From IMG/VR virus record IMGVR_UViG_3300035181_002344: 64,000 nucleotides of DNA; one strand, written 5' to 3'. The position numbers were made by a program, and so were the translations under genes. The notes beneath the pieces are model-generated. The model made no database searches, was not told the origin of the DNA, and was given only the letters and a program-made list of their open reading frames with translations. The DNA is from a virus. Within the stretch, counting starts at the first letter, position 1. Each line of letters begins with the position of its first letter. Below are positions 1 to 64,000 of the stretch, piece after piece.

Positions 1-458
1 TCAATAACAAATGTTTCTTCAAAAGACACTTGTGGTTCTTCTTCAATGGCTTCGTATTTGAATTCGTTAATACTAAGCTTCTTGATTTCGTTGGCCACTG
101 CAAAGATCGTTTGTCTTTGTAATATTTCTCTAAGAGGATTCTTCGGATGTCTTAATTTTATATACCATTCGGCATATTCTTTATATGCAATAAACAGTAT
201 TGACTCAAAATGGTCAATCGAGTAGATATTAATTATGCTTTGACATAGATCGATGGTTTTTGTTACATCTAATTTATAATCAAATCTGCCTCGCATTACA
301 TTAATGAAGAATTTTGCCGTTTGTACTGATGTATCCATTGATAGAAAGGTTTCTAAATAGCTTCTAAAAATATGACGGCGTTTTATATAAAACTTGTTGA
401 TTCCCTCGTTTTCGATAACTGGCGTAAGATGGTATTCTAAACTACTAAGGCTTAGCAT
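1..458 (-). CDS. Hypothetical protein, 3'-truncated by window edge
   Basis: ATG at 458 (MLSLSSLEYHLTPVIENEG...) overlaps the upstream stop and stays open to position 1; read manually, not in the ORF track. Confidence 0.6.
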   Translation of the reverse strand, partial: MLSLSSLEYHLTPVIENEGINKFYIKRRHIFRSYLETFLSMDTSVQTAKFFINVMRGRFDYKLDVTKTIDLCQSIINIYSIDHFESILFIAYKEYAEWYIKLRHPKNPLREILQRQTIFAVANEIKKLSINEFKYEAIEEEPQVSFEETFVI

Positions 459-1029
459 TGTAAAAGAATATCTCCGTGCGCGGAAATTCTGTATCGTATC
501 TTACTCTAGAATCTGAATGGTGCGATGCAATAATACCGCAGTGATCGTCTTTTATGATACCAGCTCTGACTAAAATATCTTGTGGTGCTTCGTAAAGGTT
601 AGAGATATCAACTCTTCGCTTAGAATCACGATAGAAATTAAATTTCAAAGTATATGGCGGATCATTTGGTATAAATGCGGGGAAATATTTTTGGAAATAT
701 GCTAGATAGTATTCTTCAAAAGGAGCATATCTTTTATTTGGTAATCTCATTCCATGGAAGTTTGTCTGCGAATTTTTCTTTATCACAGGATTACCCATTA
801 ATATAAAGAAGCAGATAGCTCCTGTTTCTATTGAGTTTTTTAATGCGGCCGAATGTATTTCTTCGGGTACTATTGTATAAACATCATTTTTAATCATATG
901 CTTAACAATTGTGCTTTCAGAAACATCAGCTAATTTAGCTATTGCTCCATACCAAAGGCCTTTATCGGCATATTTTTTTAACCATTCTGCGTCTCTATAA
1001 GATCGATCTAACGTCTTGGTTTTTGCCAT
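445..1029 (-). CDS. RusA-like Holliday junction resolvase with N-terminal HTH
   Basis: RRVDISNLYEAPQDILVRAGIIKDD matches the RusA DxDN..K...D.L...G...DD pattern; N-terminal AIAKLADVSESTI is HTH-like. Confidence 0.7.
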   Translation of the reverse strand: MAKTKTLDRSYRDAEWLKKYADKGLWYGAIAKLADVSESTIVKHMIKNDVYTIVPEEIHSAALKNSIETGAICFFILMGNPVIKKNSQTNFHGMRLPNKRYAPFEEYYLAYFQKYFPAFIPNDPPYTLKFNFYRDSKRRVDISNLYEAPQDILVRAGIIKDDHCGIIASHHSDSRVRYDTEFPRTEIFFYNAKP

Positions 1030-1357
1030 ATACCTTGCGTCCTCCTATTAGATATGCTTTGATAAAACCCATGGCTACCTGATTTGAATAAGACATAATT
1101 TCTTGGGTTTCTAGTTTAAGTTTCATTTCTGGAAAGGGAGCAACATAATTAAATGCTGATGGGTCAAAGTCTTCTGGGTTTGCTACCATATCTTCAAAAA
1201 TAACTTTTGGTTCAGCATATATCTTTTTTTCTCCATCATCTGCTGCTCCCCATCCGATTTCTTTAAATAAATCTGTGGCCATTAATAGAGCGCTTACAGT
1301 TTGGACTATTCTTTCTTCATCCGATGTTAAGGTTGGTTTTTGTGCGTTGGCTTCCAT
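995..1357 (-). CDS. Hypothetical protein
   Basis: 120-aa ORF overlapping neighbours in operon. Confidence 0.6.
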   Translation of the reverse strand: MEANAQKPTLTSDEERIVQTVSALLMATDLFKEIGWGAADDGEKKIYAEPKVIFEDMVANPEDFDPSAFNYVAPFPEMKLKLETQEIMSYSNQVAMGFIKAYLIGGRKVYGKNQDVRSIL

Positions 1358-2247
1358 AAATCATATCCTTTTTTAATTGCTTTAATGTTTTTTCTATTAT
1401 ACAATTTATTAATAATTCCTGAGTTAAAATCTCTCAAAGCCTGAATTGTTCTTTCGTCGAATTTAGAATCAATATTAGCTTTGAAATCCGAATAATATTT
1501 TAGTTTCTTTTTTACCATGATTGCCGTTTCTCTGCGGATATTATCCATAGAAATTAATGGACCAGGAGATTCCTTTGGAATATGTTTATGTCCTTTTGAG
1601 TCAAATAAACAGAATTGTCCCAATGCCTCTGCTTGGCCTAATATTGCGTTATATGGATTTAGCTTAAATTGCAAACTTAATATTGTAAGCGTTCTAATTA
1701 ATGCTTGTATAAGCTTACTTTGAGGTGGCGCTGAGTTTTTAGAAACCGAATATTGTAATAATATGCCGATTGACCTTATGTTATTACATGCTGTATTATA
1801 TGTAATTTTATCAAAGTCCACTATCTTCTCAATTAGCCCATTTGAATTTATGAAAATATGATAGCTGAAACCTGGCAATGGCTTGCCTGGGGTAACATCG
1901 TTCTTTTCTGATGTATCAAGTTTCATTAAGTCGAATGAAGACCATTGAGAATGATCGCTTGCGGCGATTATTATTGTATCGATTATCTCAGTATCTCTTG
2001 TTGGCCATTCGTTTGGATAGTCTTCTGCTATATCTTCGATTATCCATTGCTCGATTCGTGTTTTGCGCAATAAGCTTATTTCTAATTCGTCAATTTGTTG
2101 TTGTGTCGGATTGAGAAGTAGATGTCCCTTCCTTTTTATTATCGCTGGAGCTGGTGGGTTGAATAAGTTCGTAACTTTTCGTTTTGAAAAGCCCAGTTTT
2201 TGCGCGATACGTATCAAGATTTCGTATAATTTCAGACCAATGTTCAT
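1327..2247 (-). CDS. N-acetylmuramoyl-L-alanine amidase (Amidase_2/PGRP) fold protein, probably catalytically inactive
   Basis: FSYHIFINSNG and NNIRSIGILL scaffold motifs present; Zn ligands appear substituted (IIIAAS, LGQAE, KESPG); C-terminal FDERTIQALRDF resembles a peptidoglycan-binding helix. Confidence 0.65.
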   Translation of the reverse strand: MNIGLKLYEILIRIAQKLGFSKRKVTNLFNPPAPAIIKRKGHLLLNPTQQQIDELEISLLRKTRIEQWIIEDIAEDYPNEWPTRDTEIIDTIIIAASDHSQWSSFDLMKLDTSEKNDVTPGKPLPGFSYHIFINSNGLIEKIVDFDKITYNTACNNIRSIGILLQYSVSKNSAPPQSKLIQALIRTLTILSLQFKLNPYNAILGQAEALGQFCLFDSKGHKHIPKESPGPLISMDNIRRETAIMVKKKLKYYSDFKANIDSKFDERTIQALRDFNSGIINKLYNRKNIKAIKKGYDLWKPTHKNQP

Positions 2248-2704
2248 TTATTATTCTCCGTATGTTTTCGGTGCTTATTTTTTCATCATAATTGATGTGG
2301 ATTAAATGAATGTTATTTTCTTTAGCAAGGCAAATTTTATTTTCATCACGCTCTATTTGTTCTGCGAAATTAACGTGCCGTGAGAAATCAGTCTTGCCAT
2401 GGAAAAAGGGAGTGATCTTTGTATGTTGTATTCCTTGAACCTCTACGCCTAATCGAATATCTTTGATATAATAATCAAGTCTATAGGGGCCGATAGGATG
2501 TTGAGGGATTATTTTTAATTTCGGAAATATTTGTTTTAGGCAATCTCCTACGCTTTTCTCTAAATCTGACTTATTATGACGCTTTACTCCTTTTAATGCA
2601 AATTCAACAGCCTCTGGAGTTAAATCTAGCTCTTTCATAATATCAGCTTCAGATTTCTTATTTACTAAGTATTCGTACTTAATTAAATTTACCAGCGTCT
2701 TCAT
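2090..2704 (-). CDS. DUF559/Vsr-like endonuclease
   Basis: SDLE...QHPIGPYRLDYY....LGVEVQGIQH...RDENK matches the DUF559/very-short-patch nuclease pattern. Confidence 0.65.
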   Translation of the reverse strand: MKTLVNLIKYEYLVNKKSEADIMKELDLTPEAVEFALKGVKRHNKSDLEKSVGDCLKQIFPKLKIIPQHPIGPYRLDYYIKDIRLGVEVQGIQHTKITPFFHGKTDFSRHVNFAEQIERDENKICLAKENNIHLIHINYDEKISTENIRRIINEHWSEIIRNLDTYRAKTGLFKTKSYELIQPTSSSDNKKEGTSTSQSDTTTN

Positions 2705-2978
2705 CTTTGATGAGCCCTTCTTTTTTAGCGATATTCATTAATGTGATCCATAGAATATCATCGTCAACAAAACGAACGCTCGATGGATTAATGATGTCGC
2801 TCTTTTGATCGATTAATTCTTCAATATAATTCTCTTTGGTTGCGTATACATGATAAACAATGAACTTTCTATTTTTGTATTCGATAGTTCCTAAATGTCT
2901 ATATTTAACGCCATTGCTTTCATAGTCTCTAAGTTCTGAAGTGTAATTAAACACTTTTGCACTGATAATTTTACTCAT
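2679..2978 (-). CDS. Hypothetical protein
   Basis: 99-aa ORF coupled to neighbours. Confidence 0.6.
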   Translation of the reverse strand: MSKIISAKVFNYTSELRDYESNGVKYRHLGTIEYKNRKFIVYHVYATKENYIEELIDQKSDIINPSSVRFVDDDILWITLMNIAKKEGLIKDEDAGKFN

Positions 2979-3694
2979 AATTTACAGCTCCTGATATATT
3001 TGCAGTTCGAACAATGATATGTGTTTGATATTTTTGCGCCAGAATCCATTCTTATCATAATATTTCGTAGCTCATTAAGGGCCCGTTCCATCTCTCCTTT
3101 GGAGAATTTATAATTCAAAAGAGATAGTACGCCATTAGAAGTCTCCGAAAAATAGAGTATCATATATTGCTTGATTTCAATATTTAATTTGTGCTGCAAT
3201 ACCGCAGAGGTGAATCTTATTTGATTTTCTCTTGCGATGTCATCAACTTCCCATGAAAAAAACATAGGCATTATTGTTTTCTGTGGTGTTGTAAAAACAA
3301 TAGGAATTGTATCATTATAATAAAGTCCGCCAACTTGATATGTCACGGGAAAATTGAAGCCGATAGGTCTATATCCTTTTTCTGCATATTCGCCTACATA
3401 TTGGTCTAAATAATATTTCTTGATTAGCATAAAGAAATTATTTAGCCTTATGCGATTCCAATTAAGCTCCTTTACTAACTCTTTTCTCGCTTTACCAATA
3501 ATGACGCTTAACGATCCAAATGCTGGCGGATAACCTAATTCCATTTCTCTAAAGAACATATACATGATTATCCGCCTTATTATTTTTGTCCTTAGTCTTA
3601 TTGGTTGGCTTTCTGAAACATCGGAGTTGAAATTATAATAAAGCAGCGGACAAATTAAATATGCTTTGATATTTTCATATTTAATCTGTGTCAT
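2975..3694 (-). CDS. Cas4/AddB-like PD-(D/E)XK fold protein (Fe-S cysteines), degenerate
   Basis: N-terminal YLICP plus C-terminal HCSNCKYIRSC give the 1+3 Cys arrangement; no clear D...ExK catalytic motif. Confidence 0.4.
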   Translation of the reverse strand: MTQIKYENIKAYLICPLLYYNFNSDVSESQPIRLRTKIIRRIIMYMFFREMELGYPPAFGSLSVIIGKARKELVKELNWNRIRLNNFFMLIKKYYLDQYVGEYAEKGYRPIGFNFPVTYQVGGLYYNDTIPIVFTTPQKTIMPMFFSWEVDDIARENQIRFTSAVLQHKLNIEIKQYMILYFSETSNGVLSLLNYKFSKGEMERALNELRNIMIRMDSGAKISNTYHCSNCKYIRSCKL

Positions 3695-3695
3695 A

Positions 3696-6212
3696 TTATC
3701 CTATCTTTTTATTTAGATACGCTATATTTGTTGGTTTTGAATTATAAATATTTGCCATCATATCTCTTATGCCTTCGTGACACATATTTACATTAGCCGC
3801 ATTTACCTCTGAATACATAGCTCTTGATGGATGAAAGAAATAATGGTTTTTACCTTTAAGATCGGTAAGCTTGTTTTTCCCTGTGACTAAAGAAATGATT
3901 GGCATTTTTTTATTACTGCCTTCTTCTACGAAATACATATCGGTATCTTCATTGGTGTGCATTGGATTAAGCAAGTGACCTATCCAATCTGCATCATATT
4001 CTACACCTTTGCTTTCTCTCATCATTTCATTGAGATTTTGATATCCGCCTTCCATCTTTCCCTTTCTATATTCAACGGTATAGAAAGAGGTTATTCCGTG
4101 TCGTTTTGATAAATCTTTAGCGGCATTTGACAATTCAGCTATTCTTTTATTATCATCGGCGGCATTTGCAAAATCTTTTAGCTTATACATATTGTCACAG
4201 AAATACCATATTTTTCTATCTGGAAAGTTTTGACGAGCAATATCAATCATCATATCGGCAGATGATAGATTTTTACCTTGCTCGCTGCCTTTTAATATTA
4301 GGCGACCTTCTTTTGTCCACATCATTAATTTATTATAAGCTTCTTCTCTTGCTATGAGGAAGTCTTCTCTATCTGGCGCATCATATTTCCATGGGAATGC
4401 AACATGATTGATTGTCGCTTTTTTGAAAGATTCATATGCTAATGATGCAACAAAACGTGGGATAATTTTATTGCGCGGATCATCTAGTGTATGAAAAATG
4501 ATAGTTATATCATTAAAGCGTTCGTCGTCATATGGAGTGCCTAGCGTAACATCTCCTTCATGAGCATCGAGTATATTTCTTATGAGATTAATGATGAAGC
4601 TTGTTTTTCCAGAATTTGGCTGTCCACCTAACAATAGTACAGCTTCTGATATCATACCATCTATCATTCGTTCAAAATATGGCCAGCTCTTTAGATATAC
4701 AGATCTAAATGCATCTGGTTGCTCTGATAGCATTTTGAACTTTCTGATATAATCATATGATTCGCTGTGGTCAAATGAAAAGCGTTCATATTGTTGAGTG
4801 ATATTGCGAATATTTGATAGGCCTTCGTGCAAAATAACTGAGGCATCGTTGGGATTTTTCTTTAGCTTAACAATGATATTGTCAACCAATGCATCGGTTT
4901 CCATTTTGAGCTTAATTTGTCTTTCATTGCTAAGCATTGCAATATCTTTGCGAATAGATTCTAATGGAATATCTGTGATTTCAGAAAGGATTTTGGCCAT
5001 TCGATCACGTTCGATATTCGATTTCTCATTGATTATGAGAGGAATGGTTTGCTCTGCAATTTCATAACCAGTGAGATCTGTCTGTTCTTTTAATTGCTTG
5101 ATTCTCCATTCAAAAGTTGTAAAATGCGGCAAATTCATAATTCCCTTTTTGCCCTCTTTACGAACTAATTCATCTGGATCCATTCCTTCTGGCATCAAGG
5201 CAATACGCACTCTAAAATTACGAATACCTTCCATTAGCTTTGTTACCATATCGCCGGCTTTCTTTTTACCAACTTCGTCGCCATCAAGCAGAATTACTAT
5301 ATCATTTATTCCAACTGATTGCAATTTTGCAATATGTCCATTGGTTAATTCTGTGCCATTTAATGCGACGGCCTTGATTCCTGCTAAATCTAAAGCTATG
5401 GCATCTGTTTGACCTTCAACAATATAAACCGATCCGAAATGACTTTTTGTTTTAATAACTCTATGTAGGTTATAGAGTAATTCGCTTTTAATGAAAAAGT
5501 CTGTGGTTTTTGTATTGTAGTATTTTGAGCTGCCATCTTCTTTGTTATAAACGCAGTTTCTCGCAGAAAATCCTCTGGGCACTCCATATTCATCTGCTAT
5601 CGTAAATATTAAGTTATCTTTAGCAAATAGTTTGGGTACAATGCCAGCTTTTTCTATGAGTTTTTCGCTATAACCTGCTTTTATAAGTTTGCGAATTAAT
5701 GTTTCATAGCTTCCAGATACTCCGATTCCATATGTTATTAAATATTCTGCTTTTGTTAGCATTTTGCTACGCATATATTTTTCAACACTTTCGGAAATAT
5801 TCTCTGGATTATATGCATTAGAAACGATAAGATTCTTGGTGAAGGTAAGTAATTCGCGAAGATTCATTCTTTCGACTTCTTCTGGAGTCATTGGCCGTAG
5901 TTCTAGATCTATTCCGAAATGCTCGGCTAATTTAGCAATATTATCGGTAATGAATTCATAACCAACGATTGGCGCACCATTAATATGGTGGTTAACGTGA
6001 AATATATCATAGCTAGCACCGCATCCAAAACAATGAGCTATTTTTGTTCCATCTTGCAAGCTATATATACTCATTGATGGAGAAGAATCTTCGTGATCTG
6101 GATTAATGCATTTGAACTTACCGCTATGCTTTTTTATTAATCCTAAATCTTTAAGATAATCTGGTAGCTTGCTTTTTAACTCTCGTTTAACAGATTCTAG
6201 ATCTTTAGCCAT
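3696..6212 (-). CDS. DNA primase-helicase fusion (CHC2 Zn finger, TOPRIM, DnaB-like SF4 helicase)
   Basis: CINPDHEDSSPS...HCFGCG, KYYN, IVEGQTD, LLDGDEVG, DPDE; Walker A GGQPNSGKTS; EYDAD. Confidence 0.92.
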   Translation of the reverse strand: MAKDLESVKRELKSKLPDYLKDLGLIKKHSGKFKCINPDHEDSSPSMSIYSLQDGTKIAHCFGCGASYDIFHVNHHINGAPIVGYEFITDNIAKLAEHFGIDLELRPMTPEEVERMNLRELLTFTKNLIVSNAYNPENISESVEKYMRSKMLTKAEYLITYGIGVSGSYETLIRKLIKAGYSEKLIEKAGIVPKLFAKDNLIFTIADEYGVPRGFSARNCVYNKEDGSSKYYNTKTTDFFIKSELLYNLHRVIKTKSHFGSVYIVEGQTDAIALDLAGIKAVALNGTELTNGHIAKLQSVGINDIVILLDGDEVGKKKAGDMVTKLMEGIRNFRVRIALMPEGMDPDELVRKEGKKGIMNLPHFTTFEWRIKQLKEQTDLTGYEIAEQTIPLIINEKSNIERDRMAKILSEITDIPLESIRKDIAMLSNERQIKLKMETDALVDNIIVKLKKNPNDASVILHEGLSNIRNITQQYERFSFDHSESYDYIRKFKMLSEQPDAFRSVYLKSWPYFERMIDGMISEAVLLLGGQPNSGKTSFIINLIRNILDAHEGDVTLGTPYDDERFNDITIIFHTLDDPRNKIIPRFVASLAYESFKKATINHVAFPWKYDAPDREDFLIAREEAYNKLMMWTKEGRLILKGSEQGKNLSSADMMIDIARQNFPDRKIWYFCDNMYKLKDFANAADDNKRIAELSNAAKDLSKRHGITSFYTVEYRKGKMEGGYQNLNEMMRESKGVEYDADWIGHLLNPMHTNEDTDMYFVEEGSNKKMPIISLVTGKNKLTDLKGKNHYFFHPSRAMYSEVNAANVNMCHEGIRDMMANIYNSKPTNIAYLNKKIG

Positions 6213-6229
6213 TATAATTCTCCGTTGCT

Positions 6230-7276
6230 CTAATCTTTAAAATAAACAGTGATAATTTTCTTAAGTTTTCGCTCTTTAGAAACAGACAAGATCATTTGAG
6301 ATGCTTGGCTGTATGGAGCTGCAATCGTATCGGCAAAATCATCATATCCGCACATAGAAGAGGAACGAACAACTGTAGTTTTTCCAACTTCTACTATTAA
6401 CTGATAATGGTAATGGCCCGTTAGTACAACGTCTGCATTATGTATTCCATGCAATACAAAAGCTTCTCTATCACTGGATGGTGTTCCCGCAGATTTTTTC
6501 ATAATATGTCTGAGATGAAAATTCCATCCTTTGATATTTATATTTATTGACTGTGAATCGCCAAGATTTGTTTTGTATTCATTGGTAACATTTTTCATTA
6601 TATTCGGGTCATGCAATTGCAAACTTCTGATTGTCGTTTCCCACGCTTTGGCTACGCCTTTGTCCCAATTGTCATCGGGATGACGTGAGAGTTTTGATTT
6701 TGGCGTTCCGTGGTTACCTGGAACCCAATGAAAATCAACGGGCAATAATTTATCGTATTTTTCTATGAAAAAGTCATTAAGCTTCTTCATATTTTTATTC
6801 AACGATGTAATAAATGCCGCAGTTTGCGCATGTACAATATCATCGGTTAAAAATCCTTGCGTCGGATATGTTGAACCATCGCCTTCTATATGGTCTCCAA
6901 GCATGCATATTTTAACCTGATCGTATGTATCTGGATTGTTATTAATTTCTTCGATTGCTTCATCAAAGAGCTGTGACATTCTTTTATCCGCAATCTTGAG
7001 ATTAAATACCTCTTTGTATGGCGGTTTTAGAGAATGCCTTATTTTACCGAAATGGTTATCTGAAATTACTATTACTAAAGCTTCTTTATCGTCGGATATT
7101 GGTATTTTAGGATGATATATTTTTTTATGATCTCTTAAAAGTGTCTCTAATACATCGAGCCAATTACGACGGATTCTTGTTTTTGAAGCATTATTTTGTA
7201 TTTCTAAATTAGAAAGAGTGGAGACAAAGTCGCACTCTTCCTCATTAAGTGGCTCTAATAATTCATTTTCATTCAT
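6230..7276 (-). CDS. Calcineurin-like metallophosphoesterase
   Basis: SDNHFG, LGDHIEG, PGNHG, RH and GHYH motifs. Confidence 0.85.
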   Translation of the reverse strand: MNENELLEPLNEEECDFVSTLSNLEIQNNASKTRIRRNWLDVLETLLRDHKKIYHPKIPISDDKEALVIVISDNHFGKIRHSLKPPYKEVFNLKIADKRMSQLFDEAIEEINNNPDTYDQVKICMLGDHIEGDGSTYPTQGFLTDDIVHAQTAAFITSLNKNMKKLNDFFIEKYDKLLPVDFHWVPGNHGTPKSKLSRHPDDNWDKGVAKAWETTIRSLQLHDPNIMKNVTNEYKTNLGDSQSININIKGWNFHLRHIMKKSAGTPSSDREAFVLHGIHNADVVLTGHYHYQLIVEVGKTTVVRSSSMCGYDDFADTIAAPYSQASQMILSVSKERKLKKIITVYFKD

Positions 7277-9702
7277 ATTGCTTCCATGTTATAAAGTGGA
7301 TCTTTGATTTTTGCCAGTCCTAACAAGTATTCAGCTGTATAACTTTGTCCGATGAATTTACCATATATTTGGTATTTGCCATTTGTTTTAGACAATTTAT
7401 TATATAGCTGGTCTAATAACGGAATTGACCGTATCTCTAAAGGAATATCGTATTTTGTTTGCTCATTCCTTTCTGGCAACTTGATGACTGACATACTATT
7501 TAACCAATATGATTCTTCAGGGTCGTCCGTTCTTATACCGCTAACTCCAACTGCAGATCCTTCTAGAGTTTTAATCATATTTTTATAACTGGACATTTTT
7601 CGGCTTGTTATTATATATTTTGATTCTTTGTTATTTAAGGTGCGTACAATAACTAAAGCACCTTTTCCAGATTTGAAAGCAATCACCTTTTTTACAATGC
7701 CATAGGTCATATTCTCGTTCTTTTTCTTGGCTTCTGCAATTGCTAAGCGATAACGTTCAAATGGATCATATTTAATATTCAAACCGAGAGTTTCTAATTC
7801 GAATGCTGCAAGCTTTTCATCATCATACTCCAGCATTTCAGGAAATGAAATCCATTCCTTTTTGAATGGTAGTAATGACCATTCTTTTGTTTTGTAATGT
7901 TTAATGAATTTAAGCAAATAATCGATATAACGAGTTTCTCCTTCTTTGATTGCAAATACTTGTGATATTTTAATCATTGAAGAAAATGCGCCCGATTTTA
8001 TCATTTGCTCAAGTACATTAGATTTAACATCTGTTCTATATATAAAATCTGACAATGATTTAAATAGCCCGTGTTTTTGTCTTTCTGCCATGAAGGCTTC
8101 TGCTGATTGCACGCCTACATTTTTAATACCGCCTAATCCAAATAATATTGTTTTGTCATCAATAACTCTGAAATTAGCATAACTTCTATTGATATCTGGG
8201 GGATATAGTTTAATTCCGTAATATTCGGCTTCTTTTAAGAATGCTGTAACGCTTTCTTGATCGCCTATGTCAGTAATAATATTTGCGGTATAAAATTCTG
8301 CTCTATAATGTGTTTTCAAATATGCTGTTTTAACAGCTAACACTGAGTAAGCAAGAGCATGGGACTTATTAAACGCGTAATTTGAAAAGGATTCCATTTC
8401 ACTCCAAAGAGCATTGATATCATCAAGGGACATCCCTTTTTGCATTGCTTTTTCTGTGAAACGAACCTTTTCTTTGGCCATTTTCTCTGTAATCTTTTTA
8501 GCAACGATCTTTCTAAATTCGTCTCCTTCATGGTCAGAATAACCTGCTAAATCTTGCACTAGCCTTTGAATTTGTTCTTGATATATGAAATATCCATAGG
8601 TATCTTTGAAGATATCTTTTACCAAAGGAAATCTTTCGCCATGCGGCAGAATATGTGTTGGTTGGCCGCCATTGCGGATAATGATTATTTCCTTTAAGAA
8701 TTCCATCGGGCCTGGTCGAAAAGCCGCATTGATAAGTGTGATGTCATTTAAATTTGTTGGCTGAAAATCTCTTACAACTCTTGAAATGCCATCTCCTTCA
8801 AATTGGAAAATACCAAGCAATCTACCTTCGGCCATAAATTTATATGTCGCCGGATCATCTAATGGAATATCGTCCAATGTTAACTTTATTCCTCTGTTCT
8901 CTTCTATCAGCTCAAGACATGTTTTTATCACGTTTAATGTAGATAATCCGAGAAAATCCATTTTTATTAAACCAAGCTCTTCAGCTTCTTGCATCGTGAA
9001 TTCGACTATAGGTATGTCGATGCCATCAACAGTTTTATCTTGTTGCCTCCAAACTGGTGCAACTTCGTTGATTGGCACCGATGATATTACATACCCTGCC
9101 GCATGCTGCGAAGGAGATTTTATGAGACCTTCTAGTTTAATAGCGTGGTCAACAATTCTTTTGAGATCTTCATCTTTCTCATATGCTTTTTGGAATTCCT
9201 TGAGCCCTCCTTTAGGGTCCATTATTTTCTTGAACGTCCAAGCTCGACCTAAAATGGCTGCGGGTATTAGTTTAGCATATTGATCTGCTTTAGCAAAATC
9301 ATAGCCTAAAACTCTTGCTGCTGTACGAAGGGCATTTTTAGCCCATATGTAATTTCTTGCGGATAAACCAGCTACTTTGTCACTGCCATACTTATCAATA
9401 ACATATTGAAGCACATGCAGTCTATCGGCATCTGGAAAATCAATATCTATATCAGGTATTGTTCCGCCTTTGTATTTTACTGAACCTAATGGTTTTTCTT
9501 CAGCTATGCCAATTAGATAGGCTACCATTGAATTAACCTGCCGATTATCAACAGTAATTCTTTTTTCTAATATTTCAAGGAAATAGTCTTCCATCTCGGC
9601 TATTTCAATAGCACCTATTTCTTTTTTGTAAGCTTGATATTCAATGTCATTGAGTTGTTTGAGTCTGGGGCTCTGTTGACATATCTGTCTTAGCTTCTGC
9701 AT
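7273..9702 (-). CDS. dnaE: DNA polymerase III alpha subunit, C-terminal part (palm, fingers, HhH, OB)
   Basis: PDIDIDF, HAAGYVI, GLIKMDFLGL, GIFQFE, RPGP, YQEQ, YAFNKSHA, GLGGIKNVG. Confidence 0.95.
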   Translation of the reverse strand: MQKLRQICQQSPRLKQLNDIEYQAYKKEIGAIEIAEMEDYFLEILEKRITVDNRQVNSMVAYLIGIAEEKPLGSVKYKGGTIPDIDIDFPDADRLHVLQYVIDKYGSDKVAGLSARNYIWAKNALRTAARVLGYDFAKADQYAKLIPAAILGRAWTFKKIMDPKGGLKEFQKAYEKDEDLKRIVDHAIKLEGLIKSPSQHAAGYVISSVPINEVAPVWRQQDKTVDGIDIPIVEFTMQEAEELGLIKMDFLGLSTLNVIKTCLELIEENRGIKLTLDDIPLDDPATYKFMAEGRLLGIFQFEGDGISRVVRDFQPTNLNDITLINAAFRPGPMEFLKEIIIIRNGGQPTHILPHGERFPLVKDIFKDTYGYFIYQEQIQRLVQDLAGYSDHEGDEFRKIVAKKITEKMAKEKVRFTEKAMQKGMSLDDINALWSEMESFSNYAFNKSHALAYSVLAVKTAYLKTHYRAEFYTANIITDIGDQESVTAFLKEAEYYGIKLYPPDINRSYANFRVIDDKTILFGLGGIKNVGVQSAEAFMAERQKHGLFKSLSDFIYRTDVKSNVLEQMIKSGAFSSMIKISQVFAIKEGETRYIDYLLKFIKHYKTKEWSLLPFKKEWISFPEMLEYDDEKLAAFELETLGLNIKYDPFERYRLAIAEAKKKNENMTYGIVKKVIAFKSGKGALVIVRTLNNKESKYIITSRKMSSYKNMIKTLEGSAVGVSGIRTDDPEESYWLNSMSVIKLPERNEQTKYDIPLEIRSIPLLDQLYNKLSKTNGKYQIYGKFIGQSYTAEYLLGLAKIKDPLYNMEAI

Positions 9703-10063
9703 TGTTTTCCTCGCTCAATTCTCTAATAACCGACATAATTTCTGTTTCTTTTTCTGGTGGATAGTTTCCGCGAGAACGCTTTGTAGAAAATAATGTTTTG
9801 TTATTTTTCTCTTTAGCGCTGTATTGAAATGAGCACCCTGTGGTTTTGTGAAACTTTTCAAATAGTTTACGATATTCCTTGTCATTAAATGACCATTGAC
9901 CACCGCATTGTTTACAATAGTATGTATAGGGGCCTTTTTCAAAGCCTTCAGTTGTGGCCGCTTTTAGAAAGTCCAAAAGTGTTTTTTCGCCAAACTCTTT
10001 TGATAGGTCATTTAATTTGCCGGTAAATATTAGTTCACCAATGTGTGCGTTGTTATTATCCAT
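9647..10063 (-). CDS. Hypothetical protein with CxxC, inserted between the dnaE halves
   Basis: 138 aa; YYCKQCGG...H...GC; overlaps both dnaE genes. Confidence 0.65.
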   Translation of the reverse strand: MDNNNAHIGELIFTGKLNDLSKEFGEKTLLDFLKAATTEGFEKGPYTYYCKQCGGQWSFNDKEYRKLFEKFHKTTGCSFQYSAKEKNNKTLFSTKRSRGNYPPEKETEIMSVIRELSEENNAEAKTDMSTEPQTQTTQ

Positions 10064-11393
10064 GTGTTCCTCGGTGTTTCATCCATTGCTCAAATGGATA
10101 TTCTGGAAAAGATATTAGTGGTATTGCGCTTCTGCCTTTATTTAGAAATCGGCCAAAGCTTAAATCGTATTTTATTGGGTCTATATCTGTTATTCTAAGC
10201 GCATAAGATACAAGGCTTCCAGCTGCAGAGCCTCTGCCTGGTCCTACTAGAATTCCATGAGTCTTAGCCCATACAACATAATCAGAAACTATTAAGAAAT
10301 AGCTAGCAAAGTTCATCTGAGTGATTATTTGAATCTCATATAGCAATCGATTTTTATATTCCGCGGGAACTTTATTTGTCCCCATTCGTTTAATAAGACC
10401 TTCTATTGCTCGTTTGCGAAATAGTTCGTCTTCATGACGAATATTTCCAAACGTCGGAATTTTATAATTACCGAACTCGAATTCAAAGCTTACTCTATCT
10501 GCTATCTCTAATGTATTATTTATAGCTTCTGGATATTGTGAAAATCTCTGTTTTAAATATTCCTCGTCGGGCAGATAGTAACCATCTCCCGGATATTTTC
10601 CAAAATCTGGATCATCTAAGGTTGTTTTCTTTCTATCGGCTAACATCATATCGTGTATAGTCACATCTTGGTCAAGCACCATATGTGTGTCGCCGGTTGC
10701 AACTGTTTTAATTTTATATTTGTCGGCGAATTCTAATATTGCTTCTCTAATAATAGCTTCCTGTCTTAACCCATGGTTCATAATCTCTAAATAAAATCTG
10801 TCGCCGAAAATTTCCTTATGCCATTTAATTACATCTTCTGGACTTTCTTTACGATGTTTATCGCAAATATGTCCATCGCTACAATCAGCGCATTCTATAG
10901 CCGTTAGTGTTTCATAGCCATCTTCGTCTTTGAATGAGATATTTCTTTGGTCCATAATAGTTTTTGATAAATTAGAGGCAAGGCATCCAGATAATACTAT
11001 TAAGCCTTCATTGTATCTGCGTAATAATTCTCTATCTATGCGAGGCTTACGATAAAACGATTCAGCTTTAAATGATTCGTTTACTAAAGTGCATAAATTC
11101 TGCCAGCCCTTTTTATTCATAGCTATCAATGTTAAATGATAGTAATGGTCTATCTTATTCTCTTTATCAAATCGCGAACGATTAGCAACATAAGCTTCCA
11201 TTCCTAAAATAGGCTTAATATCAACGGCTTTCATTGTTTTGTAAAATTCAACTGCTCCAGATAATGTTCCATGATCAGTTAAAGCAATTGCCGGGTATTT
11301 TAGTTCTTTTGCTCGTTTTGCTAAATCTGGAATCTTGGCAACACTATCCATCGTAGAGAATGTCGTGTGCTGATGTAGATTTACGAAGTTCAT
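10056..11393 (-). CDS. dnaE: DNA polymerase III alpha subunit, N-terminal part (PHP domain and start of palm)
   Basis: LHQHTTFS, TDHG, GMEAY, YHLT, SGCL, NHG, GDTH; GPGRGSAAGSLVSY; DPIKYDLSFGRFLN. Confidence 0.95.
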   Translation of the reverse strand: MNFVNLHQHTTFSTMDSVAKIPDLAKRAKELKYPAIALTDHGTLSGAVEFYKTMKAVDIKPILGMEAYVANRSRFDKENKIDHYYHLTLIAMNKKGWQNLCTLVNESFKAESFYRKPRIDRELLRRYNEGLIVLSGCLASNLSKTIMDQRNISFKDEDGYETLTAIECADCSDGHICDKHRKESPEDVIKWHKEIFGDRFYLEIMNHGLRQEAIIREAILEFADKYKIKTVATGDTHMVLDQDVTIHDMMLADRKKTTLDDPDFGKYPGDGYYLPDEEYLKQRFSQYPEAINNTLEIADRVSFEFEFGNYKIPTFGNIRHEDELFRKRAIEGLIKRMGTNKVPAEYKNRLLYEIQIITQMNFASYFLIVSDYVVWAKTHGILVGPGRGSAAGSLVSYALRITDIDPIKYDLSFGRFLNKGRSAIPLISFPEYPFEQWMKHRGTHG

Positions 11394-11407
11394 TGTTATT
11401 TCCTAGT

Positions 11408-11857
11408 TTATGCTTCTATATCTGACTGATTGTCATAAATGATATGATGTCTAAATACACTTTTGCATTCGTTTAATGTTGGAAAGCAATTATGTGTGCG
11501 GATAATATTGAATTTTTCTATCCAATATGGTTGTATGTATTCAACTCTTGTTGATAAGGTATAGAATACCTCTTTTTTACCATTGTGCTTGATGAATTTG
11601 TCTTTAGTAGTTTCTATTATCTTTTCTTTAGACAGAAATGACTTTTTGTTAATCAAATATCTCTTGTACACCGGTGTAACAGCAAGTAGCTTTCTGTCAA
11701 GAATCATCTCTGAATTTAATAATTCATTTAATTCTTGCTCCGATGATAAAAGAAAATATCTGATCTCGCCTTTTATTGTTACTTTGAGTATAGTGTAATC
11801 ATTACTAAAGACCATTTCTTCTGACGGCGATAATTCTTTAGTTTCTGCTTGGTTCAT
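11408..11857 (-). CDS. Hypothetical protein
   Basis: 149-aa ORF in replication operon. Confidence 0.6.
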   Translation of the reverse strand: MNQAETKELSPSEEMVFSNDYTILKVTIKGEIRYFLLSSEQELNELLNSEMILDRKLLAVTPVYKRYLINKKSFLSKEKIIETTKDKFIKHNGKKEVFYTLSTRVEYIQPYWIEKFNIIRTHNCFPTLNECKSVFRHHIIYDNQSDIEA

Positions 11858-12479
11858 GTAGTTGTTCTCTTATAGTGTATGTGCGTGAATAGATATAGCG
11901 TAAGCTACTTTGATAATCTCTTTGTTTAATGTCAGAAAATAAGCCGACTATATCAGGATCTTCGATTGGATAAATTTCAAATAGCCCGTTATGAAAAATT
12001 GTTGGGGATTCCAACATCATATTATAATTCCACCGGTCCATTTTTTCTCCTAACGATAGTACAAATGATTCATATCCTAAAGGAATAATTAGCGATGGGT
12101 GAAGACTTTCTATGATTTCTTCATAGATCCATAGTAACTTATTTATCTCGTCTAATTCGAATTTACTATTGCCTAAGCGGGTAAATGGGACGATATTGAT
12201 AAAAAGGAAGTCATCTTCTTTGAATCCGTTCCGCAAAGCCATAGCTTTAAAAGTTGCTCCTGTAGGGCATTGAAAAGCACAGTTATGCACGTTATTATAT
12301 TTCGCCCAAAATAATTCTGTAAAATCAGCGTTTATTTTACAAACTATGATGGGACTATCTGCATTGCCTCCCCATATAATATGGTGGTCGTCATATAGCC
12401 TCTGTGGTTGATTAGATTTTTTAGATATAAATTTGCCTATTTCATCAGATAGGCCGTTTAGAATCGCTTCTTTGTCCAT
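11838..12479 (-). CDS. Uracil-DNA glycosylase (family 4)-like protein, degenerate active site
   Basis: IIWGGNADSPII, F..PTG, FINIV and PSLIIPLG match the UDG-4 scaffold; GEAP and HP motifs replaced by KINA and EDP. Confidence 0.5.
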   Translation of the reverse strand: MDKEAILNGLSDEIGKFISKKSNQPQRLYDDHHIIWGGNADSPIIVCKINADFTELFWAKYNNVHNCAFQCPTGATFKAMALRNGFKEDDFLFINIVPFTRLGNSKFELDEINKLLWIYEEIIESLHPSLIIPLGYESFVLSLGEKMDRWNYNMMLESPTIFHNGLFEIYPIEDPDIVGLFSDIKQRDYQSSLRYIYSRTYTIREQLHEPSRN

Positions 12480-12506
12480 CTGGACCTCTAAATAATATGT
12501 AAATAT

Positions 12507-13076
12507 TTAGCGATTCAGCTTTATTTGCATTATAAATTCATCGCTGAATTCACCATTATTGTATTTGGTACAACATTTAGCGCATGCAGCGTTTACAATT
12601 CGAGAGGTTTTATTTTGAAACTGGTAGGTGTATCCGCATTTTGGACATGTGGCAACATATCGTTTTTGTGGCTGCTTGATATGTGGCAATGCTAATTTTG
12701 ACGGCGTTACATCAAGCCACTCGCACATTTTAAAAAATATCTCATTATGAGCTGATTGCTCTGACAAGATATGTGCGAATTCATGTTTAATAATATCAGC
12801 TACGGCTTTCTCGTTGTTTATTTTAATAACCGGCTCTGATATTTCAAATCTTTTCTCTCTAAAAAATGTAATTCCCGCTGAGTTAATGCGTTTGTTAAGG
12901 CTGAACGTCCAGCCCATTTCGGAGATCCCGAATTCATCCATGAGTTCTTGGATTAATTTCTTAGCTTTATCAATATTCATTGTTATCTCTGGAAATATAT
13001 CCTGCAAATATAAATTTGCAGGATACTTGGGTTTAGTATCCATGTCAATATATGACATAGTAGCATTATGATTCAA
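12507..13076 (-). CDS. SprT-like metalloprotease
   Basis: HEFAH..., H...F, followed by CPKC...CAKC Zn ribbon. Confidence 0.8.
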   Translation of the reverse strand: MNHNATMSYIDMDTKPKYPANLYLQDIFPEITMNIDKAKKLIQELMDEFGISEMGWTFSLNKRINSAGITFFREKRFEISEPVIKINNEKAVADIIKHEFAHILSEQSAHNEIFFKMCEWLDVTPSKLALPHIKQPQKRYVATCPKCGYTYQFQNKTSRIVNAACAKCCTKYNNGEFSDEFIMQIKLNR

Positions 13077-14163
13077 CGTCTAGAAGTTCGCCGGTTTGCA
13101 AATCGACTTTTTCTAGCAGATAAGGGCGAGTTTTTTGCCAAATCTCTTCTAAAAGCTCAGGCTTCGCTTTTAATTTAAGCCGCGCCATATTCAATCCATT
13201 ACCTAACGATTGCTCTCCATAATAGTAGTAGTTACCTTTCATTATAACAACGCCTGTTTTAACAGCGAGATTTAGTTTATCAGCTTCAATAGAAAATCCT
13301 TCGCCGGGTATAAATAAAAACGACTCTTTGAGAAACGGAACACCAAGTTTATTCTTGTCGCCGAAAATTGTTACTATCAAACCAATAAATTGATCCTTGC
13401 TATCATATAATTCTTTGTCGATGGAGAATTTCAATGCAGTGTGCGGATAGAATTTCATTGCGTTACCACCGGTATATTTTCTGCCGATGGATTTCATCAT
13501 TCCACCCATGCTGACGATATTTTCGCGCATTTGATTAATATAAATAATAGAGCATTTATTATCATTAGCCGGGCCAACAATTCCTTCTAAATGTCTAGAT
13601 AGCCTACGTGCTAATTCTCCCACTGAATCCTTACCATTCTCAGCTTCATATGTGCGCTGAGTCCCTAAAGCAGATACAGAGTCACAGACTACTATGTTAA
13701 CTGCTCCGCTTTTAACATAGATATTGATAGCATCGAAAGCTTGTTCTCCGTAGTCTGGAATGATCAGATGAAATAGATCTTCGCGTGTATAGTCAATGCC
13801 AAACGCTTTTTTAGCGTATTTTGCATCGAAGGATCGTTCAGCATCGCACCACATGCCTGGCATGTTATCGGCGTTTAGCCAGCCTACTATTTGCTCAGCT
13901 AATGATGATTTGCCGCATGATTCCATGCCGAAGAAGTTATATAGTTTTCCGAGAGCAAAGCCACTATCTGGCCCCGTGTATCTACCGGATAAGATATAGT
14001 TAAGACTCGGTAACGGTAACTCTTTTCTTGAGACCACCATATCTTCTACGCGATCATAGTATAGAGTAGCCTCTGTGTGTAAGTTTAGCAATTCTGCTTT
14101 GGCGAGGGCCAAAGCAGAATTATTCGCGGTTGCTGTAGTTTCTTTGTTTGTTCTCTTAGCCAT
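13066..14163 (-). CDS. recA: RecA/UvsX-like recombinase (likely start ATG 14163; ORF track start 14229)
   Basis: GMESCGKS Walker A, DAE, PDYGEQA, VCDSVSAL, INQMRE, TGGNAMKFY, KNK, G..YYYG. Confidence 0.95.
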   Translation of the reverse strand: MAKRTNKETTATANNSALALAKAELLNLHTEATLYYDRVEDMVVSRKELPLPSLNYILSGRYTGPDSGFALGKLYNFFGMESCGKSSLAEQIVGWLNADNMPGMWCDAERSFDAKYAKKAFGIDYTREDLFHLIIPDYGEQAFDAINIYVKSGAVNIVVCDSVSALGTQRTYEAENGKDSVGELARRLSRHLEGIVGPANDNKCSIIYINQMRENIVSMGGMMKSIGRKYTGGNAMKFYPHTALKFSIDKELYDSKDQFIGLIVTIFGDKNKLGVPFLKESFLFIPGEGFSIEADKLNLAVKTGVVIMKGNYYYYGEQSLGNGLNMARLKLKAKPELLEEIWQKTRPYLLEKVDLQTGELLDVES

Positions 14164-14221
14164 TGTGATTCCGTTGGAGTGAATATCGTATATAATTTGT
14201 TTGCTGAGGTTAGTGACTAGT

Positions 14222-14328
14222 CTTTTCAATCACTTTAATCTCCTATCTCTAGGGGAGTCGGCGTTGTCTAGTCGTCGGTTGTTATAACGCGAGGGCTTTA
14301 GACGAAAACTAGCGAACGCGTCGACTTT
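14222..14328. repeat. Structured repeat unit, copy 1 (conserved header, short hairpin, long hairpin)
   Basis: TTTTCAATCACTTTAATCTCCTATCTCTAGGGGAGTCGGC followed by an interrupted stem closing at CGACTT; header recurs at 14801. Confidence 0.7.
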
Positions 14329-14346
14329 CGTAAACCTTATTACTTA

Positions 14347-14376
14347 AATATAATGAAAACCCGTAATACGTGTCAA
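14347..14376 (-). promoter_or_regulatory. Sigma70-type promoter upstream of recA
   Basis: Minus strand TTGACA-N18-TATATT. Confidence 0.6.
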
Positions 14377-14413
14377 GTAAAAAATTATAAGTTATTACAA
14401 GACAATAAGTTAC

Positions 14414-14478
14414 AGAGGTGAATCGGACACGATGTCTTTGAGTTTTCCGAGGACTTGTGTGTCCGATTAAGCCTTGTG
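14414..14478. other. Long intergenic hairpin
   Basis: AATCGGACAC/GTGTCCGATT 10-bp perfect stem plus inner GTCTTTG/CGAGGAC stem. Confidence 0.6.
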
Positions 14479-14573
14479 TGTCGCAGTAAAAAAGGGGGCG
14501 CTCTTAAAAATACTCCCACCATTTCATAATGATCCCACCACCTAAAAAGGCTGCCGGGACCTAATAAAAATTC

Positions 14574-14780
14574 TTAGTCTTTACTTTTTTCTTCGACTTT
14601 TATAAGTTCATTTACATAATTGATAATCTCTTCATCAGTATCAAAGGAATCAATTACCGTTGGTTCTGTATCTGCGTCTGTTGGTAATTCAGTTAGTGTA
14701 TATTTGCGATTTTCGTATACACTTATATTAAACTTTTCCTTTAATACATTGATTGCTTCTTCGAATGTTGTAATTTCCAT
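14574..14780 (-). CDS. Small acidic hypothetical protein
   Basis: 68 aa with GGAG RBS. Confidence 0.65.
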   Translation of the reverse strand: MEITTFEEAINVLKEKFNISVYENRKYTLTELPTDADTEPTVIDSFDTDEEIINYVNELIKVEEKSKD

Positions 14781-14800
14781 AATATGTCTCCATTTATTTA

Positions 14801-14882
14801 TTTTCTAATCACTTTAATTCCTATAACTAGGGGTGTCGGCTTAGCAACTGAATTTAAAATCATTAGTCAGCGTTAGCTGACA
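14801..14882. repeat. Structured repeat unit, copy 2
   Basis: TTTTCTAATCACTTTAATTCCTATAACTAGGGGTGTCGGCT...AGCTGACA; same header as 14222, different hairpin body. Confidence 0.7.
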
Positions 14883-14975
14883 TTCAACTTGACTAAAAAA
14901 CAGCCCTCTTGTCAGAGCTGTAATTAGCATTGGTAAAAATGCCATTTTGTGGGACAGAAATGCTGTTTTTTACGA

Positions 14976-14992
14976 TTGGCATGGATTTTGGT
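14976..14992 (+). promoter_or_regulatory. Possible sigma54-type promoter for hsp20
   Basis: TTGGCATGGATTTTGGT versus consensus YTGGCACG-N4-TTGCW; -12 GC is GG. Confidence 0.4.
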
Positions 14993-15049
14993 AATTGCGA
15001 GATACAAAACAACTAATTAAATAACAAACTAATCAAAAGGAGGTTACTT

Positions 15050-15391
15050 ATGATACACAAATATTTCTACGCATTTTCTTCTTCTAATTTTAATTATCCA
15101 GCAACCTTTTCTCCAAAAATAGATGTTTCTGAGGAAGAAGACAAAATCAACATTATTGCCGAAATTCCTGGCGTAAAGAAACAAGATGTTAAAATTACAT
15201 TAGAGGATGATATTTTAACTATCGAGGGAGAAAAGAAACAAGGATCTGAAAAGTCTCTTAGCTTCAAACGTAGCTTTACTCTGCCTGCAGAAGTTGACGG
15301 GGAAAAAGTAGAAGCTAAGATTGAAGATGGAATATTGAATATCTCGTTTAAAAAATTAGAACCGCGTAGAAAAATAATAGAGCTGGTTTAA
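15050..15391 (+). CDS. Small heat-shock protein (Hsp20/alpha-crystallin)
   Basis: PKIDVSE, AEIPGVKK.DVKITL....LTIEGEKK, FKRSFTLP, AKIEDGIL; strong AGGAGG RBS. Confidence 0.95.
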   Translation: MIHKYFYAFSSSNFNYPATFSPKIDVSEEEDKINIIAEIPGVKKQDVKITLEDDILTIEGEKKQGSEKSLSFKRSFTLPAEVDGEKVEAKIEDGILNISFKKLEPRRKIIELV

Positions 15392-15406
15392 TTCCAGCTC
15401 TTATTT
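15371..15406. terminator. Probable bidirectional terminator between convergent hsp20 and response regulator
   Basis: GAGCTGG-N7-CCAGCTC flanked by A-rich and T-rich tracts. Confidence 0.55.
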
Positions 15407-15407
15407 G

Positions 15408-15779
15408 TTATTCATTTTTATGTTTGTATTTATATAATTCAATTATAATTTTTGGCAATTCGTGTCCATACACATCAGATTTGCAATATATTTTATCAAA
15501 ACAATTACAATCTTCTGGTAATTGCTCCATTAAATATGCCGTATATCCTACTATTAAGCTTTTAACATCTCTGCTCTTTAATTCATTTGCAATAGTACAA
15601 CCATCGTTTTTTGGCATATTAATATCACTAATTATCACATCGTAGTCATTAGTTAGCGATAGTTCAATTCCTTCTTCAACATCTTTAGCAAAATCTGGTT
15701 TGATATCATATTTTCTAAATGCTAATCGAAGCATCATTAACATTGATTCATCGTCGTCAATTATTAGCACTTTTATCAT
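15408..15779 (-). CDS. Stand-alone response regulator receiver (CheY-like); likely start 15779
   Basis: KVLIIDDD, IISDINMP..DG (phospho-Asp), YTA, K. Confidence 0.9.
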   Translation of the reverse strand: MIKVLIIDDDESMLMMLRLAFRKYDIKPDFAKDVEEGIELSLTNDYDVIISDINMPKNDGCTIANELKSRDVKSLIVGYTAYLMEQLPEDCNCFDKIYCKSDVYGHELPKIIIELYKYKHKNE

Positions 15780-15957
15780 GTTTATTAGACCTGCATTGTT
15801 TATGATATGATTGATATTCAGTATCTTGATCATCACCTATTATTTCGCGTATATGTTCTTCATTGCTTCTAATCCACGTGTGGCATATAGAACATTTACG
15901 AGCTAATGGGCTTTTTACCAAAAGTAAGTTTTTATTTATCTTTTTTATTATTTGCAT
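15757..15957 (-). CDS. Small Zn-binding hypothetical protein
   Basis: CSIC...YHKQC; ORF-track start lies in a terminator hairpin, so ATG 15957 is more likely. Confidence 0.5.
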   Translation of the reverse strand: MQIIKKINKNLLLVKSPLARKCSICHTWIRSNEEHIREIIGDDQDTEYQSYHKQCRSNKHDKSANN

Positions 15958-15980
15958 TATACAATAGCCATTGATTTGAG

Positions 15981-16011
15981 AAAAAAAACTAAGTGGCATA
16001 TAGCCACTTAG
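15981..16011 (-). terminator. Intrinsic terminator
   Basis: CTAAGTGGC/GCCACTTAG stem with 8-U tail on minus strand. Confidence 0.8.
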
Positions 16012-16076
16012 CAGGAGATGTCAGTTAAGGTTGGGGAGAACCATATGAAAGCACTGACAAAATGATGAACATGTGT

Positions 16077-16298
16077 TCAATAAATATTTAATTCTTTAAT
16101 GTAAGCTAAATCTTCATCGCTAATATTAATATTGATTTCGTCAATATTAATATCGATGCCGATTGTACCTCTATCGGCTTTATTGTCTATTACCGCTATT
16201 TCGTTAATTGCTTTATGTACGGCCTCTCTTAGTGAATTCGCTTCAACAGCTAATACAACTGACCGCTCATATTTAATTGGAATATTGTAAAATCTCAT
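16077..16298 (-). CDS. Hypothetical protein
   Basis: 73-aa ORF. Confidence 0.55.
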   Translation of the reverse strand: MRFYNIPIKYERSVVLAVEANSLREAVHKAINEIAVIDNKADRGTIGIDINIDEININISDEDLAYIKELNIY

Positions 16299-16386
16299 AG
16301 TATTTCTATATTAGTTAAAATGTAATTTATTTTTTTTTGGTGTATTTTCAATGTAAACGCCAAAGGTTTAAACTTATTTTCGTCTT

Positions 16387-16734
16387 AAAAAGTTCCTTTA
16401 TACCCCGATTTCTCGGGGTTTAAAAGGAAGACCGTGATACGGCTATTCGCCCTTATGGGCTCTAACAAGCCAGTTATACCACACAGCAGCAGCCGTTGCT
16501 GGCATTTATGACAGCAACAGCCGCTGCTGTTAATTGCTAAGCCATTATTGTTTAATGGTTTCCTCTTAGGCTCCTTTGCAGGAGCCCATCAAAGGAATCG
16601 TGCGACGCACTGTTACTACCAGGACTCTTCGAATCCATCGTGCGGTGTCCATGGTAGAGATCTAGATCCAATGCATCCTATACAGCTACAACTACGGTTG
16701 TAGCTGTTGCTGATTATGTCTCAGATGTTCTGAG
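16387..16734 (-). ncRNA. Candidate large (~350 nt) structured ncRNA, class unknown
   Basis: About nine helices, GC-enriched relative to flanks, GCAA and GAAA tetraloops, mismatches become G-U on minus strand, possible CGCAC/GUGCG pseudoknot. Confidence 0.7.
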
Positions 16735-16761
16735 TTTTTCATTTTCTTTAATAATTCATTT

Positions 16762-19545
16762 TCAACCACAGCCTGTTGTTTCACCACAGCTTAAACATGT
16801 ATTGCATTTACCGGTCTTTACCATCAAGCCGCCACAGATATGGCAAACTTCACCAGTGTGGATGCTTTTTTGTTCTTCGTGTTTTTCTTGTATTTCAGGC
16901 TGAATTGATATTTGTTCTTCGCTTACTTTATCCTGGCTATCTGGGTTTTCTTGTTTATCGAGATAATTGAACATTAAGAATTTGCTTATGTAATCAATAA
17001 CACTCGTAGCAAAGCGGATATCGGCGTTTGTTGTAATTCCTGATGGTTCAAATTTAGTGTTTAAGAATTTCTGGGTCATAAATTCTAATGGTACACCATA
17101 TTGTAGTGCAATACTAAACATCGTTGCCCAGCTATCCATGAGTCCAGAAATTGTTGAGCCTTCTTTAGACATATTAACAAATATTTCGCCAGGTTTATTA
17201 TCGTCATAGAATCCAACTGTTAAGAATCCTTTGAATCCGCCGATACTAAATTTATGCGTAATTGACTTTCTAGTATTTGGCAGCTTCTTTCTTATTGGTT
17301 TTGGTCTTCCATTTGATAATCCGTCTTGGACTATTTCCACGGTTTGTTTTTCGCTTTTTGTATTTAATGGTTGACTGGATTTACAGCCGTCTCTATAAAT
17401 TGCTAAAGCTTTTAGATCTTTGTGATATGCCATTTTATAGGCTTCCATGACATCTTCTATGGTTGCCGAATTTGGCATATTAACAGTTTTGCTAATAGCA
17501 CCAGACAAGAATGGTTGAATGGCTGCCATCATATTAATATGGCCTTGCCATGGTATATTTTCACCAGTTCCAAATGATGTGGCAAATATACTTCTATGTT
17601 CTGGTGCTATTGCTGTATCGCTAACTAATTTATTTTTCTCAATATCTGTAAGTATCGATTGTATAGTTTTTTCTTCATATCCTAATGTTTCTAAGGCGTA
17701 TCTTATTGATGGGATTGTTAAGATTAATTCTCCGCCGCCGACTAATTTTTTATAGCTTACTAAACCTAATACTGGTTCAACTCCTGTTGTTTCACAATCC
17801 ATCATAAAACTAATTGTTCCCGTCGGTGCTAACACTGTTACTTGAGCATTTCGCATTGGTATAAAATTGCCCGAAGCATCACGCTCTGTAACTGTTTTAA
17901 TTTGTTCTATTGCTTTATCTGTAATATCAGATAAATATTTGTCATCGGGGTGCAAAATTGATATTCTATTTTGTAAAACTAGTGTAGCATCATAATGTTT
18001 ACGTAAAACATTAGCCATTGCTTCTGCATTTTTCTCCCATTCTTCAAATGCACCTAATTCTTTGCCTAACTCACCAGATGTTGCATATGAAGTATTATGT
18101 ATAAGTGCAGAAATTGCTGCTGCTAAATTTCTTGCTTTATGCGAATCATATGGTAATCCATAACTTAATAATAGAGCACCTAAATTTGTAAAACCTAAGC
18201 CGATAGTACGATATTTCTTAGTTTCGGTGGCTATTTTCTCTGTAGGATATGCTGCTTCGCTGATCCATATATCTTTGGCCACAGTTGCTATACGAGATGC
18301 ATGTATTAGGCCATCAATATCGAAACTATTAATCCAAGCGTTATCTACTTTTTTATGTGAGAAAAACTTCATTAAATTTAATGAGCCTAAATTACATGAT
18401 GTATCGTCTAAAAACATGTATTCGCTACATGGATTTGAAGCAGTGATTGTTCCGCTATTTGGGCATGTATGCCATTCGTTAATCGTATCGTGAAATTGAA
18501 TGCCTGGATCTCCTGTTAGCCATGCGCATTCTGCTGCTTCTTTAAATAGATTTTTGGCCTTTAGCCATTCAATAACTTTATATCCGCCTTCTTTTTTCAG
18601 GAGCCAAGAATCATCTTTGCTTCTATAAAATTGTCCTTGTGCATTTGCATAATTTGGATCAAATTCCACTGCCGTTGGATATCTTTCTAATAAAGCCCAA
18701 TCTTGATCTTTTTCTACAGCTTCCATAAAAGCATTTGTAGCTCTTATTGATTGATTGCTGTTCTGAAAATATACGCTGCCATAAGCACCTTTTGGATCGT
18801 CAAATCTATTATTCCAACCAGCTGCAATTAGTGCTTGAACTTTCTTCTCTTCTTCTGCTTTTTGCCAAATGAATTCTCTAATATCTCCATGATCCACATT
18901 AAGAATTTCCATTTTGGCTGCTCGTCTATTTTTGCCTCCAGACTTAGTTACATTAGCTACGGCATCATAAATTTTCATAAAACTATTAGGTCCAGAAGCT
19001 TTTCCGCCGCCAGATACACCTTCTCTTGAGCTTCTAAGTTTGCTTCTGTTGCTGCCAGCGCCTGAGCCGCCACGGAATACCTGCATTTCAACAGCTGCAT
19101 TTGCACCTATTGATTCAATTGTATCTTCTGCTGATATAATAAAGCAAGCGGATACTTGTTGTCTAGACCATGGGTTTCCTATGTTAAACCATACAGGAGA
19201 ATTAAATGAATACATTTGATATAAAAGCATATACGTTAATTCTTCTGCATAGATTGTCTTATCTTCATCGCTTGTAAAATAACCTTGCTTTTGTCCCCAT
19301 TGGACATTTGTATTTACTACGCGATTTATTAATTGTTTAAGAGAATATTCTCTTTCTTCTGTGTTTAATTTCCCGCAAAAATATTTACTTGCTATAATAT
19401 TTATTGCGTTTTGCGAATAGAAATCTGGGAATTCTACCTTTTCTTGTTTGAATTGAGATCCAGGAATTTCTGCATCTACTGTTATCCAATTCACTGTGTC
19501 AAATGGATGAACTCCTTCTTTAGTAAATCGACGATTAAACTGCAT
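16762..19545 (-). CDS. nrdJ: Class II (B12-dependent) ribonucleotide reductase with C-terminal TSCPD and Zn ribbon
   Basis: FNSPVWFN, QVSACFI, RRAAKM, SNPCSE, APTGTIS, ISKTVN, YRDGCK.SQP, terminal CxxC..CxxC. Confidence 0.95.
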   Translation of the reverse strand: MQFNRRFTKEGVHPFDTVNWITVDAEIPGSQFKQEKVEFPDFYSQNAINIIASKYFCGKLNTEEREYSLKQLINRVVNTNVQWGQKQGYFTSDEDKTIYAEELTYMLLYQMYSFNSPVWFNIGNPWSRQQVSACFIISAEDTIESIGANAAVEMQVFRGGSGAGSNRSKLRSSREGVSGGGKASGPNSFMKIYDAVANVTKSGGKNRRAAKMEILNVDHGDIREFIWQKAEEEKKVQALIAAGWNNRFDDPKGAYGSVYFQNSNQSIRATNAFMEAVEKDQDWALLERYPTAVEFDPNYANAQGQFYRSKDDSWLLKKEGGYKVIEWLKAKNLFKEAAECAWLTGDPGIQFHDTINEWHTCPNSGTITASNPCSEYMFLDDTSCNLGSLNLMKFFSHKKVDNAWINSFDIDGLIHASRIATVAKDIWISEAAYPTEKIATETKKYRTIGLGFTNLGALLLSYGLPYDSHKARNLAAAISALIHNTSYATSGELGKELGAFEEWEKNAEAMANVLRKHYDATLVLQNRISILHPDDKYLSDITDKAIEQIKTVTERDASGNFIPMRNAQVTVLAPTGTISFMMDCETTGVEPVLGLVSYKKLVGGGELILTIPSIRYALETLGYEEKTIQSILTDIEKNKLVSDTAIAPEHRSIFATSFGTGENIPWQGHINMMAAIQPFLSGAISKTVNMPNSATIEDVMEAYKMAYHKDLKALAIYRDGCKSSQPLNTKSEKQTVEIVQDGLSNGRPKPIRKKLPNTRKSITHKFSIGGFKGFLTVGFYDDNKPGEIFVNMSKEGSTISGLMDSWATMFSIALQYGVPLEFMTQKFLNTKFEPSGITTNADIRFATSVIDYISKFLMFNYLDKQENPDSQDKVSEEQISIQPEIQEKHEEQKSIHTGEVCHICGGLMVKTGKCNTCLSCGETTGCG

Positions 19546-19556
19546 TATTTCTCCTT

Positions 19557-20090
19557 TTAATCTTGAGTTGGTAATATCCGAGTGATATTTTTCATTTCAC
19601 TCATAGTTGCGTTCGCTAACACTTCAAGATTTGAAGCAATAGAGCGAAGTTTTTTTAGCTGTAACTCAAAGAATTCAACTGTTATTTTGCCAAGTTCAAC
19701 CTCTACATAGTCATTTACGTATTCACCTCTGGCTAGAGATTCTGCCTTGGTTCTGGTTTTTATCGTTCTATCACTACTTAATAACCTCGCAGATTTATCT
19801 TCGATTTGTTTAGTAACAAAAGCAGATAGAGTTTCTGAACTGAATTTTAATTCAGAATGTATATCAGCACACATTTCTATTTTTCTAGATATATCGCTGA
19901 TAAGATATTTAAGTGTGGCAAAATCTGGTTTTTCTGGAATTGGCACAGAAAAATATAGTGTCCACTCTCTAATGCTTTTGCCTTTGAATTTAATTTGCGT
20001 TGTAAAAAACTGCGAGTTTCTACCAAAATTCTCGAAATGAGCTATGTTGGTTTCGCTTATGGCTGTATTTAAATTTTTATTTTCTTCCAT
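19557..20090 (-). CDS. Helical hypothetical protein (likely start MEENK at 20090)
   Basis: ORF-track GTG start falls inside a hairpin; GAGG RBS precedes ATG 20090. Confidence 0.6.
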   Translation of the reverse strand: MEENKNLNTAISETNIAHFENFGRNSQFFTTQIKFKGKSIREWTLYFSVPIPEKPDFATLKYLISDISRKIEMCADIHSELKFSSETLSAFVTKQIEDKSARLLSSDRTIKTRTKAESLARGEYVNDYVEVELGKITVEFFELQLKKLRSIASNLEVLANATMSEMKNITRILPTQD

Positions 20091-20109
20091 TGTAAAATCC
20101 TCTGTTTTC

Positions 20110-20326
20110 CAACATGCCTCCACTTTGCGATGGAGGCTTATGGACTACCTCATCTCTGTTGTCTTTTAAACGAGAAGTCCTTTCTCGTTTTAGTCGCTTG
20201 AATGAATTTGCATTCAAGTGAGCATCAGCGTTAGTTCCCTATGCTCGTTCTTCCCTAGCGTCGTGAACTAATTATATAGCCAGCACGAGCAATTTCGTGA
20301 ACAGACCATATAATTAGCACGCGCTA
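20110..20326 (-). ncRNA. Candidate ~215-nt structured RNA
   Basis: 71-nt interrupted hairpin (20256-20326) with G-U pairs on minus strand, followed by four hairpins; possible GGACU/AGUCC pseudoknot. Confidence 0.65.
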
Positions 20327-20908
20327 TTTAATTTCATAGAAATGAGCTTTGTCGAATTCAAATAATTGTCTTGCATATATCAAGACTATGAATTCCTCGT
20401 ATGTTAAAGAGAAATCTTCGGTTGGATTTAATTCTTCTGGGCGAATTTCAAGTACTATATTTGCTGGTTTTAACCGAAGTTTAATAACTTGACGTTTTGT
20501 TTTCTTCTTAAATAAATTACCTAAAGCTTTTTCTAATGTCGGCGGAAAAAATTTCATGTCTATTTCTGAAGATATAAAATGCTTAGCTTTATATTCTTGC
20601 AATTTCTCAATTAATTCATTCTTCAGATTTGTTGACGACATATATACTTTAGGCGTTGGAATAACAAACTCTGGCTTATATTTATCTTGTATAAACTCTT
20701 TACCATAGATTTTTTCTACTTTGCTAACAATCGCTGCCTTGCTTTTAACTTGATCATGTACCCAAAAAATATCATGCTGACTAGCACTATCTTTATCTGG
20801 TAAATTACTAACATCATATAATCCAAATGGAATTCCGATATTTTCAAATGTTTGTCTTACGGTATCCATGTCAATATCGGATAAATTACTTGTAAATACT
20901 AGTATCAT
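20324..20908 (-). CDS. Hypothetical protein
   Basis: 194-aa ORF, start overlaps upstream stop. Confidence 0.65.
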   Translation of the reverse strand: MILVFTSNLSDIDMDTVRQTFENIGIPFGLYDVSNLPDKDSASQHDIFWVHDQVKSKAAIVSKVEKIYGKEFIQDKYKPEFVIPTPKVYMSSTNLKNELIEKLQEYKAKHFISSEIDMKFFPPTLEKALGNLFKKKTKRQVIKLRLKPANIVLEIRPEELNPTEDFSLTYEEFIVLIYARQLFEFDKAHFYEIK

Positions 20909-21753
20909 TATTCCACCGTATTAAATATTTCGACCATAGTAACGCTTAACATCTTACCTAAAATAGCTCTATAAACAGCCTCTGGATTATTGTATTTGTC
21001 CACAGTTGGTATTCTAAAATCATATACAGGCCTGTTTACAATAACCGGAGCTGGAGTTTTTCTTGTTCTTTTACTTGTTTTCTTTTGAATAGTTTGTATT
21101 TCGACGGATTCTGCTGTTTCTTTCTCTAAAGTTGTTTCTTCGCTTAAATTCTCAATTTCGGTTTTCAATGATACTCCAAATAATGTCGTTAATCCATCCC
21201 AAGTTCTAAATTTTAGATTTTCTAGTTTTAGCACCTCTGCACTAATTGATTTTGGCAGGTTTGAATAATACTCCCATATCCCATTTGCAAACATTTCTTC
21301 TGTGCCATTTGGATCCTTAAAGGTTGGAATAAGGCCTAAGTCGATATCAAGGCCAAGAGTACCGCCGATTACATTAATATGATTTGTTAAGAATTGGTCG
21401 GTATTTTCAAATGTAATAGCTTGTATATATTCAGGATCGATTTTTCCTATTACACGGTAATACTCAATATCGCCTATTTCAGTTGGTTCGATTGATAACT
21501 TTAGCTGCGGGAAATTAATATTATTCCATACATTTTGATTAGCATTATCATTGTAGTTTACAAGGTTTAATTTCTTTCCTTCAATCATAATGCGAACAAT
21601 AGATTCATAAATCTTTTGTCGGTTATTTTTTGTTGCACCTGAAAGATAGAAGCCAAAACGCTTTGTATCATCATGGTATTTTATGCTATATCTTCCTGGA
21701 GTAATTTCTCCTGCTCTATCTGCGACTCTGCATTTATACATTGTTGGCTCCAA
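20908..21753 (-). CDS. Hypothetical protein
   Basis: 281-aa ORF in RT operon tail. Confidence 0.65.
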   Translation of the reverse strand: MEPTMYKCRVADRAGEITPGRYSIKYHDDTKRFGFYLSGATKNNRQKIYESIVRIMIEGKKLNLVNYNDNANQNVWNNINFPQLKLSIEPTEIGDIEYYRVIGKIDPEYIQAITFENTDQFLTNHINVIGGTLGLDIDLGLIPTFKDPNGTEEMFANGIWEYYSNLPKSISAEVLKLENLKFRTWDGLTTLFGVSLKTEIENLSEETTLEKETAESVEIQTIQKKTSKRTRKTPAPVIVNRPVYDFRIPTVDKYNNPEAVYRAILGKMLSVTMVEIFNTVE

Positions 21754-22112
21754 AAATTAATTAATATTTGTGCTTGTATTTGCGCAACTCTTATTATACT
21801 TGCATCTATATCTAAAACAAAGTTTGTGGCAATGACAATTATATCGTCTTCTTTTGCTCTAGCAATATCATTTTTAACGATATTAAGCAAAGACTCTTTG
21901 TCTGAAGATATTTTTAATTCTTCGCCTACACGATATAGATAATACTTGTTTCCGTCTTCTGTTTCTTCTTCGAAGAATATATAATAAGTTGCTTTTCGAT
22001 CGCCTATTAGCGTATTTACTATAGAATTAAAAAGCCGAGGATTTTCTCGGCCTTTGAATTCCATTAATTGCTCAAAATACGCCCACATAGGCATATTAAT
22101 AAGAGCATTCAT
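21681..22112 (-). CDS. Hypothetical protein
   Basis: 143-aa ORF starting 1 nt after the upstream stop. Confidence 0.6.
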   Translation of the reverse strand: MNALINMPMWAYFEQLMEFKGRENPRLFNSIVNTLIGDRKATYYIFFEEETEDGNKYYLYRVGEELKISSDKESLLNIVKNDIARAKEDDIIVIATNFVLDIDASIIRVAQIQAQILINFWSQQCINAESQIEQEKLLQEDIA

Positions 22113-22113
22113 T

Positions 22114-22587
22114 TTAATCTCCTTCTACAATAGCATTTTCTACGCCAAGGATAATATTTTGGTTATCTTCAATAAAACGCTTTAACATCAAAAATTCTCC
22201 CATTGTTAATGGCACTGATACTTTAAGATCACCAGAGAAGAATGTTATAAAAAATGTTCCCGGATTTTGTCCTGATGCTATCATTAATTTTTTGTAAATA
22301 GCTTGTTCGTCTGCTTTGCCTGCATTTGGATTATGCACTAAGTCTAATTTCATTTCTTGTCCGCGTTGATAATTATATATAGCATTATAGAATAGCGGAT
22401 AGTCATTTGAACTAAAAGCAAATGTTATTTTTTTGCTCCAATCATAGACTTTGTCTTTTCCTGGTATTGCGTTTGCGACATTAAATAATAAAGCACCTTG
22501 TTTTTGTAGAAAGCCATTATTTGCTTTGGCTCTTATAATATCGCATTGTAAGGCTGCACTTTTTTTGTAGATTTGAAAATGATTCAT
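22114..22587 (-). CDS. Whirly-like ssDNA-binding protein
   Basis: FQIYKKSAAL (KGKAAL-like), YDWSKK, HNP, K.L, VPLTMGEF and terminal ILG occur in the order and spacing of plant Whirly motifs. Confidence 0.65.
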   Translation of the reverse strand: MNHFQIYKKSAALQCDIIRAKANNGFLQKQGALLFNVANAIPGKDKVYDWSKKITFAFSSNDYPLFYNAIYNYQRGQEMKLDLVHNPNAGKADEQAIYKKLMIASGQNPGTFFITFFSGDLKVSVPLTMGEFLMLKRFIEDNQNIILGVENAIVEGD

Positions 22588-22588
22588 C

Positions 22589-22849
22589 TTATTCTTCCTT
22601 ATTTGTATTATCTTGTTTATAGCTATCGGGTCCCATTAATTTATATAAGTTTTCATGTGGGACTGGTTCTCTTTTGCCTGTGAATTTTCCTCGTTTTTCT
22701 GGATCTAAATGATCACGAGAATAGAAGATAGCGCCACAATTTAGACAAGCTTCATCTGCGTCAAAAGCTTTCCATATTTTGTTAACTTTGTCGCTACCAC
22801 AAAACGGGCATTTGTTATCGAGAATATTTGGTGTTGTGTCAGTTGTCAT
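22589..22849 (-). CDS. Small Zn-ribbon protein
   Basis: CPFCGS...CLNCG; start overlaps RT stop. Confidence 0.7.
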   Translation of the reverse strand: MTTDTTPNILDNKCPFCGSDKVNKIWKAFDADEACLNCGAIFYSRDHLDPEKRGKFTGKREPVPHENLYKLMGPDSYKQDNTNKEE

Positions 22850-23687
22850 TTAAGATTCTCCGTGCAAGTTTTTGTAAATAAAAATAGTTTTTCTTGTTAT
22901 CTGCTAGATTAAGTTGTTCGATTTTTCCACGTATATGCGGATTGATCTGACGAATATTAATTAGCTCTTTGATAATGTTCTGAATATATTGACGCTCAAT
23001 ATTTCGTTTAACATTAACCACGATGCCTAAAACTAATTGTCTTTGATAATAAGGCATCACTTTACTTTTTCGTAAGTTTAGTTCGAAACCATATCGCTTA
23101 CAAATATCGTTAATAATCGATATAGTTTCTTTTGGAACAGAGTTACCAGAGATATATAGATTATCTCCATAATTTGAATAACTCCATTGGTTTCGATCGC
23201 ATATTTCCTGTATACTAACATCAATCGGTTGTCGTATAGCATTAGCGATATGTGGAGATGTTATGAAACCTTGTGGAAGTTTTCCATTGTACGTTAATAA
23301 TTCAATAAAATCTTGTAAATCAATGTTAAGCAAATTAAGTAACTCGGGGATTTTCTGATTATAAACAAATAGCCCGATTAGATGATCTTTCGTAATGTTA
23401 TCATAGAAATTCTTAATATCGGCTTCTAAAACGTATCGTTTGCCAACATGAATATTAGCACAGTCTCCCCTTGATCTTCCTTTTATCCAAGCATAGCTTG
23501 CATGATGAATATTAAAAACATTGTTATCAATGAAATAGTCAAGAATATATTTCTGTGCCTTTTTATATTCTGAATTTGGAGCAATAATATGACGACGTTT
23601 TATTTTGCCTTTCTTTTTTCTATGCTGCACATACGTTGATACATAATTTGCTTTATTGGCAAGTATATTCTTTATAAGCTGACGCAT
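22839..23687 (-). CDS. Retron-like reverse transcriptase with YGDN catalytic motif
   Basis: R.I.AP...K..Q, CANIH (region X-like), DIKNFY, LPQG..TSP..AN, YSNYGDNLYISG, GF.LN..K, VLGIVVN (VTG-like region Y). Confidence 0.88.
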   Translation of the reverse strand: MRQLIKNILANKANYVSTYVQHRKKKGKIKRRHIIAPNSEYKKAQKYILDYFIDNNVFNIHHASYAWIKGRSRGDCANIHVGKRYVLEADIKNFYDNITKDHLIGLFVYNQKIPELLNLLNIDLQDFIELLTYNGKLPQGFITSPHIANAIRQPIDVSIQEICDRNQWSYSNYGDNLYISGNSVPKETISIINDICKRYGFELNLRKSKVMPYYQRQLVLGIVVNVKRNIERQYIQNIIKELINIRQINPHIRGKIEQLNLADNKKNYFYLQKLARRILNDN

Positions 23688-23692
23688 GTTAT

Positions 23693-24499
23693 TTACGATG
23701 CTTTTTGTAATAAAGTTGCTAAATCAAACTCTTTTTCCACGAATGGGTTAGTATTCCATTCAATAAATCTCACTTTGCCGGTTCTATTAAATAATACCAT
23801 GTCATATTTAAGGTCGTTGTCAACATACATAGAATAGACCATATTAGTTATCAGTGTTCCGGCGAGTAAATTTACAGCAAGAGATTGTGGATTGAGTAAT
23901 GCATTGACGGCACAATTTTGTCTTTGTTCTCTTTCGACTGCTTCTTCTTTCTCTGCTTCTTCATTATTAAATTCATGCGGATAAACATCAACAACTGTTC
24001 TTGACTTAGTAATTAACGAGTCATAATAAACTATTTGTCCAAATGTATCGGTATTTCCGCAGCTTAACCATGCTATTGATTGAGAATTAGTAAACCGATT
24101 TCTTGATCTAACAAATTCATTAATTATTAAGCGTGTACGGATATTATCTACAGTATCTATAATCAAATATGTGTCTGGATTGCTATAATATCCTGATCTA
24201 TATGGATCGCAGATAGAATAGATATTATCTTTATCTAAAAAGCTATTTATATATGATACCTTTACTCCAAAAGCAAAGCCATAGCGTTTAGCTAATACTT
24301 CTGCTTTATATTCTCCAATATCATCGACAACAAAATTTTGCCGATTACAATTTTTCTCTTCTACTTTATCTGCGTCCATAATTATAATATCCGGAGCATT
24401 AGGAAGATGACTAGCCATTCTAATGATATTTGGTATAGCATATCCTCCTGTTCCGCCAGCACCAACAAATAATATTGTGCTTCTTTTTGAGACGACCAT
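23693..24499 (-). CDS. E1-like ThiF family adenylyltransferase (PRTRC-type)
   Basis: GAGGTG, DADKVEEKN.NRQNF, KAEVLA.RY, IDTVDN..R, GN; candidate catalytic Cys in QNCA.....QSL..N. Confidence 0.92.
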   Translation of the reverse strand: MVVSKRSTILFVGAGGTGGYAIPNIIRMASHLPNAPDIIIMDADKVEEKNCNRQNFVVDDIGEYKAEVLAKRYGFAFGVKVSYINSFLDKDNIYSICDPYRSGYYSNPDTYLIIDTVDNIRTRLIINEFVRSRNRFTNSQSIAWLSCGNTDTFGQIVYYDSLITKSRTVVDVYPHEFNNEEAEKEEAVEREQRQNCAVNALLNPQSLAVNLLAGTLITNMVYSMYVDNDLKYDMVLFNRTGKVRFIEWNTNPFVEKEFDLATLLQKAS

Positions 24500-24501
24500 A
24501 T

Positions 24502-25467
24502 TTATCTTCTCCTGTTTTTGTAATAATCCTCGTATCCGAAGCCATATTGCATTGGATCTAAATAAGTGTGTATGCTTTCACTTGCAGGTGGATCTCCATA
24601 GATTGGTCTTGTGGATATTATTTCGTCGTCAAATAAATCGCCTTGAATAACTCTATCTTTAGTTTTGTAATCATTATTATTTGCTAGCCATTCGTTTACT
24701 CTATTTTCATAGAGACGATTAGACAACTTGTTTTCATAATCACCAAACATAGTAATATCAAATTCGTGTTTCCACAAAGGCTCAAAAACATCTTCTAAAT
24801 TAAGATCAACTTTTTTATTTCCGAGTGCAAATCTTATTTGATATGTCGGATATATTTTAAATATATCGCCAATTACTAAGTGAATACTTTCTAAATTTCG
24901 ATGATCGGCATCATCAACTGCTGAAAATCTACCAGTCATTGTATGATGAGAATGTGCTTGTACTACTAAAATATTATCTTTATCCGACGGAAAATTATCA
25001 TGTTCTATATCCCATTCTACAAGAGCGCCTGAGATAATTTGTTTTGGAATCCAGAAAAAGAATTCTTGTCTTATTTTATTCCAATAAATTCGCACATAAA
25101 CTTCTGTCTTATATTTTTGATATACCACACGGAACCATTCCAATATATCTAAAAACATTTTAGCTGGAACTTTTGGCACCTTTAATTGTATGCCTTCTTT
25201 TTGGTATTCGCCATTTACTATTCCCTTAAAATCATAACTAACTTCTTTAATAACAAAACGAGCTAAATCAGTTTCTTTAACAGTATATATACCGTCGTTT
25301 TGAATAAGCGTAGTTGAATTTACTCCCGGTTGAAAAGTATATGTTCCAATTTGTAGTACATGGCTATTATTTATTTGATTCCGTAGTTCATTTATTGCTT
25401 GAAGTTCACTATCTGTGAAACCATTGTTTTGATTTTTCTTAGCCATATTTTGTTCTCCTTTTACCAT
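24502..25467 (-). CDS. JAB/MPN metalloprotease (deubiquitinase-like; PRTRC protein A type)
   Basis: PKVP...F, TEV....W, P.Q, HSHHTM..FSAVDD.D JAMM motif. Confidence 0.88.
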   Translation of the reverse strand: MVKGEQNMAKKNQNNGFTDSELQAINELRNQINNSHVLQIGTYTFQPGVNSTTLIQNDGIYTVKETDLARFVIKEVSYDFKGIVNGEYQKEGIQLKVPKVPAKMFLDILEWFRVVYQKYKTEVYVRIYWNKIRQEFFFWIPKQIISGALVEWDIEHDNFPSDKDNILVVQAHSHHTMTGRFSAVDDADHRNLESIHLVIGDIFKIYPTYQIRFALGNKKVDLNLEDVFEPLWKHEFDITMFGDYENKLSNRLYENRVNEWLANNNDYKTKDRVIQGDLFDDEIISTRPIYGDPPASESIHTYLDPMQYGFGYEDYYKNRRR

Positions 25468-26120
25468 AATTTTATTGCTTCTTTAATTGTTTTTCCTGAC
25501 ATTTGTCCACTTCTTAATATGTGAGAGGCCTCAACCCATTCTTGCTCTGATTGAAATGTAATGTTATTGACACGGCGGATATCATCCATATTAACCAAAT
25601 CCGTATTTCTTTCGGCATTAAACCACATATTAATAATTGTATTTAGTTCATGTAAACCATGAATACTTCTTAATTCTCTAGTTAAAACATCTCCCCAGCA
25701 CAAACGTGCATCACCATAAACATTATTTAAGCGAACTTGGTATATTCTGGTATTTTCTCGTGGCGGATTAAAACTACTAAATATCGACGTATTAATAACT
25801 TTATACATATTATTCTCTACCCGCAAATCAAATAAGAAATACAGATACGGATAGTGTAAATGATATTGTATATTAGAATATGTAAAATCAAGATATTGCG
25901 TATTTCTACACACTAATACCTTCATGTTTACATCTTTAACTTCATACCATACTATCCATAGAGGCATAATCATACTTGATTCTTCTTTAATACTAAATAA
26001 TTGCCTAAGCTCATCTATGGAAACTATTTTAGGTTCGTAAATATTGGCGCTTCCTTGTTTATTGATATTGTCTATAATCGCTATACGATCATATACTGTT
26101 ATATTAGCTATTTTGTTCAT
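25461..26120 (-). CDS. Prokaryotic E2 (family D; PRTRC protein B type)
   Basis: P.L.F.F, NVYGDARLCWG catalytic Cys motif, WFN...N.DL. Confidence 0.75.
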   Translation of the reverse strand: MNKIANITVYDRIAIIDNINKQGSANIYEPKIVSIDELRQLFSIKEESSMIMPLWIVWYEVKDVNMKVLVCRNTQYLDFTYSNIQYHLHYPYLYFLFDLRVENNMYKVINTSIFSSFNPPRENTRIYQVRLNNVYGDARLCWGDVLTRELRSIHGLHELNTIINMWFNAERNTDLVNMDDIRRVNNITFQSEQEWVEASHILRSGQMSGKTIKEAIKLW

Positions 26121-26739
26121 CTGATAACTCCCTGATTAAAATCTTATGTATAAAATCCAGCGCTATGAAATATGATAATAAAGAAAAAGCAACCCTATGA
26201 TTCCATATTGGAGATGAAGTAATAATAAGCGGATATCGAGTCTGCTCTTCTAATCCTGCATTTACAATTTGTATTAAGTAATTTGGTGCAGTATTATCAT
26301 CGCCGATATATTTCATAAAATCATTACGCAGAACATTCCATGCTTCTGCATATTTTGCTTTACCTTCACTTGTATCAACGATATTGTAAAATGTTGATGC
26401 TATAAAATTAGTAATAAAACGTGATAGCACTAATTGTAGCTCATAGCCCCTAGCTCGTGTTGTTGTTGCAGATGTTGAAAATGAACATCCGCCAATATTT
26501 AAGACTGTTTGATGATGAGCTGCTGAATATTGTTCAATAAGAGGATTCATATTTTCTCTATAATATTTTTCAACAGCTTTAATAATTGTAAACATTATTC
26601 TTCTGTTGTAACTTGCGGTTAATTGCCATTGGTTGCGTGTAGTAATAAATCTTTTATCTAATGCGTATTTAACCAGCAGCAATAGCCGTAAGTTTGTTGA
26701 TACGTTTTGCATGTTAGCAATTACTTTGTCGTCATACAT
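26104..26739 (-). CDS. Hypothetical protein within Ubl cassette
   Basis: 211-aa helical ORF overlapping both neighbours. Confidence 0.65.
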   Translation of the reverse strand: MYDDKVIANMQNVSTNLRLLLLVKYALDKRFITTRNQWQLTASYNRRIMFTIIKAVEKYYRENMNPLIEQYSAAHHQTVLNIGGCSFSTSATTTRARGYELQLVLSRFITNFIASTFYNIVDTSEGKAKYAEAWNVLRNDFMKYIGDDNTAPNYLIQIVNAGLEEQTRYPLIITSSPIWNHRVAFSLLSYFIALDFIHKILIRELSDEQNS

Positions 26740-26959
26740 AGTTTTTACTCATTTTAAATGTTGATTGAACATAACGTAATCTATCAGTAATAATATAATT
26801 GTAGTTTATTTCAAAATTAGTTAGACTTTTTGCTTCTTCCGCTGTCATTTCTGCGATTCTCCGTAATGATGGATCAGCACATAACTCATATAAGAGTTTA
26901 AGTTGAGGATTATCTTGTAATCCTGCGAATTTGGTTAAAATATCTTGTCCGGTTAACAT
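26732..26959 (-). CDS. Small hypothetical protein within Ubl cassette (likely start 26959)
   Basis: GGAG RBS before ATG 26959. Confidence 0.55.
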   Translation of the reverse strand: MLTGQDILTKFAGLQDNPQLKLLYELCADPSLRRIAEMTAEEAKSLTNFEINYNYIITDRLRYVQSTFKMSKNYV

Positions 26960-26973
26960 AAGATCTCCGTAAT

Positions 26974-27005
26974 AAAAAAGCCCCTCCACATAACGTAGAG
27001 GGACT
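26974..27005 (-). terminator. Intrinsic terminator directly after the Ubl gene
   Basis: Minus strand AGUCCCUC..GAGGGGCU followed by U tract. Confidence 0.7.
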
Positions 27006-27016
27006 TTGGTTGTGGA

Positions 27017-27205
27017 TTATTTACCAAGTTTGCCAGCTTTCATTTTGAAATTGATAACTTTGTTTCCAGAATCATCTGTATAAACTTCTGCTACTGTGTC
27101 ATCAATTTCTGGTGCATGACCACGCAATGCAGCTTTAGCAGCATCTACACTAATGTCACCTGGAACTGTTGCTGTCATATCAGCATATTTTACGATTGTT
27201 GCCAT
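27017..27205 (-). CDS. Ubiquitin-like protein (PRTRC protein C-like), ends ...AGKLG-K
   Basis: 62 aa; P....V...K..L....PE, terminal INFKMKAGKLGK; context with E1, E2 and JAB; AAGGAG RBS. Confidence 0.72.
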   Translation of the reverse strand: MATIVKYADMTATVPGDISVDAAKAALRGHAPEIDDTVAEVYTDDSGNKVINFKMKAGKLGK

Positions 27206-27219
27206 GGATACGTTACTCC

Positions 27220-27516
27220 TTAATTTTGTGCGTTATTAATTAATGATTGAAATACGCTTGCTGTTAACGGTTCTCTTCTTGGTTGTTGAGATTCCGTTTG
27301 CTCACGTTGTACGTAATTATTTAAGATATCTTGGAATGTTTCCTGAGTTAAGACAAGGGTGTCATTAAGCTGATCGTTGACATTATTCAAATTGTCTTCC
27401 GACATTTGATCATTGTCGTCAAGACGATATTCTACTGTTTCAACGCCGCTGAATTCGAGTACGCCACCTGGAACGTATAACTCAAGAACGCTTCCTTCTA
27501 ATCTGAAGCTAATCAT
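27220..27516 (-). CDS. Acidic hypothetical protein
   Basis: 98 aa with GGAGG RBS. Confidence 0.65.
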   Translation of the reverse strand: MISFRLEGSVLELYVPGGVLEFSGVETVEYRLDDNDQMSEDNLNNVNDQLNDTLVLTQETFQDILNNYVQREQTESQQPRREPLTASVFQSLINNAQN

Positions 27517-27568
27517 TTGTTACCTCCGATAATATTGGATTTGTTAATTAGATTTTTTTTACTGTATT

Positions 27569-30500
27569 TTAATAATCCACATCTTCTTCGGCGAATTCTG
27601 CCTCTTCTTCATCTATTTCTTCAATAACTGAAGATGATTCAAGAATATCGTTGATATACGGGCGAATTATTTTACAGTATCCTATTTTAGATAGATGATT
27701 ATCATCTATGTTGTTTAGATTATCAACAAGGCCTGCTATATATTCTGAATCTCCGCCTGAATGAATTCTAGAAATTGTAATTATGGTTTTATCCTCTTTC
27801 GCTAATTTCATGGCTTGTAAATATAAATCAGCATCTTCAGGAGTCATATCTAGCATATTTGTTAATATAGGCTTGATTAACTCTACTTGCTCTTCTCCAA
27901 AATTAGATAAAGCAAATACATCATAACCAGAAGCCCCACCTTCTATATGTTTAACTCCTTCAATAACCGTATCTTGCAGAATGCGCGAAGTGATATGCTG
28001 TAGGTACATCATCTTATGTTTATTGATATTACCATTAGCATACATCCATTCAATTGCAGTATGGATTCTCCATAAGTCTACAGTCCCCATTCCTATTCTT
28101 GTTTTGGCTATTGCTGCGTCAGCTAATATATCAGCAAATTTATCGCGTGAAATTTCATAATATTTGAATGGTTTCTCTTCAACATCTAGAAATTTCTCGT
28201 TTTTGCTAATTTCGCTTTTGATATATTGTGTTATCCAACGTTTTTCATAACCTAACAAATAGTCAGGATTAGCAGAATATTTAGCTAATTCTTGTTGAAT
28301 AGATTGATGCAGAGGCACAGCAATAGGATATAAGTCGCCATCTGTATCTGATTTGTCAAGCAGGATATCTATCGTATTACGCAGAACAGCGCCGGCAGTA
28401 TATTCTGGCAACACAATCTGATTGATATCCATTTTGTATTCTTTCTTAAGATATTTAGCAAACTGATTAAGCGTAAGAACTTCTCTTGTATGGAATTGAA
28501 ATCGCCAAATAACTGGGTTTCTCACTCCAATTTCATAGATACGTTTAAGACCCGTTTGCTTTTTGAATGCTTGGATTTGTTTAATGAGTCTTTGGTCAAG
28601 AACAACTGTCGTTCTTCTTGGCACATAGACACTTGCTAGTTGTTTGAGATTTCCTCCAGGTAATTCTGGGGAAGTAACTTGAGATAATGCGGCTCTTTTA
28701 GAAAATATCTCATGATTGATATAAAAGATATACTTCTTGAGATTTTCTAAAAGCTGTTCTTTTGTCGCTTCTCGTTTGTAAAGTTTTCGAAGGGTCATTA
28801 ATATAAATTGAGAAAATGTAACAAATTGCGGATAAGTAACTGTACCCGCCCCAACATATGTCATTTGCTCAATAATATTAAAGCTTGGAAATCTTATATA
28901 TCTATTCTCATATTTTACATAGAATCCTTGGTTAAATGGATTAAGTAGGATATTATTAGTATTATATGAGACACTCCATGACGATGGATTAAAATAACTC
29001 CTCGATATTTTATCTTGAAAAACTGGGTCGTCCCATTGATATACTGGAGTTCCATCATTATATCGGTTGAAAGATCTCAATTTGAGGAGTTGCTTTAAAA
29101 TTCCTTTGTTTGATCCGTTTATGTAATTGTCATAGATTAGATTTGCGGCTTTTTCAAGATGATGATTATTTGCATTATACATATATTTCATCGTTTCTTG
29201 CATTACACGTACACCATTACTTTTACAATCATTACTAAGATCGGTAACGCCAAAACTCATAAGACCAAAGTAAACCTTATAAGTTTTGCCCATATAGACC
29301 CAGTCAACTTGTTGTAATTCTTGGCACATAATGTTGACTTCATCTTCGGGATAATCATTAGCATTTAATGTGATAGAATCGTCTGGGCCATTTTCTGATA
29401 AAACAAAGTTTAACCAGCTCATTTTAATGCCATTGTGTCCGCTTTTAAGGGAAGTTGGACCAATGACCATCTGGACTGGTATTTTATCTTTGCCGAATTG
29501 TTTTGGTGGTATAATATATCCTAGATCCTCTCTTGGATGCGTAACACCTTTAAGTCCATAATCTGATATTAATCTAGCAACTCCCATTTTGGCTACAATC
29601 TTCACGATAATTTTATAAGAGTTGTACATGGGGATTATATCTTCGATCACTCCACCTTTGTAATTAATATCATATATAACTGCAGGGAATCCTTCGAGAT
29701 CATAAGCTATTATATCACCAGGATTTAATACATCGCCTTTTTGAGCTAAAATGACATCTTTGTTGGGAGTCATAAAAGTGCGGCGAACAAAGAATTCTTT
29801 TTCGGCTAATTGCTTATTAATGAGTATCTCGCCAACGGATAATGTAAATTTACCTAGCGGCGATTGATCTTCAGTTTTGTCTGTTGTTATTGGTATAAAA
29901 ACAGTATAAGCATTAATCTTTTCTTTATTATTACTTTCAAATAAATGATCCTGTTCTGGCTCTAATGGCTGTAATAATTCACTGGTATAGTGCAATCTTA
30001 GTCTTTCTGGCAAAGATGACTTAGGCTCATATATTGAAGTAATTGCGTTATCTGTAGAAGAATATCCTGCGGCTTGTATTTGCTTACCAAACAAGTTACA
30101 GTAAATTCCTTCGGATAATTCATCTACGCGAATTGGATCATTAAATAGCTTAGAATATTTCCTAATATCTTCTTCGGATTTTGGAATAGCGGATTCCCAT
30201 AATGCTCTACCAATACAATCGTAATATTCCTTTTTATTATTCTTTTGTCTGAATGTTTTTACTATGCGAATACGATGCTCAATTTTTAGACGATTATTAT
30301 AACTGACAGGCTCTATTTTCATTAAGCCATCCAAAACTTTAGAAACATCTTTTCTAAGGAATTTATGATGTATATATTTATAGTCAGATCGCCTGAAATA
30401 TTCTAGTCTATCCATTACAACAAGGATTAGCATTTTATCTACATCAAGAATGCATTCATCGTCGTCTAAATAGAAATATGGAGATAAACGAATATCGTCT

Positions 30501-30661
30501 GCTGTCAATTTTGGAATGATAACTGGAGAATTAAACTGATTATTAAAAATTAACTCATAATGATCTCCGTTACGCATACGGAATAAAGATCCCGCATAAA
30601 AATTTAATACATTATCCAAGCTATTAATTTTATCTAAACGTTCGAGTATTTTTTTATACAT
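27569..30661 (-). CDS. Single-polypeptide two-barrel (DPBB) RNA polymerase
   Basis: Beta-like LISDYGLKGV and MVIGP; beta'-like RNP and catalytic DTDGD. Confidence 0.75.
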   Translation of the reverse strand: MYKKILERLDKINSLDNVLNFYAGSLFRMRNGDHYELIFNNQFNSPVIIPKLTADDIRLSPYFYLDDDECILDVDKMLILVVMDRLEYFRRSDYKYIHHKFLRKDVSKVLDGLMKIEPVSYNNRLKIEHRIRIVKTFRQKNNKKEYYDCIGRALWESAIPKSEEDIRKYSKLFNDPIRVDELSEGIYCNLFGKQIQAAGYSSTDNAITSIYEPKSSLPERLRLHYTSELLQPLEPEQDHLFESNNKEKINAYTVFIPITTDKTEDQSPLGKFTLSVGEILINKQLAEKEFFVRRTFMTPNKDVILAQKGDVLNPGDIIAYDLEGFPAVIYDINYKGGVIEDIIPMYNSYKIIVKIVAKMGVARLISDYGLKGVTHPREDLGYIIPPKQFGKDKIPVQMVIGPTSLKSGHNGIKMSWLNFVLSENGPDDSITLNANDYPEDEVNIMCQELQQVDWVYMGKTYKVYFGLMSFGVTDLSNDCKSNGVRVMQETMKYMYNANNHHLEKAANLIYDNYINGSNKGILKQLLKLRSFNRYNDGTPVYQWDDPVFQDKISRSYFNPSSWSVSYNTNNILLNPFNQGFYVKYENRYIRFPSFNIIEQMTYVGAGTVTYPQFVTFSQFILMTLRKLYKREATKEQLLENLKKYIFYINHEIFSKRAALSQVTSPELPGGNLKQLASVYVPRRTTVVLDQRLIKQIQAFKKQTGLKRIYEIGVRNPVIWRFQFHTREVLTLNQFAKYLKKEYKMDINQIVLPEYTAGAVLRNTIDILLDKSDTDGDLYPIAVPLHQSIQQELAKYSANPDYLLGYEKRWITQYIKSEISKNEKFLDVEEKPFKYYEISRDKFADILADAAIAKTRIGMGTVDLWRIHTAIEWMYANGNINKHKMMYLQHITSRILQDTVIEGVKHIEGGASGYDVFALSNFGEEQVELIKPILTNMLDMTPEDADLYLQAMKLAKEDKTIITISRIHSGGDSEYIAGLVDNLNNIDDNHLSKIGYCKIIRPYINDILESSSVIEEIDEEEAEFAEEDVDY

Positions 30662-31037
30662 TTAGACTCCTCAAAGCATTTTGAATTATTTTTATAAATT
30701 CATAGGATACTAGTCCAGAATATTCACGATCAATAATTACATCCTTATGCGTGTATTTGCCAGAGAATTTGTTGTTGAATAGATTAGAAAAATAGTCGGC
30801 ATTTGTTCCGAGAAATATAAACGAACCAACAAATCCGGCTTGTATTTGAGCATTACTGAAAGCTTTCGTAACAACATTATTGTTGCGGTATTCGAAAGTT
30901 AAGCCTTTGAATACGATCAAATGTCCTATAGTTTCTCCATTGCCATATTCGTTTAGAATAGGAGTGATAATTTTAACGGCCTTGCTATCCTTAATAAATG
31001 GAGCTATAAGTTTTACTTTGTCTCCCTCGACGATCAT
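30654..31037 (-). CDS. Hypothetical protein
   Basis: 127 aa with AAGGAG RBS. Confidence 0.6.
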   Translation of the reverse strand: MIVEGDKVKLIAPFIKDSKAVKIITPILNEYGNGETIGHLIVFKGLTFEYRNNNVVTKAFSNAQIQAGFVGSFIFLGTNADYFSNLFNNKFSGKYTHKDVIIDREYSGLVSYEFIKIIQNALRSLNV

Positions 31038-31056
31038 AATGACTCCTTTAGATTAA

Positions 31057-31257
31057 TTAAATATCTTCTTCCATTGAAGGTATTTGCCCGTCAATTTCAT
31101 AATCTTCTGGTTCTGGTACAGTAGAAAAGAATAAAACCATATCCGTTTTGGTATTTTTATCTTTGAACCAAACTGCTCCTGTAGATGTAGATATATCTAT
31201 TGGTTCGATATTATGGTTTTGCATAATTTTTTTAACGGCGTCTAAAAATTCTTGCAT
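31057..31257 (-). CDS. Small hypothetical protein (likely start 31257)
   Basis: AAGGAG RBS before ATG 31257; the longer ORF-track start crosses a terminator. Confidence 0.55.
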   Translation of the reverse strand: MQEFLDAVKKIMQNHNIEPIDISTSTGAVWFKDKNTKTDMVLFFSTVPEPEDYEIDGQIPSMEEDI

Positions 31258-31282
31258 GATAATCTCCTTTGCTTTAATTAGT

Positions 31283-31310
31283 AAAACAAAGCCCCTCGCA
31301 ATAAGGGGCT
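31283..31310 (-). terminator. Probable intrinsic terminator
   Basis: AGCCCCT/AGGGGCT stem with U-rich tail on minus strand. Confidence 0.6.
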
Positions 31311-31333
31311 TCTCCTTCGCGCAAACCAAGTTG

Positions 31334-31534
31334 TTAAACAAGTACGGCAGATACACTGGCAATAGCCTGAACGACTCTTGCAGCGATAACAAATCCGGAT
31401 GCAAAGGCTGGTGATACAAGTCCGATTAAGAGAAGAGCTGCTATTAAAAGCGCCCATTTCTTCATATTTGATGGTAATGGCCCATGAACTTGATTTACTA
31501 AGCCTTTCATTCCGAGTGTTTGTTGATTGTGCAT
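31334..31534 (-). CDS. Small membrane protein
   Basis: GGAGG RBS; two hydrophobic segments. Confidence 0.6.
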   Translation of the reverse strand: MHNQQTLGMKGLVNQVHGPLPSNMKKWALLIAALLLIGLVSPAFASGFVIAARVVQAIASVSAVLV

Positions 31535-31557
31535 CTAACCTCCATATAGTTTGCGGG

Positions 31558-32034
31558 TTAAATGCTTATTTCTTTTATCTTTTCTATATCATCGAGATTT
31601 ATTCGCTTTTGAGTCTCTACGTTTTTGATCTGTCTAATTTTTTCATCCTTGCCAAGTGATTTTATTTCATAGCCATTTTTCTCAATATTATGAAAGACCA
31701 CCACTTCAAAACGTTGAGGCATAGTAAATTTATCTTCTTCGGTTTTGATAAGCACATTTATATAGAATTCGGCGTATGTAAATGGCATAAAGCCCTTATA
31801 CATATCTAAGCATGGAACTAATTCTTTGATGTATTCTTTAAATTCAGGAACTGTCAAAATTGTAGATCTTTTCTTGAATACTCCTTTAATAAATGGACCG
31901 CTATCATAATTTCCAAACGAATATATTCCCATGCTAATATTGTATTTATTCGCCAAATCCAATATCTTTGTTTCGTAACCCGGTGCAACAAGCATTCTAT
32001 TAGCTAATAAGAGTGTGGTTATTTGCTGTTCCAT
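31558..32034 (-). CDS. Hypothetical protein
   Basis: 158-aa ORF. Confidence 0.6.
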   Translation of the reverse strand: MEQQITTLLLANRMLVAPGYETKILDLANKYNISMGIYSFGNYDSGPFIKGVFKKRSTILTVPEFKEYIKELVPCLDMYKGFMPFTYAEFYINVLIKTEEDKFTMPQRFEVVVFHNIEKNGYEIKSLGKDEKIRQIKNVETQKRINLDDIEKIKEISI

Positions 32035-32066
32035 AGAGCCTCACAAGTTTGAAATTCATTAATAAT

Positions 32067-32285
32067 TCATTTATCAAGCTCGGCTCCGCAGACTTCACAT
32101 TCAAGAAAAGAAAGCGGATCATTCGGGTCCTTTTCTGTAACTATTGGATGCGGACAAGCTTGACGTAAATCTGATAGTCTTTGATATAATGACTGCTTAG
32201 CTTTACGAGCGTTTTCATCGATTTCTCTGATTTCTGATTCGATTTTATATCGCTCGACAAATATTTCATATGCTTTTCGTGTCAT
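32067..32285 (-). CDS. Small coiled-coil/Zn-binding protein
   Basis: CPH...CEVCG. Confidence 0.6.
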   Translation of the reverse strand: MTRKAYEIFVERYKIESEIREIDENARKAKQSLYQRLSDLRQACPHPIVTEKDPNDPLSFLECEVCGAELDK

Positions 32286-32297
32286 GGATTATCTCCT

Positions 32298-32771
32298 TTA
32301 ATGTTGCGGTTCTATAAAACTTGCGTCTTTTATAATCTTCCCATCTGCATCTTTTTTACTACCCTTAGCATCATTATGATCGCAAATTCTTTTTAATACA
32401 ATTGCCGGATCCATTTCTAATTTATAGTTTGTACCAACTGATATGAATTGTATATCTCCAATTGCATCAACTAATGCGGATCTTGTAATTTTGCGTATTT
32501 TTGGCTCTCCTGTTGCTGGATCAATAGATGTTATTGTTAATATATCATTCTTCATTTCTGTTTGTTTACTAGAGTGTTTATTTGCAAATTCAACAGCCAT
32601 AGCTTTTGCTTCTTTATTACTATATCCGCAGAATTCAAATAATTCTTCGGCTAGCATTCTGGTTTCTAAATAATGATCAAAATTGTCATTGTTACGGATA
32701 TGATTCCATCTCATTATTCTGATAAATAAATCTTGTGATGTTTCGTTTGTATTTGTAATCTCTTGTTTCAT
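32298..32771 (-). CDS. MazG-like nucleotide pyrophosphohydrolase
   Basis: EEL.E, VDAIGD, N..K, DGKIIK...F.EP. Confidence 0.7.
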   Translation of the reverse strand: MKQEITNTNETSQDLFIRIMRWNHIRNNDNFDHYLETRMLAEELFEFCGYSNKEAKAMAVEFANKHSSKQTEMKNDILTITSIDPATGEPKIRKITRSALVDAIGDIQFISVGTNYKLEMDPAIVLKRICDHNDAKGSKKDADGKIIKDASFIEPQH

Positions 32772-32799
32772 GAATGCTCCATTTTATTATATTATTTAA

Positions 32800-33183
32800 T
32801 TAGCTCGTAAATAATTTTTTGGCTCTTTCTGCTCTTTCTTCAAATAAAGATTTTTGCGGCTTTTGTATTTGATCAAGAACCTCGTCTTCATTTAATTCAG
32901 GATTATCTGCAATCGCCATTACTAATGTAGCAATTAAAGAAATCTCCTGAATTTGCATATTATCAATAACCTTTGATTTTTCATTCATATAACCGTCAAC
33001 AATAACAAATTGATTTTCTAAGCCTTCAAATTTAGATGCATTTTCACGAAAGGCAATAACGTTTAAATATTTGTTATTTTTATATTTAATTCTCGCACGA
33101 CACATTAATCCTTTGCTATCATTGTTTATGATATCAACGGATTCAACTTTACCAACTATTGAGAATGACGCTTTTCCTTCCAT
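32800..33183 (-). CDS. SSB-like OB-fold protein
   Basis: IVG.V, VIAF...A, V.VDG.M pattern of SSB OB folds. Confidence 0.5.
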   Translation of the reverse strand: MEGKASFSIVGKVESVDIINNDSKGLMCRARIKYKNNKYLNVIAFRENASKFEGLENQFVIVDGYMNEKSKVIDNMQIQEISLIATLVMAIADNPELNEDEVLDQIQKPQKSLFEERAERAKKLFTS

Positions 33184-33184
33184 A

Positions 33185-33877
33185 TTAAGCTCCTATTTCT
33201 GCATTTTCTTCATCTTCTAAGACCTCGAAATCTAATTCTGGATCGTTATCATTTGCATCATTTATAATTTCTTCTTTTATTTCTGGTTGTTTTTCTGCAA
33301 AAATGTCGCCAGCAAATTCTTTCTCCATTTCTTCATTGCGTTCAACTTTAACGATTGGTTCGTTTTCGATCGCAACTGTGTCAGCTTTCTTGCTTGTAAT
33401 AACTTTGATTGTTTTGCCATTGACATCAAGATTATTTGTTATTGTTTTATTTTTCGCAGAATGATGTATTTGCATTGTTTGAACTAATAGTTTGAAAGAG
33501 GTGAGATTGCGACATTCTGTAACATTGAAAATATTATCATAGATCACCTGTGCGGTAACATCGCCGCCTATATTGTAAATAATAATTCCGCCCAAATAGC
33601 TTACAGCGATTGTTTTTGATATAGCATCAAAAGAAATAATCATATTATCGTCATTGATATGGATTGGATCAATTTCTGTAACCATACCAATATATTTAGT
33701 TTGCGATGTACTGACTACGAGTTTTATGAATTCTTGGTATTTCTGTTCATCTGTATATTCCTTTTGCTTTTTGATGAACGTTCTGATGGTTTTGAGCAGA
33801 TAATCCATGTAATGCATGGGCTCAAATTCTATGAAAGCCACCATGCCATTACTGATTAGATAAATATTGCGTTTCAT
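33185..33877 (-). CDS. Hypothetical protein with acidic tail
   Basis: 230-aa ORF. Confidence 0.6.
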   Translation of the reverse strand: MKRNIYLISNGMVAFIEFEPMHYMDYLLKTIRTFIKKQKEYTDEQKYQEFIKLVVSTSQTKYIGMVTEIDPIHINDDNMIISFDAISKTIAVSYLGGIIIYNIGGDVTAQVIYDNIFNVTECRNLTSFKLLVQTMQIHHSAKNKTITNNLDVNGKTIKVITSKKADTVAIENEPIVKVERNEEMEKEFAGDIFAEKQPEIKEEIINDANDNDPELDFEVLEDEENAEIGA

Positions 33878-33933
33878 TTTATTACCTTAGCTTTGTTGTT
33901 AATTTGTTTATTTTCGCCGAAAACAATTCATGG

Positions 33934-34539
33934 TTATAATTCTTTGAGTAATAAGCTTTGGAATTTCTTTTTCTTAAAGAATAACTCAAGTAGCTGAATG
34001 ACATCCCAGGCATCAGCTAATGCTTCATGCTTAACTGTATTGCCAAGATTTGCCCTTTGCTTGCAAATTTCGGTTCCTGGAAGGCTGTCATCTTTTTCAG
34101 GATCAAAGTATAATATTGCCGGGTCTAATGCCCGATGGCGTACATTGATCTTCTTTTCAAAGTTTGGCAGCCTTTTAAGGAACTGTAAATCGAAGGAGAG
34201 GACGTTTTTACCAGCTAATGTTATCCATAATTGATCATCATCTTTGACGTCTTGATATTTGCGAAGAAATGTTTCTAATCTATCAACAGCTTCTTCTGGG
34301 GAGCAAAATAAATCGGACTTATTCTTATCTGCCATCATACTAATAATTCTGTTGTTTAAATTCAATGCATATGGTTCGCCGACAATAGGAAAATGGCGAA
34401 TATATGTATGGAACTTCGGAGATTCTTCATAACTCTTAGGATTAGTCGTATCATAAATGATAGCACCAATTTCTAAGACTTGACAATATTCAGGGTTTAA
34501 TCCTGTTGTTTCTATATCTAAGCTTACTATGATAGCCAT
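33934..34539 (-). CDS. DEDDh 3'-5' exonuclease (DnaQ-like)
   Basis: LDIETTGL, GKN..FD..FL, HEALADA. Confidence 0.9.
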   Translation of the reverse strand: MAIIVSLDIETTGLNPEYCQVLEIGAIIYDTTNPKSYEESPKFHTYIRHFPIVGEPYALNLNNRIISMMADKNKSDLFCSPEEAVDRLETFLRKYQDVKDDDQLWITLAGKNVLSFDLQFLKRLPNFEKKINVRHRALDPAILYFDPEKDDSLPGTEICKQRANLGNTVKHEALADAWDVIQLLELFFKKKKFQSLLLKEL

Positions 34540-34548
34540 ATTTTATTC

Positions 34549-35025
34549 CTAAAAAGGGGCAATATCGCAAATGATAAATCGCCCATCGTTTAAAATTTCA
34601 TTGATTACGGGATAAACTTCTCCCCAAAACAATCCTCCATTTCCGCATCCAACATGAGGAAGATAAACTCTCTCTAAGCCTATTTTATCAGCCAATATTC
34701 TTAGGTTATAAGCGCTTTGCTTTATTAAATGTATATCTGATTTCTGTTGTGGATTGTGTTTTGTTGGAAAGGATACTAAATTAAATTCTTTGACATAAAA
34801 TGGAAAGTTTCCATGTTCTCTAACCATGCTCCCAAGTCTTAATGGAAGAGATGGATATCTCTCCTTAGCTTCAAGAGCTAATCCGCGTCCCATAATTAAC
34901 TCACCATTAACAGTTACACCATTTGTTGGAATTGCTATTGTTTGATCTCTTGAATGCAGTATCCATATATCGCCGATTAAATGTTTCATTTTAACTCCAA
35001 TAGATAACCATAGCTTAAAATACAT
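34549..35025 (-). CDS. Macrodomain (ADP-ribose processing, DarG/TARG1-like)
   Basis: GDI, IPTN, MGRGLA, FPTK, LPHVGCGNGGL.W. Confidence 0.85.
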   Translation of the reverse strand: MYFKLWLSIGVKMKHLIGDIWILHSRDQTIAIPTNGVTVNGELIMGRGLALEAKERYPSLPLRLGSMVREHGNFPFYVKEFNLVSFPTKHNPQQKSDIHLIKQSAYNLRILADKIGLERVYLPHVGCGNGGLFWGEVYPVINEILNDGRFIICDIAPF

Positions 35026-35426
35026 TAATAATTCATTGGTTCCGGAGGTATGATTTTGACTTCATTGTTGACTATATTACGGTTGTAGCGTATTGGTATT
35101 GGTTTATCCAATAATTTATCCCCGATTTTTATTATTGAGGCACATTCTCTAGAATATGCGAATGGTTCTTTTTCATCTAATTCAAGAATATCATTGGTAA
35201 AATTTATTTCCTGCTCTAAAAATATCGATGTATTGCGTTTATTTAAGCCATATTCTTGACCGCGCATTAATTGTCTGCGTAAATGTATTTGTGCACGTAG
35301 AACGTCCAGTGTTACAGAAATAGCCTTTTTTAGTGTATTAAATGCTGTCTTTCTTTTGCATTTGTCACTAACTGATAAAAGCATCATTCTTTTAGCTAAA
35401 GACCAATGAGATGATATAACTGACAT
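35025..35426 (-). CDS. Hypothetical protein
   Basis: 133-aa ORF. Confidence 0.55.
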   Translation of the reverse strand: MSVISSHWSLAKRMMLLSVSDKCKRKTAFNTLKKAISVTLDVLRAQIHLRRQLMRGQEYGLNKRNTSIFLEQEINFTNDILELDEKEPFAYSRECASIIKIGDKLLDKPIPIRYNRNIVNNEVKIIPPEPMNY

Positions 35427-35439
35427 GTTTTCTCCAATT

Positions 35440-35991
35440 TTATAAACTTCTGCGTATTAAATCGCGGATAGCAAATCTTCCTTTTGGGGTGAGTTCTCTA
35501 CTTCCTATACCTGCAAAATTATCTTCTGTAATAAATAAATTGTTAAGCGGATTCCAAATATTTTCATCGTATAAATATTTATACCATATATCATCGTTCT
35601 GATCATAAACGTAAACTGGGCATTTTTTTAATAATATCGCCATACTAACTGCCCATCCAGTTCCGCCTTTAACAAGTCCTTCTTCATCAATTGTAGATAC
35701 TGCATATATAGCATCAGAATTTGTTACTTGAAACCAATTACGAGATATTAGTTGTCTAACATACAATGATGATGGTGTATTCCGCTTTAGATACTTTCTT
35801 ACTTTCTCTAAAGCATTGTATCCCTCTTGCAACTGTTCTTGGCTGATAATAACACGATTAGTGCTTGCTGTATTGTGACCAACGAAAGAATATGCTTTAA
35901 CTTTCCAGCCCATTCTAATCGATTCTTTTTCAAAGACTGTATCAGCACCAGTTGCACCACCAGAATGACATATTTTCATAGTTATCTCCAT
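35440..35991 (-). CDS. SLOG-superfamily nucleotide-binding protein
   Basis: HSGGATGAD, RN..QV..SD, GGTGWAV, AGIGSR. Confidence 0.7.
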   Translation of the reverse strand: MEITMKICHSGGATGADTVFEKESIRMGWKVKAYSFVGHNTASTNRVIISQEQLQEGYNALEKVRKYLKRNTPSSLYVRQLISRNWFQVTNSDAIYAVSTIDEEGLVKGGTGWAVSMAILLKKCPVYVYDQNDDIWYKYLYDENIWNPLNNLFITEDNFAGIGSRELTPKGRFAIRDLIRRSL

Positions 35992-36018
35992 AAAAAAAAG
36001 AGAGACCGAAGTCTCTCT
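35992..36018 (-). terminator. Intrinsic terminator
   Basis: AGAGAGAC-CGAA-GTCTCTCT (UUCG loop on minus strand) with U tract. Confidence 0.8.
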
Positions 36019-36739
36019 AGTTATTTACATTTAATATTTGACCGAGCCTAATGTTGTCATTCGCATTATACTCGGTTGGTATTTGCTTTGTTCGTTTCGT
36101 TCGTATTATTTCTTTGGCTATTCTTTTCATCCATAAATCCGAGGTAACCAGTTCCATTTTGTTTAGATATGTATTAGAATATGCTCCATAATATCTTCGT
36201 ATAACGTTATCTAAAATGGTGTACTCTGATTGAGTATATTTGCTCATTTCGTCATTAATTAAATAACGCAGAATATATCCAGAAGCTTTAATTGACACAT
36301 CGGGCAAATACAGATCCATTTCAGTTTCGGCTATTTTATGAGCTTTTAGACTATCGCCCCAAAAAACCCACATAACGCCGCCTAAACCAACTGCATTAGT
36401 GGTTATAGATTTTCCTTTAGCAACAACGTTTACTGTAGGATGCGTAATCATAAATCTATAATCTGATTCTACGCGGAAGATTGCATGCATTAGACCAACA
36501 GGCAATTTATATTCTTTTGAAGTTTGCTCTATTGCTTCTAATATAATTTTTCTAACATGCGCAGAATAACCATATGTTAGTAAATCGTCATTAACTAATC
36601 TTAGCTCATAGGAAGTATCATCTGTATTTGTATTTGCTAATGTATTAGTTGATGGTCGTGTTTTTAAAAATACCACAAGTGATATTAAAATCACAGCTAT
36701 TACAAAACCAAAAATATATATTTTGTTGATTTTGTTCAT
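36017..36739 (-). CDS. Lytic transglycosylase (SLT) with N-terminal membrane anchor (likely start 36739)
   Basis: AIFRVES catalytic Glu, AVGLG, I..SGYIL, YYG; TM helix; GGAGG RBS. Confidence 0.75.
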   Translation of the reverse strand: MNKINKIYIFGFVIAVILISLVVFLKTRPSTNTLANTNTDDTSYELRLVNDDLLTYGYSAHVRKIILEAIEQTSKEYKLPVGLMHAIFRVESDYRFMITHPTVNVVAKGKSITTNAVGLGGVMWVFWGDSLKAHKIAETEMDLYLPDVSIKASGYILRYLINDEMSKYTQSEYTILDNVIRRYYGAYSNTYLNKMELVTSDLWMKRIAKEIIRTKRTKQIPTEYNANDNIRLGQILNVNN

Positions 36740-36752
36740 TAAGCCTCCTATT

Positions 36753-36965
36753 TTATTTTTTACCATAATCGGTAGCGTGAAATCCACTGCCTTTAAACTT
36801 ATGTCCAACATGGCCGTTCCACACTCTTTTCATAGGTTGTGAACAAGCTGGACATTTAAACGAGTCTTTTAACTGCTCGTATTCATTACTGCCAAGTAAT
36901 TCGGTGATTGTTTTGTTATAATTTAGGCAATCTGGATTCTTGCATATAAAATCATATAAGGGCAT
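36753..36965 (-). CDS. FmdB-family zinc ribbon protein
   Basis: MPLYDF.C...C, CPAC, FKGSGFHATDY. Confidence 0.85.
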   Translation of the reverse strand: MPLYDFICKNPDCLNYNKTITELLGSNEYEQLKDSFKCPACSQPMKRVWNGHVGHKFKGSGFHATDYGKK

Positions 36966-36983
36966 AGTTCCTCCTTTTCTTGT

Positions 36984-38000
36984 TTATTTTTGGTTTAATA
37001 AGTATTGATTACTAATAACTTTGAATGAAACTCTGCCTTCATGAGGATCAATAGTTTCTTCTTTGCATTTTATTACAATGCCTTCTCTATATTGAGAGCT
37101 TTGAATAGCTGATTTACCATCTGCAAATTGCAGGATTGCTTCTAATTTATCTGCGTTTTGGGCAATGTCATTAATGGATTTGTCTTCTGAAATAATAGGC
37201 GCTGTTGGAATTGCTAATCGTTTGGCTATATTGACAAATTCGTTCCACTCGATATATCGTTGCTTATCAATATCATAAATATCAAATAGTCTTAGCTCTG
37301 GTGATATGCGTTGATAAACATTTTTCTGAATGCCAGGGCCAATAATTTCCCCTTGTATAGCTAAGTTTCTATTGAGATCGCGTAATTTATTCTCAATATC
37401 ATATTTCTTAGCTATTTGCCAATATAAGCTATTTGATTCTTTTAATTCTAAATTACGAGAACATACACCAAATTCATTATTATTAATATAGTAAGTGCTT
37501 GATGTTCCGTCTAATTTTTCAGTAATGACAACTATATTAGATGCATATTTATCAAGAAAGTTCGGGATATTTTGAATACGCGGCTGATCTGTTTTTGGAA
37601 TAAAAGAAGGGAAGCCACCTTTTGCTTCTCCGTTAATCTTTGTTTCTTCTTCATATAAAGTTATTCCAAGTATATCCGTTACATCAACTCCAGGCTTTAA
37701 AACGAAGCCATCCATCTTTGGTAATATACTAAGTGGGAAAATAATTCCCTGCGATATTTGACCGCGTAATTTAATTGTGCGAATACGATAATTTTTATCT
37801 TTCAGAAAGGCAAATTCTTCTTTCGGCGGCAAAATTGAATCTATTTCGCAGTATATACATAACTCTCCTGGTTGAAATTCACCTTTCTTTACAACTACCC
37901 GCCATCCAGAATCTACCATAGTAGCGAGCTCAATATTATCAGCATTTTCAATAGGATATAGTTTATCAATGACCTTTAGAGTAGCTAAGGCTCTTTCCAT
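36984..38000 (-). CDS. RNA ligase, DRB0094/Rnl5 family
   Basis: N-terminal OB domain (ADNIE, LRGQISQG), FP.FIPKTD, TEKLDGTS, QGE, REG.V, FKVIS. Confidence 0.9.
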   Translation of the reverse strand: MERALATLKVIDKLYPIENADNIELATMVDSGWRVVVKKGEFQPGELCIYCEIDSILPPKEEFAFLKDKNYRIRTIKLRGQISQGIIFPLSILPKMDGFVLKPGVDVTDILGITLYEEETKINGEAKGGFPSFIPKTDQPRIQNIPNFLDKYASNIVVITEKLDGTSSTYYINNNEFGVCSRNLELKESNSLYWQIAKKYDIENKLRDLNRNLAIQGEIIGPGIQKNVYQRISPELRLFDIYDIDKQRYIEWNEFVNIAKRLAIPTAPIISEDKSINDIAQNADKLEAILQFADGKSAIQSSQYREGIVIKCKEETIDPHEGRVSFKVISNQYLLNQK

Positions 38001-38016
38001 TATTACCTCTTGTTAT

Positions 38017-38400
38017 TTAATTAGCTTTGTCAGAAACGAAGGTTATTCCTTGTATTTTTAGTTCGCTAACTTTACCTTCTTTTACTTTTTCTTTTAATAT
38101 TCCCTTAGTGATATTATTCCGCTCGCAATATTCTTCTTCTGTGTACCAATCTGCTGATAAATCTTGCGTATGCGTTCTAATAGTATCAGTTTTAAGTTTA
38201 TCGAAATCAATTTTATATGGATCAATTATCATAGCGAGTAAATCATATTCATCCTCGCATGTAATTTTAGATGCTTCGACAAGTACTTGCCTATCATCAA
38301 GATCTATAATCTCACGATCATGATACCAGGCGAGAGAATATCTATTATTGTCTAATTTCTTGATTACTATTTTTCTGTGATGTAACATAATTATTACCAA
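38017..38400 (-). CDS. Hypothetical protein with C-terminal wHTH-like segment
   Basis: 127-aa ORF; EEYCERNNIT...V..GKV. Confidence 0.55.
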   Translation of the reverse strand: MVIIMLHHRKIVIKKLDNNRYSLAWYHDREIIDLDDRQVLVEASKITCEDEYDLLAMIIDPYKIDFDKLKTDTIRTHTQDLSADWYTEEEYCERNNITKGILKEKVKEGKVSELKIQGITFVSDKAN

Positions 38401-38421
38401 TTTAGTTTAATTAAAAACGGA

Positions 38422-38655
38422 TTACGGCTCTTTAATTGGAAGGCCTTTTTCTAGCATTGATCTAAAATTCACTTCCTTAACCTTGTCAAGATTTGCAAGA
38501 GCTTCGTGTATTGTATCTCCATCTGCCATAAAAGCTTCTCTGCCAAGCATTGGTATGCAGGCGCAATAACCACCACCTTCATCTTTTGGTATTTTAGTAA
38601 TACCGATAGGATATTTGATTCTCATATAGTATTCTAGCTTTTCCTGAATACTCAT
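38422..38655 (-). CDS. HicB-like antitoxin domain (solo)
   Basis: Y.I......EGGGY.A.IP.L......GDT..EA..N...G.PI.EP; no adjacent HicA. Confidence 0.8.
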   Translation of the reverse strand: MSIQEKLEYYMRIKYPIGITKIPKDEGGGYCACIPMLGREAFMADGDTIHEALANLDKVKEVNFRSMLEKGLPIKEP

Positions 38656-41600
38656 TTTTCTTCGTCCTTAAAGTTCTCTAAGTTATTGAGAAATTCATTG
38701 AATTGCTTTAGCGTTGCAGTGTATATTTCTGCAAGCCTCTCAATAAGCTCCTTTTGTTTTGCAATAAGCTTATTTTGCGCATCCATTTTTATAGCCATTA
38801 TTAAAGCAACATCCACAGCTATGATAAGTAAAATTTGCCATATTGAAAGCATTTTATTATTCCTTAGATTAAAATTAATATTATTGGCAATAAAATACCA
38901 ATGATTAATATAATTCCACTGATGTATTGCAGACCGCTTTTTCTGTATGGGCAATCTTCTTCTTCGCAAATTTCACAGTCATAATGCATCGCACTTTCAT
39001 AGTTTCCATTACAAGCTTTGTTCATTTTCTTCTCCGCTTATTCTTTTGACTATTTCGTTTACTATAGTAGTCGACGCATAGCACATACCATTTTTAACTG
39101 GTAGAACTTTTGCAAATTCTGTATCCTTTCTTACTTGAAGCACCCTTCCTGTGCAATATGGATCATTTCTGTCATCAGTTTTAGCTTCGTCAAATTCAAG
39201 GATGATATTATATTCATCCATTCGGAATTTCTCTTTGCAGTCATCGCATGGTTCTTCTAAGAAGCCTACCACTTTTCCATGATATTGCGATAAGTCTGTC
39301 AATGGTTCGCCATTAAAATATCTTGTGGCTACTACTATTTCTGCATCAACTTCTTTATGACAAACTCTGCATACTCGTTTTACTAAAGCTACATGTTCTG
39401 CCATGTTATTACCTTTGTATTATTTTTAAGATTCGTTATTATGCTTTATATAATATTCTTTAATTCTCTGAAATAGATCTGGCTTATAATATTTGCATTC
39501 GCCATCAAGATTAGGATAATCAGAGTCAAGAATATGAACAGTTTTTCTAAATTTGCCCGCTATATAATTTTCTTCCACCCCTAGCTGTGGAGCTACACAA
39601 TAAACTTCGTGCCTAAAAAACTTGCAATTCTTACAATAGACTTTCATTGTTTCCATCTTTTTATTGAGTTAATTTGATATTTAAGACTACGATTGTGCTT
39701 CATCGTTAAGTTCCTTTGCATTATTAAGCATGTATCTGCTTAATTTCCGATAGGCTTCTTCGACGCTCTTGTTGTCAAAGCCTCTGAATTTAACCCTTGC
39801 GGGATAAATATTCTTAATCTTATCGTTTTCAATATCAAATACCAAAGCCCATCCAAAAATGTGGAGTATTTGATTAACGATCAACACTAATCCTGTATCT
39901 CTAAATTCCGACCACTCTTTCTTGGTTATCATCTTATTCTCCGTTTTCTTTATTGTTTTTAAGTGTAAAGTTCTTTTCATAGGATAGCTCGAAGTCATAA
40001 TGCGTACTTTCTGATGTACCTTGCATAATTGCATAGCGTATCACATTTGGTAAAATAATCAACGCGGTTATTATTCTCTCCGATTGTGTTTCATCGGTTT
40101 TTAAATAAACCACGTCACCGATATTAAACTTATTTTCGATTATCATCATTATTATTGATTTCCCTTTTTTGGTTAATCATTATCTGCATTTTCCTTCATA
40201 CTCATCTGTTTCAACTTTTTTACGAATAATTTGAAATCAGTACTTTCTGTTACAACTGAGTTTAGACAGCGATTACCCGCTGGACGTTTTTCTACAAGAG
40301 AATATGTTAATACACGTTTAGTTTCTCTAGTTCCGTGTGATTTTGTGTCATTATGTTTTGTTATATAATCAACGTATTCTACCTTTTCTATCCATTGCCC
40401 CGTTGAAGAATGAAGGTGCGGACTCCCGGGGAGTGAAACGTAACCAAGGCGTCGAAGTATATTTTTCTCTGATTTAGTGAAATCCGGCATAAAATCAATA
40501 TATCCCTTCAAATCTTTTTTTGGCACCAATTGACGTTCTATTTTCATTTTTTATCCTCATTATTTATTTTTTTTCTTGATCATACATCTTTTTTAATCTT
40601 TTCGCGAATAATTTGAAATCAGTATTCTCTAGTATTATTGTGTTTGAATAGCTACCTGGGCGTCTTTCTGCAAGAGCATATACCAAGATACGATTAGTTT
40701 CTGTAACGCCTGTTAATTTTGTATCTTCATAGTTTACTACATAATCAACACGCTCTATTTTTTGAATCCACTTTCCTTGCGAAGAATGGAGAAATTGGCT
40801 TCCAGGGAGTGGGGCATAGCCAAAACGGCGAAGCATGCTCTTTTCTGATTTTGTGAATTCTGGTACAAAATTAACATATCCTGTTATTGAATCATTTTCT
40901 AATATCAATCGTTGTGGTAATGTTTTCATTTCTTCTTCCTTTTGATTATTATTTAATGGGCAAATATAAGGTTTTCTTCCTATTTCTTATCTGCCTGTTT
41001 ATCTAAGGTAGTATCTATAATACCATTGATTTCATCAAATTCAACGAAATCGACTGTCGCTATTTTTGCATAAAAAGTGAATGGTGTTTCTAAATATCCC
41101 GAATTTGAGACAATATTGTGCTTCTGTTTATATTGTTCAAAATTATAATATCCGAATCTTTCTTTTTTGGTATTTCCATTAGGAAACACATGCAATGGAA
41201 ATCTGCTTTCCATTAATTCTAAAAGCTTATTCCCCATGTCACAGGCATTTTCATATGTATCATACATACCTAAAGCTACAGTTTTATCGTCATAGCTAAA
41301 GGGGGACCGTGGTCTAATTTCAAATGTTAGCAAATATTTTTTCATAAGGTTATTCTCCTTTTACATAATAAAAATCAAATTCATCTTCAATTTCATTTTC
41401 TGCAGGTTCTCTATCAAAAGATTTTTTGTAACTTGATCTTACTAAATATGCGGAGTACCATCTTCCATTCTGCATACTGCTTGTGCCATTATCCCATACA
41501 ATGACATATGGTAATTCGCTTATCTCATCAAATAGTTCTGTGTTGATAGTCTCTCCATCGAAAATCTTCTTGAAGAACTTAAATTCTTCTTTTGATTCAT

Positions 41601-41913
41601 CGTATAATTTTTTATTTTTATTCGCCAGATTTTTCAAATACAATCTTATTGCTTTATTAATTCCTTGATAAAATCTATATTCATTCATATCATGCATATC
41701 ATTAAAGATTTTATCAGTTTCTTCTTTTGATAGGTATTCGTTTTCAAGTTTGACATTATCTTCTTTTTTGGCTGCGAACCTACTACAATAAAATCCCTCA
41801 ATATCTTGATCGGGGATTTCATCTTCCAGCACTGTACATGTCGCAAAACAAACACCTTCAGCAGTTTCAAAAACAATGTGCTTGCAATTTGCACAACATT
41901 TATTAGTTTTCAT
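38652..41913 (-). other. Block of small accessory hypothetical ORFs (38652-38969, 39009-39404, 39426-39656, 39687-40034, 39934-40149, 40173-40547, 40564-40929, 40980-41345, 41350-41913)
   Basis: Co-oriented short ORFs with RBSs; several Cys-rich; 40173-40547 and 40564-40929 are tandem paralogs. Confidence 0.6.
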
Positions 41914-41924
41914 TTATTAGCTTC

Positions 41925-43076
41925 CTAATGTTTTTTCCAATATTGTTTTGCCAGATTAATCCATTTGCCTGTTTTATCAATCTCCGAAAGTTTTTCAAGT
42001 CCTTGCTTATGATTAAATCGCTTCCAATGTCTACCTGCATAATATATCCATTCGCCAACCTTATCAATTTCTAAAAGCTTTTCAAGTCCTAGCTTATAAT
42101 CAAAGCGTTTCCAACGTGTTCCTGCATGATATATCCATCTGCCCGTATTATCAATCTTCGAAAGTCTTTGAAGACCTGACTTGTAATCAAAGTTTTTCCA
42201 ATCATTTCCTGCATAATATATCCAGCGTCCAGTTTGGTCAACTTGTATTAATCTTTGCGCTGCCAGCTTATAATTAAATTTATCCCAATAGACGCCCGCA
42301 TAATATATCCAATCACCATTTCTGTCAGCTTTTAAAAGTCCTTCAAGTCCTAAGTCATAATCAAATTCAGTCCAATCAATCCCCGCATAATATATCCGTT
42401 GTCCAGTTGGGTCAACTTTTGATAATTTTTGAATTCCCAGCTTATAGTCGAATTTATCCCAATAGATTCCTGCGTAATAAATCCATTCGCCAGTTTTATC
42501 AATTTTAAGGAGTCCTTTAAGTCCTAAGTCATAGTTAAACTGTTTCCAATGCTTACTAGCGGAGCAAATCCATTGACCAGTTTTATCCACTTCTAATAAC
42601 TTTTTAAGCCCAAGCTCATAATCAAAAAAATCCCAATATGCTCCGGCATTGAATATCCATTCTCCGTTTTTATCAACTTCAAGCAGCCTCTTAAAACCTA
42701 ATGCGTAATCAAATTGCTCTAAATATTCTCCGGCGGAAGATATCCAGTCGCCGGTCTTATCGTATTTGGATAAAATCTTAAAATCATCTGGCAGGAATTC
42801 TAATATTTTGATTTTATTCCCAACGGCTTTTTTGTCATCTTTGTCAACCACATCAAGCTCAACAATACCATAATGAGACTTTTTTATATTATGATAAAAG
42901 AGAGTCTCTGATATGTCGAAATTGGCTGAAGCGTGAAATCCCGCCTCGCGTAATTTAACATCTTTCTTATTCATTCTATAGGTTTTGCCTTCTTTGTAGT
43001 AAAACTTAGCTTTATCAAAATCAGGCTGGCAATAATAACCTTTTTCATCTCTATAGAAAGCTTTGATAGTTCGCAT
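41925..43076 (-). CDS. Repeat protein: conserved N-domain plus ~9.5 copies of a 29-aa Trp-rich helical repeat
   Basis: MRTIKAF...GFHAS N-domain; repeat DKTGxWIYxAGxxWxxFDYxLGxxxLxxx. Confidence 0.85.
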   Translation of the reverse strand: MRTIKAFYRDEKGYYCQPDFDKAKFYYKEGKTYRMNKKDVKLREAGFHASANFDISETLFYHNIKKSHYGIVELDVVDKDDKKAVGNKIKILEFLPDDFKILSKYDKTGDWISSAGEYLEQFDYALGFKRLLEVDKNGEWIFNAGAYWDFFDYELGLKKLLEVDKTGQWICSASKHWKQFNYDLGLKGLLKIDKTGEWIYYAGIYWDKFDYKLGIQKLSKVDPTGQRIYYAGIDWTEFDYDLGLEGLLKADRNGDWIYYAGVYWDKFNYKLAAQRLIQVDQTGRWIYYAGNDWKNFDYKSGLQRLSKIDNTGRWIYHAGTRWKRFDYKLGLEKLLEIDKVGEWIYYAGRHWKRFNHKQGLEKLSEIDKTGKWINLAKQYWKKH

Positions 43077-43094
43077 TGGTCCTCCCTTATTTGG

Positions 43095-43454
43095 TTATCT
43101 TATTGATTTAAGGATGTTATGTAATGCCCAGTATTCGGGATTAAAGATGGCATCGATCGTTTCTGGTAAGAGATTCACTGTTATAACGATTATAAAAACT
43201 AATATAACCACAAATAAAAGCATGGCTATAGATTCAAAATCACCTTTGGTATTCTTGAGGTTCTTGTCTTTATTATGTTTAAAGGCATATTTGAACATTA
43301 ATGTATCTGCGATTATAAAAAAGACAATCGTCGCTATATTTTTAAATGCTTCAATATGAGCTTGATGCATGAGTACATTCCACAAATGATCAGTTGTTGT
43401 ACCAAGCTTATTTGCTAATCCTTCCAATAGATTTGTAATTTTGTTATCTAACAT
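43095..43454 (-). CDS. Membrane protein
   Basis: Two TM segments; LA.KLGTT..HLW and NPEYWAL. Confidence 0.7.
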   Translation of the reverse strand: MLDNKITNLLEGLANKLGTTTDHLWNVLMHQAHIEAFKNIATIVFFIIADTLMFKYAFKHNKDKNLKNTKGDFESIAMLLFVVILVFIIVITVNLLPETIDAIFNPEYWALHNILKSIR

Positions 43455-43473
43455 TGTTTTATTCCCTTTTTTA

Positions 43474-44124
43474 TTATTTAATTAATGTATTTTGATATTT
43501 AGATAAAGGCTCTTTCCAATTTTCTTCTGCCCTACGTAACCATTTTGTTGCGTTAAGTTCCAAAAGTCGTTCATATCCAAGTTTGTAGTTGAACTCTTTC
43601 CAATGAAATCCAGCACGATAAATTCGTTCTCCATGCTCATCAACTTCTAAGAGCTTTTTAACCCCGAGCTCGAAATCAAACTTCTTCCAGTTGAGTCCGG
43701 CGTTATATATCCACTTGCCGGTTTTATCGGCTTCTAAGAGCTTTTGAAAACCTACTTGGTAATCAAAATCCTTCATGCTGCATTCCGCGAAGAATGTCCA
43801 TGCGCTAGTCTTGTCATATTGAATTAGGATGTTAAAATCTCTTGGTAGGAATTCTAATATTTTGATTTTGTAACCAACAGCCTTTTCGTCATCAGATTCC
43901 GTTGCTTTTAAATCAACGATTCCATAGTATGTATCTTCTACAGTATAGGAAGTAAGAGTTTCGGATATATCGAAATTCGCTGAGGCATGAAAGCCCGAGT
44001 GGCACAACTTAACTTTGCTCTTATCCATTGCGTAAGTTTTACCTTCTTCGTAATAAAACTTCTCTGTGTAGGGCTTGCAATAATACCCTTTTTCATCTTT
44101 GTTAAAAGCTTTTATTGTTCGCAT
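43474..44124 (-). CDS. Paralog 2 of the 29-aa repeat protein (~3.5 repeats)
   Basis: Same N-domain and repeat. Confidence 0.85.
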   Translation of the reverse strand: MRTIKAFNKDEKGYYCKPYTEKFYYEEGKTYAMDKSKVKLCHSGFHASANFDISETLTSYTVEDTYYGIVDLKATESDDEKAVGYKIKILEFLPRDFNILIQYDKTSAWTFFAECSMKDFDYQVGFQKLLEADKTGKWIYNAGLNWKKFDFELGVKKLLEVDEHGERIYRAGFHWKEFNYKLGYERLLELNATKWLRRAEENWKEPLSKYQNTLIK

Positions 44125-44142
44125 CTATTACTCCTTTTAATC

Positions 44143-44778
44143 TTAATACGAGAATGTTTTGGAATCAAATTGTTTCCAAGTTCTTCCCGCATAATATATT
44201 ACTTCACCAGTTTGGTCAACTTCTAATAATCTCTCTAATCCTAATTTGTGATCGAATTGCTTCCAAGTTTTGCCAGCCCAATAAATATAAAGCCCTTTCT
44301 TATCAACTTCTAAAAGCTTTCTAAAAGCTGTTTTATAGTCAAAGCGTTTCCAATTTCTACCCGCTTCATATATCCATCTACCAATTTCATCAATTTGTAA
44401 AAGCTTTTGGAATCCTAATTCATAGTTGGATATTTCCCGATAAACTTTATTATAAATCCACTCGCCAGTTCTGTCATATGCGGATAGGATATTAAAATCG
44501 TCGGGTAAAAACTCTAATATTTTTATCTTATCACCAACGCATTTTCCATTGCTTGATTCGATTACATTTAAATCCACTATTCCATAGCGTGCATGTGCTA
44601 TATCATAGTAGTCAATGGTATCAGATATATCGAAATGACTTGAAGCGTGGAACCCTGATAAGCATAATTTAATATCATCAGCTTTATAAATCTCGCCTTT
44701 CTCATAGTAGAATTTCTTATCATTGGGCTTACAATAATAGCCCTTCTTATCTCTATAGAAGGCTTTGATTGTTTTCAT
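44143..44778 (-). CDS. Paralog 3 of the 29-aa repeat protein (~3.5 repeats; likely start 44778)
   Basis: MKTIKAFYRD...GFHAS plus repeats. Confidence 0.85.
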   Translation of the reverse strand: MKTIKAFYRDKKGYYCKPNDKKFYYEKGEIYKADDIKLCLSGFHASSHFDISDTIDYYDIAHARYGIVDLNVIESSNGKCVGDKIKILEFLPDDFNILSAYDRTGEWIYNKVYREISNYELGFQKLLQIDEIGRWIYEAGRNWKRFDYKTAFRKLLEVDKKGLYIYWAGKTWKQFDHKLGLERLLEVDQTGEVIYYAGRTWKQFDSKTFSY

Positions 44779-47193
44779 CTGTTCGCCCTTTATTTTCTTT
44801 CCAATTCGGCTCATACTCGTTTAATAATTGTTTTGCTAAATCTTTCCAACTTTGTCCCCAAGTTCGCAAATTTGCATTGGCTTCTCTTAATTCTTCAAGC
44901 TCTTTCTCAAGTCCAGTCAATTCATATTGTATATCGTAGAATTTATCTTCGTGTCCACATCCATCGCCAATTTCACGGCATTCGCATTTTGATTGATATG
45001 CTATGTTATACACTTTATTTATCGCTCTAATTATACTGTCTATATCTGGACAAGTGTTTTCAGGAGGTTTTTGGAGACCCAAGATTTCTTCGCTTGTTTT
45101 TGGCTTCGGCTTAATCTGGCCGTTGATATTTATTACTTCTCCCATTTTTGTTCTCCTTGTTTTTAAGGCTTATAGATTTATTAGTAAAACAAGTTTTGCA
45201 ACTTCCAATAATTGTTGAGCCAAATTAGCTTTGCCTTTCTTGGATTCATCTATTTTGAACGTTACATTCAGTTTAATTTCACCTAATTGTATTTCTATAT
45301 CATGCACTAGATAAAGTTTATCGACAGCAATACCTTCGTTTTCAAAAGCGAAAGGTTCTTTGCTAACTTTATGTTTGATTTCAACATTCTCTTTCTTTGT
45401 CGTTGTCATATTATTTCCGTCTTAATTCATCTATCATTTCCATTGGATTTTCAGCTTCCAATAGTTTTATAATCCAAGCGCTGATATTTATAGAAGCTAT
45501 ATGCTCCCAGCCTTTTTTAATCAATTTGTCATGTTCAGCTTCTGCAGAAATTAAGTCAAGAACTTTCATCTTTTTTTTCTTTCGATAGATAAAAATTAAT
45601 ATAGGTTCATTGTATTCTGTCATTTTATTCTCTTTTTATCTATAATTCGCATTCTTCTAACTTGAATTTCTTGATTTTATACCCAGCCTTCTTGGCCTCT
45701 TTCCAAGTAAGGAGAGAATTACCTGTAAATTCAAAGAATGCTTTTTTGGTTTCTCTTATTGTACCTCGTATTAAGAAAGGAAGTATTATATCATTAACAA
45801 CTATCCCGTAAACTATTTGAGTTTTCATCGCTATTCTCGTTTTATGTTTTTAATTTCGTTTCGTAAAAGTAAGCTTACAGCTTCTAATAAATGCTGAACC
45901 AATAATAATTCTTCAAGATTGGCTTTATTTCTTTCAAGCTCATTTATCTTAAATGATGTGCTTAATTTGATTTCGCCTAGTTGCATTTCTATAGTGTGTT
46001 CAAGCACATAAAGTCTATTGACAACAATACCTTCGCTTTCGAAGGTTAGTAATTCTTTATTAACTTTATGCTTTATTTTAAGATTCTTTCTTTTTGCGTT
46101 TTGCTCTTCTGTTAATAATTCAGAGGATAATTTATCTTCAAAGGTTTCGCGTTTCTTGCTCCCAGGTTTACCAATATATTTGTCAATAACTTGCTCTAAG
46201 CTTTTGGTTTTTAGTTCTCGCTTTTTCATTGTTATTTTGTTTTAAATTTCTCGATGAATCTTTTTCTTTGCCATGCTTCGAATTTTTCTCGTATGCCTAA
46301 GAAATCTCCAATAGCGTTCTCCCATCCAATGCCATCTAGTTTAGAATAGTTGCCTTGGTATAAATAAACAACATCGCCGCAGATTTTTGATTTAGATTCA
46401 TAGCATAACGAACCTATCAGATTATGCCATGCTAACTGACCAAATATCCAATTTAATTTGTCAGTTGAACGCCAGTATTTGCTTTGTCTGATATAAGATG
46501 TTAGTGAATCGCTATTGAATCTAATTTTATTTCTCGCAGTGTTACCGAGTTCGAGATTAGCATTAGCAAAGAATTGTTTCTTTTGGGCGAGGACTTTATT
46601 ATATTCCTCTTCTGTCATTTTACCTGTTTCTACCCAATCTTCGTAGAACTCTTCAATAGACCATAATATATCATCGCCGCAATCTTTAAATTCATCATAA
46701 ATAATTTCGTAGAACCAATTCTGATCAAAATCTGCTAAGCCCCAACCTGCAGCTGGCATTAGGAAATGTTTGAATCCTAATGTTTTAAGATGCTCATAGA
46801 ATGCACGCATCTTTTTAGCGTGTTTTATTTGGTTTTCATGATAAGATAATGAAGGATCTGGATTCCAATCTAGATTTATCGCATATCCATTGAATCCTAG
46901 CTTTACCATTTCAGTTAAGAATTCATCGCTTTTGTTTGGATGGTATAATCCTAAGATTCTCATAGTTGCTCCTTCAGCAAATAGAAGTTAAAGTCGCTGT
47001 ATATTTTACGGTCTTTTGATCGAAAATATGCAGTGTAGCATTTAAATTGTGCGTTAGTTAATTTATCATTAACAACCACATTCTCTGCGACAGCTATAAA
47101 AGAGCGTTTACATATGCTATCAAAATCTTCTTTAGTGATTAATTTATTGCGATAGTTCTTTTGCATCCATTGGAATTCTGAATAATCTTCCAT
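44753..47193 (-). other. Block of accessory hypothetical ORFs (44753-45145, 45170-45409, 45411-45623, 45640-45828, 45831-46229, 46232-46963, 46960-47193)
   Basis: Co-oriented ORFs; 45170-45409 and the C-part of 45831-46229 are paralogous (KHKV.KE...FE.EGI.V..LY...QLGEIKL). Confidence 0.6.
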
Positions 47194-47194
47194 A

Positions 47195-48226
47195 TTATTC
47201 TCCGTGCTTTGGTTTTAATAATTTCCAAATATCTTTAGAATAATCTTTTCCATCAAGCATCTTGAAAACTACAGATTGATATCTTCTTTCTATGTTCATT
47301 ATATATATCGCGGCATTTTTTCTTGGTAAGTGCTTAACGGTCTCAGTTAATATTTTAGAATACAATTCTATAAGCTCATATTGTTTAATGAACGTCTCGT
47401 AGGTATCTAAGAAATATTGCATATATTCATCTGGCAATATATTTATGATATCGTCTAATGGTTTATTTTCTGATAGCCATTGCCATATTAGTTTCTCGTT
47501 GAAATTGGATACAAGTTTATGTAAACGGAGATAATTGTCAAATTTAACTTTAACTCTGTATCCGTCTGGCCATTTTAATACAAAGCCTTCTTCATTTGGA
47601 GTGTTGAGGCTTTTAAGGTATTTGATATAATCATCCTCTGGGGCATCTATTTTTTCAACAACACGAAGGAAATCAAGATTTCTATATTGCTCGATATCTT
47701 CTTCTGTGCTATCTTCGTTGTTAATAATAGCTAATAATACTAATTCGTCTTTTGGATATAAGATAACTATTTGATTGCTCGGACCAATTAATTCAAATAG
47801 GAAGGTATATTGTTTTTCGTGCGATAAAATAAAATCTAATAGTTGCTTATTATTATAAATCAACCTATTTGCTATTCTTGCTTGATCCGAGGTAAAGCTT
47901 CCCCTTGTTGCTATTATCAAATTACTATGATAGACGGTTACAATAATTAGAGATCCGTCAAGCTTTTTATAGATATCTGGTTTTTGAGAAGGAAGCGGAG
48001 TGAAAATCTCTTCGATATTGAAGAACTTTTTGAATGGCCGCGCGATTATTGTTCCTTCACCATCCAGAATTAATCCTCTACATTGTGTTGTTAAATCATC
48101 CCAGGCTTTATCGAATTGACATTTGGGCGTGTAGTTGTAAATCCAAAGGTCATAAGAGAAATGTTTCTGTTTAGTAATAAGACCTTCGCTTATTCTATTT
48201 TCCAGATCTAATAAATTGTATTTCAT
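47195..48226 (-). CDS. T4 Rnl1-like RNA ligase
   Basis: YNY, CRGLI, ARPFKKFFN, KLDGS, ATRGSF.S.Q, EGFV, RVKVK..Y..LH. Confidence 0.92.
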   Translation of the reverse strand: MKYNLLDLENRISEGLITKQKHFSYDLWIYNYTPKCQFDKAWDDLTTQCRGLILDGEGTIIARPFKKFFNIEEIFTPLPSQKPDIYKKLDGSLIIVTVYHSNLIIATRGSFTSDQARIANRLIYNNKQLLDFILSHEKQYTFLFELIGPSNQIVILYPKDELVLLAIINNEDSTEEDIEQYRNLDFLRVVEKIDAPEDDYIKYLKSLNTPNEEGFVLKWPDGYRVKVKFDNYLRLHKLVSNFNEKLIWQWLSENKPLDDIINILPDEYMQYFLDTYETFIKQYELIELYSKILTETVKHLPRKNAAIYIMNIERRYQSVVFKMLDGKDYSKDIWKLLKPKHGE

Positions 48227-48346
48227 ATCGGTTTCAATAAATAAAGCGGATCTATTTGCTAAAAATGGGTGCTAATCATTTAATTAATATATAGATCCGC
48301 TAAGTGTGGGTTGTTTAATTAGTTTAGCTTACGGCTATTATGATTA

Positions 48347-48631
48347 TTATTTTGTCCGCTGAAAAGCGGCTTGTTTGTTTAGTTCATTGTCGTTGTTAGT
48401 ACTCGACAATGGAATATCGAGTGTATCGTATTTGATCGATTGCATCAATTTTAAGATGCTCTGGGCCAATCTCTTAGTTTGGGAAACTGTCAATATCATA
48501 ATTGTTGATTGATAGAAATCAATATCAGAATCAGCAATTATTTTGTAAGCGGATTTTTTATCCTTAGCATCCAAAACTCTGGTGTCAAATGTGTCTCTGC
48601 TAATGTTATTAATTAAGACCAAGTATTTCAT
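48347..48631 (-). CDS. Hypothetical protein
   Basis: 94-aa ORF. Confidence 0.55.
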   Translation of the reverse strand: MKYLVLINNISRDTFDTRVLDAKDKKSAYKIIADSDIDFYQSTIMILTVSQTKRLAQSILKLMQSIKYDTLDIPLSSTNNDNELNKQAAFQRTK

Positions 48632-48663
48632 TTTAACCTCAGATAGAATGATTTATTTCGTTT

Positions 48664-49323
48664 TTAAGCTAGAAACGAAATATTTGATTCCCTGTTAATA
48701 TCGCCAAATAGTATTGGCAGTTTCTCTTTTAGTTTTAATAACAGCGGATACATCACTTCTCGCATTTGAGGATGTGCATCTCTGGCGGCTCTTAATAAAA
48801 GAATATGTCGCCACTCACGAATATTTGCTGTAATAATAATTTCTGTTTTTAGTGAATTTGGTAAAACGCTTCTAGCTATTTGAGGTGATTCACCAGCTTC
48901 GATTAGAGCATTATAAGTAGCTTCGCAATTTGCCATATGACTTAGCCATAAATCAAAGCTTCTTTCGCTATTTTTTAAATGATCGCAAATATCAATAAAT
49001 GTGATATTGCCATCAAATTTATCATTGGTATAGTTACAATATCTGGTGCTTTCTTGTGTAAAACTTGCTAAGCGATGTCTAACTATTTCATGGCTTACAC
49101 CTCTATCGAAAATAAATTTAACAGATAAGCTTTCATGCTCGAGAACAGATTCATGGTTTTTGCTTATTATCATAGGAATAAATTTCTCATAGCTATTATC
49201 TGTTATTTTATCTTCGCTTTTCCAAGATATTCTTCCAGCTCTTTCGATATTCTTATAAATGCGGAGAATATCTTCTTTCTCAAGAGATGTTAGAATTTCA
49301 AAGCTTGGTTTAATTATTTTCAA
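48664..49323 (-). CDS. thyX: FAD-dependent thymidylate synthase
   Basis: HESVLEH, RGVSHEIVRHR..SFTQESTRY, ARSVLPN, N.REWRH...LR, AHPQMR. Confidence 0.95.
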   Translation of the reverse strand: MKIIKPSFEILTSLEKEDILRIYKNIERAGRISWKSEDKITDNSYEKFIPMIISKNHESVLEHESLSVKFIFDRGVSHEIVRHRLASFTQESTRYCNYTNDKFDGNITFIDICDHLKNSERSFDLWLSHMANCEATYNALIEAGESPQIARSVLPNSLKTEIIITANIREWRHILLLRAARDAHPQMREVMYPLLLKLKEKLPILFGDINRESNISFLA

Positions 49324-49331
49324 TGTATCCT

Positions 49332-50015
49332 CTAAGATTCTAATTGTGGATCTGGAGCAGTAAATGCTTGTCTAACAAGTTGTAATTTCCGCAATGTATC
49401 ATTTATAATCTCAGTTACAGAACGTCCTTGTCTTACTAGCAGATACCAATAGTGCATTAATTTAAGTGTGCCAATTTCATTTATGCCAACGATTTTGTGT
49501 AATCTGTATACGATGCTAGCCATGATACGTCCATATTCGCCTCTTCCATAATAATCGTTTTTAGGATTAAAGAAAGGAATGAGTAATCTGCAATGTCTTA
49601 CTGTAAAATCTTTGTCACTATCTCTTTCTAGCTTAGCTTTCTTCAAAAGACCTTCTGGTATATATTGCAGAGATAAGGTATTAATATAATATTGTGGTGA
49701 TATACCGAGAATTTTAGCTTTTTCTTTTACACTTAGATTTGTATGTGCACGAGAAAATGCTGCGATTCTTTTGAAATAATCATTACCGTTTTCAACTGTA
49801 ACCTTTGGAACATTTTTAGGCACAGGTCTATTATCTTTGCTAACACCAATTGATCGTACAGCAGTTCTTGTTTGCAAAGCTATTGATGGTTTAACTGCAG
49901 TGGAATATACGTGAATTGTAGTTAATTCACCCACGGGGTTATCTTTTCTAACTTGATAATCCTTATTAACTACATAATTTTCTGGAACAGTATCTGGAAT
50001 TAATGTTATTTTCAT
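49332..50015 (-). CDS. Hypothetical protein with ParB-type HTH
   Basis: EKAKILGISPQYYINTLSLQYIPE resembles the ParB/KorB HTH; no ParB NTPase motif. Confidence 0.4.
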   Translation of the reverse strand: MKITLIPDTVPENYVVNKDYQVRKDNPVGELTTIHVYSTAVKPSIALQTRTAVRSIGVSKDNRPVPKNVPKVTVENGNDYFKRIAAFSRAHTNLSVKEKAKILGISPQYYINTLSLQYIPEGLLKKAKLERDSDKDFTVRHCRLLIPFFNPKNDYYGRGEYGRIMASIVYRLHKIVGINEIGTLKLMHYWYLLVRQGRSVTEIINDTLRKLQLVRQAFTAPDPQLES

Positions 50016-50048
50016 ATTGGTTCTCCTTTTTAATTTGTGGTCTTTGTT

Positions 50049-50438
50049 TTAATTACCTATTTTATAAAAGTTATGATGAAAGTCGCATAGAGTTCTTATC
50101 CATCTTCCATATCGTGGCTTGCCCTGTTCGCCACAAAGTTCGCAGATAGCATAAGAATCATTTTCGGCTTTTTGAATTCTTTCGAATATCTCTTTAGTTC
50201 CTCCATTAATAGAAAAACGTAATCCGCCGAATTTTTCTTCAATATCGAATATTTCTCTATTCCATCCTAAAGCTATTAAATCTTCTATTAGCTTTTTAAC
50301 TAATCCATACCAACCCAGAGCTATTAAGAAAGTATCTGATGATTGAATTAAATTATTAGGATCTGATGACCAAGCATTTTTTAATCCGCCTATACTTACT
50401 ATATAAGCATCTAAATCTTCTTTTGTTACAGTGTTCAT
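50049..50438 (-). CDS. Phage hypothetical protein with C-terminal Zn finger
   Basis: GW..L, EKFGGLRF, CELCG..G...WI.TLC..H. Confidence 0.7.
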   Translation of the reverse strand: MNTVTKEDLDAYIVSIGGLKNAWSSDPNNLIQSSDTFLIALGWYGLVKKLIEDLIALGWNREIFDIEEKFGGLRFSINGGTKEIFERIQKAENDSYAICELCGEQGKPRYGRWIRTLCDFHHNFYKIGN

Positions 50439-50463
50439 TTGGGCAGCTCTTAATATTATTAAT

Positions 50464-50503
50464 AAAAAAAATGCACGTATAGCCAGACCAAACTATACGT
50501 GCA
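50464..50503 (-). terminator. Intrinsic terminator downstream of tandem RNA motifs
   Basis: TGCACGTATAG/CTATACGTGCA 11-bp stem with 8-U tail on minus strand. Confidence 0.8.
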
Positions 50504-50545
50504 GGAGCCCAGTTGACCGTCCAGATATAACTGGGATAATTAGCG

Positions 50546-50689
50546 GTGGATATCGTATCGCTAAACCGCGGGCACGAGGCCCAAGATATTAGAAGGAAGC
50601 GAATACATAGCCACATAAAAATGTCAAGCGGAAATCATACTACTAAAATCTCACCTATAGATAATAGAAGGAAGTAAGTATATAGCCGC
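50546..50689 (-). ncRNA. Two tandem copies (50546-50614, 50628-50689) of a covarying stem-loop RNA motif
   Basis: Same architecture with compensatory base changes and conserved UUCCUUCUA loop segment. Confidence 0.8.
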
Positions 50690-50700
50690 CTAATTAATCA

Positions 50701-50928
50701 TTATTTGTTAAAAATCTTCTTAAACAAGCTTACTTTGTATTTCGGCTCGTAATATTCGCAATCGCCATAGCGATTTGGATAATCAACGCTGTCGACATCA
50801 ATTGTTCTCTGAGATTCACCATATACATAGCTTACCTCTATTCCTACTTGAGGAGCTGCGCAACTATCTCTAAATATGGTTTGTTTAAAATATCTACAAT
50901 CTTTGCAAAAAACTTTCGTTTTTTCCAT
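50701..50928 (-). CDS. Small Cys-rich protein, paralog of 39426-39656
   Basis: KV.CK.C..F, C.APQ.G, DYPN..G.C.YY.P shared. Confidence 0.7.
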   Translation of the reverse strand: MEKTKVFCKDCRYFKQTIFRDSCAAPQVGIEVSYVYGESQRTIDVDSVDYPNRYGDCEYYEPKYKVSLFKKIFNK

Positions 50929-50944
50929 TTAAACGTCTCCAACT

Positions 50945-52993
50945 CTATAAATATTTACCAATTATTTCTGCAGTGTTATATGCAAAGTCCTCATCGAAAA
51001 CAACATCAGCCTTTTGTCTATTTCTTATTATTATGCATTGACCTTTTGCATTGAACTTTAATAATTCATAAACTGTCGGCTTAGTCATTTGAATAATTGC
51101 AGATGCTACTTCAGCAGTTCTGGTAAATGCCCTTTCTGTTATTCGCTCTTGAGTGACTTCCATGTCCATCCAATATATCTTGCCTCTAAATAAATCAATG
51201 AGCACTGGATGATTTGTTCGCGCACCGTTTACTAAATCTATCTTCTCTTTAACTGATTTCGGTTCAAATATTTCTCCGCTATTTGGATTTTTACGCTCCA
51301 TCCAACCGAAGAAACATTCTGACATATCGCAGAATTTCTGATATGTAAATGAATATACTTGCGGGACTATATAACGAATTCCATTTGCTAAAGCTTCTTT
51401 GCAATTGATGTCAATAAATTCAGCAGCACCATTTGGAGCTCGTGTGATATCTCCAGAATGATAAGCAAAGTTACTTCTTAAATTCGTCCATGAAGTCCAA
51501 TTAGTTGTTTGCATTGCTTCATTTAAATATTGAGCGCTTAAATCAATATCAATTCGCTGACTATTATCGCATATCTCATAACCAAGATAATCTTTTGATT
51601 CACTATTATCTTTCCAATAGATAAAGAATCTAAGAGTTTTGGTATTGTCGAAGTTGAATACAGAACCTCTACCAATAGTTCTAATTGATCTTGACGCTGA
51701 GCGTAAAGAGAATGGTATTGTGTAATTTTGTAATTCTGGCGAGATATAAACTTTTGAACCAGCGGGAATATTATTTCTATCCGCATATATTTTAATTAAT
51801 GCGTTATTAATAATATCTATCACTTTAGCTTTGGTTTTCTTTTCTATTATGAAGTTTTCTACAGGATTATCTGTTATGAAAGCCTTAGCTACTTTACCTT
51901 TAGGAATAATTAATCTTTTATCTGTTGCGGATAGAAAGCGAGATCTAGTTTGCAATAATACCTTAGTTGAGATTCCATTAGCAACGCTTTCAAATATTTT
52001 AAGAATTGCCTCTCTATCATTAATCTTTGCATTACGTAATAATCTATGCATATTACGAGCAAGATTACCAGGTCTTGTAGCTAATAATTTGGCCGCATTA
52101 ATTATTTGCCCGCTGCTAAATAAATCTTCTACTTTAGAAAAGAAAGACTTGACTTGATTATCACGCAAAAGCTTAAATGCTTTTGCTGTATCTGGAAACT
52201 GTCTTTTATATTCCCCTGGATGCAAAATCTCACCTAAACGCAAGAATACTTCTCTGCGGATTTTCATTTCTTCGGCATTAATACAGGATTCGAACATAGA
52301 AAGAATTTGTCTGCGTTTTTCTCTACTTAATTTCTTAAAACGTGTATTCTCGGCTAAGGATATATCTCCATCGCTAAGCATAACAGCATATCTTAAAACA
52401 TCTGTGGTTGTCTTAAAGAAACGGCTTATATCAAAGTATTTGGATAGAAAAGCGAGATTTTCTTTATTCGGGATTTCATCTATTGATGATAATATCGGCT
52501 TAATTAAATCTTGATTAGCGGCTATCTCCTCTTTGATATTATCAGAATATTCAACCTTAGAGTTTAATAACTGCTTAAAATAAGCGATCGCGTCTTCTTC
52601 TTTTAATATGTCAATAACAGTAAATTTGCTTTGCTCATCATATAATGCCCGGTTTACTTTCTCATAATCTGGCAAGATTCCAAACCAATAATGAACTAAT
52701 GCATTCATTAATAATTCAAAACTGGTGGCATCTATTACTTGCTTCGGAAAATTTGGATACATCGGATTATATTTAACATGAGCCCCAACTTTTTTACGCA
52801 GATAATAGATTAATTTATCAGCGAGATCGTCTATTTGTGTCTCGGTCATACCGGAAATAGCGACAAATAAATCCTTGCTAAGCGTAAAACCTAAAGATTG
52901 AATATTTTTTAATAATGTTGCCGCTAAAATTTGTTGGCCTAGATAAGGAGTACCATAATTAGTAACTAATACTTTATCGTTTATGATTCTCAT
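50945..52993 (-). CDS. Large helical protein with C-terminal TerD-like domain (likely start 52993)
   Basis: PMYPNFP.QV, TTTDVLR, LHPGE, RPG..AR; TerD-like IDIDLSA, HSGDITRAP.GAAEFIDI; AGGAG RBS before ATG 52993. Confidence 0.75.
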   Translation of the reverse strand: MRIINDKVLVTNYGTPYLGQQILAATLLKNIQSLGFTLSKDLFVAISGMTETQIDDLADKLIYYLRKKVGAHVKYNPMYPNFPKQVIDATSFELLMNALVHYWFGILPDYEKVNRALYDEQSKFTVIDILKEEDAIAYFKQLLNSKVEYSDNIKEEIAANQDLIKPILSSIDEIPNKENLAFLSKYFDISRFFKTTTDVLRYAVMLSDGDISLAENTRFKKLSREKRRQILSMFESCINAEEMKIRREVFLRLGEILHPGEYKRQFPDTAKAFKLLRDNQVKSFFSKVEDLFSSGQIINAAKLLATRPGNLARNMHRLLRNAKINDREAILKIFESVANGISTKVLLQTRSRFLSATDKRLIIPKGKVAKAFITDNPVENFIIEKKTKAKVIDIINNALIKIYADRNNIPAGSKVYISPELQNYTIPFSLRSASRSIRTIGRGSVFNFDNTKTLRFFIYWKDNSESKDYLGYEICDNSQRIDIDLSAQYLNEAMQTTNWTSWTNLRSNFAYHSGDITRAPNGAAEFIDINCKEALANGIRYIVPQVYSFTYQKFCDMSECFFGWMERKNPNSGEIFEPKSVKEKIDLVNGARTNHPVLIDLFRGKIYWMDMEVTQERITERAFTRTAEVASAIIQMTKPTVYELLKFNAKGQCIIIRNRQKADVVFDEDFAYNTAEIIGKYL

Positions 52994-53020
52994 TTTGTGT
53001 CTCCTATTAATTAAATAAAA

Positions 53021-53195
53021 GTATAGCAGGCAACCGGCACGGCCGGCAGCTATATCCAAGATTGGCCCATCGCGGAGGATGACTCACTGCAAGGAATTTG
53101 GTAATCGCATCAAATTACGCATCAGAGACGAACGTTTGTTTAACCCGGGTACAGTCCCTTATCCTTTGTAGCTCTAGGCTACTGCCTGCCACTAT
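53021..53195 (-). ncRNA. Candidate ~170-nt multibranch structured RNA in the leader of the TerD-like gene
   Basis: 10-bp closing stem UGGCAGGCAG/UUGCCUGCUA, internal hairpins, GC-rich versus flanks. Confidence 0.6.
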
Positions 53196-53244
53196 CCTTC
53201 TCTGCCGATTTTATTCAGCATCTTATAAAGAAGAATTTCGTTGT

Positions 53245-53472
53245 TTATTTTTTTGATCTATCGCGAAAATGGAATTTAATCATGAAACTGCCAAGAATAA
53301 ATACAATTATGGCAGTGATTATCATATGCATGAATAAAAATGCGCCTATACTACAAGAGATAATAATTAGCCAAATCCATGAACCTAAGACATCATATCT
53401 CTTGAGAATAAAGAAATAAAACCAAATAAGTATTAATAATGAAAACAAGCTTAGACCTATAAATAAAAACAT
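53245..53472 (-). CDS. Small membrane protein
   Basis: Highly hydrophobic, 2-3 TM; AAGGAG RBS. Confidence 0.65.
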   Translation of the reverse strand: MFLFIGLSLFSLLILIWFYFFILKRYDVLGSWIWLIIISCSIGAFLFMHMIITAIIVFILGSFMIKFHFRDRSKK

Positions 53473-53487
53473 TTCATATCTCCTTAA

Positions 53488-55110
53488 TTATTTATCTAAA
53501 TGCCATTCGACGAGTTTAGCTGCTCTTCCTTCATGACCATTACGGCTAATTACTTTAGCGACTCTGCCTTCATACAAATGCGGATTATTAATTATATCCA
53601 TATTTGCATCAAAGCTGCCTATTTGACCTGGGCCGAGCTTAAATTCTTTTCCACTAGTTAAACTCTCGAACCAAACTACGCCTTTGATATTTCCCTTTTC
53701 ACTGATAGCTAAATCTACTTTCTTTACTTTCCAATCATCCGGATCCTGAAACCATTTAATCTTATAACCTTCGTTAATACTCAATCCTTTTGGCACGGCT
53801 ACTAAACCTTCCCACGATTTTATTATTTCCTGCGGAACTAAATCAACCACATCGAGAATAGAACTTTTCTGCGCCATCTTTAATTGCAATTCTCTATTCT
53901 TGAAGAATGGCAAATTATGAACATCTTTTCCTTTCCATTTATCTACACGATATAATCTAATTTCTGGAACTACATCGTCTGGTCTAACTTGATTGCTATT
54001 TAGTATTCCGCCGATCTCGTGTGCCTTTAAATATCTACCATTCTTTTTGAATAATAATTCACCCATTGCGATTGGCTTGCTAGAATGTTGCATATCTGCA
54101 ATCTCCCATACTTTGGGCGTATATTCTATTCTTTCTCCGGTTTCTTTGCTGATACGCGGAGACCAAACAGTTGTTCTTTTGCCGACCACAATATAACAGC
54201 TTGCTCCATCATATTTGCGAGTAGTTGTTGCCGCATCAGTTTTCTCTTTAAATTTATCAAATTCATCAGGGCTTATCATTTTTAGATGCAATCTATCTTC
54301 TAATTTCTTTGGAGCTTCTGATTTCAGAAATCCCCATACAGCTATTGGCGCTCTTTTTTCATCGCCGTTATACAATTTATGTATATACATTGATTTATTA
54401 GGATCAATAGCTGGTATCCACATTTCTGCGGTTTGCCCTTTTTTATCAGAAATCTTAAATATTGTTCCTTTGGTTTGCAAAATCACTTGTCGCGTTTCTC
54501 CGCTGCCATATCCTTCTTTTGGACCATCGCCATAAGCCCAGGATATTTTAGCTTCATCGGGATTATGATCCAGATTCTGCGGAAGACGACTTCTACCAGC
54601 GACTTCATTTCTAATATGCTCTATCAAAGCATCTTTCGATGCTTGTGTGAGCTCTCCTTTGTTATTATATTTTATCTTAGATTCAACTGGTTTTCCAGAT
54701 ACGCGGATAATGAAACTTGTTCCATTTCCAAAATGAATATCAAGATGCTTTTGAGCTTTATATGCATCATGATATACTATGGTTATATCTATATTTCCAC
54801 GTTCATTAAACCATGATCGCTTAGGATCAATTAAATGAGATGTATTGCTTACAGTTTCTTCTTGAACTTTAGCAACTGCTTTATTAAAGATTTTTCCGGC
54901 GGTTTTATGTATCACCTTACCTGCTAAATGATTACCAACAGCCGTTCCTAAAGATTGCTCTCCTTTTATAACCGGGAGGGCTTTTTTTACCATGCGTCTT
55001 ATTTTCATAGCTTTTACCAGCCATTTAATAGCCGTTGCTTCTTCCCAATATGGAGTCATAAAGGAATAAGAATCCGCGGCATTTATTAATCCTTCGGTTA
55101 AATATCTCAT
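53488..55110 (-). CDS. ATP-dependent DNA ligase with N-terminal LigD-type 3'-phosphoesterase-like domain
   Basis: RKYDG (motif I), GEL, EGLV, YKIK, OB-fold tail; HDAY....HLD and GYGSG resemble the LigD PE domain. Confidence 0.7.
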   Translation of the reverse strand: MRYLTEGLINAADSYSFMTPYWEEATAIKWLVKAMKIRRMVKKALPVIKGEQSLGTAVGNHLAGKVIHKTAGKIFNKAVAKVQEETVSNTSHLIDPKRSWFNERGNIDITIVYHDAYKAQKHLDIHFGNGTSFIIRVSGKPVESKIKYNNKGELTQASKDALIEHIRNEVAGRSRLPQNLDHNPDEAKISWAYGDGPKEGYGSGETRQVILQTKGTIFKISDKKGQTAEMWIPAIDPNKSMYIHKLYNGDEKRAPIAVWGFLKSEAPKKLEDRLHLKMISPDEFDKFKEKTDAATTTRKYDGASCYIVVGKRTTVWSPRISKETGERIEYTPKVWEIADMQHSSKPIAMGELLFKKNGRYLKAHEIGGILNSNQVRPDDVVPEIRLYRVDKWKGKDVHNLPFFKNRELQLKMAQKSSILDVVDLVPQEIIKSWEGLVAVPKGLSINEGYKIKWFQDPDDWKVKKVDLAISEKGNIKGVVWFESLTSGKEFKLGPGQIGSFDANMDIINNPHLYEGRVAKVISRNGHEGRAAKLVEWHLDK

Positions 55111-55112
55111 AA

Positions 55113-55355
55113 CTACATCTTCGTAAATCCTATTGGATTTATCATTCTACAATATGGACAGCATAATAGATATCGGCTTCCATAATAATTAACATAGACA
55201 TAATGTTTAAATGCGTGATCAAGATATTCATTTGATTCGATTAAGAGAATATCTTTGTCATCAAGCTGATTATCACAATGCTCGCATTTAAATCTTGCGC
55301 CAGTTATTAAATTCGGAGCAACATCAATTAGCTTTTTATAAATCACATTTGACAT
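55113..55355 (-). CDS. Small Zn-binding protein
   Basis: CEHC...CPYC. Confidence 0.6.
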   Translation of the reverse strand: MSNVIYKKLIDVAPNLITGARFKCEHCDNQLDDKDILLIESNEYLDHAFKHYVYVNYYGSRYLLCCPYCRMINPIGFTKM

Positions 55356-55403
55356 TTTATTTGCTCCCCTTGTGTGTTAAGCTCATAAGATGAGAATAAA
55401 AAA

Positions 55404-55655
55404 TTATGATTGCTTGCGTAATCTCATTCTTATTTTCATTATTTTAATTAAAGACAATATAGCTAACGAAGATACTAATGTTACAAATGTAGCTGGATTA
55501 ATCCATGCTGGTAAAGCTATAGCAGATAGATATGGTTTCGTTAGCATAATAGTTCCTAAAGTAGCTAAGCCTAAAATAATAATTGCTTCTAAATTTTCAA
55601 AAAACTCTCTGATTTTGCGTAAAAATGCAACGATTAAATCAATTAAGAATTTCAT
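55404..55655 (-). CDS. Small membrane protein
   Basis: Two TM helices, basic C-terminus. Confidence 0.6.
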   Translation of the reverse strand: MKFLIDLIVAFLRKIREFFENLEAIIILGLATLGTIMLTKPYLSAIALPAWINPATFVTLVSSLAILSLIKIMKIRMRLRKQS

Positions 55656-56968
55656 AGCGGTAACTCCTCTATTTCGTATTTAACACTTTTCATATCTGAT
55701 AAATCTATTTCTTCTTTTGATTCATAGCTGAAAGCGGCTTCTAAATCTATTTCTGGTGTTTCAGTGAACAGCTGGAAATATTGAAGATCTGGAGATGCAT
55801 TATTTATTAAAATCAGCTGATACATCATCTCATCGACTACTTTATCAATTTCTTCATAGCCGAAATATTCATCGAAATCAAATATAATACGCTGTTCGCT
55901 TGATGCAAATGTATATTTATTATAATTCAGGATATACATAGTATGATAAGTTCTTCTCATAACGGGGATTTTATTAATTCCGGCGTTTTTAAGCAACGAT
56001 ATATATACTAAATATCCTAATCTATGCAGCGTCGCGAGATTATTATTGCCCATCTTAACTTTATATTTACTCTCTAAACTCTTGATAATCTCATTTACTT
56101 CAGGGAATTCTTCTGTTGATCTCGCAGCATTAGTGAAAAACGAATCAAGCATATTATTAAAATAAGAGATGTTTTTAGTCCAAACGCCACTTATCTGTTC
56201 ATTAAAGAATCGCCTATTAATAATCTCCGGTTTATCAAAATATACAGCATTTGCATAATATATATATGGAGTTTTTAATTTCCACATATAATTACCATTA
56301 GTTGGTAATTTCTTCGCATCCAAATATTTCCAATGAGCTGGAAGTTCATCTTTTGCAAAGGTAACTACTAATGGTATTTTGTGACCATTAATAACTACAT
56401 ACGGGATTATATGGAACAGAGAATTAATGCCCTGCTCGGTGATTTCCTGCGTAATCTTTTTACCTTCGCTGAATCTCAAATCAGTGACTTTTACTAAATT
56501 TGCATATTCAGGATTAAACATCGGAAAGAACGCCATTATTTTATCATCGCTCCATATTCTATTTTGGCTGAGCATTCCACGAGTGATTATCGTTAAAATT
56601 GCGAACGATTCATTAAAATCATATTCTCCTAAATCATCCCAATCTATCTTGCCAACTTCATTATAATTATGCTGAATATCTAATGGCATAGGCATATTTT
56701 GCAGCAAATCAAAATAAGCCGTTACTTTTCTATCCGAAACATTATTATCCATCAATCCCATAAGAGAGCCTGCACTAACAGCGTGATTGCTTGCCACTAA
56801 AGATAAAGCAAGAGAATTCACTTTTACCTTAATGAATCTCTTGCTATTCTTAATATTCGGGAGCAATTTATCAATCATTTGGACAACTGAGAATATCGGC
56901 TCGAAGGAATTGAAATTAAAATAGTCGCGGAAAAAATCTTCTACGTGCTTTACATTTGTTAAAAACAT
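55652..56968 (-). CDS. Hypothetical protein
   Basis: 438-aa ORF, no motif recognised. Confidence 0.7.
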   Translation of the reverse strand: MFLTNVKHVEDFFRDYFNFNSFEPIFSVVQMIDKLLPNIKNSKRFIKVKVNSLALSLVASNHAVSAGSLMGLMDNNVSDRKVTAYFDLLQNMPMPLDIQHNYNEVGKIDWDDLGEYDFNESFAILTIITRGMLSQNRIWSDDKIMAFFPMFNPEYANLVKVTDLRFSEGKKITQEITEQGINSLFHIIPYVVINGHKIPLVVTFAKDELPAHWKYLDAKKLPTNGNYMWKLKTPYIYYANAVYFDKPEIINRRFFNEQISGVWTKNISYFNNMLDSFFTNAARSTEEFPEVNEIIKSLESKYKVKMGNNNLATLHRLGYLVYISLLKNAGINKIPVMRRTYHTMYILNYNKYTFASSEQRIIFDFDEYFGYEEIDKVVDEMMYQLILINNASPDLQYFQLFTETPEIDLEAAFSYESKEEIDLSDMKSVKYEIEELPL

Positions 56969-56972
56969 TTTA

Positions 56973-57395
56973 TCATCCCAATGTAGTTATTGATGATTCT
57001 CCTACTAATTCAATAATATTGCGGATATGGAAGAGCGCCATATCTAAAATCTTTTCTCTATCCATATTCGTAGCCTTTTCAATTTCGTCCCAATCTATTT
57101 CATCCTTTGACAAATTAAAAAACTCTTCTCCCATATCATCTTTGATATCATCAATACAATCTAAAATATCTTTTCCTGTGAATAGATATTGAAAATCATC
57201 AGCTGATTCTTCTAGCATAGATTGTATGAATTGAACTATTCCGGTCATTAGACTATCCTGCGGAACTAATTTATAGATCGGTTGCACTTCTAATGTAATC
57301 GGAGCGTTTGATTTCTTTACGAGATCAACTAATTCGCTAGAATGCATATTAATATCTCCTTTTATCTTTGCGATTAACTTTTTCTTCTGAGCCAT
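56973..57395 (-). CDS. Acidic hypothetical protein
   Basis: ORF; real start may be MHSSE after an AAGGAG RBS. Confidence 0.55.
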   Translation of the reverse strand: MAQKKKLIAKIKGDINMHSSELVDLVKKSNAPITLEVQPIYKLVPQDSLMTGIVQFIQSMLEESADDFQYLFTGKDILDCIDDIKDDMGEEFFNLSKDEIDWDEIEKATNMDREKILDMALFHIRNIIELVGESSITTLG

Positions 57396-57768
57396 TTGTT
57401 TTCTTTGTAACAGCTGGCATTGGATTATATGGTTCTCTTAAAATCGGCGGAACAATAATATTAACGGCTTGTTCAAATTCCTTTATTATCCATATATCTA
57501 TTGGCTCGGTAGATTTTAGCGGATAGAAAGTTGCCTTTTTAACCATATTCTCATTGAATATTTTATCCGGTGCTTTTCTCGTTATTAAGCCAATGATATT
57601 TATAACCGGCGCACCAATTTCATTAACTGTCTCATAAAATAAATGAGCAACAACCTTTTCGTGCATCGGAGTTAAATGAGATAAGGGAGAAGCGTAGACC
57701 ATAAATTTATCTCCGTTCTCCCTTGTATATGTTATGCCAACTGTATCTAAAATACGTTGAACATCCAT
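57349..57768 (-). CDS. Hypothetical protein
   Basis: 139-aa ORF. Confidence 0.55.
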   Translation of the reverse strand: MDVQRILDTVGITYTRENGDKFMVYASPLSHLTPMHEKVVAHLFYETVNEIGAPVINIIGLITRKAPDKIFNENMVKKATFYPLKSTEPIDIWIIKEFEQAVNIIVPPILREPYNPMPAVTKKTNGSEEKVNRKDKRRY

Positions 57769-57769
57769 A

Positions 57770-58231
57770 TTACATTAGCCTTTCATCATCAATGAATTCT
57801 TCATAATCAGCCACTTCAATTACTTTCTGAACTGGAGCTGCTTTCTTAGAAATAGCTTTTTTAGATGGAGGAGCTGCTGGAGCTTCATCATTAGCGGTAG
57901 ATTTTTGCTCATCGTGAGGACAAATATCTTCAACGACTAAATCTGTGAATGAAGCTTTAGTTCCATCTTCTTTTTCATATGTCCCTGTTCTAAGAGAGCC
58001 TGAAAATGAAACTCTGCGGCCTTTCTTCAGCTTATCTGCAATAGCTGGATGAAGTGCATTAAAATACACTAAATTAACATAATTGGCACGCTCTTGCTTA
58101 TTACCACTTGCGTCTTTATAGACATAATTCTGAACTCCACGCATCTTAGTAATTGTGCCTGAATTTGTTGAAATTACTTCGGCATCGCTTGTTAAACGAA
58201 CGACACCACTGACTTTTAAGAATTCTAACAT
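57770..58231 (-). CDS. ssb: Single-stranded DNA-binding protein
   Basis: RLT.DAE, LKKG.RV...GSLRT..YE..DG, acidic tail. Confidence 0.85.
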   Translation of the reverse strand: MLEFLKVSGVVRLTSDAEVISTNSGTITKMRGVQNYVYKDASGNKQERANYVNLVYFNALHPAIADKLKKGRRVSFSGSLRTGTYEKEDGTKASFTDLVVEDICPHDEQKSTANDEAPAAPPSKKAISKKAAPVQKVIEVADYEEFIDDERLM

Positions 58232-58320
58232 AGTAGACTCCTTTTGTTTTGTTATTAGATTAGTTTGTTGATTTATTAATAATCCACCAAAGAGAAAAGT
58301 TTTTGATGACTATAATATAC

Positions 58321-60342
58321 CTAATTGGCTATTTGTTTTTGGCTAATAAAATTGTCTCTTTCTATTTCGATATTAGCCGTGAGATTACCATAGTTTAATG
58401 TAATCAATTTATTACGGTGATCACTATTCTTTGGATCGAGTTCATAGCAGATATTAGAAATTTGCATAAGCAAACTCGAGCTAAAGCCGTTTAACGCCTT
58501 TGATAATAAATGCGCTGCGAGCAACAAATCTTCCTGAGTGACAGTTCCATTATATTTCAATCTATGCTGATTTTCTTTATAGCGAGCTATATAATAAGCA
58601 TTCTCGTGATAGAATATATTGAAACATTCGGGATAGAGATTGCGCAGCTCCGTGAGCGTGATATCGCTTGTAGATATTATCTCATTTTCTAAGATATTCT
58701 TAGCATATTTAAATTCCTGAGAATCTTGCATATTATTCATTATATGATGATAAGCCGGATATATTATTTTCATTATCTCAGGCAGCTTATTTGCTTCGAT
58801 TTTATATAATCTTACGATAAATTGTATTGTTGAGCGGATAGCGTCCTTATTGAGAATTGTGAAAAATCGGCTGCTTCCTTTTCCTAATTCGCCTGTATAT
58901 CCTGCTACGCAATGATGTTGACGAACGCCTTCGAGTAACATTTTTGCGCCGTCATCCATCTCTTTGATAATAGTATTCGTTTCTTTGCTTATCGTATTAA
59001 TAATTCTCTCAGGAAGCGATATTACACTAGTTTTCTTGAATGAAGCTATTTCTTTTTCGATTAATTTCCTTGCCGCGGCCATAAATTCTATATGGCTATT
59101 CACTTTAATATTATTACTTTCGATGATTCCAATGGCTATTAATCCATATTCTCTTAATAGCTCTTGGAGAAATTCATAATATTCAATAAAATGCGGCACA
59201 GTAAAAAATCCCACATTACGCAATAATCCGGAATGCTCTTTGAAAAACGCATTTACTTTCTTCAGCGTTGCTTGCTTTATCTCCGGATAATGATATCTAT
59301 CGCGGATAAAGGAAAATGTGAATAACGGATATTTCCAACAAGCTTCTATGATATTATCTCTTAGATATTTACTAAGCGTATTATCATAGATAATATTATA
59401 GAGAAAGATGTTTAGATATTGATTGCCAAATTCATCGATTCTGAGGGATTTGGATAATGATTTTATTAATTCGGCGACTTTTATTTCTTTATCTTTGACA
59501 CGGTCTAACACTTCTTCGTTAAATTCGAAATACAACAGATTAGTTCTCTGCAATTCATAATAATTCGTGCTAGTAGAGATATCAATATATCTTCCATATT
59601 GCTCACAATATTTCTTTGCCTCTGGATATTTATTCACGGAGATTTCAGTGACTCTGAAATTGAAATATTTGCTCGCAAAAGCTAATTTATCTATCTCATC
59701 TTCAATATTACAATACAAATAAGGATTCTCCAATACCTTATTAAATAACCGCGGCAAACTTGAACCAACATTCGTTGCATAGATTATTTGTAATTGCAGA
59801 CTAGATAAAAAGCTCACAAACCAATTGGTATAAACCAATGTTTTCGTCTTTAAATCAATACCTACCTGCACAGAATTAAAATCAAAATGAGAAATAATCT
59901 CATAAGCGAAATTCATAGTGCTAAAACTAACATCCACTATGATATAATTCGCCTTTCCATTGTATAAAACGCGTAAAATGCGATAATCCGCTTTACTTCC
60001 AATAGCTAATCTGTCTATATTATATTCATTACTAAATGATATATTTTCGGAATATACAGTTTCGCAATAAGCATAGATATCGTAAACACCTTCAATATGT
60101 ATTTCATTAGTAATAAATATATCTACATCATTAATCGGAGCATTTATATTATATATCATATTCATTATGATATTACCAACAGCTCCGCCACATACAACGC
60201 CTTCATTTGGAAGATAGCAGATAGAATTAAGTTCTCGGAGGATTTTATCTGGGAGTTCGGGATTTTCTAAAAATGCCCGAACTTCCTTTTCATCCTTCGG
60301 ATACATTTTAACCTGCGGTCTTAAATCATTCGCTGTCATCAT
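58321..60342 (-). CDS. Nucleotidyltransferase-like N-terminus fused to PcfJ-like C-terminus
   Basis: GGAV...NDVDIF...FDF (Pol-beta/CCA-type NTase motifs); EG.RQHHCVAGY (PcfJ-like). Confidence 0.55.
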   Translation of the reverse strand: MMTANDLRPQVKMYPKDEKEVRAFLENPELPDKILRELNSICYLPNEGVVCGGAVGNIIMNMIYNINAPINDVDIFITNEIHIEGVYDIYAYCETVYSENISFSNEYNIDRLAIGSKADYRILRVLYNGKANYIIVDVSFSTMNFAYEIISHFDFNSVQVGIDLKTKTLVYTNWFVSFLSSLQLQIIYATNVGSSLPRLFNKVLENPYLYCNIEDEIDKLAFASKYFNFRVTEISVNKYPEAKKYCEQYGRYIDISTSTNYYELQRTNLLYFEFNEEVLDRVKDKEIKVAELIKSLSKSLRIDEFGNQYLNIFLYNIIYDNTLSKYLRDNIIEACWKYPLFTFSFIRDRYHYPEIKQATLKKVNAFFKEHSGLLRNVGFFTVPHFIEYYEFLQELLREYGLIAIGIIESNNIKVNSHIEFMAAARKLIEKEIASFKKTSVISLPERIINTISKETNTIIKEMDDGAKMLLEGVRQHHCVAGYTGELGKGSSRFFTILNKDAIRSTIQFIVRLYKIEANKLPEIMKIIYPAYHHIMNNMQDSQEFKYAKNILENEIISTSDITLTELRNLYPECFNIFYHENAYYIARYKENQHRLKYNGTVTQEDLLLAAHLLSKALNGFSSSLLMQISNICYELDPKNSDHRNKLITLNYGNLTANIEIERDNFISQKQIAN

Positions 60343-60589
60343 TGTTTTCTGTTAAATCAATTGATAAATTATAGTTTTTAACAAAGCGGCCATAAAAAGC
60401 CATCGCTGTAATTATATCCCATAAAATAAAGAATACAATAGCTAACGGCCCAAAAACTATAATTGCGGCTATCATCAACAAAACATATAAACCGACAACA
60501 ATAAATGGATTACTAACAAGAATAGCGGTTTTAACTACAGATTTTGCTACCGCTTGCTTTGCTGCTCTAGTTATATCTTTCATCTCCAC
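60326..60589 (-). CDS. Membrane protein
   Basis: Long hydrophobic segment. Confidence 0.6.
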   Translation of the reverse strand: MEMKDITRAAKQAVAKSVVKTAILVSNPFIVVGLYVLLMIAAIIVFGPLAIVFFILWDIITAMAFYGRFVKNYNLSIDLTENNDDSE

Positions 60590-60860
60590 TCCTACTTTTA
60601 TATGTAATAATTAGTTTATTTGCTTCGGCTAAAACTTCATAGTTATTGCATACTATCTCGCCATTACAAAAAATCGCGGAATGAATTGTATCATAACTCA
60701 CTATTTTAATGCCCATAATAACATTTTCACTCAAAACAACATAATTACCTTTATGCAATATCTCTAATGGCACAGCTAAAGTAATTATATCCGTGGTAAT
60801 AACTTCTCCGTTGACTTTAACATCAACGATAAACTGAATATTATTTTCTTCCAGCATCAC
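60567..60860 (-). CDS. Hypothetical protein
   Basis: 97-aa ORF. Confidence 0.55.
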   Translation of the reverse strand: MMLEENNIQFIVDVKVNGEVITTDIITLAVPLEILHKGNYVVLSENVIMGIKIVSYDTIHSAIFCNGEIVCNNYEVLAEANKLIITYKSRSGDERYN

Positions 60861-61344
60861 TATAAATCTCTCCTTTTATTGAAGTGAACCACTTCTTTAT
60901 TTGAATATTGTGCTTTTTAATTAATTGCTGAGCTTCTCTAATAAGCTCCATAACCTTCTCCTTATCATCCTTAGTATTAGGCTTACCCTTCGTTACCCAC
61001 GAAATAGCCGTAACACTATCAGAATAAATAATCCGCGGGATATCTTCTTCTATATGCCTATCTATATACCTACAGGCATTAACAATAGCTTCTAATTCCC
61101 TAAAATTATTAGTTCTATTCTCAGAATCACTACCTTCGAGAACTACAGTAGTGCCTAAGGTGACTTTCCATCCTCCGGGACCATTCTGAGCTCCCCAACC
61201 ATCGCAAGTGAAAAAATCGGCGGGAAGGACCTCCTCTTTTTCCTCTCTTACCTCTACTACCTTAACATCTCTAATAGTAGATAACTCATATAATAGCTCG
61301 GAGGAAGAAAGATTACTTACCAAACTAATAAAATACTTAGACAT
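60841..61344 (-). CDS. Ribonuclease H (type I)
   Basis: TCDG..NGPGG, TNNFRELEAI, IYSDS..AISW, D.GRK. Confidence 0.88.
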   Translation of the reverse strand: MSKYFISLVSNLSSSELLYELSTIRDVKVVEVREEKEEVLPADFFTCDGWGAQNGPGGWKVTLGTTVVLEGSDSENRTNNFRELEAIVNACRYIDRHIEEDIPRIIYSDSVTAISWVTKGKPNTKDDKEKVMELIREAQQLIKKHNIQIKKWFTSIKGEIYSDAGRK

Positions 61345-62193
61345 AAAGATTCTCCTTTGTTAAAAAAAGCCGCGAAAATAAAAATCTCACCTTTCTATCT
61401 GCTCTATATCATTAAATACTATATACTATAGAGACACCACTAACATCAACGATAACATCATCAATATTAGCTAAACCTCAGCAACAATCGCAAAATAAGC
61501 GATATTCGCGATATTTGACAATATCTAGCGATATAGCCGTGATAACGGCACTATTTGCGATAATAATAATAATGGCGATATTTTGCGATATCCGATGGTA
61601 ATTGATGGTACCCAGCGGTAACTGTGGTATCCAGAGGTAACTAACGGTACCCGGTCACCACCGCAGCCTCTCATTGCCTTAGCCAACTGAAATATTCGTT
61701 TTTATCATTGTTTTCGCCATTGCAGTCTCTCGTTACCTTAGCTCACTGAAATGCTTATTTTGCCAATAATCGCTAGTATCTCTGTAGTGTCTATAGTATT
61801 AGTCTCTATAGTATATAGAGAGGGCGGGTAGAGAGAGAGTTATATGCGGGGTTTTTTATTTCCCGCGGGCTATAAAATGTGTATTTAGCTTAAAAATGCG
61901 TTATCCTTAGGGTTAAGAGAGGATTTTATTCCTGGCGGGAATAAAATCTCTTCTGTCTCTGTTAATGATATAGTATATACACAGAGACCACTATATCTTA
62001 GCATTACAGTAATCGTTTACTATTAGATGTCAGTTTTCTCTCAGAGGCAAGCGAGATTCTACAAAATCGCGCGGGAAAATATCTCTCTTTTCCCTTATCC
62101 GCTAATATCTCTACTATACAGTTATATCCTTAGACTATATACTATCCTCCGGAGAGGGATTATTATCCTCCGGGGGCATTATTTATCCTCCGG
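61345..62193. promoter_or_regulatory. Long non-coding control region (candidate replication origin, packaging or terminus region)
   Basis: ~850 bp without ORF; 17-bp perfect inverted repeat, 10-bp-phased GCGATA and GGTA arrays, 40-bp direct repeat. Confidence 0.55.
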
Positions 62194-62361
62194 CTAGCGT
62201 TTATCCTTCGGATATTGGCTATCCTTCGGGGTTTTAGCTGTTTTCCGGTGGTTATTTATCCTCCGGGGCTGTTTATTATCCTCCGGAGAGGGTTGGTTAT
62301 CCTCCGGGATATTAGATATTCTTCGGAGATTACTATCCTCCGGTTGTTGGTTATTCTCCGG
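62143..62361. repeat. Array of ~12 TATCCTCCGG-type decamers spaced 17-21 bp
   Basis: Copies at 62143, 62164, 62184, 62202, 62220, 62239 (degenerate), 62257, 62277, 62298, 62317, 62334, 62352. Confidence 0.9.
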
Positions 62362-62514
62362 GGGTTTATTTGGTAGGTTTGTTATACCTGCATATATGAA
62401 GATAAATGAGAAAATAGCGAATAATGCGGCAATTATGTAATTTTCGGCGTCATAATTTCTTATTGATGCTATACAGAATAGTAGTGATGTAAAATAAGCA
62501 TATAGGGGTTTCAT
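62194..62514 (-). CDS. Small membrane protein whose tail is encoded by the decamer array
   Basis: Two TM segments, then PED/RRI/PKD low-complexity tail. Confidence 0.5.
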   Translation of the reverse strand: MKPLYAYFTSLLFCIASIRNYDAENYIIAALFAIFSFIFIYAGITNLPNKPPENNQQPEDSNLRRISNIPEDNQPSPEDNKQPRRINNHRKTAKTPKDSQYPKDKR

Positions 62515-62559
62515 TGTTAGTGTTCCTTTTTTGTGCGGGAATTTTTATTCCCGCCAGGG

Positions 62560-62931
62560 TTATTTATCCTTATCTGCTTCAATAGCTTGTTCTCTTTGCT
62601 TTTTACGCTTATACATTATTATTAACAGCAATATAGATATTGCATCGCTAAATGCCATACCTAATATACCGCCTTCTACGCCTTGGCCCATTCCTAAGAC
62701 ATCTACGGCGCTTATGGTTATCATCATATCGAGGATAAAATAGCGGCCTTCTGTGACTAATATTCGTAGGTTATCATAGTAAAAGCGGAATTGTTGGAAT
62801 AGCCCCATTTTTCTCCATTTTTCATCATCGGGCTTTAGGGGCATTGCTTCTATGGCGGTTTTTATTTCTAGATACCATAGAGACACAGTTAGCGCGATGA
62901 TCAGGAGACCGAAACCGAATAATCCTAGCAT
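62560..62931 (-). CDS. Membrane protein
   Basis: N-terminal TM, Gly-rich hydrophobic hairpin, basic C-terminus; AAGGAG RBS. Confidence 0.65.
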   Translation of the reverse strand: MLGLFGFGLLIIALTVSLWYLEIKTAIEAMPLKPDDEKWRKMGLFQQFRFYYDNLRILVTEGRYFILDMMITISAVDVLGMGQGVEGGILGMAFSDAISILLLIIMYKRKKQREQAIEADKDK

Positions 62932-62969
62932 TTTTGCTCCTTTTTAATTGTTTTTGCTCTGTTCTCGAT

Positions 62970-63002
62970 AAAAAATGCGGGCAGATTAATTCATCTACCC
63001 GC
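62970..63002 (-). terminator. Intrinsic terminator
   Basis: GCGGGUAGAU/AUCUGCCCGC stem with U tract on minus strand. Confidence 0.7.
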
Positions 63003-63013
63003 TGCAGGAATAA

Positions 63014-63349
63014 TTATTCTTCAGTTTTCTTAGCTTCTTCAATATCAGCTTCTGTAACTTTAACTGCCTTAGCTAATTCATAGGCGATTTTGATGTCTTC
63101 TAATTTCTCTCTTGCTGCTTTGATTCTATCAGAAAGACCACGAACTACATCTGCTGGGGATGTGTCAAATGCCAATTTGGCTACTTTCCCAACAGCGCCG
63201 GTTCCATTTTTTACGCCATTTACTACATCTGCTGGTGATGAATGATATGCGCTATTCAATTCATTAGCTATACCAGCGATTAATTTGTTTTGCTTAGCTT
63301 CTTCTGAGAAAGCTTGAGCGGCTTTTTTGAATCCAGATAAAATACCCAT
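63014..63349 (-). CDS. Ala/Lys-rich hypothetical protein with internal SPADVV repeat
   Basis: AGGAGG RBS; SSPADVV and TSPADVV. Confidence 0.7.
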   Translation of the reverse strand: MGILSGFKKAAQAFSEEAKQNKLIAGIANELNSAYHSSPADVVNGVKNGTGAVGKVAKLAFDTSPADVVRGLSDRIKAAREKLEDIKIAYELAKAVKVTEADIEEAKKTEE

Positions 63350-63369
63350 GGTATCCTCCTTCGTTTAAG

Positions 63370-63594
63370 TTATTGGTTATTGTTTTTAGGTTTAGATTGT
63401 ATTATTTTACTAATGTATGGCTTCAATACGAAGACCAATGCCACTGCAGCGGGTATGAAAAGAGATATTCCAACGGATAAGAGAATTATAGTGACCACGG
63501 CGAAGAGAAAAAATGCCGGAATAACCACAATAATCCACATTATTCGCTTAATATCTTCTTTCCAAGCATCATTATTTACGTTTCTTGTTGACAC
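63370..63594 (-). CDS. Small membrane protein
   Basis: Long hydrophobic stretch. Confidence 0.55.
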   Translation of the reverse strand: MSTRNVNNDAWKEDIKRIMWIIVVIPAFFLFAVVTIILLSVGISLFIPAAVALVFVLKPYISKIIQSKPKNNNQ

Positions 63595-63985
63595 GGGCTA
63601 CCTCAACATTTTGTGGATAAGCCACAACAGCTGCCTTTTCTTCTTTAGGGACTATTAACTCTCCTGTATTTAAGAAATTCATATAAGCCGTATTTGCATG
63701 ATCATCTGGCACAGATACTGACTGCATATCTGTTATATCACGCAATTTAGACTCAGGAACTCCAACGCGATACATTTCATATTCTGCGTTTTTACGGAGT
63801 CTGTCATGAAAGCGGAAACCTACAGCTTCAAGACCACGGCGGATAGGAGAAATTATATCTGCGGGGATTTTTACCCACAAATTCAACCATCCACTATTCT
63901 TATTATATGAACGTACTAGGACAGGAATCTGATACTCCTTCTTTCCTATAAGCATAGGAATCGGAGAATATTCAATTGTAGTCAT
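63572..63985 (-). CDS. Hypothetical protein
   Basis: AAGGAGG RBS; 137 aa. Confidence 0.7.
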   Translation of the reverse strand: MTTIEYSPIPMLIGKKEYQIPVLVRSYNKNSGWLNLWVKIPADIISPIRRGLEAVGFRFHDRLRKNAEYEMYRVGVPESKLRDITDMQSVSVPDDHANTAYMNFLNTGELIVPKEEKAAVVAYPQNVEVARVNKKRK

Positions 63986-64000
63986 AGCTGACCTCCTTTT

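Follow-up and report, generated by a model that had tools for sequence, protein, structure and literature searches.

A structured, partly conserved RNA element downstream of nrdJ in an uncultured phage: a possible 3' untranslated region with its own terminator

Results

Genomic setting of the element

The stretch of DNA analysed here, referred to as the window (64,000 nucleotides), is part of a 154-kb contig from an uncultured virus, with 35% G+C and an estimated completeness of 75% (CheckV). The contig consists of two convergent gene blocks, one on the plus strand (0-77 kb), which holds the structural genes, and one on the minus strand (77-154 kb); nearly all genes in its right half lie on the minus strand. 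Many of the phage genes carry strong AAGGAGG ribosome-binding sites, which speaks against a host from the Bacteroidota even though the G+C content is low.

The element described here (16387-16734, minus strand) follows nrdJ (16762..19545, minus strand). This gene encodes a complete class II (B12-dependent) ribonucleotide reductase of 927 amino acids (Pfam PF02867, E 2.6e-123; PF08471; PF12637), and a C-terminal alignment showed that its tail, ...CGETTGCG, agrees with that of its relatives. The element sits inside a 463-nt gap between the nrdJ stop codon and an open reading frame (ORF) of 73 amino acids (16077..16298, minus strand), for which we found no Pfam or PHROG family match. Beyond this ORF lie RecA, SprT-like and UDG-like genes, and Pfam and PHROG searches revealed no RNA-related domains among the neighbouring genes.

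A spacer flanks the element on each side. On the nrdJ side, only 27 A-rich nucleotides (16735..16761, minus strand; 89% identical in a sister phage described below) separate the stop codon from the first hairpin, and a scan for minus-strand terminators found none among them. Because nothing but this terminator-less spacer intervenes, transcripts of nrdJ must enter the element. On the other side, the spacer (16299..16386, minus strand) is A+T-rich and poorly conserved (52% identity and 30 gap columns relative to the sister), and contains promoter-like hexamers, with sigma-70-like matches at 16357-16329 and 16351-16324; its last ~25 nt before the ATG of the 73-aa ORF are nearly identical in the sister. 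This conserved stretch (TTTTAAYTAATATAGARATACT; 16299-16325 in the window, 1975-2001 in sister contig L133) contains no Shine-Dalgarno sequence, unlike the region preceding many other genes of the phage (AAGGAGG), and may represent a -10 box that leaves only a very short leader.

We found no coding potential that would account for the gap. Stop codons of all three kinds occur in every frame, and no frame opens under any single stop-codon reassignment, so a recoded or hidden ORF was rejected. We likewise rejected a duplicated nrdJ tail: no gap frame contains a second ...ETTGCG, and the C terminus of nrdJ itself is complete and matches its relatives.

The element folds far more stably than shuffled sequence

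We found that the minus-strand sequence (366 nt) has a minimum free energy (MFE) of -155.7 kcal/mol, compared with a mean of -94.9 kcal/mol (sd 5.1) for dinucleotide shuffles (z -11.85); none of 100 shuffles was as stable. The unusual folding suspected in the preliminary description thus holds against shuffled sequence. The plus strand folds less stably by 17.7 kcal/mol (-138.0 kcal/mol, z -8.6). The G+C content of the element (0.47) exceeds that of the genome (0.35), and in a G+C-corrected scan of the 154-kb genome the three consecutive 150-nt windows at the element rank 3rd, 6th and 13th of 2,056.

Structured DNA also occurs elsewhere in this genome. In the 150-nt scan, the other most structured places are the two contig ends (152500-153700 and 1-2500; z down to -4.5), and at 152.5-153.6 kb a repeated leader of ~110 nt (GTAGGCCC..CCGAGTTTAACA..GGCTTTnGTAGG..), which has no Rfam match, precedes three genes. 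The gap at 20124-20323, upstream of a two-gene unit formed by a 188-aa ORF and nrdJ, is structured as well (z -5.7 on the gene strand, -3.0 on the other); pairing between this gap and the element is no better than for shuffles.

The predicted fold of the element is a linear string of eight simple hairpins (H1 to H8) with a terminator at the end. Folded singly, H2, H4, H5, H6 and H8 reach z scores of -4 to -8, while H3 and H7 reach only about -2; the fold signal of the element is therefore due mainly to the five near-perfect hairpins. Every helix that had been proposed for this region is present on the minus strand at its proposed position.

In the 5'-to-3' direction, H1 is a 6-bp hairpin, CUCAGA-ACA-UCUGAG (16720..16734, pairing 16734-16729 with 16725-16720; z -3.9), that resembles a weak terminator in the plus-strand terminator scan. 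H2 is a perfect 11-bp hairpin with a CGUA loop (16682..16707, pairing 16707-16697 with 16692-16682; -16.5 kcal/mol, z -6.3). H3 (16598..16681; z -2.1) is a variable, weakly folded domain composed of a 9-bp outer helix, a CUACCA/UGGUAG helix (16657-16652/16621-16616) and inner alternatives. Within H3, the previously proposed GGAUUC/GAGUCC helix can form, but only as an alternative to the MFE pairing, and the proposed CGCAC/GUGCG pseudoknot is likewise weak: it competes with a 9-bp MFE helix, and the sister phage has not kept its GUGCG site.

The next segment (16511..16606), which we term the conserved core, comprises H4, H5 and the first arm of H6. H4 (16560-16597) has the form UUCCUUU..UGGGCUCCU-GCAA-AGGAGCCUA..AGAGGAA, with a GCAA loop, and is followed by H5 (16542-16558). 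The first H6 arm (16511-16530) is near-palindromic and forms a hairpin by itself; in the window's phage it pairs with a second arm to yield H6 (16483..16530, pairing 16530-16512 with 16501-16483), a 19-bp helix plus 2 bp that includes two G-U pairs (-37.3 kcal/mol, z -8.0). H6 is built by two copies of an 18-19-nt near-palindrome (repeat family D1), a unit that H2 shares. H7 (16434..16482; z -2.4) is a variable, branched hairpin, GUGGUAU...GUAUCAC.

The element ends in H8 (16387..16429, minus strand; hairpin 16429-16393; -19.5 kcal/mol, z -4.1), in which CCCCGA-GAAA-UCGGGG lies inside a UUCCUUU/AAAGGAA stem. This interrupted 14-bp hairpin has a GAAA loop; after it come a C and then UUUUU (16387-16391). 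H8 thus combines the features of an intrinsic terminator: a GC-rich hairpin and an immediate U tract, on the transcribed strand and downstream of a gene. A simple terminator scan missed it because of its internal loop. From its sequence and its conservation in the sister, we conclude that H8 with its U5 tract is a conserved, predicted intrinsic terminator.

About half of the element is conserved in a sister phage

We reached the sister phage by way of the 73-aa ORF. Searching with this ORF turned up a protein, P0122, that is 75% identical by BLASTP and 76-77% identical in two further alignments. It lies on three short contigs (L133, L134 and L135), which share synteny with the window in the order nrdJ 3' part, 500-nt gap, small ORF and receiver-domain gene. 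The sister nrdJ is 93% identical in amino acid sequence over the C-terminal 500 residues and 90.7% identical in nucleotide sequence, with 74.7% identity at four-fold degenerate sites (133/178); the small ORF is 80% identical in nucleotide sequence (7/14 at four-fold sites). Among population variants, L004 and L005 match the window at 100% identity across 5-7.6 kb. Our alignment of window and sister (A5) compares the two distinct element sequences available in total.

Conservation in this alignment is sharply partitioned. Identity is 100% for H1, 88% for H2, 87% for H4, 95% for H5, 89% for the first H6 arm and 91% for H8 and its U tract; it falls to 35% in H3, 24% in the H6 loop and second arm, 33% in H7 and 52% in the downstream spacer. 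The conserved islands (147 of 162 positions identical) exceed the four-fold sites of nrdJ (p 1e-4). The conservation of H1 and H2 might be hitch-hiking with the well-conserved end of nrdJ. The same cannot be said of the four islands distal to H3, in which 109 of 121 positions are identical (compared with the four-fold sites, p 9e-4; with the spacer next to them, p 3e-11). Together, these comparisons support the view that purifying selection acts on parts of the element in a second phage lineage. The sister element as a whole has the same order of hairpins and a z score of -8.5, and a covariance model built from a single sequence (R1) detects the sister with an E value of 8.8e-17. The element has one homologue, in this sister phage, with about half of its length conserved.

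We examined the substitutions that fall within the 61 base pairs of the conserved helices and found one compensatory change, four one-sided changes that preserve pairing and two broken pairs. The compensatory change converts A-U to U-A at 16419/16402 in H8. The one-sided changes are C-G to U-G in H2, at the pair closing the loop (which itself becomes CAUU while the stem is kept), U-A to U-G and U-G to C-G in H4, and G-U to G-C in the H6 arm. Both broken pairs adjoin internal loops, and one of them, U-A to G-A, is a break in the conserved core. H4 in the sister also has a 2-nt deletion, absorbed by a shift in register. In a two-sequence covariation control, 250 of 500 shuffles reached the observed score, so that with two distinct sequences the covariation carries no statistical weight.

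The variable parts are rewired between the lineages. The first H6 unit of the sister forms a 9-bp hairpin of its own, and the degenerate second unit pairs downstream instead, as the 5' strand of a different hairpin that takes the place of H7 (52 nt, z -3.0). The 19-bp H6 helix is thus restricted to the window's lineage, where it arose by duplication or conversion of the 18-19-nt near-palindrome shared with H2. H3 is homologous across both lineages but riddled with indels, and measures 103 nt in the sister. Such rewiring of helices between lineages, with overall stability kept, fits a generic structural role.

This pattern bears on the possibility that all hairpins except H8 are functionless palindromes, generated by local duplication and inversion in a tolerant spacer, whose apparent conservation reflects no more than the closeness of the two lineages. 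The derivation of H2 and both H6 arms from one repeated unit of ~19 nt is what such an origin predicts, as are the difference in H6 by duplication or conversion, the decay of H3 and H7 by indels and a sister H3 that folds no better than shuffles (z -0.5). Several results oppose it: the distal islands are 90% identical, against 52% in spacer 100 nt further on and 75% at nrdJ four-fold sites; stem substitutions preferentially keep pairing; and the raised G+C content and extreme stability are kept in both lineages. We consider this by-product origin improbable.

Strand asymmetry favours a fold in the transcribed RNA

An element of this kind could also be read as double-stranded or cruciform DNA, as a replication origin, a set of palindromic operators or a recombination site. 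Its location in a DNA-metabolism module between nrdJ and recA would suit this proposal, as would its three near-palindromic CAGCARC..GYTGCTG copies and the iteron-like ATAGATA palindromes found at the equivalent place in a more distant relative, L050. In that 155-kb relative, ~240 nt directly after nrdJ (5829-6065; 29% G+C) consist of iterated TATCTATATAGATA-type palindromes that are equally stable on both strands and look like iterons or an origin rather than RNA. The window's element behaves differently in ways that speak against a DNA-level function. Nine G-U pairs in its local hairpins form on the minus strand only, where the plus strand has A-C mismatches, compared with one or two that form on the plus strand only; this strand bias is what an RNA read from the gene strand would show, and does not fit a DNA cruciform. 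Each of the four wobble-type changes between the lineages keeps pairing either on both strands or on just the minus strand, and the two that create wobbles are A-C mismatches on the other strand. In addition, where the H6 units differ from each other, the positions complement one another across the two units and not inside a single unit, the G+C content lies above and not below the genome average, and the GC skew has no inflection here. A DNA-level element is, in our judgement, very unlikely.

The element matches no described RNA family

We searched the window with the Rfam 15 models, a set that includes GOLLD, ROOL, OLE, HEARO, raiA, tmRNA, RNase P, group I and II introns, riboswitches, T-box elements and ribozymes, and obtained no match at gathering thresholds across the whole window. 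With permissive filters and E values up to 10, the best match over 16200-16900 had an E value of 0.5 and 19.5 bits. It was to the COG3943 RNA motif (RF02941), whose hairpin and long helix align weakly with 16483-16564; this score compares with a gathering threshold of 71.8, and the matched part is the lineage-specific H6. ARAGORN found no tRNA or tmRNA in the window, nor in the whole 154-kb genome. These results agree with the statement in the preliminary description that hallmarks of tmRNA, RNase P and group I/II introns are lacking, and its suggestion of an unassigned large phage RNA survives to the extent that the element is non-coding, structured on the gene strand and without family. The adjective 'ornate' does not survive: the element is a linear string of hairpins, of which H3, H7 and the second H6 arm are poorly conserved and rewired between lineages.

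Similarly, blastn against 50,697 phage records found no nucleotide homologue; pattern scans of the phage database, IMG/VR, metagenomes and genome collections gave chance matches only or none; and the 154-kb genome contains no second copy or paralogue. In IMG/VR, searches anchored on recA and on the small-ORF alignment found nothing. A search for C-terminal fragments of nrdJ was swamped by matches of 48-51%. Three single-sequence covariance models (R1-R3), which do detect the sister and so had power at that distance, found no match in 88 other nrdJ loci (10 + 78; ~790 kb) or at the contig ends; the 78 further viral loci among these amount to 719 kb. The search for homologues in related phages therefore yielded one sister phage and none of these 88 loci.

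Full-length nrdJ relatives are at most 56% identical. In four syntenic ones (L006, L009, L048 and L050), the interval from nrdJ to recA contains non-coding DNA that is significantly structured (z -5 to -9), including gaps of 0.9-1.3 kb in L050 and L009 (z -5 to -9). These gaps cannot be aligned with the element: BLAST and R1-R3 gave no match, and shuffled-alignment z scores were about 0. A search of the relatives' loci against Rfam returned nothing except one tRNA. Short motifs that seemed shared by eye (AGAUCUC, CAGUGCG, AAC-GUA-GUU) proved to be at chance level, and a frequent word, TGAATTATTAA, considered as a promoter, is a common codon string for Glu-Leu-Leu. Across 49 other phage loci, the median gap after nrdJ is 36 nt; because of this, we regard the long structured tail as a trait of a small phage group and not of nrdJ.

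In L048, which shares the RT-Whirly-...-nrdJ synteny, a 1.26-kb gene-free stretch before recA (7221-8480; z -5.7 to -7.2) contains a tRNA-Lys (7235-7310; found by ARAGORN and missed by Rfam at gathering) and four copies of TAGACACACA (7710, 7827, 8253 and 8459), three of which extend to TAGACACACAAG; three of the four are preceded by a hairpin of the CCC-UUUU-GGG type. By its sequence, this stretch looks like a tandem series of small structured RNAs, each led by a promoter or processing site. The only other homologue of the 73-aa ORF that we found (37% identity, E 2e-4) lies at 4001-4234 of L136, from a 4-Mb bacterial contig (NCBI GCA_019638015.1). There, in a bacterial chromosome, it follows 886 nt without genes, and its neighbours are a DUF2357/PDDEXK_7 gene, an rve_3 fragment and a large helicase-like gene; these surroundings are reminiscent of a mobile or defence island. 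Upstream of this homologue there is no similar RNA.

The reverse transcriptase is an implausible partner

The preliminary description had put forward the element as one candidate trans template or scaffold for the reverse transcriptase (RT) of this phage. Such a role would resemble that of a retron msr-msd or of the template repeat of a diversity-generating retroelement (DGR). The genome does encode an RT with no obvious adjacent non-coding RNA, and the long H6 hairpin superficially resembles an msd stem. Every more specific expectation failed, however. The RT gene (22839-23687) belongs to a separate operon of tightly packed genes, ~6 kb upstream and several genes away, which is not a retron arrangement; no second near-identical copy, and thus no template/variable repeat pair, exists in 154 kb; the sister lineage lacks the long stem of H6; and L048 keeps the RT-Whirly-nrdJ synteny with no homologue of the element. 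We therefore give this proposal almost no credence.

Discussion

Our results indicate that the element is a real, partly conserved structured RNA outside the known families, most likely an elaborate 3' UTR and terminator module. As its best explanation we favour, tentatively, a structured, non-coding 3' tail of the nrdJ transcription unit, on the minus strand like all of its neighbouring genes, that terminates the transcript, protects it from nucleases and is possibly processed. RNA polymerase leaving nrdJ would meet its first terminator at H8, and the next gene would be driven from its own promoter-like, partly conserved upstream region. We infer that H1, H2 and the core of H4, H5 and the first H6 arm act as RNA, forming a compact, nuclease-resistant 3' end, and that the hairpins upstream of H8 would insulate and stabilise the long nrdJ message. 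In the window's phage, H6 (about 22 bp) is a plausible processing site of the RNase III type, and a cut there might free the distal part as a stable RNA. What selection seems to preserve is dense, stable folding together with a few particular hairpins, not a single fixed three-dimensional architecture.

Some features count against such a tail. With 350 nt and eight hairpins, the element far exceeds what a terminator or 3' stabiliser needs, and the median gap of 36 nt elsewhere shows that nrdJ as such needs no tail of this kind. Conservation of a core flanked by variable parts is compatible, too, with a specific RNA that binds a protein or acts in trans.

The main rival is accordingly a stand-alone or released RNA: a trans-acting non-coding RNA, either independently made or processed, that represents a new, narrowly distributed phage family, in which the ~96-nt core binds a protein or RNA and H8 is its own terminator. 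In its favour, the core is conserved between a diverged H3 and H7, and the nrdJ-recA interval of distant relatives is a structured non-coding island (the tRNA-Lys and TAGACACACAAG units of L048; L050 and L009). A weak sigma-70-like match at 16742-16713, with a conserved -10 box (CATAAT), could even supply a promoter, but it matches at only 9 of 12 positions, has a worse -35 box in the sister and overlaps H1. Further points against this rival are the rewired architecture between two close lineages, the silence of R1-R3 at the 88 other nrdJ loci and the lack of an evident partner gene among neighbours without RNA-related domains. We judge it rather unlikely, though the strongest of the alternatives. 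Rather unlikely, too, is the more specific proposal that the core (16511-16606) and H8 are a new phage RNA cut from the nrdJ transcript and acting in trans, for example as a protein scaffold or decoy; the interval between nrdJ and recA would then be an island of stable RNA particular to the lineage, which in relatives contains tRNA genes and other, unrelated structured RNAs.

Little of the 3' UTR and intergenic RNA repertoire of phages has been charted, and this element offers a clear, exceptionally stable case on a nucleotide-metabolism gene, from a phage lineage with no cultured relatives. It also illustrates how such elements may evolve: a few hairpins and the terminator are fixed, and their neighbours are duplicated, rewired and eroded over a short distance. 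If the core is a released RNA with a partner of its own, it would found a new small phage RNA family; if not, the element is a well-documented but ordinary terminator-plus-stabiliser module. Either way, its link to the orphan reverse transcriptase of the phage can be dropped.

Like retrons and DGRs, this phage has an RT in its genome and the element has a long, stable hairpin. A retron msr-msd lies directly beside its RT gene, normally just upstream, in one transcript, and is bounded by a1/a2 inverted repeats. The element is not adjacent to the RT, from which nrdJ and other genes separate it. In place of notable a1/a2 repeats it has a closing A/U helix of just 6 bp, and its long hairpin has not been conserved. 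In a DGR, a target gene carries at its 3' end a variable repeat that is nearly identical to the template and differs from it at adenines; the element has no such partner anywhere in the genome.

The nearest parallels among large RNAs are GOLLD (RF01998) and ROOL (RF03087), large ornate RNAs that are often carried by phages near tRNA genes (PMC12286853, PMC5737381). The element resembles them in being phage-borne, large, G+C-enriched and non-coding, and in that the same interval of distant relatives holds tRNA genes and other structured RNAs. Unlike them, it has no useful Rfam score and is half their size or less; it is also linear, lacking multi-way junctions as well as conserved pseudoknots, and its architecture differs even between two close lineages.

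The element comes closest to the terminator and stabiliser modules of 3' UTRs. In bacteria and phages, intrinsic terminators with upstream stabilising hairpins are barriers to 3'-to-5' exonucleases, and RNase III sites lie between phage genes, as in the R sites of T7 and the sib retroregulation of lambda. Like such modules, the element lies on the strand of the upstream gene with no terminator in between, and it ends in a GC-rich hairpin and U tract that are conserved with a compensatory change; by analogy with RNase III sites, the ~22-bp helix of H6 has the size that RNase III cuts. It differs from known stabilisers in being longer and more elaborate, with eight hairpins over 350 nt and a separately conserved core of 96 nt.

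Follow-up and report, generated by a model that had tools for sequence, protein, structure and literature searches.

Gene content and organisation of the locus

The stretch of DNA analysed in this study, hereafter the window, is 64,000 nt long and belongs to an IMG/VR virus record (IMGVR_UViG_3300035181_002344) of 154 kb, ~75% complete, from sediment or microbial-mat samples. Analysis of the minus strand from 27205 to 22114 revealed a tightly packed gene series encoding a ubiquitin-like protein (Ubl), two uncharacterised proteins, an E2-like enzyme, a JAB metallopeptidase, a ThiF-type E1, a reverse transcriptase (RT), a Zn ribbon and a Whirly-family protein. The features are listed in Table 1. 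From the 85-aa ORF onward, neighbouring ORFs as called overlap by 7–17 nt or are separated by gaps of 1–5 nt.

An earlier note on this DNA, made from the sequence alone, had described a co-oriented operon with overlaps or gaps of at most 5 nt from the first uncharacterised ORF and an RT ATG 5 nt past the ThiF stop, and the ORF coordinates agree on both points. Its view of Ubl, E2, JAB and E1 as a complete set, which we find to be PRTRC-like, is upheld by profiles, the Ubl family alignment and the modelled E2 fold, and its naming of a retron-like RT and a Whirly-like protein by the profile scores given below.

Table 1. Features of the operon and its flanking hairpins in the window.
Feature	Position	Strand	Basis
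Ubl, 62 aa, PRTRC_C-type; C-terminus ...AGKLGK, conserved Gly61	27017..27205	-	Family alignment and model
14-bp GC-rich hairpin with T-run, directly past the Ubl stop	26977..27007	-	Terminator scan
Small ORF, 85 aa from GTG or ~75 aa from next ATG	26732..26989	-	Uncharacterised
Uncharacterised ORF, 211 aa; position between Ubl and E2 conserved	26104..26739	-	Own HMM
E2-like conjugating enzyme, 219 aa; candidate catalytic Cys141 in LCWG	25461..26120	-	Profiles, fold
JAB/MPN metallopeptidase, 321 aa, PRTRC_A-like	24502..25467	-	PRTRC_A 3.6e-11, Prok-JAB 2e-4
ThiF-type E1 adenylating enzyme, 268 aa; GxGGTGG, invariant Cys196	23693..24499	-	Profiles and alignments
Retron-clade RT (by HMM score), 282 aa; motif C YGDN, region X CANIH, region Y VLG	22839..23687	-	Profiles
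Four-Cys Zn-ribbon protein, 86 aa	22589..22849	-	CxxC...CxxC; weak Lar-like matches
Whirly-family ssDNA-binding protein, 157 aa	22114..22587	-	PF08536 2e-13, above cut-off
Terminator-like hairpin GGCCGAG-loop-CUCGGC with U5, 60–80 nt past the Whirly stop	22025..22062	-

The hairpin behind the Ubl gene may act as a partial terminator or attenuator that would raise Ubl output relative to the enzymes. The transcription unit probably ends at the hairpin behind the Whirly gene; the nucleotide sequence of this hairpin is nearly invariant in comparison with two other loci (L002 and L003). Together, the two hairpins fit a single transcription unit with an excess of Ubl.

Genes for RNR, RecA (13066–14229) and DnaE lie just downstream of the module, which is also flanked by a primase-helicase gene. 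In the window, L012, L045, L048 and L051, RecA lies 5–9 kb beyond the RT on its downstream side, and in L071, L073 and L109 the RT is followed by RuvB. The surroundings of the module make up a DNA replication/recombination block and are not obviously an anti-defence island.

The conjugation cassette

Profile searches with the window copy of the Ubl gave no direct family match. In the Ubl family alignment (19 members) Gly61 is invariant and G-x-K-G stands at the C-terminus or 1–3 residues ahead of it; nine of the 19 members matched PRTRC_C (TIGR03738), the best at 4.7e-12. The AF2 model of the Ubl (pLDDT 84.7) is predicted to be beta-grasp-like, with a beta-beta-alpha-beta-beta order, and Foldseek returned weak matches alone, to protein L, GB1 and ubiquitin. 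For the 85-aa ORF no Pfam or NCBIfam match was found; L009 and L012 carry ORFs at this position that align to it weakly, and a family with its own HMM was built. The 211-aa ORF matched nothing in Pfam, NCBIfam or the ESM Atlas. Its own HMM, trained on the copies in the window, L009 and L012, gave L002 a score of 3e-68 and found no member beyond these lineages.

The E2 matched Prok-E2_D (0.018) and PRTRC_B (0.016; 14.6 bits against a cut-off of 131) and carries the motif NVYGDARLCWG, and its homologue in L012 reached a profile score of 1.8e-4. Cys141 is invariant across 33 relatives. The E2 model (pLDDT 80) has a predicted UBC fold over residues 48–210, and UBC-type E2 enzymes were the best 13 and most of the top 27 matches to it in VIA (Z 5.5–4.5). 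The modelled fold and the invariant cysteine support E2 identity, not membership of the PRTRC_B family specifically.

The window copy of the JAB protein contains HSHH..S..D, and HSH...S..D..D is conserved in 45 relatives; its PRTRC_A match scores 43 bits against a curated cut-off of 101.8. JAB is probably the enzyme that trims the residue after the Ubl glycine and/or removes conjugates. The E1 matched Pfam ThiF at 7e-19 and PRTRC_ThiF at 4.4e-24, with 85.1 bits against a curated cut-off of 144.75. Judged by sequence, Ubl, E2, JAB and E1 form a complete, distant PRTRC-type cassette, whose members are relatives of PRTRC proteins and not equivalogs.

The reverse transcriptase

The RT matched RVT_1 at 5.5e-18, PADLOC retron RT models at 2e-44 to 1e-29 (RT_III-A being the best, at 2e-44) and the NCBIfam retron St85 family at 5e-39, under the cut-off of 235 for that family. 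By HMM score it falls within the retron clade. Canonical NAxxH and VTG motifs are kept in the cassette-linked RTs of L009, L012, L023 and L024. At motif C, YGDN was found in the RTs of the window, P0001, L005 and L007; every other cassette-linked RT has YADD or YVDD there. Within the YGDN subclade (window, L005 and L007), RT identity is 47–49%. The first aspartic acid of motif C, Asp90 of motif A and LPQG are all intact in the window RT. With YGDN instead of YxDD, its catalysis may be altered; in some viral RNA polymerases, GDN serves as a functional catalytic motif.

A search for an msr-msd RNA found nothing in Rfam, whether at the gathering threshold or with E<=5. The space upstream of the RT amounts to the 5-nt gap in the window and is taken up by overlaps or coding sequence in several relatives. 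Structured RNA was observed at 20124–20323 and 22000–22110, and neither can be tied to the RT.

Zn ribbon, Whirly and SpoVG

The Zn-ribbon gene overlaps the 3' end of the RT gene by 11 nt and is conserved in L005 and L007 with 49% identity. It occupies the place held by SpoVG in most other lineages; in L009 and L012, SpoVG matches lie at the corresponding site. Across the lineages, SpoVG, Whirly or both come after the RT in the majority. PF08536 aligned to the Whirly protein over profile positions 1–135 of 136 with 50.8 bits against a cut-off of 23. Since the phage has its own canonical OB-fold SSB, encoded separately at 57770–58231, Whirly is an extra binder. The phage versions of Whirly and SpoVG differ from the known proteins in being small and in occurring together with a canonical SSB.

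Comparison of loci chosen by ThiF or RT revealed SpoVG or Whirly at 10 of the 20 loci with both RT and cassette, compared with none of 27 cassette-only and none of 65 RT-only loci. Neither SpoVG nor Whirly was found at 80 related bacterial loci. The Whirly family comprises 1263 cluster representatives. One sampled member (L233) has SpoVG and Whirly near RNR, without RT and without cassette, another (L230) has Whirly with ClpP and RecA, and a look-up that started from Whirly turned up a further full module (L232).

Recurrence and limits of the RT-cassette linkage

The cassette adjoins a retron-like RT in at least 12 divergent phage lineages, with RT identity down to 25–33%. The closest RT homologues (96%, 49%, 33% and 31% identity) all adjoin ThiF and JAB. 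Among non-redundant IMG/VR cassette loci, 20 of 47 have a retron-like RT within 9 kb, compared with five of 68 bacterial loci (Fisher p 1.5e-5), and the RTs at these five loci are long and group-II-like in appearance. At least four further cassette records have an RT 7–18 kb away. In four lineages (L005, L009, L024 and L051), the ThiF and RT genes overlap at their stop and start. The linkage is kept despite rearrangement in L092 and L121, where the RT lies upstream of the cassette, and despite an inserted HNH gene in L023 and L068; in L045 and L048 SpoVG-Whirly lies upstream.

The link between RT and cassette is not obligatory. RVT_1 had no match in five complete phage genomes (206–318 kb) that carry the cassette, and in the isolate Bacillus phage KLEB27-3 no RT lies near PRTRC_A and ThiF. 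RT is absent at 63 of the 68 bacterial cassette loci, and no cassette was found within 9 kb at 65 related phage RT loci. In the group of L022, L026, L029 and L031, E1 and RT are separated by 4–6 kb of opposite-strand genes. The conservation of neighbours that the earlier note proposed to check is borne out for the RT-cassette linkage across many divergent phage lineages.

Analysis of 17 shared loci revealed that the RT and ThiF trees are congruent at all supported nodes, the outcome that the same note had put forward as a test of its proposal. E1 and RT have co-diverged, a pattern that is also expected from simple vertical co-inheritance inside one phage clade. In the RT tree the cassette-linked RTs do not form one clean clade: eight label changes were counted, at least three of them forced by well-supported branches.

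Co-folding of the RT with its partners, likewise proposed earlier, gave a weak signal for E1 (median ipSAE 0.32; runs 0.61, 0.00 and 0.32; best control 0.00). In the calibration of the tool, 58 of 80 solved complexes and two of 110 mismatched pairs came up to this mark, and the tool itself warns that most passes at <=0.60 are wrong. No contacts were common to the three runs (reported agreement at least 0%; partner pLDDT >=84). The co-fold gives weak support to an E1-RT association and is the one hint that Ubl may modify the RT.

Comparison with known systems

PRTRC systems (TIGR03735–TIGR03742) occur on plasmids and integrative conjugative elements as cassettes with ParB-related and ThiF-related proteins. 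The window cassette has the same order of the four core families, namely Ubl (C, ending in Gly), E2 (B), JAB (A) and ThiF, and PRTRC models are the best NCBIfam matches for three of its four genes. It differs in that every score is under the NCBIfam curated cut-off, and in being carried by a large phage and joined to an RT, a Zn ribbon or SpoVG, and Whirly. ParB_N had no match in the 154-kb, ~75% complete record, and PRTRC D, E and F had none among the two uncharacterised ORFs or their positional equivalents.

Bacterial E1/E2/JAB systems, namely Bil, Bub and CBASS Cap2/Cap3, have roles in phage conflict, and in CBASS the conjugation machinery regulates a nucleotide-polymerising enzyme. The window cassette shares their E1-E2-JAB(-Ubl) logic, and structural matches to the modelled E2 include BubCD and CdnG-E2. 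PADLOC gave weak E1-E2 matches to ThiF that cover only residues 6–88 (the Rossmann N-terminus; best 2e-6), and no match of E2, JAB or Ubl to Bil/Bub/CBASS-type models. Unlike these systems, the window cassette is phage-encoded, has E1 and E2 as separate proteins and is linked to an RT.

Retrons consist of an RT, an msr-msd ncRNA and an effector. The window resembles them in its retron-clade RT with recognisable region X and Y motifs, and differs in the YGDN at motif C, the phage replication setting, the absence of a detected ncRNA and the lack of upstream intergenic space. Mestre et al. 2020 (PMC7736814) list retron types I–XIII, and ThiF, ubiquitin, SpoVG and Whirly are not among the listed partners. 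Our literature search found nothing on the combination of a Ubl conjugation cassette with an RT, consistent with the earlier note, which knew of no described system of this kind. Nor was anything found that joins SpoVG, reverse transcriptase and retron, and the papers found on Whirly, reverse transcriptase and phage described no such system.

Proposed role and alternative explanations

The reading we favour, to which we give roughly even chances, is that large environmental phages carry a conserved, co-selected accessory module whose Ubl conjugation acts on an RT/ssDNA pathway. What Ubl is attached to, what the RT makes and what the module does are proposed as follows. The PRTRC-type set (Ubl, two uncharacterised proteins, E2, JAB and E1) would be co-transcribed and co-inherited with the retron-clade RT and with small single-stranded-nucleic-acid binders encoded after it (Zn ribbon and Whirly here, SpoVG with or without Whirly in other lineages). 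JAB would trim the residue past the conserved Ubl glycine, and E1 would adenylate this glycine and hand Ubl to the E2 cysteine. Ubl would then go onto the RT, a protein bound to the RT product, or a host protein reacting to that product. The RT would make single-stranded nucleic acid, although the YGDN lineage perhaps only binds it, and Whirly, SpoVG or Zn ribbon would coat this RT-derived nucleic acid. Because the module lies just upstream of RNR, RecA and DnaE, we would have it act during host attack, in the DNA metabolism or repair of the phage, and would not class it as an abortive-infection retron of the classical kind.

A narrower claim, which we consider rather doubtful, is that Ubl conjugation and reverse transcription are one biochemical pathway in which E1 and E2 put the 62-aa Ubl on the RT or its nucleoprotein product. 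Ubl would then switch on, localise or prime ssDNA synthesis, and the Whirly- or SpoVG-coated DNA would be used for genome repair or for blunting host immunity. If true, this would be the first case of an RT tied directly to Ubl modification and would give PRTRC-type cassettes their first function. To our knowledge, these cassettes have been catalogued for about twenty years with no known function, and there is likewise no explanation for retron-clade RTs in large virulent phages. The recurrent, translationally coupled E1-RT pair offers a concrete handle on both. Should E1 and RT truly be coupled, the Ubl-type control of nucleotide polymerases known from CBASS would reach reverse transcriptases as well, and would do so on the virus side of the conflict.

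Inherited synteny with no functional coupling is a serious possibility, though on the unlikely side: RT, SpoVG and Whirly would belong, together with RNR, RecA or RuvB, DnaE polymerase and SSB, to the replication/recombination block of an old clade of large phages, with the cassette as an independent neighbour. RecA or RuvB near the RT in several lineages, the RNR, primase-helicase and DnaE genes flanking the window module, L233 and L230, the cassette standing alone in complete phage genomes and the tree congruence predicted by vertical descent are all in keeping with it. It accounts less well for the ThiF-RT overlaps in four lineages and the 5-nt gap in the window, for adjacency kept at 25–33% RT identity after local rearrangements and insertions, for the confinement of SpoVG/Whirly, among the loci compared, to those with both RT and cassette, or for the weak E1-RT co-fold support.

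It appears improbable that the module is a phage-borne immunity or exclusion system of a new retron type, in which sensing would fall to the RT together with a hidden ncRNA and the Ubl cassette would be the effector that acts on rival phages or mobile elements. The best RT scores do come from retron models, relatives keep NAxxH and VTG, phage RT matches include known prophage retrons in P2-like phages, and the bacterial conjugation systems act in phage conflict. Against this, most lineages have no non-coding space beside the RT, Rfam gave no match, a toxin-like effector is absent, the catalogued retron types lack these partners, and the module resides in large, apparently virulent phages amid replication genes.

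We think it similarly unlikely that the window-lineage RT has ceased to be a polymerase and now serves the Ubl machinery as an adaptor or scaffold that binds RNA/DNA. The replacement of YADD by YGDN is limited to the window/L005/L007 subclade and conserved there, and region Y reads VLG rather than VTG, as such a role would allow; yet the intact first aspartic acid of motif C, Asp90 and LPQG and the GDN precedent count against it, and conservation of the whole domain argues for retained activity. The fallback of the earlier note, an RT present as an unrelated insertion, is unlikely because the linkage is conserved across divergent lineages and the trees are congruent.

Genes of the operon

Analysis of the operon revealed ten minus-strand ORFs between 27205 and 22114; beginning with the second, neighbours overlap or are separated by gaps of 1-5 nt. 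This spacing and the family matches bear out the earlier note's description of a co-oriented, tightly packed operon for Ubl, E2, JAB, E1, RT, Zn ribbon and Whirly proteins. The E1 is ThiF-type (Pfam, 7e-19), and the JAB peptidase matched PRTRC_A (3.6e-11) and carries the motif HSHH..S..D. Sequence matches of the E2-like protein are weak (0.016-0.018); VIA comparison of its AF2 model (pLDDT 80) placed UBC enzymes in all of the first 13 ranks and in most of the first 27 (Z 5.5-4.5; residues 48-210), and Cys141 is invariant among 33 relatives. The 62-aa first gene had no direct family match. Its positional homologues at 19 loci form one family with G-x-K-G at the C-terminus or 1-3 residues before it, 9 of the 19 members match PRTRC protein C, and the 62-aa protein was modelled as a small beta-grasp. 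Foldseek comparison of the Ubl and E2 models with PDB gave nothing at E<=0.001. The two ORFs after the Ubl gene and their positional equivalents matched nothing in NCBIfam or Pfam; the 211-aa ORF had no usable match in the ESM Atlas, and its model is poor.

On these component identities and family matches of Ubl, E2, JAB and ThiF, the Ubl part is assigned by sequence to the PRTRC type as a distant cassette whose genes keep the canonical order C ... B, A, ThiF. It differs from the PRTRC system in that its scores all lie under the NCBIfam cut-offs and a ParB-like gene was not found in the source record (154 kb, estimated completeness 75%).

The Zn ribbon protein, with four Cys, stands in for SpoVG, which was not found in the window's record, and the Whirly protein scores above the Pfam cut-off. 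Since a separate OB-fold SSB is present, Whirly is not the only ssDNA binder of this phage. Downstream of the Ubl gene is a strong hairpin with a T-run, and a terminator-like hairpin lies 60-80 nt past the Whirly stop in a stretch almost invariant in nucleotides compared with L002, a locus whose RT is a 96% copy. Because hairpins follow both genes, the arrangement fits one transcription unit from Ubl to Whirly with Ubl made in excess. Two hairpins, one terminator-like, occur in the first ~110 nt of a predicted 143-aa ORF after Whirly, where nucleotides are nearly invariant compared with the related loci L002 and L003, synonymous sites included; for these reasons the annotated start of this ORF may be wrong. 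Its product gave a weak match to a Macro domain (ThsA macro, 1.9e-4).

Linkage of the RT to the cassette

A single-protein RT scan of IMG/VR gave no match and profiles were required. Profile scans, annotated by iterated HMMs of our own, identified 51 ThiF loci and 80 RT loci. Gene content within 8-9 kb was tallied over non-redundant loci: 10 carried the cassette, RT and SpoVG and/or Whirly, 10 the cassette and RT, 27 the cassette only and 65 the RT only. The closest homologues of the RT all adjoin ThiF and JAB; the many related phage RTs at these 65 loci, with no cassette nearby, weaken a strict one-module reading. When ten 'cassette only' records were checked whole, an RT was found 1-18 kb off in five, and the other five were complete genomes of 206-318 kb without any RT; a ThiF gene occurred elsewhere in six of ten large 'RT only' records. 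Bacterial genomes, mostly of Clostridia, provided 80 related ThiF loci: an RT lay within 9 kb at 5 of them, these RTs being long and group-II-like, and SpoVG or Whirly at none of the 80.

Full synteny is kept in L002. The 49% lineage (L005, L006) has the order E2-JAB-ThiF-RT-Zn ribbon-Whirly, and loci of the 33% (L009) and 31% (L012, a 188-kb contig) lineages have Ubl-x-x-E2-JAB-ThiF-RT-SpoVG. The RT start overlaps the ThiF stop in four lineages; the gap in the window is 5 nt. The association is kept despite an HNH insertion (L023, L068), with the RT preceding the cassette (L092, L121) and with SpoVG-Whirly upstream (L045, L048). The inserted HNH-endonuclease-like ORF lies between ThiF and RT. 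The JAB gene is in two pieces in L048 and L121, which could be insertion, intein or decay.

Comparison of the RT and ThiF trees over 17 shared loci revealed agreement at every supported node, the congruence that the earlier note had proposed as a test. In the RT tree (83 sequences) cassette-linked RTs fall in several groups, forcing at least three label changes, and in the E1 tree RT-linked lineages branch deeply at scattered points and do not make up a single clade. Support from the E1-RT co-fold was weak (median 0.32; runs 0.61, 0.00, 0.32; best control 0.00); by the calibration of the tool, more passes at this level are wrong than right.

With 1263 cluster representatives, Whirly is a large family. 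Among four members sampled, one was in a full module and one accompanied SpoVG near RNR, where neither RT nor cassette was present; the other two contexts were too short for judging. In a word-index search Whirly matched nothing but itself, the sequences of alignment A9 diverged too far for scanning of loci, and the scan with alignment A10 recovered mainly known loci; a look-up seeded with Whirly only found a further complete module (L232).

Genomic setting and interpretation

The window corresponds to bases 80263-144262 of its source record. Its minus strand carries nearly all genes, and its GC is ~33%. Sediment and microbial-mat metagenomes contain near-identical DNA; among GenBank phages no close relative was found, megablast of window 20000-28000 being unmatched. 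The module is always located in a DNA-metabolism region: RecA follows 5-9 kb further downstream in the window and four other lineages, RuvB is downstream in three lineages and ClpP close by in five. In several lineages a ClpP-like protease gene is found a few kb or less from the module or from Whirly; the window's own record has none. The window replicase is a split DnaE-type polymerase, whose ORFs could reflect an intron, an intein remnant or a genuine split. Immediately before the module is a 1030-aa protein without Pfam or PHROG family, kept only in L002. A tRNA search of the window gave nothing relevant.

The best-supported reading, held with about even confidence, is a co-selected module in which a PRTRC-type conjugation pathway would act on, or jointly with, an RT-centred single-stranded-nucleic-acid pathway. 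Its genomic setting points to a probable role of the module in the metabolism of phage DNA or its repair when the host attacks. Inherited synteny with no coupling is a tentative alternative, possible rather than probable. Part of the linkage pattern could be due to synteny preserved within an old phage clade: the module is always in a DNA-metabolism region, and the cassette of other phages and of bacteria clearly works with no RT; set beside this is the association kept through insertion and rearrangement.

Two cultured jumbo phages, Bacillus phage KLEB27-3 (RT not found near its PRTRC_A and ThiF) and Salmonella phage Arash (no RT annotation in the 11-kb stretch viewed), are possible RT-less comparison systems. 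Reading the 'structural protein' labels of Arash ThiF and its neighbouring genes as virion packaging was rejected; the published virion proteome of 116 proteins includes RNR and RNA polymerase subunits.

The combination of RT, Ubl cassette and SpoVG/Whirly was not described in the literature searched in full text, and it is absent from the Mestre et al. 2020 retron classification, the 2006 prokaryotic Ub survey and the 2021 jumbo-phage comparative review. The parts are of known kinds; their recurrent combination is new.

Coordinates of features in the window, related loci and cultured phages
Source	Feature	Position (strand)	Remark
Window	DnaE-type DNA polymerase	7273-11393 (-)	445-aa and 809-aa ORFs, 138-aa ORF between
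Window	RecA	13066-14229
Window	Strong structure, fold scan	20101-20400
Window	Intergenic hairpins	20124-20323 (-)	200 nt; ~70-nt long hairpin, four smaller
Window	Strong structure, fold scan	21951-22150
Window	Hairpins in 143-aa ORF	22000-22112 (-)
Window	RT	22839-23687 (-)
Window	Hairpin after Ubl	26977-27007
Window	1030-aa protein	27569-30661 (-)
Window	OB-fold SSB	57770-58231
L009	ClpP-like	1768-2346
L012	ClpP-like	13173-13811
L023	ClpP-like	1378-2217
L024	ClpP-like	3791-4360
L068	ClpP-like	847-1512
L230	ClpP-like	2651-3328
L023	HNH-like ORF	9096-9719
L068	HNH-like ORF	8369-9016
L048	JAB	6097-6582, 6934-7836
L121	JAB	13140-13583, 14729-15085
L068	tmRNA-like	10436-10841
KLEB27-3	PRTRC_A, ThiF	167.6-169.9 kb	OM634661.1
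Arash	Related ThiF	176-179 kb	OQ632216.1

RT motifs and search for a retron RNA

Motif C of the window RT is YGDN, common only to its 47-49% relatives, and every other cassette-linked RT has YADD or YVDD; judged on sequence, the motif is lineage-specific. Regions X and Y read CANIH and VLG; relatives have the canonical motifs NAxxH and VTG. Conversion of the RT to a non-catalytic adaptor in the window's lineage, compatible with the other readings, is improbable.

The RT belongs to the retron clade by its scores with the retron RT models of PADLOC (up to 2e-44) and with the NCBIfam retron St85 family (5e-39). A retron-like exclusion system borne by the phage is unlikely. An msr-msd-like RNA was not found (no Rfam match at gathering or E<=5), and non-coding space upstream of the RT is lacking in the window and most relatives. 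A sliding fold z-score scan gave strong structure at only two stretches; neither is upstream of the RT, and retron-like a1/a2 repeats were not seen in either. The intergenic region with the long hairpin (MFE -78.5 kcal/mol, z -7 vs shuffles) is the most structured stretch within 19.4-31.6 kb, and no tie to the RT could be made. ThiF-RT gaps were rejected as ncRNA sites, being occupied by the HNH ORF or other ORFs, as were the gaps after SpoVG in L023 and L068, which contain a tmRNA-like gene. In L068 this gene, with a tag peptide (ARAGORN), lies between SpoVG and Whirly, and the corresponding gap of L023 holds similar sequence.

What the first reader, a model, noticed from the sequence alone, without database searches (positions are those of the whole stretch)
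50546..50689. Tandem small RNA motif with internal covariation, downstream of the TerD-like gene
Seen on the plus strand. Copy 1: GTGG-ATATC-GTAT CGCT-[loop..AGATATTAGAAGGA]-AGCG A ATAC-ATAG-CCAC. Copy 2: GCGG-AAATC-ATAC TACT-[loop..AGATAATAGAAGGA]-AGTA A GTAT-ATAG-CCGC. Stem sequences differ but all pairs are kept, while the bulge, internal loop and loop segment (UUCCUUCUA on the minus strand) are conserved. A strong terminator follows. This is direct evidence of selection on structure. Inference: small RNAs or protein-binding sites, perhaps ligands of the neighbouring ~680-aa helical/TerD protein, forming a ribonucleoprotein analogous to Ro/Y RNA.
Basis: partly seen in the sequence, partly recalled or inferred. 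Interest (0 to 1): 0.78.

Follow-up and report, generated by a model that had tools for sequence, protein, structure and literature searches.

The report
Y-RNA-like small RNAs beside TerD protein
The two hairpins are real members of a widespread, apparently undescribed small-RNA family that sits beside one about 700-residue helical-repeat/TerD protein gene in phages and many bacterial phyla, which suggests an uncharacterised RNA-protein particle built like Ro60 with its Y RNAs.

Summary
On the minus (gene) strand, 50627-50690 and 50545-50615 are two hairpin RNAs. Both have the plan: P1, internal loop CUAU / RNUUU, P2 of 8 bp, then an apical region that starts UUCCUUCUA and ends UUA. A terminator follows.

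A covariance model finds only these two copies in the 154-kb phage record. It finds 418 further copies, all on the gene strand, in 159 of 161 loci that encode a homologue of the neighbouring protein (81 phage, 80 bacterial). In five whole bacterial genomes it hits only beside that gene. Covariation is strong: 93-96% of cells paired against 58-62% in shuffles.

Rfam 15 holds no such family, and I found no paper describing it.

The protein has a C-terminal TerD fold. Its helical-repeat domain's best structural match is Ro60, but weakly (Z about 8), with no sequence homology.

In some relatives the apical region carries a T-arm/hairpin/D-arm module that Rfam's YrlA model hits below its gathering score. 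In phages the RNAs lie inside tRNA gene arrays.

Best reading: dedicated RNA partners of a Ro-like protein. Binding itself is inferred, not shown.

This scan reached the same reading before on other genomes (e1-5325292, e1-5354263).

The parts
50627..50690 (-). Small RNA copy A. P1 GGCGG/CCGCU, internal loop CUAU/GAUUU, P2 AUAC(U)UAC/GUAGUAU, apical region UUCCUUCUA...UUUUA of about 30 nt with no payload.
   Evidence: R1 53.2 bits, E 1e-12. Independent model R2 47.7 bits, E 1e-10. Sequence.
50545..50615 (-). Small RNA copy B. P1 GUGG/CCAC, internal loop CUAU/GAUAU, P2 GUAU(U)CGC/GCGAUAC, apical region UUCCUUCUA...GGUUUA holding a short GC hairpin (GGGCC..GCCC).
   Evidence: R1 38.5 bits, E 1.6e-8. 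R2 36.7 bits, E 1.2e-7. MFE fold shows the same helices.
50464..50503 (-). Intrinsic terminator ending the transcript that carries the two RNAs. 13-bp stem plus U8.
   Evidence: Inverted repeat I1.
50504..50544 (-). Spacer between copy B and the terminator, with a possible CCCAGUU/AACUGGG hairpin. It is not a copy of the motif.
   Evidence: No R1 hit with filters off.
50701..50928 (-). 75-aa Cys-rich ORF between the protein gene and the RNAs. It is not conserved in related loci and may not belong to the system.
   Evidence: No Pfam, PHROG or NCBIfam hit. No tblastn hit in 161 related loci.
50945..52993 (-). Gene of the partner protein (682 aa from ATG 52993; ORF open to 53059). It has an N-terminal alpha/beta part, helical repeats at about 154-430, a TerD beta-sandwich at 471-655 and C-terminal helices.
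   Evidence: More than 1000 homologues. phrog_33734. NF041916 below its cut-off. AF2 pLDDT 82.8. TerD fold at Z 13.2 and Ro60 at Z 7.9. Start codon.

Best explanation
The two elements are genes for small, stable, non-coding RNAs of about 65-70 nt. They are dedicated partners of the adjacent 682-aa helical-repeat/TerD protein, and RNA and protein together form a ribonucleoprotein organised like Ro60 with its Y RNAs. In this window they are transcribed on the minus strand as the 3' end of the protein's operon and end at the terminator at 50503-50472. Each RNA has a conserved 'handle': P1 closed by invariant GG/CC, the asymmetric internal loop CUA(U)/RNUUU, an 8-bp P2 closed by an invariant C-G, and the single-stranded UUCCUUCUA and UUA at the base of the apical region. 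I infer that the protein recognises this handle. Between UUCCUUCUA and UUA lies a variable 'payload' slot. It is nearly empty in copy A and holds a small hairpin in copy B. In some relatives it holds a complete permuted tRNA-like domain of the YrlA kind, which would recruit other factors. By analogy with Ro60/Y RNA, the RNA would gate or retarget the protein's action on other RNAs, and the Ca2+-binding-type TerD domain would take the place of Ro60's metal-binding vWA domain. What is shown: the RNA family, its covariation, and its exclusive same-strand linkage to the protein family. What is inferred: direct binding, processing to a free small RNA, and a role in RNA surveillance.
For: Structure under selection. 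In seed alignment A2, 93.2% of cells are paired against 58.2% in shuffles, 11 of 14 pairs change on both sides, and the covariation score is 0.873 against 0.205 (0/500 shuffles reach it); slid controls give 0.12-0.20. The 126 bacterial copies give 96.4% paired and 0.866.

Linkage. There are 292 hits in 80 of 81 phage loci and 126 hits in 79 of 80 bacterial loci that encode a homologue, all on the gene strand. Control phage DNA (419 kb) gives one borderline hit. Five whole bacterial genomes have hits only beside the gene. The window's 154-kb record has only these two.

Trans-acting rather than leader. The motif lies 5' of the gene in some clades and 7-16 nt after the stop codon in others. In Priestia a sigma-A-type promoter starts at the motif's 5' end and a terminator hairpin precedes the gene. 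In Bacteroidota the motif itself is the gene's terminator. In phages there are 2-9 copies, and 48 of 81 loci lie in tRNA arrays with 234 tRNAs all on the gene strand. Some copies start 2-4 nt after a tRNA. The controls hold 0 tRNAs.

No other conserved neighbour is found.

Ro/Y analogy. The best structural match of the helical domain is Ro60: 9l5y_B at Z 8.1 over 228 aa, 2nvo_A at Z 7.9 over 307 aa, and 1yvp_A at Z 5.7-5.9. Of 23 long apical regions, 8 hold a T-arm/hairpin/D-arm module. Rfam YrlA RF02553 hits several of these at 33-43 bits, E 2e-6 to 1e-3, below its gathering score of 69.
Against: There is no expression or binding data. The Ro60 match is middling: Z about 8, and other HEAT-like proteins reach 6-7.7 on part of the domain. 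hhalign against a TROVE alignment gives probability 0.25%, and no member hits Pfam TROVE. In Paenibacillus the second copy ends about 10 nt before the start codon and its P1 overlaps the GGAG ribosome-binding site, which also fits cis-regulation. The window's own copies lack the tRNA-like payload. The role of the invariant UUCCUUCU is unexplained. Many phage loci are near-duplicates, so the 161 loci are not 161 independent observations.
Confidence: 0.65

Rival explanations
1. The motif is a cis-acting regulatory element of the protein's own mRNA. It would be an operator through which the protein represses its own translation or stabilises its message, with no separate life as a small RNA.
For: It is always on the gene strand and within a few hundred nt of the gene. 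In Paenibacillus the last copy overlaps the ribosome-binding site. In Bacteroidota it is the mRNA's 3' terminal hairpin.
Against: Phages carry up to 9 copies, on both sides of the gene and interleaved with tRNA genes. In Priestia the motif has its own promoter and a terminator before the gene. Apical payloads, including tRNA-like domains, have no role in an operator. In the window a 75-aa ORF separates gene and RNAs. This reading also needs protein binding, so it overlaps with the main one.
Confidence: 0.15
2. The motif is a riboswitch aptamer, often in tandem, that senses a small ligand such as a metal ion or a nucleoside-like metabolite of Ter-type systems and controls the downstream gene.
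For: It has highly conserved unpaired nucleotides in an internal loop and an apical loop. Tandem copies sit in 5' leaders of Bacillota genes, and a terminator follows the motif in Priestia.
Against: In the window, Bacteroidota, Lachnospiraceae and many phages it lies 3' of the gene. The apical region varies from 18 to over 100 nt with unrelated inserts. It occurs next to one gene family only. In phages it is spaced like the tRNA genes around it.
Confidence: 0.06
3. It is a type III toxin-antitoxin-like pair. The RNA repeats would neutralise a toxic protein, and phage copies would serve as decoys.
For: Tandem RNA units sit upstream of a protein gene, with a terminator between them in Priestia, and the system occurs in phages and mobile contexts. 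The original ter system is linked in the literature to phage inhibition (PMC7824862).
Against: The copies are diverged and covarying, not near-identical processed repeats. Many bacteria have a single copy, often 3' of the gene. The protein shows no nuclease or known toxin fold. The phages carry the protein gene as well as the RNAs.
Confidence: 0.06
4. The pyrimidine loop UUCCUUCU acts by base pairing with purine-rich targets. For example it can pair with Shine-Dalgarno-like AGGAGGAA with one G-U pair, so the RNA would be an antisense or sponge RNA and the protein only a chaperone.
For: An invariant 8-nt single-stranded stretch is kept across phyla. The complementarity to SD-like sequences is my own reading of the sequence.
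Against: The same loop is kept in Bacteroidota, where SD-led initiation is rare (established knowledge). No target was identified. Invariance together with the distant internal loop fits protein recognition better.
Confidence: 0.05

Closest known systems
Bacterial and phage Ro60 (Rsr) with Y RNAs YrlA/YrlB (Rfam RF02553; Chen et al. 2014, PMC4201824; phage phiLo Ro60, PMC12135203)
   Same: The small RNAs are encoded within a few hundred nt of one large RNA-binding-type protein gene and on its strand, in both bacteria and phages, often several per locus. The 5' and 3' ends form a closing stem with a conserved bulged or internal-loop 'handle'. The distal part is modular and can be a permuted tRNA-like domain (T arm, hairpin, D arm). 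The protein pairs a helical-repeat domain, whose best structural match is Ro60, with a C-terminal metal-binding-type domain.
   Different: The protein has no TROVE signature (Pfam and hhalign both negative) and carries TerD instead of vWA/MIDAS. The handle is GGCUAU...UUCCUUCUA...UUA...RNUUUCC, not the GNCGAAN0-1G Ro-binding motif. Most copies, including both in the window, lack a tRNA-like domain. Paenibacillus tuaregi encodes both a true Ro60 and this protein, so the two are not interchangeable.
TerD-family proteins of tellurite-resistance (ter) operons (PF02342; 2kxt, 2qz7, 3ibz)
   Same: The C-terminal domain (471-655) has the TerD beta-sandwich fold, at Z 11.9-13.2.
   Different: The TerD part is fused behind about 450 residues of a helical domain. 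There is no ter operon context, the sequence is too diverged for Pfam TerD in 34 of 35 members, and it is paired with an RNA.
NCBIfam NF041916, MXAN_6230/SCO0854 family RING domain-containing protein
   Same: The window protein and Priestia P0022 match profile positions of about 385-755 strongly (E 3e-92 and 1.5e-144).
   Different: Both score below the family cut-off (310 and 483 bits against 600). The matches shown do not reach the first ~385 positions of the 842-position profile; whether that part holds the RING domain was not checked.
Type III toxin-antitoxin RNA arrays (ToxI/ToxN)
   Same: Tandem structured RNA units are co-located and co-oriented with one protein gene, and a terminator lies between RNA and gene in some loci.
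   Different: The units are diverged and covarying, single in many genomes, and often 3' of the gene. The protein is large and shows no nuclease fold.

Membership tests
Y RNA, YrlA type (Rfam RF02553) | Reaches the Rfam gathering score (69 bits) | tested here: not met
   No RF02553 hit in the window at gathering score, nor at E up to 10 around the motif. Relatives with long inserts score 33-43 bits.
Y RNA, YrlA type (Rfam RF02553) | GNCGAAN0-1G motif near the 5' end, the proposed Ro60-binding site (PMC4201824) | tested here: not met
   The 5' strands read GGCGGCUAUAUAC and GUGGCUAUGUAUUC. GGCUAU is invariant in 126 of 126 bacterial copies.
Y RNA, YrlA type (Rfam RF02553) | tRNA-like domain with T arm, acceptor-like hairpin and D arm | tested here: not met
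   It is absent from both window copies, whose apical regions are about 30-37 nt. It is present in 8 of 23 relatives with long apical regions.
Y RNA, YrlA type (Rfam RF02553) | Encoded within about 4 kb of a TROVE/Ro60 gene and on its strand | tested here: not met
   Same-strand adjacency holds, but the partner is not a TROVE protein by sequence.
Ro60 / TROVE proteins (PF05731) | Sequence match to the TROVE domain | tested here: not met
   No Pfam hit in the window protein or in any of 35 members at E up to 1. hhalign of A1 against TROVE alignment A5 gives probability 0.25%. No Ro60 chain appears in the PDB sequence search.
Ro60 / TROVE proteins (PF05731) | HEAT-repeat ring fold | tested here: inconclusive
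   Ro60 chains are the broadest matches: Z 7.9-8.1 with 228-307 residues aligned. Z is not well above that of other helical-repeat proteins.
Ro60 / TROVE proteins (PF05731) | C-terminal vWA domain with MIDAS site | tested here: not met
   The C-terminal domain has the TerD fold.
TerD family (PF02342) | TerD beta-sandwich fold | tested here: met
   2qz7_B at Z 13.2 and 2kxt at Z 11.9, each over 154 residues. Foldseek E 2e-6 to 6e-4.
TerD family (PF02342) | Pfam TerD sequence match | tested here: not met
   Only 1 of 35 members matches, at E 0.005, and the window protein does not.
Type III toxin-antitoxin RNA | Near-identical tandem direct repeats upstream of a small endoribonuclease toxin | tested here: not met
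   The two copies share 80% identity over only 35 nt and have different stems. They lie downstream of a 682-aa protein with no nuclease fold match.
Riboswitch / 5' leader | Located in the 5' untranslated region of the regulated gene, with an expression platform | tested here: not met
   In the window the motif is 3' of the gene. In bacteria it lies either 5' or 7-16 nt after the stop codon.

The most novel reading that the evidence does not exclude
This is a second Ro-like ribonucleoprotein lineage, separate from TROVE/Ro60 or diverged beyond sequence recognition. It is spread over many bacterial phyla and jumbo phages. One conserved RNA handle docks interchangeable payloads, from nothing to a full tRNA mimic, onto a helical-repeat protein whose TerD domain may couple RNA handling to Ca2+ or a nucleotide-like signal. 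Phages would expand the RNA array inside their tRNA islands to retarget the particle during infection.
Probability: 0.45. Interest if true: 0.85.

Novelty: new variant of a known kind. Interest (0 to 1): 0.8.

Why it matters
Ro60/Y RNA is the only well-studied bacterial particle of this kind, and its function is still debated. A second, sequence-unrelated protein family has more than 1000 members found, at least 587 confirmed matches among the species genomes scanned and 157 in viral contigs. It keeps its own covarying small RNA and sometimes uses the same tRNA-mimic payload. That would show the handle-plus-payload design is a general solution. It would give a name and a testable partner to a large protein family that databases label only 'TerD family' or 'cytoplasmic protein'. 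It would add a new RNA family to Rfam. Its placement in phage tRNA islands points to a role in the contest over tRNA and translation during infection. Culturable hosts such as Priestia megaterium, Paenibacillus and Brevibacillus make it directly testable.

Tried and rejected
- **Rfam.** Rfam 15 at gathering score over the whole window, and at E up to 10 over 50300-50850, gave only chance-level hits.
- **ARAGORN.** No tRNA or tmRNA in the window.
- **Phage GenBank blastn.** No match for the region.
- **The search for related loci with single proteins.** The 704-aa and the 129-aa protein each gave nothing. The alignment-based search then worked.
- **16-mer CTTCCTTCTAWTATCT in IMG/VR.** It gave 46 loci, about the number I estimate for chance. 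Only one of them has even a borderline model hit, so these are not family members.
- **A third helix in the apical region (CUA/UAG).** Only two conserved U-A/A-U positions, with no continuation, so it was rejected.
- **Ro60 homology by sequence.** hhalign was negative, as were Pfam at E 1 on 35 members and the PDB sequence search.
- **ESM Atlas on the N-domain.** Only unnamed viral clusters under 0.9.
- **Conserved neighbour genes.** ORF75, ORF129, ORF227, ORF540, Rnl1 and ThyX are not conserved beside the gene elsewhere. Rnl1 hits one locus only, L179. The nearby RNA ligase in the window is therefore not part of the system.
- **The upstream GC-rich region 53010-53205.** It is not a motif copy, has no Rfam hit, and its fold z-score is -0.41.
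- **Literature searches.** TerD with RNA motif, noncoding RNA, TROVE, SCO0854, the loop sequence and YrlA found no description of this system.

Full report
**What is in the window.**
The window is part of a 154-kb uncultured phage record of about 33% GC, and around the finding the long ORFs lie on the minus strand. The finding sits in a 262-nt gap between a 75-aa ORF (50701-50928) and a 129-aa ORF (50049-50438).

Read on the gene strand, the gap holds two hairpins and then a terminator:
- Copy A, 50690->50627.
- Copy B, 50614->50546.
- A 13-bp terminator stem with U8, at 50503-50472.

Both copies have the same plan. A 4-5 bp closing stem P1 ends in GG/CC. An asymmetric internal loop follows (5' CUAU, 3' GAUUU or GAUAU). 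P2 has 7-8 bp with a bulged U. A large apical region begins UUCCUUCUA and ends UUUA.

The 704-aa ORF upstream (50945-53059) most probably starts at ATG 52993, behind an AGGAG ribosome-binding site, which gives 682 aa.

**The same RNA beside the same protein elsewhere.**
The protein has more than 1000 homologues. The closest, at 46% identity, lies on a 346-kb phage contig. Three further copies of the motif start 9 nt after its stop codon, with unrelated stem sequences and the same CUAU, UUCCUUCUA and AUUUCC.

I then fetched 81 phage loci and 80 bacterial loci that encode a homologue. The bacterial loci come from Bacillota, Planctomycetota, Bacteroidota, Sericytochromatia, Saccharibacteria, Chloroflexota, Acidobacteriota, Armatimonadota, Pseudomonadota and others. 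A plain regular expression already found the motif in most of them, always on the gene strand.

**Structure and covariation.**
- In a 51-sequence seed alignment, 93.2% of cells pair against 58.2% in shuffles. Eleven of 14 pairs change on both sides. The covariation score is 0.873 against 0.205, and 0 of 500 shuffles reach it. Slid controls give 0.12-0.20.
- The seeds were picked with a filter on P1, but P2 was not filtered and shows 8 of 9 pairs with double changes.
- The 126 bacterial hits give 96.4% paired and a score of 0.866. That alignment is fitted to the model, so it leans toward the structure.
- Invariant or nearly invariant nucleotides are GG-CUA-U, C-UUCCUUCU-(A), UA-G, and R-N-UUU-CC.
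- The apical region has a median length of 28 nt (range 18-81) and no further conserved helix.

**Specificity of the link.**
- Model R1 finds 292 copies in 80 of 81 phage loci and 126 copies in 79 of 80 bacterial loci, every one on the gene strand. One of the two loci without a hit has only 90 nt of sequence downstream of the gene.
- Control phage DNA (419 kb) gives one borderline hit.
- In five bacterial genomes of 5-7 Mb the only hits lie beside the gene.
- In the window's whole phage record the only hits are the two copies.
- Model R2, built from bacterial copies only, recovers both window copies at E 1e-10 and 1e-7 and nothing else in the window.
- Several phage loci are near-duplicates, so the count overstates independence. 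The spread across phyla does not depend on that.

**Where the RNA sits.**
- In bacteria it is either upstream of the gene or downstream of it. Upstream, the last copy ends about 0-40 nt before the start codon, and Paenibacillus has two copies. Downstream, it begins 7-16 nt after the stop codon, as in Bacteroidota and Lachnospiraceae.
- In Priestia megaterium a good sigma-A-type promoter (TTTACA ... TGGTACAAT) would start transcription at the first base of the motif. A terminator-like hairpin with a U run lies between the RNA and the gene.
- In Paenibacillus alvei the GGAG ribosome-binding site overlaps P1 of the second copy.
- In a Bacteroidota genome an extended P1 followed by U7 is the gene's own terminator.
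- In Priestia the gene has no conserved neighbours.
- None of the window's flanking ORFs recurs beside the gene elsewhere. The nearby Rnl1-type RNA ligase recurs in one locus only.
- Phages carry on average 3.6 copies per locus, on both sides of the gene. In 48 of 81 phage loci the module lies within tRNA gene arrays: 234 tRNAs, all on the gene strand, against none in the 46 control loci. Some copies start 2-4 nt after a tRNA.

Taken together, these arrangements fit a stable small RNA made alongside its protein. They fit a leader or a riboswitch less well.

**The protein.**
Pfam gives nothing, PHROGs gives only an unnamed family, and NCBIfam gives a below-cut-off match to NF041916 (RING_SCO0854) over its C-terminal two thirds.

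The AlphaFold model (pLDDT 82.8) has a TerD beta-sandwich at 471-655, with Z 13.2 to 2qz7 and Foldseek E 2e-6. A search not based on Foldseek put Ro60 proteins next:
- Deinococcus Rsr 2nvo_A, Z 7.9, 307 residues aligned.
- Thermus phage phiLo Ro60 9l5y_B, Z 7.9.
- Xenopus Ro 1yvp_A, Z 5.7.

The N-terminal 465 residues folded alone (pLDDT 84.8) again have phiLo Ro60 as the top hit, at Z 8.1 over 228 residues spanning 156-446. Other HEAT-like proteins match only 304-433, at Z 6-7.7.

This is a lead, not proof. A profile-profile comparison with a TROVE alignment is negative (probability 0.25%), and no family member touches Pfam TROVE. Paenibacillus tuaregi has both a true Ro60 and this protein.

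**A Y-RNA-type payload.**
Among 186 distinct parsed copies, 23 have apical regions of 60 nt or more. Eight of these contain a T arm (GGUUCGARUCC), a hairpin and a D arm (UAGCUCAGUUGGYAGAGC) in that order. This is the permuted tRNA-like layout described for YrlA (PMC4201824).

Rfam's YrlA model hits these inserts at 33-43 bits, with E from 2e-6 to 1e-3, below its gathering score of 69. In L122 the alignment covers the T arm, hairpin and D arm well. The model's outer stem falls on P2 of the present motif, and the GNCGAA Ro-binding motif is missing.

So the family combines a new handle with, in some members, the known Y-RNA payload. The two window copies have short apical regions without it.

**Interpretation.**
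The most economical reading is a two-part system of one protein and its own small RNA. The handle is the protein's docking site and the apical slot carries variable modules. This is the Ro60/Y RNA logic with a different protein signature and a TerD domain where Ro60 has vWA.

Binding, processing and function are inferred. Autoregulation through the same handle is compatible with this reading and is likely in clades where the motif overlaps the ribosome-binding site. Riboswitch, toxin-antitoxin and antisense readings fit fewer of the observations (see the rivals).

**Novelty.**
Rfam 15 has no such family, and eight literature searches found no description. The jumbo-phage survey that mentions both TROVE and TerD treats them separately (PMC7824862).

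Earlier notes of this scan on other genomes reached the same reading. I saw them after my own tests, and they are not independent evidence.

Noticed in passing
window 53010-53205 (minus strand): The GC-rich region upstream of the protein gene was flagged by another first-reader note as a multibranch RNA. It is not a copy of the motif, has no Rfam hit, and folds no better than shuffles (z -0.41).
   Followed up: partly
window 52991-53059: The 704-aa ORF opens at TTG 53059, but ATG 52993 has a good AGGAG ribosome-binding site 8 nt upstream, so the protein is probably 682 aa.
   Followed up: yes
L114, L119, L120, L122 (phage loci): ARAGORN calls tRNAs with a CUA anticodon (listed as tRNA-Pyl), two of them in L114. 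These are possible amber-suppressor tRNAs, hinting at TAG recoding in these phages.
   Followed up: no
L055:1786-2097 and L084:5478-5837: Phage-encoded tmRNA genes lie in the same RNA-gene islands as the TerD-family gene and its small RNAs.
   Followed up: no
L104:2373-2449: ARAGORN reports a tRNA with a four-base anticodon (gaga). It may be a frameshift-type tRNA or an artefact.
   Followed up: no
window 47195-48226 and 48664-49323 (minus strand): A T4 Rnl1-type RNA ligase (PF09511, E 1.5e-17) and ThyX (PF02511, E 1.9e-42) lie 2-3 kb downstream. The ligase is not a conserved neighbour of the system, recurring in 1 of 161 loci.
   Followed up: yes
L187 and protein P0219 (Paenibacillus tuaregi): The same genome encodes a canonical TROVE/Ro60 protein and the TerD-family protein with two motif RNAs, so the two systems coexist.
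   Followed up: partly
L197 (contig binned as a Ruminococcus MAG): This locus has 11 tRNA genes, all on the gene strand, and five motif copies, which looks like a phage contig binned with a bacterial genome.
   Followed up: no
window 50701-50928 (minus strand): A 75-aa Cys-rich ORF (CKDC ... C ... C) lies between the protein gene and the RNAs. It has no family hit and no homologue in related loci.
   Followed up: partly
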